In this document: piece by piece, positions 1 to 26,022 of the stretch
How positions within the stretch are numbered: position 1 is the first letter of the stretch
How the letters are laid out: the number at the start of each line of letters is the position of its first letter
Assembly: GCA_902766475.1 (NCBI GenBank)
Contig: CACXDQ010000033.1
Span: 1 to 26,022 of the forward strand
From: an uncultured Eubacteriales bacterium
GTDB lineage: Bacteria > Bacillota > Clostridia > Christensenellales > Borkfalkiaceae
Direction of reading: 5' to 3'
Length of the DNA stretch: 26,022 nucleotides
Translations under genes and position numbers: made by a program
Notes under the pieces: generated by a model
What the model saw: the letters and a program-made list of their open reading frames with translations, nothing else
Told to the model about the DNA's origin: nothing
Database searches by the model: none

Positions 1-21
1 AGAAAAAAGCCCTTTTTTCAT
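1..21 (-). CDS. 5' end of a divergent gene running off the window (MKKGLFS...)
   Basis: Minus-strand ATG at 21, G-rich SD (GGGGGG, 28-33) and a strong divergent promoter upstream. Only 7 codons are visible, so the product is unknown. Confidence 0.55.
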
Positions 22-68
22 TATGATCCCCCCTTGTTTTTCTTTGCGTTTAACAAACCTACGTTTGT

Positions 69-97
69 ATTATAACATAAAACATAAGGCAAGTCAA
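69..97 (-). promoter_or_regulatory. Divergent sigma70/sigmaA promoter
   Basis: Minus strand reads TTGACT (97-92), 17 nt, TATAAT (74-69), with an extended TG. Confidence 0.7.
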
Positions 98-141
98 ATA
101 AAAAATATTTTTGTTAGCCATAAAAAACTTTTGAATAACAG

Positions 142-169
142 TTGACAAACAAAAAAATATGCGTATAAT
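142..169 (+). promoter_or_regulatory. sigmaA promoter of the iron-uptake operon
   Basis: TTGACA (142-147), 16 nt, TATAAT (164-169). Confidence 0.75.
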
Positions 170-179
170 ATATTGTGTA

Positions 180-327
180 AGTTAGCTGAGGCGAACTTTT
201 TTTAAAGGAAGATTGTTAGTTTTAACAAACTTTTTTAAAGGAAGGTTGTTAGTTTTAACAAACTTTTTTTAAAGGTCAAAGTTAGCTAAGGCAAACTGCA
301 AAATCAAAACGTTAGTAAAGGCAACAA
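180..327. promoter_or_regulatory. Array of five GTTAG-N6-C(T/A/G)AAC operator-like palindromes (DtxR/MntR-family geometry)
   Basis: AGTTAG-ctgagg-CGAACT 180-197, TGTTAG-ttttaa-CAAACT 214-231 and 247-264, AGTTAG-ctaagg-CAAACT 280-297, degenerate CGTTAG-taaagg-CAACAA 310-327. A perfect copy lies at 11208-11225. Confidence 0.65.
198..275. repeat. 33-bp tandem repeat (two near-identical units plus a partial unit)
   Basis: TTTTTTAAAGGAAG(A/G)TTGTTAGTTTTAACAAAC at 198-230 and 231-263 with 1 mismatch. A partial third unit extends to 275. Confidence 0.9.
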
Positions 328-351
328 CAAGCCGATACGGGAAGTAATACA

Positions 352-1722
352 ATGAACGTTAAAAAGAGCGTTATATTGAAGGTTTTTTCGGTGATAGCCG
401 CCGCACTCATTCTGTTTATGTGGTTTACGGCGACGCCGAAAACGGAAGCGTTCGCCGCCGATACGTATTATAAGACGTACAGAAAGTGGAAGGCGACGAA
501 GGCGGAAGATTACGTCGTGAATTACAACGACGTTGCCGAGGAGATAGGCAAGCTTTTAGACGGCGGGCTTGAAATTTACGAGAACGCTACCGAGAAAGAA
601 GATTATGCCGAAGCTTACGATTGTTTTTCAAAGGCATACGGAAGCTGGTATGAAACTTCGGGTTTCGAGAAAAAGACCTTGGGGCTTATATCGAGTTCGA
701 GAGTTACCGTCGTTGAATTGCAGTTCGCCAACGTAAAGAACGTGGCGAGCGCAGAGAGCAAGGACAACGTTTTTGAGCTTAAAGGCGAGATAGAAACGTT
801 GAAAACGTATCTCAAAGAGGACGGCGAAAAATTGAGCCCCAAAGACGGCGGCGGCTCGCTCGGTTGGGCGACGTTCGTGGGCTGTTTCACGATAATGCTG
901 AGAGAGGGCTTAGAGGCAATACTGATCATTGCGGCGATGGTTGCTTACCTCATTAAATCGGGAAATAAGTCAAAGGCGAAAGCCATCTATATCGGCGCAG
1001 GTGCGGCGATAGCGGCGAGCGTTTTAACGGCGTTCATTATAGGTTTCGTCCTTAAAAGCGTCGAGGGAATAGCTTATGCGCAAGAGATTATAGAGGGCGT
1101 TACGGCACTGATAGCCGTCGCCGTACTCATTTACGTTTCAAACTGGATGATATCCAAAGCCGAGGGCGAGGCGTGGAACAAATACCTCACGGGCAAGGTT
1201 TCCTCGTCCGTTTCGAACGGAAAGACGATAGCGCTCGGGTTTACGGCGTTTCTCGCCGTGTACAGAGAGGGTGCGGAAGTAATTCTCTTCTATCAGCCGT
1301 TCGTGTCCTCGTCGGAGAGCTTATTCCCCGTAATAGGCGGGCTTTTGGCAGGTCTGTTGGTCGTTGCGGCGGTATTCGTACTCATCAGAGTATTCGGTAT
1401 AAAGCTTCCGCTTAAACCTTTCTTTATGATAACGAGCGGGTTTATGGCGTTGATGTCGATAGCCTTCCTCGGCTCGGGCATAAAGGAGCTTATCGAAGGG
1501 CAAGTTATCACGGCGGGCACTATAAAGGGGCTTGGCTGGATGGAAAACGACGTGTTCGCATTCTTCGGTATATATCCCGTCCGGGCGACGCTCATTCCTC
1601 AGCTTGTACTGCTGGTTATCACCGTCGTTACGTTTATACTTCATATAAGGCACAATAAAAAACTGAGGCTAAAAGCAGAACAAGCCGAACAGGCTGAAAA
1701 TGCCGAACACATTACAAGGTGA
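352..1722 (+). CDS. FTR1-family iron permease with N-terminal extracytoplasmic domain
   Basis: Two REXXE motifs (LREGLE, YREGAE), multiple TM helices, and an N-terminal signal/anchor plus soluble domain. Confidence 0.92.
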   Translation: MNVKKSVILKVFSVIAAALILFMWFTATPKTEAFAADTYYKTYRKWKATKAEDYVVNYNDVAEEIGKLLDGGLEIYENATEKEDYAEAYDCFSKAYGSWYETSGFEKKTLGLISSSRVTVVELQFANVKNVASAESKDNVFELKGEIETLKTYLKEDGEKLSPKDGGGSLGWATFVGCFTIMLREGLEAILIIAAMVAYLIKSGNKSKAKAIYIGAGAAIAASVLTAFIIGFVLKSVEGIAYAQEIIEGVTALIAVAVLIYVSNWMISKAEGEAWNKYLTGKVSSSVSNGKTIALGFTAFLAVYREGAEVILFYQPFVSSSESLFPVIGGLLAGLLVVAAVFVLIRVFGIKLPLKPFFMITSGFMALMSIAFLGSGIKELIEGQVITAGTIKGLGWMENDVFAFFGIYPVRATLIPQLVLLVITVVTFILHIRHNKKLRLKAEQAEQAENAEHITR

Positions 1723-1812
1723 ATAAACTTGTCGAAGCTAAAGGCGAAATTAACGCCCACCGTAAAAAGACAAGATAAATTCTTATAAAAAAATAAAAAG
1801 GAGTCATGTAAC

Positions 1813-2412
1813 ATGAAAAGCAAATTTTTGAAATTACTTGCAAGCTTTATGCTTATTTCCGTCTTTGCATTTGCAATGGTAGCGTGCGACGACGCAGCTA
1901 CAAGCGAAAAGAAAGCTGACGAAGAGCCGGGTGAAGAAGAGGATCTCGGTTTCTCCGAAGTCGAGATATTCGCCGGTGAAAAGTGGGCTGAGGGCTACCT
2001 CGCCATGAACGGCGTTTACTTCCAGGCCGTAACGATGAACGGCGGAACGAGCAAAGAGGACGCTGACTGCCACCTCGAACTCGACGTTTCGGCTATGAAG
2101 GGCAACAAATTCGGCTTCGGCGAAGGCGACTGGGTACCCTATCTTACCGTAAACTATGAAGTTACCAAAGACGGCGAAACAATTTCTTCGGGAACGTTCA
2201 TGCCGATGGCTGCTTCCGACGGTCCTCACTACGGCGCAAACATAAAGATGGCAGGCAACGGCGATTACACCGTTAAGTTTACCGTTTCCTATCCCGGAAC
2301 GGATACTTACCTCATCCACACCGATGAAACCGGCCCCGGAGCGGTTTATCCCACCGCTTCCTACACCTTTGAAAAGACTTGGAACTACATTTTCGGATCT
2401 TGGGAAGAATAA
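1813..2412 (+). CDS. P19/Tp34-type iron (Cu/Fe)-binding lipoprotein
   Basis: Lipobox-like MVAC. Motifs VYFQAVTM, HLELD, MPMAASDGPHYGANIKM and HTDETG carry the His/Met metal ligands typical of P19. Confidence 0.9.
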   Translation: MKSKFLKLLASFMLISVFAFAMVACDDAATSEKKADEEPGEEEDLGFSEVEIFAGEKWAEGYLAMNGVYFQAVTMNGGTSKEDADCHLELDVSAMKGNKFGFGEGDWVPYLTVNYEVTKDGETISSGTFMPMAASDGPHYGANIKMAGNGDYTVKFTVSYPGTDTYLIHTDETGPGAVYPTASYTFEKTWNYIFGSWEE

Positions 2413-2467
2413 TTCGATAATTTGAAAATGCGTATTTGTTGGCTTTACGGGACAATATGATTTTCAT

Positions 2468-2503
2468 TTGCAAAACCGACGGGATAGCCCGTCGGTTTTG
2501 CAA
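2468..2503. terminator. Perfect 16-bp hairpin after the P19 gene (terminator or mRNA stabiliser)
   Basis: TTGCAAAACCGACGGG-atag-CCCGTCGGTTTTGCAA, with no clear U-tract. Confidence 0.6.
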
Positions 2504-2628
2504 GTGTTATGGAAAAAGTATTTTTATTAAAAAAATATACTTATACGTTGTCTTATTCCGCTTTAAAATACTATATATGAAATAATAAAAGCTTAAAAAC
2601 GGCTTTTAATACAATAAAGGAAAATCAA

Positions 2629-4197
2629 ATGCTCACATATCTAATAAGCGTTACGGACAGATTGCTCATTCTATCGATACTTACTGGCGTGGCTATCTCG
2701 TTTGCGGGTGCGTTTTATCTTGAAAGGGGAAAGCTTATCGTCAAAATAGGTCTTGTGGCGGGGCTTTTAGCCGCAATTGTCCGTGCGATAATAACTAACA
2801 GCGTAAGAATAAAGGCGTCGTGGACGTACAGTTCCGTCTATTACGGAATAGTTATCGGTCTGTTTATCGTCGCCGCAATTCTCGCAATACTTTCGGCGTT
2901 GCCACTCATAAAAAAGAGGGCAAAGCTCAAAACTGCGTTCGATATAGCTATCCCGTCGGTCATTGCGGCGGTATTGCTTCTTCTCGCATTCATCTTTTTG
3001 CCGACGGTCTACGCCTATCCCTTCAAATTCGACGCCGGCGAATCGGTCTTATCTACCGACTTTTTATTCCGCTTGGCGGGCTGGGCGCTCGGCATAATCG
3101 TCTGCGTGTGCGCAGGCGTCGCTTCGTATAAACTTTCGGAGCAGGCGGCGGCAAAGGGCTTGAAAGGAATGGTTGCGGTTATATTTACGGGCGTTTCCGT
3201 AATAGAGCTTATATACGTCCTCGCAAGGCAGATGACGCTTTTGGCGCCGAGGAGAATCGTTAAAAGTCAGTTCTTATTCAACTTTGCTTCTGGTAGCGGT
3301 AATCACGAATATCTCTATACATATTTTGCGCTCGGTCTGCTCGCCGTTTTTGCGATAATTCTCATCGTAAAGGGAGTTACGCAGAACGAGCCGTATAAAA
3401 ACCCCGCCGAAAGGAGAAAGATAAGGGCTTCATGGCGAAACGCATACAGACAGGTTGCCGTACTCACGGTTTGCGCCGTCGTCGGCGTGCTTTGTCTGAC
3501 GTGGTTTGTCGCTCTCAATACGACCGTCATCGCCGAAGTTCCCGTCGAGGAATGCGAAGTTATAAGCGCAGTTTTCGGCGGCGACAGATTTATGTCTTTC
3601 GAGGTTTCTTCCGAGGAGGATATTTCTTCGGCTACAATGGTTACCGTCAATGGTAAAAACTGGAAGGGCGTTACCACGAAAAGCGGCGAAAACAAATATA
3701 TTTTAAACACTTTCGTCGGAAATACCGAGCTTGACGTTTACGATATGGTCTGGTATAGCGGAAGCGCCGAAATGTTTTCCGCATCGTATAAAAAAGCGGC
3801 GGAAGAGGGCGAAACTTCCGTTAAACTTATAAAGACTTACAGCGAGAAAGAAGATTGTCTGTACGTTCCGATAGATATTGTGAGCGACGGGCACCTTCAC
3901 CGCTTCGGCTACACCACCGAAAGGGGCTTTAAAACGAGGTTTATAGTTATCAGAAAACCCAATTCGAGCCTTTACGGAGTGGGGCTTGACGCTTGCGATA
4001 TTTGCGGCGAAGCGGGATACTATGAGAGAAACGATCAGATAGTTTGTAAAAAATGCGACGTCGTTATGAACGTCAACACGATAGGCTTTAAAGGCGGCTG
4101 CAACCCGATAGTTATCGACTATACCGTCGATTACGAAAACGGTTACGTCATTGTTCCGACGGCGGCGCTAATACTAAACGAAGAAGAATTCAAGTGA
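2629..4197 (+). CDS. Polytopic membrane protein with C-terminal DUF2318-type Cys-rich domain
   Basis: About 8 TM segments. The C-terminus has DGHLHRF, DACDICG, CKKC and GGCNPI, and the gene sits in its usual position in P19 clusters. Confidence 0.85.
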   Translation: MLTYLISVTDRLLILSILTGVAISFAGAFYLERGKLIVKIGLVAGLLAAIVRAIITNSVRIKASWTYSSVYYGIVIGLFIVAAILAILSALPLIKKRAKLKTAFDIAIPSVIAAVLLLLAFIFLPTVYAYPFKFDAGESVLSTDFLFRLAGWALGIIVCVCAGVASYKLSEQAAAKGLKGMVAVIFTGVSVIELIYVLARQMTLLAPRRIVKSQFLFNFASGSGNHEYLYTYFALGLLAVFAIILIVKGVTQNEPYKNPAERRKIRASWRNAYRQVAVLTVCAVVGVLCLTWFVALNTTVIAEVPVEECEVISAVFGGDRFMSFEVSSEEDISSATMVTVNGKNWKGVTTKSGENKYILNTFVGNTELDVYDMVWYSGSAEMFSASYKKAAEEGETSVKLIKTYSEKEDCLYVPIDIVSDGHLHRFGYTTERGFKTRFIVIRKPNSSLYGVGLDACDICGEAGYYERNDQIVCKKCDVVMNVNTIGFKGGCNPIVIDYTVDYENGYVIVPTAALILNEEEFK

Positions 4198-4207
4198 GGT
4201 GGCGGAA

Positions 4208-5518
4208 ATGTTTTTTTTCAGAATGATCAAAGGCGCATACATCCGCCAATGGAAAAAGATGCTTATAATTGCCGTTACGATAGCGCTCGGCGCTTCGATT
4301 GCGACGGCGATGTTAAACGTAATGCTCGACGTGGGCGACAAGATAAATCAGGAACTTAAAGCTTACGGCGCAAACATAACCGTCGTGTCAAAATCGGCTT
4401 CCGTCTTAAACAACCTCTACGAGATAGAGGACGACGGCAGTGTCGAGGTCGACGAGATGATAAAGGAAAACGACGTCGGCAAGTTAAAGACGATATTCTG
4501 GGCGTTCAACATAACCGACTTTGCACCCACGGTCGAAACGAGCGTTACCGTCGGCGGAGAAAAGCACAAGGTCGTCGGGACGTGGTTCAATCACACGTTA
4601 AAGCTCGTAACGGGCGAAACAGTGATAACGGGCGTTACCAATCTCCGCTCGTGGTGGGAAATAAAGAGCGGCAGATGGATAGACGAGCAAGCTTCGGAAA
4701 ACCTCGACGTCGCAATGATCGGAAAATCTTTTGCGGAAAAGCAAAATCTCAAAGTCGGAGATAAAATAGACGTTTCGGGTAGAGTTGTAGACGGCGAAAC
4801 GAAAACGGTAAGCTTAAAGGTCGTGGGTATATTCGAGGCGGGCGACGAGTCCGACGACGGGATATATGCGCCGCTTGAAAAAGTTCAATACCTTTCCGGC
4901 ACGGAAAATTACGTTCAGAAAATAGAGGTCAGCGCACTTACAACGCCCGACAACGAACTCGCTTTGAAGGCGGCGAAAGACGTAAATTCGCTGTCCATTG
5001 CGGAATACGAACTTTGGTATTGTACGGCTTACGTCAGCTCCATTTGTTACCAGATACAAGAGGCTATCCCGTATACGGTGGCGTCCGCTTTCCGTCAGAT
5101 AGCCGAATCTGAGGGCGATATACTCGACAAAACGCAGCTTTTGATGACGCTTATCACGATAATGAGTATGATAGGCGCAGCCCTCGGTATTTCCAACCTC
5201 GTAACTTCGAGCGTTATGGAAAGGAGCGGCGAGATAGGGCTTATGAAGGCTGTCGGGGCTAAAAATTCACAGATAATAATTTTGATTTTGACGGAGATAT
5301 TCATCACGGCGATAATAGGTGCGGTCGGCGGCTATTTCATGGGCTTCGGCTTTGCGCAGATAATAGGACACACGGTATTCGGCTCTTCTATAGAGATGAA
5401 CGGAATGGTTGCGTTTATCGTTGCGGTGATAATACTCGCCGTCACGCTCGTCGGAAGTTTCCCGGCGATAAGGCTAATGCTGAGGCTTCGCCCGTCCGAA
5501 GTTTTGCACGGCAGATAA
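4208..5518 (+). CDS. ABC transporter permease, MacB/FtsX-like (P19-cluster type)
   Basis: N-terminal TM, large extracytoplasmic domain, ERxxEIGLMKAVGA motif and 3 C-terminal TMs. Start placed at ATG 4208 (SD GAGGT 4196-4200); the track starts at GTG 4199. Confidence 0.88.
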   Translation: MFFFRMIKGAYIRQWKKMLIIAVTIALGASIATAMLNVMLDVGDKINQELKAYGANITVVSKSASVLNNLYEIEDDGSVEVDEMIKENDVGKLKTIFWAFNITDFAPTVETSVTVGGEKHKVVGTWFNHTLKLVTGETVITGVTNLRSWWEIKSGRWIDEQASENLDVAMIGKSFAEKQNLKVGDKIDVSGRVVDGETKTVSLKVVGIFEAGDESDDGIYAPLEKVQYLSGTENYVQKIEVSALTTPDNELALKAAKDVNSLSIAEYELWYCTAYVSSICYQIQEAIPYTVASAFRQIAESEGDILDKTQLLMTLITIMSMIGAALGISNLVTSSVMERSGEIGLMKAVGAKNSQIIILILTEIFITAIIGAVGGYFMGFGFAQIIGHTVFGSSIEMNGMVAFIVAVIILAVTLVGSFPAIRLMLRLRPSEVLHGR

Positions 5519-5531
5519 GAGGTTGATCGTC

Positions 5532-6689
5532 ATGAACAATAAACGCACGAAAATGTTTCTTAAAATGATAACGTCGTCTTTGATAAGAAGGCGTTCGAGA
5601 ATGATCATCGCACTTCTTGCGATAGTTGTCGGTGCGACGATACTTTCGGGGCTTGTAACCATTTATTACGACGTTCCGAGGCAGATGGGCGCACAGTTTC
5701 GTAATTACGGCGCAAACATGATATTCACGGCGTCGGGCGAAGAGCCGCTCACGCAGGAAAACGTAGAAAAGGGAATTTCGTATATTCCCAAAAACGAACT
5801 TGTCGGCTACACGCCGTACAGATATGAAACGGTGAGAATAAACGAACAGCCCGTATTGGTCGCCGGAACGGATATTAAGGGCACGGAAGCCACAAGCCCG
5901 TACTGGTACATAAACGGCAACAGACCGACGGCAAACGGTCAGGTACTCGTCGGTAAAAACGTCGCAAATCTATTGGGCGTAAAGGTCGGCTCTACGGTGG
6001 AGATACACTATTACGACAACGAAGCCGAGAAGAGCGACGACGATATAGATCTCGGCACGACGATGTTCGTTACGGGCATACTCGAAACGGGAAGCTCCGA
6101 AGAAGATTACCTCTATATGTCGCTCGCCGATCTTGCGGAAATTACCGAAAAAGTCGGCAGCTACAACGTCGTCGAGATAAGCGTTTCGACTTCGGGAGCA
6201 AATCTCGAAAAGTATATCGAGCGCATAGATTCAAACGTAGAGGGCGTAAAGGCAAGGCTTATAAAGAGGGTCACGTCGTCCGAAGGCGCTGTGCTTACCA
6301 AACTTCAATCTCTCGTATTTATCGTTACGGCGGTAATTTTAGTTCTTACGATGATATGCGTTGCGACGACGATGACGGCTGTCATTGCGGAGAGAAGAAA
6401 GGAGATAGGGCTCAGAAAGGCGCTCGGCGCTTCAAATTCGAGCATCGTGGGCGAATTTATGGGCGAGGGCTTGCTTCTCGGCGGTATAGGCGGAATACTA
6501 GGCTCGGTACTTGGCTTTGTGTTTGCGGAGATAGTCAGCGTAAACGTATTTTCAAGCTCGATAACGTTCAGACCGCTGATTCTCGTGATAAGCGTAGTCG
6601 TTTCCGTCATCGTTACGGGTGCGGCGTGCCTGATTCCTATCAAGAGCGCAACGGAGATAGATCCGGCACTCATATTAAAGGGCGAATAA
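5532..6689 (+). CDS. ABC transporter permease, MacB/FtsX-like
   Basis: ERRKEIGLRKALGA motif and MacB topology. Start placed at ATG 5532 (SD AAGAGG); the track starts at TTG 5523. Confidence 0.88.
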   Translation: MNNKRTKMFLKMITSSLIRRRSRMIIALLAIVVGATILSGLVTIYYDVPRQMGAQFRNYGANMIFTASGEEPLTQENVEKGISYIPKNELVGYTPYRYETVRINEQPVLVAGTDIKGTEATSPYWYINGNRPTANGQVLVGKNVANLLGVKVGSTVEIHYYDNEAEKSDDDIDLGTTMFVTGILETGSSEEDYLYMSLADLAEITEKVGSYNVVEISVSTSGANLEKYIERIDSNVEGVKARLIKRVTSSEGAVLTKLQSLVFIVTAVILVLTMICVATTMTAVIAERRKEIGLRKALGASNSSIVGEFMGEGLLLGGIGGILGSVLGFVFAEIVSVNVFSSSITFRPLILVISVVVSVIVTGAACLIPIKSATEIDPALILKGE

Positions 6690-6702
6690 GGAGATAAATA
6701 AA

Positions 6703-7377
6703 ATGAGTTTACTTGAAATAAGAAACGTATCTAAGATATACGGCGAATTAAAGGCACTCGACAATATTAATTTGAAGGTCGAAGATGGCGAATGGCTCGC
6801 CATAATGGGTCCGTCGGGCTCGGGTAAAAGCACGATGATGAACATTATCGGCTGTATGGATAAGCCGTCTATGGGCGAAGTGCTTTTGGACGGAAAGGAC
6901 ATTTCCAAAGAGAGCGAGAAAAATCTCACGTCGATAAGAAGGGATAAGATAGGTCTTATCTTCCAGCAATTCCACCTCGTAAGCTATATGAGCGCAGTCG
7001 AAAACGTAATGCTCTCGCAGTATTATCACAGTATGCCCGACGAGAAAGAGGCGCTCGAAGCGCTCGAAAGGGTAGGGCTTAAAGAGAGGGCGAAACACCT
7101 TCCCAGCCAGCTTTCGGGCGGCGAACAGCAGAGGGTTTGCGTGGCGAGGGCGCTTATAAACCACCCCGAAATAATTCTTGCCGACGAGCCGACGGGAAAC
7201 CTTGACGAGGCGAACGAAAATATCGTAATAGATATCTTCCGCCAACTTCACAAAGAGGGCACGACGCTCATCGTCGTAACGCACGATCCCGAAGTGGGCG
7301 AGGTTGCGGAGAGAATGATAAGGCTCGAACACGGCAGAATAATAAGCGACGTTAAAAACGAAAATTTCAGAGGCTAA
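6703..7377 (+). CDS. ABC transporter ATP-binding protein (LolD/MacB-like)
   Basis: Walker A GPSGSGKS, signature LSGGEQQ, Walker B ILADEPTG. Confidence 0.95.
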
Positions 7378-7378
7378 C

Positions 7379-7822
7379 ATGAAGAGGATATTTGTTTTTA
7401 TTTTTGCAATAGTTCTCTCGCTTTTGGCACTTGTATCATGCGGAGGGGGAGAAGAGTATAACGACGGCGTTTACGAGGGCAAAAGCTCGGTATATTCGGG
7501 CGACGAGGACGACGGCGGCGCAGGTTACGGCGTGGTAACGATAACTATAAAGGACAACCTTATCACCGCTTGCACGTTCAACACGTTCGAGCCGGACGGA
7601 ACGCAGAAAGACGAAAATTACGGCAAGCAGAACGGTGAGATAGCCAATCGTGATTACTACAACAGAGCGCAAAGAGCTTTGAGGGCGAACGCCACTTACG
7701 AAAAGGCGATAGTCGCCTACGGCACTCTCGACAAGGTCGACGCAGTTTCGGGCGCAACGATTTCATTCGGACAATTTAAAGAAGCCGTCGAAAATGCCTT
7801 GCAAAAAGCAATCAAAAAGTAG
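7379..7822 (+). CDS. FMN-binding (flavinylated) lipoprotein
   Basis: Lipobox LVSC and flavinylation motif VDAVSGAT (7739-7759) in an FMN_bind-like context. Confidence 0.88.
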   Translation: MKRIFVFIFAIVLSLLALVSCGGGEEYNDGVYEGKSSVYSGDEDDGGAGYGVVTITIKDNLITACTFNTFEPDGTQKDENYGKQNGEIANRDYYNRAQRALRANATYEKAIVAYGTLDKVDAVSGATISFGQFKEAVENALQKAIKK

Positions 7823-7828
7823 TATAAT
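7799..7828 (+). promoter_or_regulatory. Possible internal promoter giving a leaderless mRNA for the gene at 7835
   Basis: TTGCAA (7799-7804), 18 nt, TATAAT (7823-7828). ATG lies 6 nt downstream with no good SD. Confidence 0.45.
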
Positions 7829-7834
7829 GGTAAT

Positions 7835-8329
7835 ATGAAGAATATTATCGCACATTTCTTAATAATATTTGTTTCGCTGCTCGTCATTTTAGGCGTGCCG
7901 ACCGTGCTGTATAAGGACTTTGTGTTCGGCGGCTCCGGCATTGACGCCCTATCCGGTGCGACGATAGAACTGCCCGACGCCCCGTCGGGCAATTATGTCA
8001 TACAGATGAACGTGAAAGACAAGTATTTTACTTCCGCTAAGGAATGGGATAACTTTTTCAACGAGAGAGATTACGACGTGCTTATGGAGGACGTGAATTG
8101 CCTTGTGGCGACAGGCGACGAAAGCGCATATAAGCTTGCGGAAAGATATATGGCAAGGCTTGCGGTAAACCAGATGAAAATAAGGCGTGAAAACGTTATG
8201 TTAACCGTTTCAAAGGCTGAAAATCGACTTATAGACATACTTATTATGTCCGAAGAGTATGCAGAGGCATATAAATTACAGCTTGAAACGGAGGGCGTAA
8301 AAACCATAAAGGTGGAGGGCAAGGCATGA
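7835..8329 (+). CDS. Uncharacterised membrane-anchored protein with flavinylation motif
   Basis: N-terminal hydrophobic helix followed by IDALSGAT (7943-7963). The stop overlaps the next start (ATGA). Confidence 0.7.
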   Translation: MKNIIAHFLIIFVSLLVILGVPTVLYKDFVFGGSGIDALSGATIELPDAPSGNYVIQMNVKDKYFTSAKEWDNFFNERDYDVLMEDVNCLVATGDESAYKLAERYMARLAVNQMKIRRENVMLTVSKAENRLIDILIMSEEYAEAYKLQLETEGVKTIKVEGKA

Positions 8330-8859
8330 TAAGAAAGATAAACGCAATACTTACGTCGCTTATTTTATTGGGCGTAATAATCCACGGCGTGTTTGCCTCG
8401 TTCGGGCTTTTCGGAGCTTCGGCAAACAGTATGAAACACCTTGCGAGGGTAATTTTCGTCCTTGTGGCTTTACATACTGCGATCGGGATATGGACGACTG
8501 TCGAAACTCTGATAGCTTTGAAGAGAGCCGGCGTTCACTATTTTAAAGGCAACCTGATGTTTTGGGCGAGAAGGATAAGCGGAATAGCAATAATGATACT
8601 TCTCGTCTTTCACCTCGTCATTTTCGACGTGGGCGAAGGAAGACTGAGCGTGTTCGACGGCGTGGCGCTTACTACGCAGATACTTCTCGTCGTATCTATC
8701 GTTTTACACGTCGTGATAAACGCCAAACCTATGCTCATATCCTTCGGTATAGGTCGATTAAAGGCACGTGTTGCGGATATTCTGTTTATTTTGTCGGTGC
8801 TTTTGGTCGTGTTTATAGCGGCATTTATAGTATATTATATAAGGTGGCACATCGCCTGA
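8326..8859 (+). CDS. SdhC/FrdC-like five-helix cytochrome b membrane anchor
   Basis: Five TM helices with His20, His50, His96 and His128 in helices 1-4. RRISGIAIMILLVFH resembles Bacillus-type cytochrome b558, and the gene directly precedes the flavoprotein and Fe-S genes. Confidence 0.7.
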   Translation: MIRKINAILTSLILLGVIIHGVFASFGLFGASANSMKHLARVIFVLVALHTAIGIWTTVETLIALKRAGVHYFKGNLMFWARRISGIAIMILLVFHLVIFDVGEGRLSVFDGVALTTQILLVVSIVLHVVINAKPMLISFGIGRLKARVADILFILSVLLVVFIAAFIVYYIRWHIA

Positions 8860-8871
8860 CGGGAGGAATTT

Positions 8872-10443
8872 ATGATAAACGTTATAGGCGCAGGTTTAAG
8901 CGGCATTTCGGCGGCGATAACCATAGCTAAATGCGGTAAAAAATGCAATCTCTTTTCCGTTCAACCGTCGGAGAGGGCGCAGTCCGTCCTTGCGGAAGGG
9001 GGGATAAACGCCGCACTCGACAATATGGGCGAGGGCGATACGGTAGAGGAACATTTCCTCGACACTATGAAAGGCGGAGTGTTTTTAGAGGACGAACAGA
9101 CTATAAAGGACTTTACAGCCGCCGCACCCGATATTGTAATGAAGTTGAAGGCGCTCGGCGTGCCGTTTCACTTAAACGGCGACAAGATAGCGCAGAGAAA
9201 TTTCGGCGGACAGAAGAAAAAGCGCACGGCGTTTTCAAAGAGCAGTACGGGCAAAGTTATTATGACCGCCCTTATCGACGAGGCGAGGAAATACGAAGAT
9301 AAAGGGTTTATAGCGAGGTTTCCTCATCATGAAGTCATAGATCTTTCAATATCGGGCGGCGCTTTTTGCGGCGTAACGGTAAGGGATATATACACGGGCA
9401 GGACGGCTGAATTTTTCGGCGCAACAATTCTTTGCGTCGGCGGTATGAACGGCATTTTCCCCGAAGTTACAACGGGTACGACGCAGAATAACGGCAACGT
9501 TCAGTCGATCGCCTTTTCAAAGGGCGTCGAGTTTTCCGATCTCGAATTTATTCAGTATCACCCGACGACGATAGCCGTTGCTGACAAGAGAATGCTTGTT
9601 TCCGAGGCGGCGAGGGGCGAGGGCGGCAGACTGTTTACCGTTAAAAACGGCAAGCCGTGGTATTTTATGGAAGAAAAATATCCCGTTTTAAAAAACCTTA
9701 TGCCCCGTGACGTCGTGTCGAGAGAATGTTATCTCGCAATTCACGACGGGCAAACGGACGGCAAGGTATATCTCGATTTAACGGGGCTTCCCGAAGAAGT
9801 CAAGAGGGATAAACTTTCCGATCTCTTCGAGGAAATAACCGCCTATAAGTCGATTGATCCGTCTGTAACGCCCGTTCCCGTCGAGCCGGGGATACACTAT
9901 TTTATGGGCGGGATAAGCGTCGATAAAGGGCATAGGACGAACGTAAAAGGTCTGTATGCCGCAGGCGAGTGCGCCTCGATATATCACGGTGCGAACAGGC
10001 TCGGCGGAAATTCCATGCTCGGCGCAATTTACGGCGGAACGGTTGCGGCGAAAACGGCGGTAGACGAAAATTACGAGTGCGCCGCCACGGATAACGGCTC
10101 GCATGAACTGCCGTTCGGATATGCGGAGAGAGCGGACGGCTCGCCGTCGTTCAATAAAAAACTAAGGGATATTCTCTTTGACGGGCTTGGAATAATAAGG
10201 GACGAAAAGGGGCTTATCTCTTCGCTTGAAAAGGTGGAAAAACTTATTTCCGAAACAAAGAACGAAACCGAGATGGCGAGGGCGACGCTCGGCAAGGCGA
10301 TGATACTCTCCGCAATAGAGAGGAAGGAGAGCCGTGGGGCGCATTACCGTGCGGACTTCCCCGAGCAAAGTGAAGAATACAAGGCTAAGTCGACGGCGGT
10401 ATTTTCGGGCGGCGAAATAGTCATAAAATTCAAAAAGGCGTGA
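8872..10443 (+). CDS. sdhA: Succinate dehydrogenase/fumarate reductase-like flavoprotein (atypical, lacks the covalent-FAD His)
   Basis: GAGLSG FAD motif, AEGGINA, RNFGG, QYHPT, SEAARGEGG, RDVVSR, HYFMGG, HGANRLGGNS and ESRGAHYRADFP. Confidence 0.85.
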   Translation: MINVIGAGLSGISAAITIAKCGKKCNLFSVQPSERAQSVLAEGGINAALDNMGEGDTVEEHFLDTMKGGVFLEDEQTIKDFTAAAPDIVMKLKALGVPFHLNGDKIAQRNFGGQKKKRTAFSKSSTGKVIMTALIDEARKYEDKGFIARFPHHEVIDLSISGGAFCGVTVRDIYTGRTAEFFGATILCVGGMNGIFPEVTTGTTQNNGNVQSIAFSKGVEFSDLEFIQYHPTTIAVADKRMLVSEAARGEGGRLFTVKNGKPWYFMEEKYPVLKNLMPRDVVSRECYLAIHDGQTDGKVYLDLTGLPEEVKRDKLSDLFEEITAYKSIDPSVTPVPVEPGIHYFMGGISVDKGHRTNVKGLYAAGECASIYHGANRLGGNSMLGAIYGGTVAAKTAVDENYECAATDNGSHELPFGYAERADGSPSFNKKLRDILFDGLGIIRDEKGLISSLEKVEKLISETKNETEMARATLGKAMILSAIERKESRGAHYRADFPEQSEEYKAKSTAVFSGGEIVIKFKKA

Positions 10444-10457
10444 GCGGAGGTCGGTAA

Positions 10458-11162
10458 ATGGCTATCTTTATAGAAATTTTAAGGACGAAAAACAGCGATA
10501 AACAATACTTTGAGACCTTTTTATACGAGCCTTTCGGCGATGGCGACACGATAGCTACGGCGCTTAAAAAGCTCAACGAGAGAGAGGAGCTTAAAGACGT
10601 TGACGGAAAAGCCGCCGAGAAGATCGAATGGGAATGCAGCTGCCTTCAAAAGAAGTGCGGCTCGTGCGCAATGGTCATAAACGGCAGACCGAGGCTTGCT
10701 TGCGACGCTAAAATAAGCGAGTTTAAAGGAAAAGTCAGAGTAGAGCCGCTCAAAAAATTTCCCGTTGTGTGCGATCTTACGGTCGATAGGTCGATACTTT
10801 TTGCAAATCTCAAAGAGATGAAGAGCTGGGTGCCCGACGAGAAAGAGGCGATTATAAACGGAAAGGAAATTCAATACGAGTCTTCAAGATGCCTTCAATG
10901 CGGTTGCTGTCTTGAAATTTGCCCCAACTTCTATTCGGGCGGCAAGTTCTTCGGCATGGCGGCGGGTGCGCTCACTTCAAGGCTTATATCGGAGCTTCCC
11001 AAAGGAGAGAGGGACGAGATAGCAAAGGCTTATAAAAAGCATTTTTACGCAGGTTGCGGCAAGTCGCTCGCTTGCAAGGACGTCTGTCCCGCCGGAATCG
11101 ACACCGAAAAACTTCTCGTAAACTCAAACGCCGTGGCAATATGGAAAAGAAAATCAAAATAA
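10458..11162 (+). CDS. sdhB: Succinate dehydrogenase/fumarate reductase-like iron-sulfur subunit
   Basis: [2Fe-2S] motif CLQKKCGSC...LAC, [4Fe-4S] motif CLQCGCCLEICP and [3Fe-4S] motif CGKSLACKDVCP. Confidence 0.88.
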   Translation: MAIFIEILRTKNSDKQYFETFLYEPFGDGDTIATALKKLNEREELKDVDGKAAEKIEWECSCLQKKCGSCAMVINGRPRLACDAKISEFKGKVRVEPLKKFPVVCDLTVDRSILFANLKEMKSWVPDEKEAIINGKEIQYESSRCLQCGCCLEICPNFYSGGKFFGMAAGALTSRLISELPKGERDEIAKAYKKHFYAGCGKSLACKDVCPAGIDTEKLLVNSNAVAIWKRKSK

Positions 11163-11176
11163 CCCCGTCCGTCCGC

Positions 11177-11205
11177 TTGACAATGCGGGCGGAAAATTAT
11201 ATAAT
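11177..11205 (+). promoter_or_regulatory. Consensus sigmaA promoter of the DUF4418/ABC module
   Basis: TTGACA (11177-11182), 17 nt, TATAAT (11200-11205). Confidence 0.85.
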
Positions 11206-11207
11206 AA

Positions 11208-11225
11208 AGTTAGTCAAAACTAACT
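11208..11225. promoter_or_regulatory. Operator palindrome AGTTAG-N6-CTAACT over the predicted transcription start
   Basis: Perfect 6-bp arms, and the same motif as the array at 180-327. Confidence 0.7.
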
Positions 11226-11238
11226 ATGAGGTGATTAT

Positions 11239-11664
11239 ATGTTGGTAAATAAGAGAAACGTAAAATTCGGCATAACGGACGTCGTCGTTTTCGTTATTTG
11301 CGCCGTGTTTACGGTCGGCATTTTTACTTGGTTTGCGCCGTGTGCGCCGATGGCGGAAGGAATGTATATGGTCTGTCATTGGGCGGGCAACGCCATCGCT
11401 TCGCTCGCAATACTTTTAACCGTCATCTCCGCCGTGCATATCTTATTGTCGGACGGGAAAATGAAGCTCGGCGTGGATATTTGCATTTTGTCGATTGCGA
11501 TAACGGCGGCGATAATACCGGGCAACGTAATTTCGCTATGCGCACATTCTTCGGCGCATTGCATGGAGCTTACAAAGCCGTTTACGATAGTTTTTTCCGT
11601 TTTGACGGCGCTTGCTGCGGCGTTTGATTTTTGTTACTACTTTATTAGAGAAAGAAAGAAATGA
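11239..11664 (+). CDS. DUF4418-like membrane protein with Cys/Met/His motifs
   Basis: About 4 TM segments with CAPMAEGMYMVCHW and LCAHSSAHCM. SD GAGGTG, and the stop overlaps the permease start. Confidence 0.75.
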   Translation: MLVNKRNVKFGITDVVVFVICAVFTVGIFTWFAPCAPMAEGMYMVCHWAGNAIASLAILLTVISAVHILLSDGKMKLGVDICILSIAITAAIIPGNVISLCAHSSAHCMELTKPFTIVFSVLTALAAAFDFCYYFIRERKK

Positions 11665-12866
11665 ATTTTTTTGCGGAGCTTTCGTTAAAAAACTTAAAGA
11701 GAAAACCGCTGAGGACTTTTGCGCTTTCCGCACTTGTCGCCCTCTTGTCTTTTGTCCTTTTCGGCGGCACTATTTTGGTAACGAGCCTTAAAAACGGGCT
11801 TGACAGTTACAGCGCAAGGCTTGGTGCGGACGTCGTGGTAGTTCCATATGCCGCTCGGTCGGAAGGACAGTTCGAGGACGTGCTTTTACAAGGTATCCCC
11901 GGCAATTTTTATATGAGTTCGTCTAAGATCGACAAGATAGCTAATGTCGAGGGCGTAGATAAGCTTTCTCCTCAATTTTTCCTCGCCTCGACGAGCGCAA
12001 GCTGTTGTTCGGCATCGGTACAGATAATAGGTTTCGATCCCGATACCGACTTTTCCGTTCTGCCGTGGGTAAACAGGAAGTACGGCGGAAGTATAGGGGA
12101 CGGGGATATAGTCGTCGGCTCGGAAATATCCGTAACGACGAGCGGAAAACTTAAATTTTACAACGTCGAATGTAACGTCGTCGCCACGCTTGAAAGGACG
12201 GGGACGGGGCTTGATACCGCCGTTTACGCCAATATGAATACCATTAAGCAGATGGCGAAAAACGCAAAGGAACTCGGCTTTACGTTTTTGGACGGGGTGA
12301 ACGTCGATAAGTCCGTTTCGGCGGTAATGATAAAGGTTAAAAGCGGTTACGACGCCGAGAGCGTTGCGGCGCAGATAAACATGGCGGTAACGGGCATACG
12401 CTCGGGCAGTTCGACGAGCTACGTCAGCGGCGTTGCCGGAGGGCTCGATAACGTTTCGGGCATAATAGGCGCTCTATCTGTAATGATATGGGTGCTTTCG
12501 GTGGTTATCCTCGGCGTGTCGCTCTTTGCGATATGCAACGAACGCGGTAAAGAATTTGCCGTGCTTCGTGCGATGGGTGCGTCTAAAAAGTCGCTCTATA
12601 AGTTGATTATCGTTGAAATTTCAATATTGTCGGCGGTCGGAGCGTCGGTCGGCGTTATACTTTCCGGGGCGTTTATATTGCCGTTCGGCGCAATTATAAG
12701 GAGAAGTTTGCAGATGCCATATTTAGTTCCCGAATGGTGGCAGTTAGCGCTCTTTGCGGTAGCGGCAGTTGTCATTTCGGTGCTGACGGGCGTTATAGCC
12801 TCATTGTTTTCTGTCAAAAAATTAAGCAAAAACGACGCAGGGCTTATGCTCAGGGAGGACGCTTGA
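11661..12866 (+). CDS. ABC transporter permease, MacB/FtsX-like, with ASCCS motif
   Basis: MacB topology, ERGKEFAVLRAMGA, and vicinal Cys in the extracytoplasmic domain. Confidence 0.88.
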   Translation: MNFFAELSLKNLKRKPLRTFALSALVALLSFVLFGGTILVTSLKNGLDSYSARLGADVVVVPYAARSEGQFEDVLLQGIPGNFYMSSSKIDKIANVEGVDKLSPQFFLASTSASCCSASVQIIGFDPDTDFSVLPWVNRKYGGSIGDGDIVVGSEISVTTSGKLKFYNVECNVVATLERTGTGLDTAVYANMNTIKQMAKNAKELGFTFLDGVNVDKSVSAVMIKVKSGYDAESVAAQINMAVTGIRSGSSTSYVSGVAGGLDNVSGIIGALSVMIWVLSVVILGVSLFAICNERGKEFAVLRAMGASKKSLYKLIIVEISILSAVGASVGVILSGAFILPFGAIIRRSLQMPYLVPEWWQLALFAVAAVVISVLTGVIASLFSVKKLSKNDAGLMLREDA

Positions 12867-13550
12867 ATGGTTGTAAAAGCTGAAAAGATAAGCAGAACTT
12901 TTTTGAGAAATAAGGCGGGCACTAACTTTTTCTATGCCGTTCAAAGTACCGATTTTCAAGCGGAGAGCGGCGAGTTTATAGAGATCGTCGGAAAGTCGGG
13001 CAGCGGAAAGAGTACGTTTTTAAATATGCTCGCAGGGCTTTTGACGCCGACTGAGGGCAAGGTATATATAGGAAATACCGACCTTTACCTTTCCGAGGAC
13101 GGAGAGAGGTCGCAATTCAGAAATGAAAATATAGGCGTTATTCCGCAAGGGCAGACGGGGCTTTTAAGCCTTACCGTCCTTGAAAACGTATTGCTTCCGT
13201 CGAAGATATACGGCAAATGCGACGGCGAAAAGATCGTAAGAGCCGAAGAGCTTTTAAAAGCCGTCGGGCTGTACGATTTAAAGGACGTCTACCCGAACGA
13301 GCTTTCGGGCGGCGAGATGAGGAGAATGGCGATTGCGAGGGCGCTTATAATGCAGCCTTCCGTCATTTTAGCCGACGAGCCGACGGGCGATCTCGACGAG
13401 GAAAATACGGCGCTTGTAATGAGTTTGCTAAAAAATGCGGCGAAGGGCGGCGCAACCGTCATAATGGTAACGCACGATAAAGACGCATTGTCGTATGCCG
13501 ATAAAGTTTACTCGATGAGTGGCGGCGTGTTGTCCGAAAAGACGGCGTAA
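12867..13550 (+). CDS. ABC transporter ATP-binding protein
   Basis: GKSGSGKS, LSGGEMRR, LADEPTG. Confidence 0.95.
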   Translation: MVVKAEKISRTFLRNKAGTNFFYAVQSTDFQAESGEFIEIVGKSGSGKSTFLNMLAGLLTPTEGKVYIGNTDLYLSEDGERSQFRNENIGVIPQGQTGLLSLTVLENVLLPSKIYGKCDGEKIVRAEELLKAVGLYDLKDVYPNELSGGEMRRMAIARALIMQPSVILADEPTGDLDEENTALVMSLLKNAAKGGATVIMVTHDKDALSYADKVYSMSGGVLSEKTA

Positions 13551-13599
13551 GCCACGCTATAAGTCGATTAAATGCGTTTTTTATAAAATACGTATTGAG

Positions 13600-13630
13600 A
13601 GGTTGTTAAAAAAAACAACCTTTTATTATA
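13600..13630 (+). terminator. Probable intrinsic terminator ending the cluster
   Basis: AGGTTGTT-a6-AACAACCT followed by a T-rich tract. Confidence 0.5.
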
Positions 13631-13639
13631 CCTTTTTTA

Positions 13640-13669
13640 TTGCACATCGTATTGAAATTATGTTATAAT
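13640..13669 (+). promoter_or_regulatory. Extended -10 promoter
   Basis: TTGCAC (13640-13645), 18 nt, TATAAT (13664-13669), preceded by TG. Confidence 0.55.
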
Positions 13670-13685
13670 GAAAAAAAGGTGAGTT

Positions 13686-13770
13686 ATGATTTTAAAAGAC
13701 GAGATAGCTTGTCGCAGAGAGAATTTGCCGAAAGATTAGGGGTAACTCACCAATCGGTGTGCAAACGTGA
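13686..13770 (+). pseudogene. XRE-type helix-turn-helix remnant
   Basis: ATG 13686 with SD gives MILKDEI. A different frame reads LSQREFAERLGVTHQSVCKRE, a typical XRE HTH segment, so the gene is frameshifted and truncated. Confidence 0.55.
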
Positions 13771-13777
13771 GGGAAAT

Positions 13778-14098
13778 ATGAGCATAACAATAAATATATA
13801 TTACAGTGGGAAGGGCGCAAGACAATTTGCCGAAGAGATGATAAAAAGCGGCGTGGCGGATATGGTGCGAGCCGAAGAAGGTAACGAGAGGTACGATTAT
13901 TTCTTGCCGCTCGGCGGCGAAGACGCCGTGCTTTTGATAGACAGCTGGGCTTCACAAGCCGCACTCGACAAGCATCATAATTCGCCTTTAATGGGCGAGA
14001 TCGCAAGGCTCAGGGAAAAATACGACGTTCATATGAGGGTAGAGAGATTTGTAAGCGAAGTCGGCAATAAAGACGACGAGAAATATATAAGGAGATAA
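13778..14098 (+). CDS. Antibiotic biosynthesis monooxygenase (ABM)/putative quinol monooxygenase family protein
   Basis: VRAEEGNERYDYF, LLIDSW and ALDKHHNSPLM motifs. Start at ATG 13778 (SD GAGGG); the track's upstream extension is the HTH remnant. Confidence 0.8.
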   Translation: MSITINIYYSGKGARQFAEEMIKSGVADMVRAEEGNERYDYFLPLGGEDAVLLIDSWASQAALDKHHNSPLMGEIARLREKYDVHMRVERFVSEVGNKDDEKYIRR

Positions 14099-14102
14099 TA
14101 AA

Positions 14103-14255
14103 ATGAGTGAAAAGATAGTGCAGACGGCAGGGAGAGAACAGCTCGGAGATTTTGCGCCGACGTTCGCCCGTTTAAACGACGACGTGCTGTTCGAAGAGGT
14201 TGCGGACGAACTCGGGCTAAACATGATAAGGTTTTGGGAAAAGGAGATGAAATGA
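14103..14255 (+). pseudogene. Truncated carboxymuconolactone decarboxylase-family gene (50 codons)
   Basis: MSEKIVQTAGREQLGDFAPTFARLNDDVLF matches the typical N-terminus of this family. The sequence then diverges and stops at 14255. Confidence 0.65.
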
Positions 14256-14794
14256 TTATGTTTAAGATAAGGACGAGGGCTTTGATTTTTGCGCTCGCTT
14301 GCTTGTTACTGTCGTTATTTCTTTTTTCATGCGGAGGAGGAAGAGTTTCGGAAAGCTCCGTCATAGATGATAAGACAGGCGGCACGGCGCAGACGGACGA
14401 GGGCGTAAGCGATATTGAAAGAGAGGAAGAAGAAATGAAAATGTACGTTTATATCAACGGAAACAAGCTCGAAGCAGAACTTGTAAACAACTCTTCGGCG
14501 GCGGCTTTATATGAGCTTTTGAAAAAGGGCGATATCGTATATACCGCCGACGATTACGGCAATTTCGAGAAAGTGGGCGGTATAGGGCATACTCTGCCGC
14601 AGAACAACGAGAGGATAGATACCGTTTCGGGCGACGTAATACTCTATCAAGGTACGAGCGTATGCCTTTATTACGGCAAAAACAGTTGGAATTTTACGAG
14701 GCTCGGGCGAATAAACGGCTATACGGATAGCGAACTAAGAAGTCTTTTAGGCGCAGGGAAAGGCGAAACGGAAGTTAAACTCAGTTTAAAATGA
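14252..14794 (+). CDS. Cyclophilin-like fold lipoprotein
   Basis: Lipobox LFSC with DYGNFEK, GDVILYQG and WNFTRLGRI motifs. Start at 14252 or 14258 (SD AAGGAG). Confidence 0.75.
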   Translation: MIMFKIRTRALIFALACLLLSLFLFSCGGGRVSESSVIDDKTGGTAQTDEGVSDIEREEEEMKMYVYINGNKLEAELVNNSSAAALYELLKKGDIVYTADDYGNFEKVGGIGHTLPQNNERIDTVSGDVILYQGTSVCLYYGKNSWNFTRLGRINGYTDSELRSLLGAGKGETEVKLSLK

Positions 14795-14816
14795 ACGAAG
14801 TTTAAAATGAACGAAG
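14784..14816. repeat. 16-bp tandem duplication spanning the stop codon
   Basis: GTTTAAAATGAACGAA occurs at 14784-14799 and 14800-14815. Confidence 0.85.
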
Positions 14817-14824
14817 AAAAAGCG

Positions 14825-14858
14825 AGGCGGAAACTTAAAGAGTTTCCGCCTTACTTTT
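14825..14858. terminator. Bidirectional terminator between convergent genes
   Basis: AGGCGGAAACT-taaag-AGTTTCCGCCT, with an A-run before and a T-rich run after. Confidence 0.8.
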
Positions 14859-14870
14859 ATATCGCTTTTT

Positions 14871-16556
14871 TTAAGATATTATCGTAATTCTGCCTTGACC
14901 GTATGGGTTTTCGTACCCGACGCCTATATTTGCGCCGAGTACGTCGCAGATATAGGCGATAAGTATCTGATTGTCGAGCCCGACGTGTTCTTGCAAAACC
15001 TTTGCGCCGTTAAAAGAAGTGTGCCCGTCGCCGTTTTGAAGCAGAGTGTAGTTTGATCCGGCGACCTTGTATGTCTTATCGGTTTCTATCTCTTCGCCGC
15101 CTATCATAATGTTTTTTACTCTCCTTTCACCTACTATCCCGACGAGCATATTGTTTTCGTCTTTCAAGCAACCGCTTTTTACGGAAACGTCGATCTCGTA
15201 AGTCAGCCCGGCAACTTGCAGAAAACCGCCGTTTTCATCTGGAAGAGCCGAAGCTCCCCATTCCAAGGCGTCGGCTATCTGTTGCCCGGTAGCCTCTATA
15301 ACGCAAATCACGTTTCCGAACGGAAATACGTTTACAATGTCGTTATACGTTACGTCGCCCGACTTTAAATCAACCCTTATTCCTCCGCCGTTTACAAATG
15401 CGACGTCCGCTCCCGATAGCGCTAATAATGCGTCGGCGCAGAAATCTCCGAGGTTGGTTTCGGCACGCCTTACCATTCTTATGGGGTTGCCTGCTCCGTC
15501 CTTTTCTTCGGGATCGTTTATGGTGAGCGTAATATCCGACGTCGCAACCTTTTTGCCGAGCGTTTCTTTAAGCTCCTTTTCGGCGGCTTCGACCTTTCTG
15601 CCCACTTCGTTGTCTATCCCCAAGAGGTCGGGTGCGCTTATCTTGTTCGTCCAGCTCCATATATTTGTTTCGACGATACCCTTTTCGGGCGTAATAATGC
15701 TGTAACCTATATTTGCCATCTTCGTGCCGCAAGCCGAGCGGACGACGGGGTTTCCGCCCATATCGTTCATTATGACTTGCCTCGTGTCGTGGCTGTGCCC
15801 GTCCAAAAACACGTCGATGCCGCTCGTATGTCCTATGATATCGGCATACGTCCATGGGCTGTCGCCGGCATTGAGCCCGAGATGCCCCATAACGTAAACG
15901 TAATCGGCACCGTCCGCCCTTGCTCCGTTTATAGCGCTTTGAACGGCATTATATACTTTCTCGCCGGTTGCGTCCTGCATGAAATCGTAGACGTATTCTC
16001 CCTCGTCGTTCTGGAAAAACGACGGGGTGGAAGAGGAAACGGTCGTGGGCGTGGTAACGCCGATAAAGGCTATTTTCAAGCCCGCCGCTTGCTTGATTAT
16101 ATACGGCTCGAACAAGAGTTCGCCTTCTTTGTTGAAATTGCAGCTTATATACGGGAAGTTTGCTTTTTCGGCAAGAGAAAGGAAGTTTTCGACGCCGTAG
16201 TCGAATTCGTGATTGCCGGGTATGGCGACGTCGTAACGAAGGTCGTTCATAAGCTCTATTATCGTTTCGCCCTTGGATATAGTGCCTATCATTTCGCCTT
16301 GAATAGCGTCGCCGTCGTCGACGAGAATTACTTCGTAGCCCGAACTTTCATAGTTTTCCCTTATGCGTTCAAGCCCGGCATAGCCGAAGCCCTGATCGAC
16401 GCCGCAATGCACGTCGCTCGTGAATAAGACCATAACTTTGTCTTTGGGCGTTTGAGCCGTTTGCCCCTCTTCGCCGCCGTCGCATGCAAAAAAGGTAAGC
16501 GACGTTGACAGAGCGAGCAATAGGCAGATGAGTTTCTTTAAAAATTTAAGTTTCAT
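14871..16556 (-). CDS. 5'-nucleotidase/UDP-sugar hydrolase family lipoprotein
   Basis: Lipobox FFAC. Metallophosphoesterase motifs SDVH, DDGD, GNHEFD, GHLG and DGHSH, plus a C-terminal domain with ETNLG and NGGGIR. Confidence 0.9.
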   Translation of the reverse strand: MKLKFLKKLICLLLALSTSLTFFACDGGEEGQTAQTPKDKVMVLFTSDVHCGVDQGFGYAGLERIRENYESSGYEVILVDDGDAIQGEMIGTISKGETIIELMNDLRYDVAIPGNHEFDYGVENFLSLAEKANFPYISCNFNKEGELLFEPYIIKQAAGLKIAFIGVTTPTTVSSSTPSFFQNDEGEYVYDFMQDATGEKVYNAVQSAINGARADGADYVYVMGHLGLNAGDSPWTYADIIGHTSGIDVFLDGHSHDTRQVIMNDMGGNPVVRSACGTKMANIGYSIITPEKGIVETNIWSWTNKISAPDLLGIDNEVGRKVEAAEKELKETLGKKVATSDITLTINDPEEKDGAGNPIRMVRRAETNLGDFCADALLALSGADVAFVNGGGIRVDLKSGDVTYNDIVNVFPFGNVICVIEATGQQIADALEWGASALPDENGGFLQVAGLTYEIDVSVKSGCLKDENNMLVGIVGERRVKNIMIGGEEIETDKTYKVAGSNYTLLQNGDGHTSFNGAKVLQEHVGLDNQILIAYICDVLGANIGVGYENPYGQGRITIIS

Positions 16557-16576
16557 AACACTCTCCGTAATTTATA

Positions 16577-17383
16577 TCAAGACCGCACGGAAGCGGTATT
16601 TGAAATTATTTTTTTGATTATCCACACCTGAAAGCGTTTCGGGAGAAACGAGAGAAGGCGAAGGGCGAAATTGCGGTTTAAATTGTAGACGTACTTGGGC
16701 TTTTTTGCCCTCAGCGCCCTCTCGACCGTCAAAGCTATCTTTTCCGGGGAAACGCTCTTATTTTCAACCGAATTGACTATATTTCTGAACTTTTCGGCAT
16801 TGCAGCCGTAAAGCTTTGTGTTTGCGCAAAGTCTGTCGAGGGCGGCTGTCGAATCTCCGAGCAGCCCCGTCTTTACGGCGCCGGGGCGAATTACGGAAAC
16901 GGAAAACCCGAGCAAATTCAATTCCATACGAAGTGCGTCGGCATACTTTTCAACCGCCGTTTTCGTAATGCCGTATAAGCCCGTAAACGGCAGGGGATCG
17001 AGGGGAGCGAGCTCGCTCGAAGTCATAATTATCCTCGCACGTTCATTTAATTGTCCGAAAAACGCCTTGTTCACATAAAATGCGCCGAAAAGGTTTATGC
17101 GGAATATTTTCTCAAAGTTTTCTTCGCTTATCTCTATCAGTGAATCCATATTGTAAATCCCGGCGAAGTGGACTATTGCGTCGAATTTTACGTCTTTAAA
17201 ACGCTCCGCCGCTTTGTTTACTTCTTCGGCGGAAGTCAAATCGGCTCTTTGATAGTTTACGCCGCTTGTCTTGCAAACGTCGTTTCTGTCGACGCCGTAC
17301 ACGGCGTAACCTTTTTTTAATAACAGCTCTGCCGTGGCGGCGCCCATTCCTCCGCACACGCCGGTTATCAGAATGTTTTTCAT
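16577..17383 (-). CDS. Short-chain dehydrogenase/reductase (SDR)
   Basis: TGVCGGMG cofactor motif and catalytic YGITK. Confidence 0.9.
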   Translation of the reverse strand: MKNILITGVCGGMGAATAELLLKKGYAVYGVDRNDVCKTSGVNYQRADLTSAEEVNKAAERFKDVKFDAIVHFAGIYNMDSLIEISEENFEKIFRINLFGAFYVNKAFFGQLNERARIIMTSSELAPLDPLPFTGLYGITKTAVEKYADALRMELNLLGFSVSVIRPGAVKTGLLGDSTAALDRLCANTKLYGCNAEKFRNIVNSVENKSVSPEKIALTVERALRAKKPKYVYNLNRNFALRLLSFLPKRFQVWIIKKIISNTASVRS

Positions 17384-17389
17384 GTCTTA

Positions 17390-17426
17390 ATTATATCAAA
17401 AAAATCAAAAACAGTAAACTGTTTTT
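17390..17426 (-). promoter_or_regulatory. SDR promoter (leaderless) with a palindrome over -35
   Basis: Minus strand reads TTTACT (17418-17413), 17 nt, TATAAT (17395-17390, with TG), and ATG 6 nt later. AAAAACAGT-aa-ACTGTTTTT spans 17407-17426. Confidence 0.55.
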
Positions 17427-17703
17427 TATGCGGTAAAAAAATTGCCGATAATAATTGAAAACATATTGCGACTTGCATGTTTAAGCGACGATAATCGCAG
17501 TTAAAAACAGCATAATTTTCTAGTCTATGTGATCCTTACAGATATATTGTTTTTCATACAATTTTCTTGATTATTATTTATAATTTTATCAATCAAAAAA
17601 TAATTAATCAAGGTTTACTGACAGACCAAATATTCAAAAAACAGTAAAACAGTAAGTAAAATCTTGCTGTTTTAAATATTTAAAATAATTATTTTAGCCT
17701 AAC

Positions 17704-17742
17704 AATAAAAGCGAATCCGTCTCCTAATGGAAACGGGTTCGC
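17704..17742 (-). terminator. Intrinsic terminator of the tRNA operon
   Basis: Minus strand GCGAACCCGT...ACGGATTCGC followed by TTTTATTGTT. Confidence 0.75.
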
Positions 17743-17754
17743 CTTTAACTTGTT

Positions 17755-17829
17755 TGGTGACCCCTACGGGATTCGAACCCATGATACCGCCGTGAAAGGG
17801 CGATGTCTTAACCGCTTGACCAAGGGGCC
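17755..17829 (-). tRNA. tRNA-Glu(TTC)
   Basis: GGCCCCTTGGTCAAGCGGTTAAGACATCGCC-CTTTCAC-GGCGGTATCATGGGTTCGAATCCCGTAGGGGTCACCA forms a cloverleaf with encoded CCA. Confidence 0.97.
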
Positions 17830-17869
17830 ATATTAAATTTTTTTTCTCGTCCTCTTAAGGTCGGACGAG

Positions 17870-18028
17870 CGAACCCATGATACCGCCTCGTCGCAATTCG
17901 TTTTCATGCCAACCGTTCTTCGTAAACTCAAAACGGTAACCTTTTTAAACGATTGCTCCTCTTCCCAAAAATATCCTATTTTTGGGAGCCCTGATTTTGC
18001 GATGTCTTAATCGCTTGACCAAGGGGCC
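17870..18028 (-). pseudogene. Interrupted, 3'-truncated second copy of tRNA-Glu
   Basis: 17999-18028 matches 17800-17829 (29/30) and 17870-17887 matches 17774-17791 (18/18). The anticodon loop is replaced by 111 nt, and the 3' T-stem and acceptor strand are missing. Confidence 0.85.
17888..17998. mobile_element. Structured 111-nt insert (possible miniature element)
   Basis: Nested inverted repeats and short terminal inverted repeats (TCGCAA...TTGCGA). Mobility is inferred only. Confidence 0.35.
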
Positions 18029-18076
18029 TTTTATATTTATTTTATATTCAAACGGCGTTTCCGCCCTTTTTAATGA

Positions 18077-18153
18077 TGGTAGCGGCGGTCAGATTCGAAC
18101 CAACGACCTGCCGGGTATGAACCGGCCGCTATAACCAACTAAGCTACGCCGCC
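18077..18153 (-). tRNA. tRNA-Met(CAT), elongator type
   Basis: GGCGGCGTAGCTTAGTTGGTTATAGCGGCCGG-TTCATAC-CCGGCAGGTCGTTGGTTCGAATCTGACCGCCGCTACCA. Paired 1-72 position and GGTTCATACCC resemble Firmicute elongator Met rather than Ile2. Confidence 0.9.
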
Positions 18154-18206
18154 ATATTTTGTACTTCAGTGCAAGCGCATTTACTACGCCTGCACACCGT
18201 ACTTAC

Positions 18207-18284
<78 letters not shown>

Positions 18285-18298
18285 CCGAATGCTTTATT

Positions 18299-18327
18299 AT
18301 ATTAACCGATTTTTAAATATTTGTCAA
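18299..18327 (-). promoter_or_regulatory. tRNA operon promoter
   Basis: Minus strand reads TTGACA (18327-18322), 17 nt, TAATAT (18304-18299), with an AT-rich UP-like tract upstream. Confidence 0.7.
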
Positions 18328-18420
18328 CTAAAAAAAGCACATTTTTTAAAAAAATTTTAAAAAACTTTAAGCCTTTAAATATTTCCCTTTTTTTGCGTTA
18401 TATGTTATAATGTAATCGAT

Positions 18421-19725
18421 ATGAATTTAGATATGGAACTTCTGAAAAACAGAGGAGTTGTCGCCGTCGCCGTTTCGGGAGGAAAAGATTCCGTGGCGCT
18501 CATTCACCTCTTATCAAAGCTGAAAGGCGAACTCGGCATAACGCTCAAAGCGGTAAACGTCGAACACGGCATCCGTGGGGAAGAATCGGTTTCGGACAGC
18601 GAATTCGTAAAAAAACTTTGTAAAGAATTAAGCGTCGAACTATATTTTAAAAGCGTAGACGTGCCGAGGCTCGTCGAGAGAGATGGACTATCCGAGGAAG
18701 AGGCGGCAAGAATATTGAGATACAAGGTCTTTGACGAGGCGATAGAGAGCGGCTTTTGCGATTTTATCGCCACGGCGCACCATCTATCCGACGACGTGGA
18801 AACTATCCTCTTCAATATTTTAAGGGGCACGTCGCTTTCGGGCGTCGGCGGAATATCTTCCCTGTCGCACGGCGGAAAAATTCTTCGCCCGATGCTTTCC
18901 GTTACGAGGGATGAAATAGACGATTACGTTTTAAAAAATAATTTGCCGTTCGTTACCGACAGAACTAATTTTGATACCGGCTATGCGAGAAATTTTTTGC
19001 GGCTTGAAGTTATTCCGCTTATAAAGAGCAGATTCAAAAGCTTTGAAACGGCGGTGGAGAGGTTTGCCGTTCTCGCCGCAAAGGACGACGAATACCTGAA
19101 TTGCATCGCAAAAAAAAGCGTTGAATTAAAAGACGGCGAGGCGAGCTTTGCGGTTGGGCTTGACGAGGTTATTTTCGCCCGTTCAGCCGTCATAGCAATG
19201 AAGCACGTCGGAATAGTTAAGGACTACGAGAAAAGGCATATAGACGAAATTTCGGCTTTAAAAGACGCACGGAACGGAACGACGATCGATCTTCCGAAAA
19301 ACGTTGCGGCGGTAAAAGATTACGATAAGATCACGTTATATATAAAGAAGGGGAGAGATAGCGAAGAGGCTCCGTTTAAAACGGGAGAAATGACCGTTTG
19401 CGGAAAGAGAGTCAATATAAGCCTTGCCGATAAGATAGAGAAGAAAGACAAAACGCTGTATTTCGACGGCGACAAGGTGCCGAGATCCGCCGTAATAAGG
19501 ACGAGAAGGGACGGCGACACGTTTGAGAAATTCGGCGGCGGAACGAAAAAGCTTAAAGATTATCTTATAGATAAAAAAATACCATCGAGGGAAAGGGACG
19601 GGCTTTTGCTCGTTGCGGACGGAAAAAAAGTGCTTTTAATTTTCGGAATTGAGATTTCCGCCTCAATAAAAGTAGACAAAGGCACAACAAATATGTTAAA
19701 ATGTAACATATCCAATAATACTTAA
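18421..19725 (+). CDS. tilS: tRNA(Ile)-lysidine synthetase
   Basis: PP-loop AVSGGKDS, VEHGIRG, ARILRY, ATAHHLSDDVET, RNFLR and C-terminal KKLKDYLIDKKIP. Confidence 0.95.
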   Translation: MNLDMELLKNRGVVAVAVSGGKDSVALIHLLSKLKGELGITLKAVNVEHGIRGEESVSDSEFVKKLCKELSVELYFKSVDVPRLVERDGLSEEEAARILRYKVFDEAIESGFCDFIATAHHLSDDVETILFNILRGTSLSGVGGISSLSHGGKILRPMLSVTRDEIDDYVLKNNLPFVTDRTNFDTGYARNFLRLEVIPLIKSRFKSFETAVERFAVLAAKDDEYLNCIAKKSVELKDGEASFAVGLDEVIFARSAVIAMKHVGIVKDYEKRHIDEISALKDARNGTTIDLPKNVAAVKDYDKITLYIKKGRDSEEAPFKTGEMTVCGKRVNISLADKIEKKDKTLYFDGDKVPRSAVIRTRRDGDTFEKFGGGTKKLKDYLIDKKIPSRERDGLLLVADGKKVLLIFGIEISASIKVDKGTTNMLKCNISNNT

Positions 19726-19737
19726 GGAGAAAGGACA

Positions 19738-20280
19738 ATGTACGAGGATACCATTGAAAGAGTGTTGCTGTCGGAGGAACAGCTCGACAAGCGAATTGCG
19801 GAAATGGCAGTGCAGATCGATCGGGATTACGAGGGTAAAAAACCGCTTATGGTTGCGATCTTGAAAGGTAGCATAATGTTTTTCACAGACCTTATCAGAA
19901 AGATGAAGATCAATCTTGAAATAGACTTCATGGCTATTTCGAGTTACGGAAACGGCGTCAAGTCGTCGGGTGAAGTCAAGATGATAAAGGACCTTGACCG
20001 CAAAGTGGAGGGCAAGGATATAATAATCGTCGAAGATATAATCGACAGCGGCTACACGATGAAATATCTCAAAAATATGCTCGAAGCAAGAAAGCCCAAT
20101 TCCATAAAGATATGCACGCTTTTGGATAAGCCGTCGAGAAGGGAAACGGACGTTCAGGTCGATTACAGAGGCTTCGAGGTCGAGAATGAATTCGTGGTAG
20201 GTTACGGGCTCGATTATGCGGGGCTTTACAGAAATATTCCGTTCGTCGGAATTTTAAAGAGAGAAATATACGAGAAATAA
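19738..20280 (+). CDS. hpt: Hypoxanthine phosphoribosyltransferase
   Basis: ILKGS, IIVEDIIDSGYT PRPP motif and FVVGYGLDY, following tilS. Confidence 0.97.
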   Translation: MYEDTIERVLLSEEQLDKRIAEMAVQIDRDYEGKKPLMVAILKGSIMFFTDLIRKMKINLEIDFMAISSYGNGVKSSGEVKMIKDLDRKVEGKDIIIVEDIIDSGYTMKYLKNMLEARKPNSIKICTLLDKPSRRETDVQVDYRGFEVENEFVVGYGLDYAGLYRNIPFVGILKREIYEK

Positions 20281-20283
20281 TAT

Positions 20284-20340
20284 AAGGCTTGACCGAGAAT
20301 GAAAATCATTCTCGGGCAAGCCTTTAAACGTTGTTTTTTT
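20284..20340 (+). terminator. Long hairpin terminator after hpt
   Basis: AAGGCTTG-a-CCGAGAATGA-aaa-TCATTCTCGG-g-CAAGCCTT (20284-20324), then a T-rich tract. Confidence 0.7.
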
Positions 20341-20359
20341 ATAAAAAATATGTTATAAT
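20331..20359 (+). promoter_or_regulatory. Promoter (leaderless) for the ADP-ribosylglycohydrolase gene
   Basis: TTGTTT (20331-20336), 17 nt, TATAAT (20354-20359, with TG). ATG is 6 nt later with no SD. Confidence 0.6.
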
Positions 20360-20365
20360 CGTGTT

Positions 20366-21610
20366 ATGGAAAGAAAATTTTGGACAGACGATGAGATAAG
20401 ATCTCTTATAGACGTCGTATTTCGTGAAAGCGACGACGACAACGGCGAGAAAAAACAGGACATAATGAGTTATATCTCGTCGAGGATACTTCCTGTCGAC
20501 AACGTTAAGTTTAACGTCGGAAATGCTCCCGAGGAGAGGAGAAAGCTTTACTTTCACGTCTTTAAAAGGTGCTTGGGCTACGTTGACAAAGGCTCTGTTT
20601 TCGGCTGTCTTATAGGCGGTGCGGCGGGCGACGCCCTCGGCTACCCCGTCGAATTTGTGAGTACGGGCGAGATTTTTGCAAAATACGGAAAAGACGGCGT
20701 TGCGTCATACCGCCTTTCAAGTGGTGAAAAAGCGCTGATTTCAGACGATACGCAGATGACTCTGTTTACCGCCGAGGGGCTATGGTATGCCCGTGAAAAC
20801 TTCGGAAATCCGAGTTTACAAAACTATATCGACGAGATATATAACGCATATAAAAGATGGTATTCGACTCAGACGGGCGGCTATAACGGCAATGAAAACA
20901 CGATAGCCGAGGACGAGAGATTAAACGTAAGACGTGCGCCCGGCGGAACGTGCCTTTCGGCGCTCGGGTCGGGTAAGATGGGCTCGATAGAAGAGCCCAT
21001 AAACACGAGTAAAGGTTGCGGCGGAATAATGCGTGCGGCTCCCATTGCAATAGTGATGGCGCAAAACGACGGGTACAGTATGGAAGAAGCGGCGTATCTC
21101 GGCGCTCAATCGGCGGCGATAACGCACGGAAATCAGCTCGGCTACATACCGACGGCGGCGTTCGTTGCGATAATATATTCGCTGTTGAGGGGCAATACTC
21201 CCGTAGGGGCGGTCTTAGCGGCAAAGGATGTTATTTTAAAGATTTTCCCCGACAGTAAAGCCGCTATGACGACGGCGGAGCTTATGGATAAGGCGCTTTA
21301 TTGCGCAAAGGCGGATATTTCGGATATAGACGCCGTATCAAGCCTCGGTGAAGGGTGGGTTGCGGAAGAAACGCTCGCAATAGCCATCTACTCTTTCGTA
21401 AAATATTCAGGCGATTTTAAAAAGGCGCTTTCCGTTGCGGTAAGCCACGGCGGCGACAGCGATTCGACGGGGGCGGTAACGGGGAATATGATCGGCGCAT
21501 ACGTCGGGATAAATGCGATCCCCGATGAGTTTAAGAAAAATCTCGAACTTTACGACGTTTTGGAAAATATGTCCGAAAAACTGTTTTACGACGTAAAACT
21601 TTCGAGGTAA
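20366..21610 (+). CDS. ADP-ribosylglycohydrolase (DraG/ARH family) with N-terminal extension
   Basis: GAAGDALGYPVEF, SDDTQMT, KGCGGIMRAAP, THG and GGDSDSTGAVTG. Confidence 0.9.
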   Translation: MERKFWTDDEIRSLIDVVFRESDDDNGEKKQDIMSYISSRILPVDNVKFNVGNAPEERRKLYFHVFKRCLGYVDKGSVFGCLIGGAAGDALGYPVEFVSTGEIFAKYGKDGVASYRLSSGEKALISDDTQMTLFTAEGLWYARENFGNPSLQNYIDEIYNAYKRWYSTQTGGYNGNENTIAEDERLNVRRAPGGTCLSALGSGKMGSIEEPINTSKGCGGIMRAAPIAIVMAQNDGYSMEEAAYLGAQSAAITHGNQLGYIPTAAFVAIIYSLLRGNTPVGAVLAAKDVILKIFPDSKAAMTTAELMDKALYCAKADISDIDAVSSLGEGWVAEETLAIAIYSFVKYSGDFKKALSVAVSHGGDSDSTGAVTGNMIGAYVGINAIPDEFKKNLELYDVLENMSEKLFYDVKLSR

Positions 21611-21659
21611 AAACAAATAAGTGGGGCTATAAGTTGATTAACGGCGTGTTTTTATGGTC

Positions 21660-21698
21660 GGGCGGACGCTTTTTAAAAGCGTCCGCCCTTATTTTTTG
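21660..21698 (+). terminator. Intrinsic terminator
   Basis: GGGCGGACGCTTTT-t-AAAAGCGTCCGCCC followed by TTATTTTTTG. Confidence 0.85.
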
Positions 21699-21773
21699 TG
21701 CCAAAACGGCGTAAAAACAGATGAATTACGCCTTAAAAAAAGAATAAAAAGCTCAAAATGCTTTTTAAAACTG

Positions 21774-21840
21774 TTGTAATTTTAGAAAAAATATGTTAAA
21801 ATACATTGTGATTGACTATATTATCTTTATATAATATAAC
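21774..21840 (+). promoter_or_regulatory. Candidate tandem promoters of asnS
   Basis: TTGTAA-17-TAAAAT with TG (21774-21802) and TTGACT-17-TATAAC (21812-21840). The region is AT-rich, so chance matches are possible. Confidence 0.4.
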
Positions 21841-21860
21841 TTTATAAAGGAGCGCTAAAA

Positions 21861-23255
21861 ATGAATCAAAGAATACAGATAAAAGAGATCTTTGCTCATT
21901 CCGAGATTTACGGCGGTAAAGACGTCGTCGTGATGGGTTGGGCGAGGACGATAAGAGATTCAAAGGCATTCGGATTTATCGAACTCAACGACGGAAGTTG
22001 TTTTAAAAACCTTCAAGTAGTTTTCGAGAGGGATCTGATAGAAAATTACGACGAGATAGCGGCGCAGAACGTCGGTTGTTCGCTTGAAGTAAAGGGCACG
22101 GTAGTTCTTACGCCCGAGGCGAAACAGCCGCTCGAAATCAAGGCGAAGTGCGTGAGGGTCGAGGGTGCTTCCTCTCCCGAATATCCCCTTCAAAAGAAAA
22201 GACATTCTCTCGAATATCTGAGAGAAATAGCCTATCTCCGTCCGAGAACGAACACTTTCGGCGCCGTTTTCCGCATAAGGAGCGAGGCGGCTTTTGCAAT
22301 ACATAAATTCTTCAACGAGAGGGGCTTTGTGTACGTCCATACCCCGCTTATAACGGGCAGCGACGCAGAGGGCGCCGGGGCAATGTTCCAGGTTACTACG
22401 CTCGACGTTGCGAACGTGCCTAAAAAGGACGGAAAAGTAGATTATACCGAAGATTTCTTCGGTAAGCACGCAAGCCTTACCGTTTCAGGTCAGCTATCCG
22501 CCGAGGCTTACGCAATGGCGTTCGGAAACGTCTATACCTTCGGACCGACGTTCAGAGCCGAGAGGAGCAACACGGCAAGGCACGCCGCAGAGTTCTGGAT
22601 GATCGAGCCGGAAATGGCATTTGCCGACCTCTCCGACGATATGGATACCGCCGAAGCTATGGTCAAGGCGATAATAAATCACGTTATGGCGACTTGCCCC
22701 AACGAACTTGAATTTTTGAATAATTTCGTTGATAAAGGACTTATTGACAGACTTAACAACGTTGTTTCAAACGAGTTCGTAAGGCTCAGCTACACCGAAG
22801 CCATCAAGCTTTTGGAGCCTGTCAAGGATAAATTCGAGTTCCCCGTTTATTGGGGTTGCGACCTTCAGAGCGAACACGAGAGGTATATAACCGAGCAGAT
22901 ATACAAAAAGCCCGTTTTCCTCACCGACTACCCGAAGGAGATAAAGGCATTCTATATGCGCCTTAACGACGACGGAAAGACCGTTGCCGCCGCAGACCTT
23001 CTCGTTCCCGGCGTCGGCGAGCTTATCGGCGGAAGCCAGAGGGAGGAACGGCTCGACGTGCTTGAAAACCGCATGAACGAACTCGGCTTAAAGCCCGAAG
23101 AGTATGATTGGTATATAAATCTCCGCAAATACGGCGGCACCACTCACTCCGGTTACGGCCTCGGTTTTGAAAGAATGATAATGTATCTCACGGGCATAGC
23201 CAACATAAGGGACGTAATACCTTTCCCCCGTACTGTCGGAAACCTCGAGTATTGA
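21861..23255 (+). CDS. asnS: Asparaginyl-tRNA synthetase
   Basis: OB-fold GWARTIR, YPLQKK, LTVSGQL, motif 2 [24 protein letters not shown] and motif 3 GYGLGFER. Confidence 0.97.
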
Positions 23256-23336
23256 GAAGATATTCATCACAAATAATGCGGTTAAAGCCGAAAACTCAGC
23301 GTCAATGAGTAAAAAATTAAGGAAAATTAAGAATAA

Positions 23337-24365
23337 ATGAAAATAGTAGTGGATATTTACGGGGGAGATAACGCCCCGGAAGCGACTGTAGGCGGCGCAC
23401 TTTATGCGCTTGAAAAGTCCGAGGGGTTCGACCTCGTTTTAGTCGGAAAGCAGAAAGAGATCGAAAAGCTTTTAGAGGGTAAGACCTACGACAAAAACAG
23501 AATTTCAATAGTCGACGCACAAGACGTAATATCGTGCAACGAATCTCCTACCGAAGCCATAAGGACGAAACCCGAATCTTCCATCGTAAAAAGCGTGAAG
23601 ATACTCAGGGAAGACCCCGAGGCGAAGGCGTTCGTATCCGCCGGCTCGACGGGTGCGGTGCTTACCGCCGCCGTCGTGATGACGAAGAGGATAAAGGGTT
23701 TGAACAGACCTGCTCTCGCACCTACTTTCCCGACTATGACGGGCGGCGAAGTAATGCTTTTAGATTGCGGCGCCAACGTCGATTGTAAGCCCATAAACTT
23801 ACTTCAATTTGCCGTGATGGGCTCGGTATATATGCGTGAGGTGTACGACATCGACAGACCTCGTGTAGCTCTCCTTTCTAACGGAACGGAGGACGCAAAG
23901 GGTTCGGCTCTTACGAAAGAGGCGTTTGCACTCCTTAAAAACGCCGAAAACATCAACTTCGTGGGCAATATGGAAGCGAGAGATATTCTTTTCGGAGATT
24001 ACGACGTCGTTGTGGCGGACGGCTTTTGCGGAAATATCGCATTGAAGTCTATCGAAGGGACGGCTAAGTGCATTATGGGCTCGTTAAAGAGGGAGATAAA
24101 GGCTTCGAAAATGGCGAAACTCGGCGCATTGTTTATGAAAAAGAGCTTGTACAACCTCAAAAATTTGCTCGATTATAATAAAAAGGGCGGCGCTGTTCTC
24201 CTCGGCATGGAAAACGTCGTCGTAAAGGCGCATGGCTCGTCCAAAGCCGACGCATTCGGCAACGCCATTTTGCAGGCTTACGGCGCTTGCGGAATAGACG
24301 TGAGCGAGCAGATAAGGGTAGAACTTGAAAAGCTCGATATGCAGAAGTCGGGCGGAGTTGAATAA
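23337..24365 (+). CDS. plsX: Phosphate acyltransferase PlsX
   Basis: IVVDIYGGDNAP, SAGSTGA, RPALAP, LDCGANVD, VVADGFCGNIALK and KAHGSS. Confidence 0.95.
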   Translation: MKIVVDIYGGDNAPEATVGGALYALEKSEGFDLVLVGKQKEIEKLLEGKTYDKNRISIVDAQDVISCNESPTEAIRTKPESSIVKSVKILREDPEAKAFVSAGSTGAVLTAAVVMTKRIKGLNRPALAPTFPTMTGGEVMLLDCGANVDCKPINLLQFAVMGSVYMREVYDIDRPRVALLSNGTEDAKGSALTKEAFALLKNAENINFVGNMEARDILFGDYDVVVADGFCGNIALKSIEGTAKCIMGSLKREIKASKMAKLGALFMKKSLYNLKNLLDYNKKGGAVLLGMENVVVKAHGSSKADAFGNAILQAYGACGIDVSEQIRVELEKLDMQKSGGVE

Positions 24366-24366
24366 G

Positions 24367-25188
24367 ATGATATTTTTCATGCATGAATGTGAGGAGAAAC
24401 TCGGCTATACGTTCAAGGATAAGTCGCTTTTAAGGCAATGTTTTACTCATTCTTCCTATTCTCACGAACACGGCAACGGCAAAAACAACGAACGGCTTGA
24501 ATTTTTCGGCGATTCCATTCTCGGCTACATAACGGCGGAATATCTCATGCAAAAATACCCCGACGCCGACGAGGGGCAGCTTACGGCTTATAAACAGCAG
24601 CTCGTTTCGAGAAAACCGCTCGCCGCAGCGATCGTTAAATGCGGGCTTTCGGAATTTATTCTGTACGGCGAGGGCGAGAGAAAAAATACCCCCGACAACC
24701 ACGAGGCGGCTAACGAAAATCTCTTCGAGGCAATAGTTGCGGGCATCTATCTCGACGGCGGAATAGAGCCGACGAAAAAATTCGTGTATAGCGCATTGTT
24801 TTCAAAGACGAGGTGCGTTTCTTCAAAAGACAATAAGGCGGAGGCGAAACAGCCCGTTTCTCATAAGGAAAACGGCGGCGCACCTAACGATTTTAAGAGT
24901 CTTTTGCAGATTTACGTTCAGAAAAACAAGCTCGGCGACATTGCCTATATCGAAAAAGAGAGGAGCGGCCCCGCTCACGAGCCGACTTTCGTGATGGAAG
25001 TTTCGGTTGCGGGCGTCGTGATGGGCAAGGGTAGAGGGAAGACCAAGTCGGAAGCGACGAAGGCGGCGGCAAAGGAAGCCTATACGGCTATAAGCGCAGA
25101 TAAAAAGGACAAAACTCCCGCTAAGGGAAAGACAGATAAAAGGCGTGCGGCGCCCCAAAAGCCGCAGAAAAAAAGGACAAAGGGGTAA
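24367..25188 (+). CDS. rnc: Ribonuclease III with Lys-rich tail
   Basis: THSSY, NERLEFFGD, FEAIVAGIYLDGG and dsRBD (DFKSLLQ, GPAHEPTF, GRGKTKSEA). Start placed at ATG 24367 (SD GGAG). Confidence 0.93.
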   Translation: MIFFMHECEEKLGYTFKDKSLLRQCFTHSSYSHEHGNGKNNERLEFFGDSILGYITAEYLMQKYPDADEGQLTAYKQQLVSRKPLAAAIVKCGLSEFILYGEGERKNTPDNHEAANENLFEAIVAGIYLDGGIEPTKKFVYSALFSKTRCVSSKDNKAEAKQPVSHKENGGAPNDFKSLLQIYVQKNKLGDIAYIEKERSGPAHEPTFVMEVSVAGVVMGKGRGKTKSEATKAAAKEAYTAISADKKDKTPAKGKTDKRRAAPQKPQKKRTKG

Positions 25189-25193
25189 GTTGA

Positions 25194-26022
25194 ATGGATT
25201 TCAGTAAAATAGAACTCATTGGCTTTAAGTCCTTTGCCGACAGGCAGGAAATAAAATTCGATAACGGCGTAACCTGTATAGTCGGGCCGAACGGTTGCGG
25301 AAAGAGCAACGTCGCCGACGCTATCAGGTGGGTTTTGGGTGAACAGTCCGCAAAGACTTTGAGAGGTTCGAGTATGCAGGACGTCATTTTCAACGGCACC
25401 CAAAGCAGAAAATCGCTTTCATATTGCGAAGTTTCGCTGTTTTTCGACAACTCGAATAAGATTTTCAAGGACATAGATTATTCCGAAGTTCAGCTAACCC
25501 GTAAGCTCTTCCGCTCGGGCGAAAGCGAATACTATATCAACAAAAAGCAAGCGAGATTGAGGGATATAGTAGACCTTTTGCACGAATGCGGCGTAAGCAA
25601 AGAGGGCTATACGATAATAGGTCAGGGCAAGGTGTCGGAAATACTCTCGTCAAAGCCCGAGGACAGGCGTACAATATTTGAAGAGGCGGTCGGCATTTCC
25701 AAGACGAAGGCAAAAAGGCTGGAATCTATGCGTAAGCTCGAAAGGACGAGGGACAGCCTCATAAGGCTTGCCGACATAATGAGCGAGCAGGAAAGGCAGT
25801 TGGAGCCGCTCGCAAGACAAGCCGAAAAGGCAAGGGAATTCCGCCAGCTCTCCGAAGAACTCAAATATCACGAGGTAAACAGCTATCTCTATAAATATAA
25901 TAACGCCGCTTCCGAAAAAGCCGAGATAAACACTCGTATTCAAGGCATAAGCGAAGAGATCGTCGAGAGAAATAACGACCTCGACAAAGCTATTAAAGAA
26001 TACAACGCACATCAAAGACAGA
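25194..26022 (+). CDS. smc: Chromosome segregation protein SMC (5' part, runs off the window)
   Basis: MDFSKIELIGFKSFAD, Walker A GPNGCGKSN, WVLGEQSAKTLRG and IIGQG, then coiled coil. Not in the ORF track because no stop is present. Confidence 0.96.
   Translation, partial: MDFSKIELIGFKSFADRQEIKFDNGVTCIVGPNGCGKSNVADAIRWVLGEQSAKTLRGSSMQDVIFNGTQSRKSLSYCEVSLFFDNSNKIFKDIDYSEVQLTRKLFRSGESEYYINKKQARLRDIVDLLHECGVSKEGYTIIGQGKVSEILSSKPEDRRTIFEEAVGISKTKAKRLESMRKLERTRDSLIRLADIMSEQERQLEPLARQAEKAREFRQLSEELKYHEVNSYLYKYNNAASEKAEINTRIQGISEEIVERNNDLDKAIKEYNAHQRQ

Follow-up and report, generated by a model that had tools for sequence, protein, structure and literature searches.

An FTR1/P19-type iron uptake cluster with putatively flavinylated proteins and a complex II-like module in an uncultured Eubacteriales bacterium: a candidate transmembrane electron route

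Oxidase-permease iron uptake is carried out in yeast by Fet3-Ftr1 and in bacteria by FtrABCD, whose polyferredoxin FtrD is the proposed electron acceptor. In both, an FTR1-family permease works together with a redox step of iron outside the cytoplasm, and the electron has a route of its own. Among the P19 systems, FetMP-FetABCDEF of Campylobacter jejuni (cj1658-1665) has Gram-positive homologues in which the seventh gene encodes an FMN-binding protein (PMC6083913, PMC10783030, PMC8238504). Type-B complex II, as in the quinol:fumarate reductase FrdCAB of Wolinella succinogenes and the succinate:menaquinone reductase of Bacillus and Chloroflexus, has three subunits in the order C-A-B, with a single 5-helix four-His anchor fold, a three-cluster Fe-S subunit and a conserved dicarboxylate site. 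In flavinylation-associated transmembrane electron-transfer systems (PepSY-like/FoxB, MsrQ-like and DUF4405 cytochromes; flavin-based extracellular electron transfer of Listeria), often iron-linked, ApbE substrates on the outside go with a four-His membrane cytochrome (PMC8238504, PMC11334425). Likenesses to all of these are found in one gene cluster of an uncultured Eubacteriales bacterium, and we found no paper in the literature describing such a system of iron importer, flavin and complex-II-like parts.

The window analysed is the whole stretch of 26,022 nt of contig CACXDQ010000033.1 (GCA_902766475.1). The eleven same-strand genes that a first-pass annotation had placed between 352 and 11162 were all recovered as ORFs on the + strand (Table 1), and the intergenic gaps from 2629 to 11162 are 1, 4, 13, 1, 12, -4 (an ATGA overlap), 12 and 14 nt. 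In common with P19 systems, the order runs FTR1, P19, DUF2318 membrane protein, two FtsX permeases, ABC ATPase and FMN_bind. The FTR1 protein has a signal-anchor and an N-terminal extension of ~170 aa. The C-terminal CxxC-x13-CxxC-x14-C of the FetA-like protein is the same DUF2318 Cys motif as reported for C. jejuni 1651 (PMC6083913), and the FetBCD-like gene order matches that of C. jejuni fetBCD (PMC6083913, PMC10783030). Compared with the C. jejuni system, the window adds four operon genes (putatively flavinylated DUF6921 protein, presumed dihaem anchor, FrdA-like and FrdB-like) and the DUF4418/FtsX/ABC companion module. With the latter, a conserved further part, the cluster extends past 11162; it is present in most syntenic loci, and its placement varies by genome (upstream, downstream, or between cytochrome and FrdA). 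In relation to Fet3-Ftr1 and FtrABCD, on the other hand, there is no multicopper oxidase, cupredoxin or O2, and the acceptor proposed here is cytoplasmic fumarate, reached via flavins, haems and Fe-S clusters.

Table 1. Genes and promoter- or operator-like sites of the cluster, in window coordinates.
Feature	Position	Strand	Evidence
Promoter-like site TTGACA-16-TATAAT, ahead of first operon	142..169	+	consensus match 12/12
Four GTTAG-N6-CNAAC operator-like sites, leader array (starts 181, 215, 248, 281)	181..296	+	
FTR1/FetM-type iron permease	352..1722	+	PF03239 5e-27; TIGR00145 4e-37, under its cut-off
P19/FetP extracytoplasmic iron(-copper) binding lipoprotein	1813..2412	+	PF10634 (P19/Iron_transport) 2e-42; N-terminal lipobox
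FetA-like 8-TM protein, extracytoplasmic DUF2318/FtrD-like Cys-cluster domain	2629..4197	+	PF10080 9e-27
FetBCD-like MacB-type ABC system	4199..7377	+	Pfam
Two MacB_PCD+FtsX permeases	4199..5518, 5523..6689	+	Pfam
ABC ATPase (ABC_tran)	6703..7377	+	Pfam
FMN_bind lipoprotein, putative first extracytoplasmic flavin carrier	7379..7822	+	PF04205 1e-8; lipobox LVSC; DAVSGAT (Thr127)
Membrane-anchored divergent DUF6921 protein, putative second flavin carrier	7835..8329	+	DALSGAT (Thr43)
Compact 5-helix membrane anchor, presumed dihaem cytochrome b, type-B complex II kind	8326..8859	+	four invariant His (20, 50, 96, 128)
Cytoplasmic FrdA-like flavoprotein	8872..10443	+	FAD_binding_2 + Succ_DH_flav_C 4e-75
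FrdB/SdhB-like iron-sulfur subunit	10458..11162	+	Fer2_3 + Fer4_8; TIGR00384 104.5 bits vs cut-off 88
Second promoter-like site (11177-11205), then perfect GTTAG-N6-CTAAC palindrome (11209-11224)	11177..11224	+	12/12
Companion module: DUF4418 Cys/His-rich 4-TM protein, FtsX permease, ABC ATPase	11239..13550	+	Pfam

The GTTAG-N6-CNAAC sites occur 8 times in the whole 1.5 Mb genome, with 5 of the 8 inside this cluster. The operator-like site is common to both promoters, its sole other perfect genome copy precedes another ABC/FtsX operon, and perfect palindromes were also found immediately 5' of FTR1 in two other loci (L021 and L030). The cluster may be under iron control. No terminator was found between the Fet genes and the Sdh-like module.

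The Sdh-like part is no chance neighbour of the iron-uptake genes. It had been predicted that this SdhA-like clade would co-occur with P19/FTR1 and stand apart from ordinary respiratory Sdh/Frd, and both expectations were borne out: the SdhA comparison separates the clade, and in the subclade holding the window (31 members) Fet/P19 genes are directly upstream in 20 of the ~25 assessable members and missing in ~5, the remaining members being on contigs too short to assess. The full set is syntenic in Ruminococcus (including R. albus 8), Lachnospiraceae, Eubacterium, Oscillibacter, Atopobiaceae and Flexilinea, with its order preserved over three phyla (Bacillota, Actinomycetota and Chloroflexota), and neighbourhood look-ups recovered the identical set when the query was the DUF6921-like protein and not SdhA. 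Among 251 sampled genomes of the R. albus order, the SdhA gene lies 6.6-6.8 kb downstream in 3 of the 4 P19-bearing genomes, and pairwise distances of the Fet genes follow those of SdhA as closely as those of SdhB do (r 0.40-0.53). Since three phyla have the set, yet P19 and this SdhA are both absent from 40 close relatives of the host, it moves as a single unit. The module is found also without P19, in Collinsella and at loci L011, L016, L026, L031, L046 and L047, and is therefore a portable unit; the tie to P19 drawn in the first-pass annotation holds as a frequent linkage, but not as an exclusive one. In Collinsella and a Clostridium the module sits behind a Cd/Zn-type P-type ATPase; at L026 and L031, with the module behind a Cd/Zn ATPase, serine recombinases are on the flanks, and at L047 a Na+:dicarboxylate symporter lies ahead of it.

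The FrdA-like protein is under all NCBIfam cut-offs (best 395 vs 855) and retains all the dicarboxylate-site residues. It has Gln37 where the FAD-linking His would sit, with Gln conserved in 50/50 clade members; covalently bound FAD has a potential ~100 mV higher, and succinate oxidation needs the bond (PMC10238741). The position of FrdA-Glu49 (AEGG) is Glu in 31/31 members as against Gln in 25/28 ordinary enzymes, and exchange of this residue moves the catalytic bias (PMC4145680). Judged from these two residues, the electron-sink direction would be favoured. The SdhB-like subunit has the 2Fe-2S, 4Fe-4S and 3Fe-4S cluster motifs in an alignment with E. coli SdhB/FrdB. The membrane subunit, with no Pfam match, has five helices and four His, and its model (pLDDT 92) matches Chloroflexus Sdh chain C and Wolinella FrdC as the Foldseek top hits (probability 1.0, TM 0.62), with a further profile match to M. 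smegmatis SdhC (2.7e-5). It is thus modelled as a type-B dihaem anchor, and haem binding is presumed; the haem would need scavenging, since no ferrochelatase was found across six hosts. A UbiA/MenA-family gene was not found in 4 of the 6 host genomes, and a UbiA-family gene is present in the other 2. Unlike type-B complex II, the flavoprotein has Gln for the covalent-FAD His and is ~520-545 aa long, the anchor has only 177 aa with the His on helices 1-4, the proteins are under all curated family cut-offs, most hosts have no MenA-type gene, and a putatively flavinylated protein occupies the place of the quinol that delivers or takes electrons. The wider Gln-type clade has a divergent four-His anchor without the flavinylated partner.

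The FMN_bind lipoprotein is the only one of its family detected in the genome. The second putative carrier has no Pfam match and a single N-terminal TM helix, followed by a tether with the flavinylation motif, which is kept in 22/23 homologues. It was related by hhalign to a Pfam-verified DUF6921 protein (probability 95%, E 2e-8) and has a half-PBP-like fold, with 3noh as top match. DUF6921 is outside the described substrate classes (FMN_bind, NqrB/RnfD, DUF2271, Flavodoxin_4, FMN_red), and the window further differs from the flavinylation-associated systems in that its cytochrome has a complex II anchor fold and bears a cytoplasmic FrdAB, with a partner whose motif is on an N-terminal tether of a half-PBP-like domain. 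The DUF6921 gene is translationally coupled to the cytochrome gene by the ATGA overlap. The predicted complex of the two proteins scored 0.63, against 0.00 for the best control; of 80 solved complexes 58 attain this score, and of 110 mismatched pairs 2 do. The prediction places the second flavin protein on the outer face of the cytochrome, docked at its outer loops and C-terminus. ApbE was found in 6/6 hosts and adjoins the cluster in three lineages; both carriers are presumably loaded with flavin.

We suggest, as a proposal about as apt to prove right as wrong, that the cluster encodes a FetMP/P19-type importer with its own transmembrane wire, taking electrons from the outside iron step to inside fumarate. 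They would originate in the extracytoplasmic uptake step, either from Fe(II) oxidation at P19/FTR1 or from oxidation of the FetA Cys cluster. The FMN lipoprotein would pass them to the membrane-tethered DUF6921 protein at the cytochrome's outer face, and they would go on through a quinone-independent dihaem cytochrome b and the three Fe-S clusters of the SdhB-like subunit to non-covalent FAD in the FrdA-like subunit, reducing fumarate to succinate in the cytoplasm. The path from outside FMN over haem b, Fe-S and FAD to fumarate, already put forward by the first-pass annotation, agrees with the topology, with the docking prediction and with the finding that most hosts have no MenA-type gene. 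Inward flow with fumarate as acceptor is the most likely direction, and the Sdh-like module would then replace the O2-dependent oxidase, a sink role that the two sequence markers favour; the analogous accessory FetE of C. jejuni, which is thiol-disulfide oxidase-like (PMC10783030), also counts for it. Against it counts the chemistry proposed for FMN proteins of P19 clusters, which is flavin-to-Fe(III) reduction (PMC6083913, PMC8238504). Moving Fe(II) electrons via low-potential flavins, and inward against the membrane potential, would be energetically awkward. The need for scavenged haem and the perfect operator-like copy ahead of another ABC/FtsX operon also weigh against this reading, and the module is also found behind a Cd/Zn-type ATPase, whose metals keep their redox state, which counts against an iron wire.

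The same chain could run in reverse as an assimilatory ferric reductase. A cytoplasmic donor (succinate) would be oxidised at FAD, and its electrons would pass outward through Fe-S and two haems with the aid of the membrane potential, as in the Bacillus succinate:menaquinone reductase, to the two flavoproteins, which would reduce Fe(III) and so supply P19/FTR1 with Fe(II). In type-B enzymes the membrane potential favours outward electron flow. The linkage and wiring evidence fits this direction equally well, electron transfer from flavin to Fe(III) is thermodynamically easy, and the required iron flux is small, so that a slow dehydrogenase would suffice and even a poor succinate dehydrogenase could be the electron source, a point against inward flow. 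Published models likewise give the FMN-binding/thioredoxin partner of P19 clusters a reducing role (PMC6083913, PMC8238504). We nevertheless consider ferric reduction rather unlikely, because the invariant Gln and the reductase-type Glu speak against succinate oxidation (PMC10238741, PMC4145680), and Fe(II) should already predominate in reduced rumen and gut habitats.

It is more doubtful still that the cytochrome and FrdAB are a self-standing fumarate reductase, serving anaerobic respiration or anabolic succinate with scavenged menaquinone or another membrane donor, with no electron path to the importer, and that they only co-travel with metal-transport genes on mobile islands. This could explain the P19-less modules (L011, L016, L046, L047), those placed between recombinases behind a Cd/Zn ATPase (L026, L031), the dicarboxylate symporter preceding one of them, the partnerless four-His anchors of the wider clade and the UbiA-family gene of two hosts. 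However, Fet genes and module are contiguous in the subclade (gaps <=14 nt, no terminator between), gene order is constant in three phyla with both parts gained or missing jointly, the extracytoplasmic protein with the flavinylation motif is coupled to the cytochrome in translation and predicted to bind it, and MenA is absent from most hosts. Finally, the wire could act on the DUF2318 Cys cluster of FetA or on the DUF4418 protein, in thiol/disulfide or cofactor chemistry that might, for instance, keep them oxidised or load a metal cofactor, and the imported iron would itself stay in the same redox state. Proteobacteria fill the same operon slot with thioredoxin-like FetE/FetF (PMC6083913, PMC10783030), and DUF2318 and DUF4418 proteins, both rich in Cys, belong constantly to the set; but haems and Fe-S clusters, as one-electron carriers, are atypical partners in dithiol chemistry, and this idea, which we find very improbable, is a variant of the inward wire more than a distinct system.

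Many anaerobes of the gut and rumen share the package, which suggests a destination for the unexplained redox electrons of the importer. If inward flow to fumarate is true, iron uptake of the ferroxidase-permease type would be possible without O2.

The eleven genes described in the first-pass annotation are all present as it had read them, and gaps of -4 to 14 nt separate them from 2629 to 11162 (Pfam and NCBIfam assignments in the table below). FTR1/P19 (FetMP) importers are widespread, pathogens included, and their accessory genes are all required for growth on scarce iron. To our knowledge, the source or destination of the redox power in FetMP uptake, and whether iron is oxidised or reduced, have both been unsettled since 2010. 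In the window, the FTR1 and P19 genes are adjacent, a pairing characteristic of the FetMP/P19 system. The FetA-like protein ends in CxxC-x13-CxxC-x14-C, as read in translation; the same Cys motif is reported for C. jejuni FetA, whose definition combines multiple TM segments, DUF2318 and CxxC-x13-CxxC-x14/15-C (PMC6083913). Two MacB_PCD+FtsX permeases, an ABC ATPase and an FMN-binding seventh gene follow in the conserved Fet order. Seven or eight genes were described for the Fet/P19 system by Liu et al., and the first seven of the window cluster correspond to its Gram-positive form.

Features of the iron-uptake cluster and its flanks (positions in the window)
Feature	Coordinates	Evidence or remark
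Promoter-like site, perfect 12/12	142-169	then GTTAG-N6-CNAAC sites
FTR1 permease	352-1722	PF03239 5e-27
P19	1813-2412	PF10634 2e-42
FetA-like 8-TM protein with DUF2318/FtrD-like domain	2629-4197	PF10080 9e-27
FMN_bind lipoprotein	7379-7822	Pfam/NCBIfam
DUF6921-like motif protein	7835-8329	no Pfam hit
Four-His putative cytochrome b anchor	8326-8859	no Pfam hit
SdhA-like flavoprotein	8872-10443	Pfam/NCBIfam
SdhB-like Fe-S protein	10458-11162	Pfam/NCBIfam
Promoter-like site, perfect 12/12	11177-11205	then GTTAG-N6-CNAAC site
DUF4418 Cys/His-rich membrane protein, third FtsX permease, second ABC ATPase	11239-13550	own promoter-like site; Pfam
First strong terminator	14824-14852	

The conserved cluster is longer than the 352-11162 initially delimited, since 11239-13550 belongs to the set. 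In related loci, the DUF4418/FtsX/ABC trio encoded there is found 3' of the other genes, 5' of them, or inserted between those for the cytochrome and SdhA, and is a constant member of the cluster with a floating position. On the 3' side of the second ABC system (13640-14794) there are genes for a protein with an antibiotic biosynthesis monooxygenase-like (ABM) domain and an N-terminal HTH-like stretch, and for a cyclophilin-like lipoprotein, neither of which is kept in related loci.

A degenerate-pattern scan built from the SdhA-clade alignment, with one genome per species, retained 80 loci (L numbers below); all counts rest on these, many come from metagenome bins, and related genomes are non-independent samples. 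By tblastn with all window proteins, the full order FTR1, P19, FetA, FtsX, FtsX, ABC, FMN_bind, motif protein, four-His protein, SdhA, SdhB was found in Ruminococcus (including R. albus 8), Lachnospiraceae, Eubacterium, Oscillibacter, three Atopobiaceae (Actinomycetota) and Flexilinea (Chloroflexota). When the motif protein, rather than SdhA, served as the seed, look-ups recovered the same 14 genes on metagenome contigs spanning 177-413 kb. A survey of neighbourhoods had been suggested as a check on whether this SdhA clade co-occurs with P19/FTR1, and the outcome is favourable: within the 31-row SdhA subclade holding the window (SH-aLRT 99), the Fet genes lie directly upstream in 20 cases and are absent from the 6.6-10 kb upstream in five (L011, L015, L016, L046, L047), the contigs of the remaining members, L014 among them, being too short to judge. 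Seen from the P19 side, a sample of 251 genomes of the R. albus order contains four with P19, and in three of these an SdhA-clade gene follows on that contig, 6.6-6.8 kb downstream.

In two other loci, L031:6321-12538 (Collinsella aerofaciens) and L026:6365-12240 (Clostridium sp. OF03-18AA), the DUF6921, cytochrome and FrdAB genes come directly after a Cd/Zn-type (IB2) P-type ATPase, with an ArsR/SmtB regulator also in L026 and serine recombinases nearby in L031. We considered that these copies could form an anaerobic cuprous oxidase and discarded the idea, because the ATPase belongs to IB2, the Cd/Zn type (it scores above the cut-off of TIGR01512 and below that of the copper model), and the regulator is ArsR/SmtB. 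The redox module is here oddly paired with a pump for metals that undergo no redox change.

The flavoprotein contains the Pfam domains FAD_binding_2 and Succ_DH_flav_C, a Rossmann motif from residue 4 and no signal peptide. The equivalents of the dicarboxylate-site residues of FrdA (H233, E246, R288, H356 and R391, counting the start Met) are invariant. At the position of the FAD-linking His (motif RSH[ST]), the window and all 50 clade members with a residue there (50/50) have Gln, so the covalent 8-alpha-N3-histidyl FAD typical of complex II is not expected, whereas His occupies this position in 26/28 sequences on the ordinary-enzyme side of the tree. The residue equivalent to FrdA Glu49/SdhA Gln50 is Glu in all members of the subclade (31/31), against Gln in 25/28 ordinary enzymes. 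Covalent attachment adds about 100 mV to the FAD potential, and succinate oxidation requires it (PMC10238741); the Glu49/Gln50 swap improves either E. coli enzyme in the opposite direction (PMC4145680). With Gln at the first position and Glu at the second, the flavoprotein points to fumarate reduction.

All 42 matches to the curated SdhA, FrdA, NadB and TfrA NCBIfam models fell below cut-off, the best being PRK08641 with 395 bits versus 855. The first-pass annotation would have been undermined if the protein had grouped with ordinary respiratory Sdh/Frd, but the tree sets the window apart, inside a clade of 51 rows whose long stem has full support, with E. coli SdhA, FrdA, NadB and 25 other enzymes on the other side. 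Judged by its sequence, the window flavoprotein is no ordinary Sdh/Frd.

Two other identities were discarded. An L-aspartate oxidase is opposed by the position of NadB Glu121 (REGG), which is Phe here (RNFGG) as in Sdh/Frd, by the NadB scores and by the adjoining SdhB-like and anchor genes, NadB having neither Fe-S nor anchor partners. A thiol:fumarate reductase, TfrAB, does not fit an Fe-S subunit of 234 aa, as TfrB is about 490 aa long and contains additional Cys-rich (CCG) domains; the TfrB and TfrA models score 102.9 bits versus 385 and 314 versus 718, and an anchor gene is present, unlike in TfrAB. Kinship with TfrAB was dropped as well, since the Methanobacteriaceae relatives carry short SdhB genes and a four-His ORF is also found upstream in one of them, L035. 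The Fe-S subunit of the window matches TIGR00384 above cut-off and, aligned with E. coli SdhB/FrdB, has ligand motifs for 2Fe-2S, 4Fe-4S and 3Fe-4S clusters.

The anchor has 177 aa and five helices, with four His on helices 1 to 4 (His20, His50, His96 and His128) that are invariant in 29 homologues. Its model (pLDDT 92) is closest in fold to the anchor subunits of Chloroflexus succinate dehydrogenase and Wolinella fumarate reductase (probability 1.0, TM 0.62), and the family profile also retrieves M. smegmatis SdhC (2.7e-5). A single five-helix, four-His anchor of this fold is the arrangement of type-B complex II (FrdC, Chloroflexus SdhC), and haem binding is putative in the window protein. 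This is a small family: at E up to 1e-3 it numbers 508 representatives out of 1.84 billion. SdhA genes in other Gln-type clades are likewise preceded by divergent four-His ORFs, of about 180 aa, so the whole Gln-type clade is an anchor-FrdA-FrdB module, one subclade of which joined the Fet cluster.

Among the divergent copies, a Methanosphaera MAG contig (L035:3020-6005) has a four-His membrane ORF of 193 aa followed by Gln-type FrdA and FrdB genes. The anchor is of cytochrome type, although the lineage is considered free of cytochromes, and either horizontal transfer or a binning error could explain it. In a sister group of the module (L033:9345-9995 and L034:9381-9989) the anchor is longer, at about 200-216 aa, and in L033 it matches DUF4405 weakly, a hint that complex II anchors may be linked with the DUF4405-type cytochromes associated with flavinylation.

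We found no UbiA/MenA-family gene in the window's own genome (86% complete), R. albus 8, an Atopobiaceae MAG or Collinsella aerofaciens, with a search that was positive in 14/14 reference genomes; two other hosts have one gene each. A scavenged quinone is a possible membrane substrate of the anchor. No ferrochelatase was found in the six hosts (0/6), so that haem, unless made by the alternative siroheme route, would have to be scavenged if the anchor is a cytochrome, which is a reservation about that reading as well as a prediction of it.

Flavinylation motifs of the form D-x-x-[ST]-[GS]-A-[ST] occur in two extracytosolic proteins, the lipoprotein (DAVSGAT) and the DUF6921-like protein (DALSGAT, directly after its single TM helix), and FMN attachment is predicted for both. 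The lipoprotein is the only FMN_bind protein found in its genome, and the motif of the DUF6921-like protein is kept in 22/23 homologues. The profile of the latter family aligns with a Pfam-verified DUF6921 protein of Clostridium sp. OF03-18AA (hhalign 95%, E 2e-8), which occupies the same slot before the cytochrome gene, as does one in Collinsella. Outside the membrane, the DUF6921-like protein has a domain similar to a single lobe of a periplasmic binding protein, with 3noh, an R. gnavus structural-genomics protein, as the best structural match; the Protein Atlas gave no usable match for this domain. ApbE is present in 6/6 hosts, including the window's own genome (contig C227, 6e-89), and adjoins the cluster in an Atopobiaceae genome, Flexilinea (host genomes G441, G442) and locus L013. 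In a Sphaerochaeta MAG (L047:2207-8887), a Na+:dicarboxylate symporter and an Asp/Glu racemase precede the module, and the DUF6921-like protein has lost the flavinylation motif.

Co-folding, which the first-pass annotation had put forward as a check, fits its proposed wiring for the proteins starting at 7835 and 8326: their complex scored 0.63 versus 0.00 for the best control, a value attained by 58/80 solved complexes and 2/110 mismatched pairs. The predicted contacts on the cytochrome are residues 30, 32, 105-109 and 173-177, the loops and C-terminus placed outside by the positive-inside rule. The model supports binding of the DUF6921-like protein to the outer face of the cytochrome.

Neither P19 nor an orthologue of the window SdhA was found in 40 relatives of the host, 24 of the same genus. 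In other genomes of the host class, P19 occurs in only 2/398, both lacking the module, a count of little weight. The SdhA tree cuts across taxonomy, with Flexilinea, Atopobiaceae and Sphaerochaeta nested among Bacillota. For FetA, the two FtsX permeases and the ATPase, pairwise distances are correlated with the SdhA distances (Spearman 0.40-0.53, with at most 3/500 permutations as high), and the value for SdhB against SdhA is about equal (0.41). Serine recombinases flank some P19-less copies of the module. These patterns suggest that the Fet cluster and the module were transferred as one unit.

No convincing terminator was seen between 352 and 11162. The operator-like motif has 8 copies in the genome, 5 of them in the cluster, and perfect palindromes lie just 5' of FTR1 in Flexilinea and in one Lachnospiraceae locus. 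In the window leader (215-280), a 33-bp tandem duplication with identical copies starting at 215 and 248 doubles one operator site. In L011:7954-12288, without P19 genes, two perfect GTTAG-N6-CTAAC palindromes precede an operon of DUF3793, flavodoxin, cytochrome, FrdA and FrdB, with a serine recombinase on its 3' side. Flavodoxin is a classic iron-sparing protein, and this link hints at iron control through the motif, as a candidate only. An iron regulon is not established, because the only other perfect genomic copy (at 3101 of contig C90) lies just upstream of an operon of unclear role (73-3116) encoding an ABC ATPase and a 768-aa fused FtsX-type permease; given this copy, the regulator seems to control three FtsX/ABC operons. 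Metatranscriptome runs sampled with words from the window gave no match. Two runs of unspecified kind contained about half of the sampled words and yielded, on the window, low-depth contigs of a strain about 98% identical, one of which spans 6666-9729.

Our functional statements draw on sequence, predicted structure and gene neighbourhood. By predicted topology, P19, the DUF2318 domain, both flavin motifs and the outer haem would be outside the membrane, and FrdA and FrdB inside. On the simplest path, electrons would leave the iron/Cys site for the FMN of the lipoprotein and then that of the DUF6921 protein, cross the outer and inner haems, and go on through 3Fe-4S, 4Fe-4S and 2Fe-2S to FAD and fumarate. 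Fumarate is available in any cell running purine or arginine synthesis, and the window's own genome has two Lyase_1 family genes. Three points lead us to favour this inward flow: the two FrdA-type markers, the resemblance to an oxidase of FetE, its analogue in Campylobacter (PMC10783030), and the precedent for oxidase-permease uptake that FTR1 systems provide. The reverse, an outward flow for ferric reduction, seems to us about half as probable; it would suit the low potential of flavins, inward flow would have to run against the membrane potential, and published models assume ferric reduction (PMC6083913, PMC8238504). Less probable again is that the module is a bystander fumarate reductase. 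Following the inward direction, we tentatively propose, with somewhat less than even confidence, that a complex II relative was repurposed as a quinone-free transmembrane wire from covalently flavinylated surface proteins to fumarate, an O2-independent equivalent of ferroxidase-permease iron uptake in strict anaerobes.

The first-pass annotation knew of no characterised system with this combination, and our full-text literature searches likewise found no paper linking a P19 cluster with an Sdh-like module, nor any mention of DUF6921. The work of Huang et al., which added DUF4405 cytochromes and two new classes of flavinylated protein, makes no mention of P19 or Sdh-like anchors. The variant described here places a candidate electron path for FetMP uptake within one operon, and the cytoplasmic end of that path bears two independent sequence markers of fumarate reductase, so the question of direction reduces to whether uptake depends on fumarate or succinate. 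Further suggestions from this variant are that complex II anchors may take a tethered flavoprotein as a new partner instead of quinone, that DUF6921 is a candidate for a new family of ApbE substrates, and that a horizontally mobile iron-acquisition island may be common to rumen and gut anaerobes of three phyla. If the proposal is true, DUF6921 would form a new ApbE substrate class, and Ruminococcus, Lachnospiraceae and Atopobiaceae that are unable to make haem or quinone would be operating haem-b cytochromes.

Follow-up and report, generated by a model that had tools for sequence, protein, structure and literature searches.

Proteins flavinylated by ApbE are an accepted electron route outside the bacterial cytosol, and single-anchor Sdh/Frd complexes, such as those with SdhC of Bacillus subtilis or FrdC of Wolinella succinogenes, contain a cytochrome b with five helices and four histidines. 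The established ApbE substrates comprise the FMN_bind proteins (NqrC, RnfG, PplA), NqrB/RnfD, DUF2271 and DUF3570, and further the flavinylated forms of Flavodoxin_4 and FMN reductase (PMC8238504, PMC11334425). ApbE recognizes the acceptor pattern D-x-x-[S/T]-G-A-[S/T]; the seven-residue motif is sufficient and works at protein termini or in loops too, and in a model substrate a Gly-to-Ala change cuts flavinylation by half (PMC12052999). In the trypanosomatid enzyme FRDg, an N-terminal motif of the form D(g/s)x(s/t)(s/g)AS is flavinylated, with Ser being allowed both at the Gly position and as acceptor and with the site lying outside any FMN_bind domain (PMC8065229). Surveys have also recorded 260 P19/FTR1 iron-uptake clusters with an FMN-binding gene, which are listed as having no transmembrane electron source, and they leave “orphan” ApbE genomes (PMC8238504).

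Here we analysed the first 26,022 nucleotides (positions 1-26,022, hereafter the window) of contig CACXDQ010000033.1 from assembly GCA_902766475.1, an uncultured Eubacteriales bacterium (Borkfalkiaceae). From our point of view, a 164-aa protein encoded in this window is probably both a representative of a new class of ApbE substrates and an electron conduit, namely a candidate membrane-anchored extracytosolic redox subunit.

Results

The features of the window on which the argument depends are all located on the forward strand:

352..7377, + strand: upstream co-oriented iron-uptake genes for an FTR1 permease, P19, an FtrD-like membrane protein, two FtsX/MacB-type permeases and an ABC ATPase
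7379..7822, + strand: FMN_bind lipoprotein gene, 147 aa (PF04205, E 1.3e-8; lipobox LVSC)
7835..8329, + strand: gene (ORF) of the 164-aa type II membrane protein, candidate flavinylated subunit
7838..7909, + strand: N-terminal membrane helix of the latter, residues 2-25, predicted N-in/C-out from model and charge
7943..7963, + strand: its ApbE-type motif D37-A-L-S-G-A-T43, read from the sequence
7961-7963, + strand: codon of the predicted FMN acceptor Thr43
7991..8326, + strand: predicted extracytosolic five-strand alpha/beta domain, residues 53-164, DUF6921-like (Foldseek, profile and hhalign)
8326..8859, + strand: 177-aa five-helix membrane protein, putative dihaem cytochrome b anchor and predicted docking partner
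8872..10443, + strand: SdhA/FrdA-like flavoprotein gene
10458..11162, + strand: SdhB/FrdB-like iron-sulfur subunit gene

The initial annotation of this DNA had pointed to two flavinylation motifs in adjacent genes, the second just past a single transmembrane helix, and to an ATGA overlap with the cytochrome b gene, all of which can be read in the sequence. DAVSGAT (gac gca gtt tcg ggc gca acg, 7739-7759) lies near the C-terminus of the FMN_bind lipoprotein. DALSGAT (gac gcc cta tcc ggt gcg acg, 7943-7963) occupies residues 37-43 of the 164-aa protein, agrees with the acceptor pattern and begins 12 residues after the predicted helix. The stop codon TGA of the 164-aa ORF (8327-8329) overlaps the start codon ATG of the cytochrome b gene (8326-8328).

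All open frames of at least 80 aa in the whole 1,535,734-base assembly (990,367 residues) were scanned for the strict form D..[ST]GA[ST], which yielded exactly two matches, namely those in the two adjacent genes. Since residue shuffles lead to 2.6 expected matches genome-wide, this number is not unusual; for this one protein of 164 aa, however, the expected number of chance matches is about 4e-4. As judged from the sequences, the weight of the evidence for the motif lies in its conservation across homologues and not in the genome-wide count.

A word-indexed protein search returned only two close homologues, and it was an exhaustive HMMER search that revealed a family of 121 cluster representatives (E<=1e-3), with members in 4 of 399 sampled Clostridia species genomes. 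Among the 105 family sequences that cover all seven motif columns, 93 keep the Asp, 97 the Ala at -1 and 96 (91%) a Ser or Thr as acceptor, and 73 (70%) show the relaxed form D..[ST][SG]A[ST]. Of the SGAT conservation that had been expected, the close family shows the acceptor and the relaxed motif and the related DUF6921 described below the canonical form, whereas the strict form is a minority in the close family (16 of 105; 15%): position 5 is Ser in 65 sequences (~62%) and Gly in 21, and His, Lys, Gln and Ala are also seen. The FMN_bind partner proteins at family loci, unlike the family of the 164-aa protein, keep strict SGAT. The consensus D-A-V-[ST]-[S>G]-A-[ST] is the only conserved stretch of the linker, the flanking columns being variable. 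A fusion to cytochrome b (Rosetta-stone) was sought among the longer family members, in which only acidic, low-complexity C-terminal tails were found.

Pfam and NCBIfam searches with the 164-aa protein gave no match. Its AlphaFold2 model (pLDDT 91) consists of the membrane helix, predicted to be N-in, a variable linker modelled at lower confidence (block mean pLDDT 57-81) and an alpha/beta domain resembling half of a periplasmic binding protein (half-PBP-like). Across the family, the flank N-terminal to the helix has a net charge of +1.7 and the C-terminal flank one of -0.9, the former being the higher in 56 of 61 members; since the positive-inside rule gives an N-in orientation, motif and domain are predicted to lie outside, where ApbE acts. 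The resemblance of the fold to lobes of periplasmic binding proteins and the acidic tails of the longer members point to the same side. The objection that the domain might be cytoplasmic is hence not supported by the charge distribution, nor by the docking on the outer loops of the cytochrome described below.

Fold searches relate the domain to individual lobes of type II periplasmic binding proteins. One match is with 3NOH, i.e. RUMGNA_00914 of Ruminococcus gnavus (Foldseek E 1.7e-5, TM 0.72 by target; family profile E 2.2e-4), and the atlas DUF6921 clusters agree with the fold at TM 0.55-0.59. By hhalign, the family aligns with DUF6921 at a probability of 97.6% (E 4.4e-12, identity ~19%), with DALSGAT in register with DAVTGAT of DUF6921, in which D[AV][VI][ST]GAT occurs at the equivalent site in 70 of 74 full-length proteins and D30, G34, A35 and T36 are invariant. 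The DUF6921 Pfam model itself (gathering score 26 bits) did not match the 164-aa protein or four other family members at E<=10. On these profile and structure comparisons the family is a remote sister of DUF6921 (PF21914), which corrects the earlier statement that the remainder of the protein resembles no family. 3NOH was deposited as “putative peptide binding protein”, a title that is a mislabel; literature searches on RUMGNA_00914/3NOH and on DUF6921/PF21914 returned no relevant paper and no published function, and a search under the older motif spelling returned no relevant paper either. Two further folds were considered and rejected, namely FMN_bind, given that there is no PF04205 match at E<=10, that the motif precedes the domain and that the fold is half-PBP-like, and flavodoxin, which is ruled out by Pfam scans and fold searches.

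The protein encoded at 8326-8859, which itself has no Pfam match and of whose homologues a few carry a precomputed PF01127 match, has H20, H50, H96 and H128 invariant in 44 sequences. Its five-helix, N-in topology fits the Sdh/Frd anchor pattern and its family profile matches SdhC of 6LUM (E 3.4e-4), all of which is consistent with a putative dihaem cytochrome b anchor. In the complex predicted with the 164-aa protein, as the initial annotation had proposed, the pair passes its controls (ipSAE 0.67 versus 0.00 for the best control), whereby the run used custom alignments and haem as an unscored ligand and in this departs from the calibration of the tool (where 58 of 80 complexes of solved structure reach this mark, as against 2 of 110 mismatched pairs). 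At least 77% of contacts recur between the runs, with a partner pLDDT of at least 76. The domain is predicted to dock on the outer loops of the cytochrome: the interface is formed there by residues 30-32, 105-109 and 173-177, including the conserved L107, R173 and W174, in K/R-poor segments on the outer side, and on the 164-aa protein by a patch at 117-134. Two residues of this patch, S126 and K127, are the counterparts of S133 and R134, both invariant in DUF6921; the motif residues are absent from the confident contacts.

Directly downstream of the motif-protein gene, each of the 11 locus types examined has the gene of the five-helix, four-His cytochrome b, and in many of them the stop codon of the first gene overlaps the start codon of the second. 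In each type a FrdA-like gene follows, whose product lacks the covalent-FAD histidine of Sdh/Frd enzymes; the flavoprotein of the window has Gln in its place and keeps the dicarboxylate-site motifs. Seven types were read further downstream, and in six of these a FrdB-like gene comes next. At L012-L014 a family member of about 37% identity lies in the same iron-uptake gene order, L015/L016 have the cytochrome b/FrdAB module without the motif protein, and L017/L018 and L037/L038 have no adjoining transporter gene. Elsewhere, DUF6921 loci included, the contexts contain ArsR-type regulators with HMA-domain ATPases.

A gene for a lipoprotein ApbE (297 bits) is present in the assembly, and behind it lie a NusG_II gene and one of the EetB family (PF07456), the latter for an EetB-like FAD exporter (PMC9973259). 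The assembly yielded a single FMN_bind protein, the product of 7379-7822, which is the sole recognised substrate of ApbE there; no RnfD/NqrB was found. Two of the other carrier genomes, G368 and G026, also have ApbE; in a third, G062 (73% complete), none was found. Of four host genomes checked, three gave no UbiA-family (MenA) prenyltransferase, so that a quinone may not be the partner. A gene for ALAD (haem synthesis) was not found in the 86%-complete source assembly, and haem would therefore need to be scavenged.

Discussion

Taken as a probable ApbE substrate, the 164-aa protein would be anchored in the membrane by its single N-in helix, and the lipoprotein ApbE would link FMN to Thr43 of the linker motif via a phosphoester, using FAD from the EetB-like exporter. 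The DUF6921-like domain may sit on the outer loops and the C-terminus of the four-His cytochrome b, whose gene is translationally coupled, and the tethered flavin could, if the cytochrome binds haem and transfers electrons as we infer, connect the outer haem with extracytosolic partners. In this operon, such partners would be the FMN_bind lipoprotein together with the proteins of iron uptake (P19, FTR1 and the FtrD-like protein). Towards the cytoplasm, the path may lead from cytochrome b to the FrdB-like iron-sulfur protein and on to the FrdA-like flavoprotein. The relay of two flavins that had been postulated, with the FMN_bind lipoprotein as its other member, would be an optional element, as the module of motif protein, cytochrome b and FrdA-like protein is also present without a nearby FMN_bind or P19 gene. 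As to the direction, we lean slightly towards an inward flow with fumarate as sink for extracytosolic oxidation, since Gln in place of the covalent-FAD histidine favours fumarate reduction.

Under a different reading, the protein would indeed dock on the outside of the cytochrome b, as a structural or accessory subunit, but would have no covalent flavin; at least in the Ser-for-Gly majority of the close family, its conserved linker peptide would then have another task, for example to contact the cytochrome or to bind a metal or a non-covalent ligand. The prevalence of Ser, and the occasional His, Lys or Gln, at position 5 speaks for it, as the adjacent FMN_bind proteins are strictly SGAT, and so do an invariant D95, C89 (53 of 61) and a nearly invariant W71, which lie outside the predicted interface and could make up a ligand site unrelated to flavin. 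However, the conserved pattern fits the ApbE motif position by position (Asp, small, Ser/Thr, Ala, Ser/Thr), DUF6921, the sister family, has the motif in its canonical form, FRDg of trypanosomatids is flavinylated at SSAS-type sites (PMC8065229), and ApbE and the FAD exporter would otherwise have one substrate in this genome. We hence regard a subunit devoid of flavin as unlikely.

It is still less probable that the protein is a half-PBP that binds a solute or metal for neighbouring transporters, i.e. the FtsX/ABC system here and a heavy-metal P-type ATPase at DUF6921 loci, and that the adjacency to cytochrome b reflects a shared regulon only. Such a role would agree with the fold, with the title of 3NOH and with the metal-related contexts, namely P19/FTR1 in the window and ArsR-type regulators with HMA-domain ATPases elsewhere. 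The constant neighbour, however, is the cytochrome b and no transporter, and L017/L018 and L037/L038 lack an adjacent one; the overlap of stop and start codons and the complex model that beats its controls likewise argue against it, and the conserved ApbE motif would be left without a reason. That the motif arose by chance, or is a small-residue site of the signal-peptidase type, and that the protein is unconnected to flavin is very improbable, because, despite the number of strict matches that shuffling gives per genome and the likeness of the S-x-A-S/T run to an A-x-A cleavage site, the motif is kept across two families with only ~19% identity, the gene adjoins the only FMN_bind gene in the genome, and a signal-peptidase I site is rejected by a distance of 12-18 residues past the hydrophobic helix, which is too far, and by the conserved Asp at -6, for which it does not account.

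Returning to the flavinylated redox subunit, one could speculate that the four-gene module of gut and rumen Clostridia, composed of the DUF6921-like subunit with its tethered flavin, the four-His cytochrome b, a FrdA-like protein with non-covalent FAD and a FrdB-like protein, is a self-contained, quinone-independent transmembrane conduit through which fumarate/succinate chemistry in the cytoplasm is coupled to metal redox outside, and that it is an anaerobic counterpart of multicopper oxidases, a tentative idea that we consider rather doubtful as a whole. The comparison with these oxidases derives from the module adjoining P19/FTR1 or heavy-metal P-type ATPases, depending on the genome. Multicopper oxidases are paired in a comparable way, with Fet3-type ferroxidase accompanying Ftr1 and CueO-type cuprous oxidase accompanying CopA. 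In the anaerobic counterpart, fumarate could replace oxygen as electron sink, and in reverse the module could be a metal reductase.

If the interpretation as an ApbE substrate is true, ApbE would gain a class of substrates in which both the fold and the tether-type site are new, and DUF6921 and 3NOH would gain a function. The membrane systems known to serve proteins with such flavins would then include a succinate-dehydrogenase-type cytochrome b. The interpretation would also offer a testable answer to how electrons are supplied or removed during FTR1-type iron uptake in strict anaerobes, often without quinones, and the same route might possibly serve copper or heavy-metal handling too. Overall, it would represent an undescribed transmembrane electron route in gut anaerobes beside metal-transport genes, the carriers including the common human gut species Ruminococcus gnavus (DUF6921).

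Comparison with described systems

With the known ApbE substrates, the 164-aa protein has in common an extracytosolic position (predicted here), the seven-residue motif, a genome encoding ApbE and an FAD exporter, and the association with a transmembrane electron-transfer protein (modelled here). Unlike them, it is half-PBP-like, carries the motif on a flexible N-terminal tether and is a candidate only, with no sequence match to any established substrate family. FRDg likewise has an N-terminal motif outside an FMN_bind domain and a flavin that feeds a fumarate-reductase-type flavoenzyme, but this eukaryotic enzyme is soluble and built of several domains, including a fused one that is ApbE-like, and it lacks a membrane anchor and a cytochrome b.

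The similarity to DUF6921 comprises the N-terminal membrane helix, the linker motif D-x-x-[ST]-[GS]-A-[ST] and the five-strand alpha/beta domain, and downstream the four-His cytochrome b and the FrdA-like protein, which has Gln instead of the covalent-FAD histidine. The two differ in that most motifs in the family of the 164-aa protein read SSA[ST], as against TGAT in DUF6921, and in that the DUF6921 loci seen adjoin ArsR-type regulators and heavy-metal P-type ATPases and not P19/FTR1. Both the DUF6921 Pfam model and the 3NOH crystal construct exclude the Asp of the motif.

Gene order C-A-B, five helices, four histidines, the N-in orientation and homology to SdhA and SdhB are shared with the Sdh/Frd complexes of the B. 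subtilis and W. succinogenes type, from which the present system differs by a shorter anchor (177 aa) without Pfam match, a flavoprotein without the covalent-FAD histidine and a predicted extra extracytosolic subunit. Lastly, the window resembles the surveyed P19/FTR1 clusters in its FTR1, P19, FtrD-like and FtsX/ABC genes and its FMN_bind gene. Unlike in those clusters, a candidate electron system directly follows here, as well as in loci L010 and L012-L014.

Results

Both motifs lie where the initial annotation had placed them: positions 7739-7759 encode DAVSGAT, close to the C-terminal end of the FMN_bind lipoprotein, and positions 7943-7963 encode DALSGAT, i.e. residues 37-43 of the following open reading frame, whose TGA stop indeed overlaps with the ATG of the putative cytochrome b gene. 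The genes concerned are:

7379-7822 (+), FMN_bind lipoprotein, 147 aa (Pfam FMN_bind match, E 1.3e-8)
7835-8329 (+), motif protein, 164 aa
8326-8859 (+), putative cytochrome b, 177 aa
8872-10443 (+), FrdA-like flavoprotein, 523 aa
10458-11162 (+), FrdB-like iron-sulfur subunit

A scan of all open frames of 80 aa or longer throughout the assembly (1.54 Mb in 285 contigs, 86% complete) gave exactly two occurrences of the strict pattern D..[ST]GA[ST], namely in these two neighbouring genes. Because shuffling predicts 2.6 genome-wide matches, this count is by itself unremarkable; for the 164-aa gene specifically, about 4e-4 chance matches are expected.

Even at E<=10, the motif protein matches neither a Pfam nor an NCBIfam family. 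An exhaustive HMMER search yielded 121 cluster representatives (87 at E<=1e-10), mostly 155-175 aa long, and the AlphaFold2 model (59 homologues in the alignment, mean pLDDT 91) comprises:

residues 2-25, helix
residues 26-52, unstructured linker (10-residue block mean pLDDT 57-81)
residues 53-161, five-strand alpha/beta domain

The top structural match is PDB 3NOH (E 1.7e-5, TM 0.72 by target), which structural genomics contributed for RUMGNA_00914 of Ruminococcus gnavus under the title "putative peptide binding protein", followed by single lobes of type II periplasmic binding proteins. 3NOH, which Pfam includes in DUF6921 (PF21914), was also found by sequence with the family profile (E 2.2e-4), and comparing the profile of the family with that of 26 DUF6921 proteins (97.6% probability, E 4.4e-12, 118 columns) points to the motif protein as a remote sister of DUF6921, beyond the reach of the Pfam model. 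The earlier statement that the rest of the protein matches no recognised family holds for Pfam and NCBIfam matches, but has to be qualified by this remote kinship in profile and fold. No paper on DUF6921, PF21914 or RUMGNA_00914 was found. The family is rare, with a member in 4 of 399 sampled Clostridia species genomes, and occurs in rumen and human gut metagenomes, R. gnavus being among the carriers.

Within the variable linker (positions 26-36 and 44-47), residues 37-43 form an island of conservation.

Conservation of the motif in 105 family sequences covering all seven columns
Position 1, Asp: 93
Position 4, Ser/Thr: 96
Position 5, Ser / Gly / Ala: 65 / 21 / 6
Position 6, Ala: 97
Position 7, acceptor Ser/Thr: 96
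D..[ST][SG]A[ST]: 73
Strict Gly form: 16

In DUF6921, D[AV][VI][ST]GAT directly follows the helix in 70/74 full-length proteins, D30, G34, A35 and T36 being invariant, and hhalign places the motifs of the two families in register. The initial annotation had made its proposal depend on SGAT being conserved among homologues. As such SGAT is not; what does appear to be conserved, across two families with about 19% identity, is an ApbE-type acceptor site. Published work speaks for the competence of such a site. ApbE needs no more than seven residues, which may also lie in a loop or at a terminus, and the yield is halved but not abolished when Gly is changed to Ala (PMC12052999); trypanosomatid fumarate reductase is flavinylated at an N-terminal D(g/s)x(s/t)(s/g)AS that is not part of an FMN_bind domain (PMC8065229).

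Other residues are retained as well. His7 (codon 7853-7855), at the cytoplasmic end of the anchor helix, and Cys89 (8099-8101) are each kept in 53/61 sequences, and Asp95 (8117-8119) is invariant; DUF6921 instead has an invariant His just past the helix (LLHSPPS). Cys89 and Asp95 both fall outside the predicted interface with the cytochrome and so may indicate a pocket for a ligand or flavin.

Among 61 full-length members, the net charge is +1.7 before the helix and -0.9 in the 15 residues after it, and 56 obey the N > C rule. The charge bias therefore places motif and domain outside the cell, as had been predicted. Longer members carry acidic low-complexity C-terminal tails, which are frequent on surface proteins of Gram-positive bacteria. 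The single ApbE of the genome is itself a lipoprotein (lipobox LCGC) and heads an operon-like row on another contig:

L001:306-2189 (-), contig C227, ApbE, then NusG_II, then EetB-family (PF07456) genes

This row resembles the FAD-export and flavinylation genes of Listeria, where EetB serves as substrate-binding subunit in the exporter that supplies ApbE with FAD (PMC9973259). The only recognised ApbE substrate in the assembly is the FMN_bind lipoprotein adjoining the motif protein; RnfD/NqrB was not found in this 86%-complete assembly.

The putative cytochrome b has 118 homologues of about 179 aa. When 44 of these are aligned, H20, H50, H96 and H128 prove invariant, from which we infer two bis-His haems. 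SdhC of 6LUM is a weak match to the family profile (E 3.4e-4), and PF01127 matches are precomputed for a few homologues. Some homologues (P0146, P0158) are named "pilus assembly protein PilX" in public records, which looks like an annotation error. K/R counts put loops 2 and 4 on the inside together with the N-terminus, and loops 1 and 3 on the outside together with the C-terminus.

A complex of the two proteins was modelled from both family alignments with two haems as passengers, a setup whose alignments and ligand depart from the tool calibration, in which the ipSAE mark was reached by 58/80 solved complexes and 2/110 mismatched pairs. The model has an ipSAE of 0.67 (runs 0.66, 0.72, 0.67) against 0.00 for the best control, with at least 77% of contacts in common between the runs and a partner pLDDT of at least 76. 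On the domain, the confident contacts are at residues 59, 88, 90 and 117-134; on cytochrome b they fall at 30-32, 105-109 and 173-177, exactly its three outer segments. The contacts include the invariant L107 and the nearly invariant R173 and W174 on one side and, on the other, S126 and K127, aligned with the invariant S133 and R134 of DUF6921. As the confident contacts contain no motif residues, we would place the flavin near the outer haem only conditionally.

In all 11 locus types read, the cytochrome b gene lies directly 3' of the motif protein gene, often with stop/start overlap. The FrdA-like gene is next or nearby in 9/9 types with a longer record (two short metagenome types end before), and the FrdB-like gene then follows in 6/7 types read that far, being absent in L035/L036. 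What lies around this core differs between loci. L012-L014 have the complete P19/FTR1 operon seen in the window, and L010 has part of it; no transporter surrounds the module in L017/L018 and L037/L038; an ArsR-type regulator and a heavy-metal P-type ATPase stand beside it in L035/L036 and the genomes G026, G062 and G368. The motif protein is thus constantly linked to the cytochrome b rather than to the FMN_bind lipoprotein; the cytochrome b/FrdAB trio also occurs without the motif protein (L015/L016). The proposed two-flavin relay is consequently not general, but stays an option in the P19 context.

Several loci show further features. At L035:2331-7214, L036, L040 of G026, L004 of G368 and L041 of G062, a heavy-metal P-type ATPase with two HMA domains immediately precedes a DUF6921 module, and an ArsR/HTH_5 regulator often lies upstream; this is a second setting of metal handling, separate from P19/FTR1. 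Human-gut contigs resembling R. gnavus encode an FrdA-like protein of only 410 aa (L035:5982-7214, L036:4880-6112) with no FrdB-like gene behind it; this module may be truncated or decaying. Behind the FrdB-like gene of L017 and L018, whose module lacks P19 and FMN_bind, lies a gene for a DsbD_TM-family membrane protein (L017:12545-13204, L018:8018-8677), which places another kind of transmembrane reductant conduit beside the module. In the window, DUF4418 membrane protein, FtsX permease and ABC ATPase genes follow the FrdB-like gene (11239-13550); as this trio recurs in L010 and L012-L014, it belongs to a conserved supercluster. In L010 the trio lies between cytochrome b and FrdAB (L010:6378-9716), and an Ldh/Mdh-family dehydrogenase gene directly 5' of the FrdA-like gene hints at a link to C4-dicarboxylate metabolism.

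Discussion

The question arises in which direction electrons would flow. The FrdA-like flavoprotein is SdhA/FrdA-like, yet falls below every NCBIfam cut-off (395 bits against 855). It retains the HPT, RGEGG, HYxMGG and GANRLG motifs with intact dicarboxylate-site motifs, and, aligned with solved SdhA chains, has Gln36 (codon 8977-8979) at the position of the covalent-FAD histidine, a Gln shared by every related module examined (L002, L010, L012, L015, L017, G368, G026, G062). When the covalent link is lost, the flavin potential of Sdh/Frd enzymes is lower, and succinate oxidation, though not fumarate reduction, is disfavoured. We lean slightly towards inward flow, in which fumarate would take up the electrons from an extracytosolic oxidation; this would agree with the ferroxidase logic of FTR1-type permeases. 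Outward flow, on the other hand, is favoured by flavin potentials and by the membrane potential.

Mixed but suggestive evidence indicates that the partner of the cytochrome b need not be a quinone: no UbiA-family (MenA-type) prenyltransferase was found in the window genome (86% complete), G368 (100%) or G062 (73%), while G026 has one. Nor was an ALAD gene found in the 86%-complete window genome, so haem would need to be acquired from outside. If these absences are real, a four-His cytochrome b is encoded by an organism that produces neither menaquinone nor haem.

What the analysis shows is the sequence with its conservation, the topology prediction, the linkage of the genes and a model of the interface; whatever goes beyond these is conditional, and from our point of view there is a somewhat better than even chance that the motif protein is a flavinylated subunit. 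In functional terms, the protein would seem to extend the range of extracytosolic electron carriers served by ApbE. Four features set it apart from those already known: its fold, which is none of the known substrate folds (FMN_bind, NqrB/RnfD, DUF2271, DUF3570, Flavodoxin_4, FMN reductase; PMC8238504, PMC11334425), its tether-type acceptor site, its recurrently metal-handling neighbourhoods and its membrane partner, a succinate-dehydrogenase-type cytochrome b that is neither in the ten systems of PMC8238504 nor among the cytochromes of PMC11334425. P19 clusters with FMN_bind are explicitly listed as having no transmembrane electron-transfer system (PMC8238504), and the module of motif protein, cytochrome b and Frd subunits is a candidate for this missing link.
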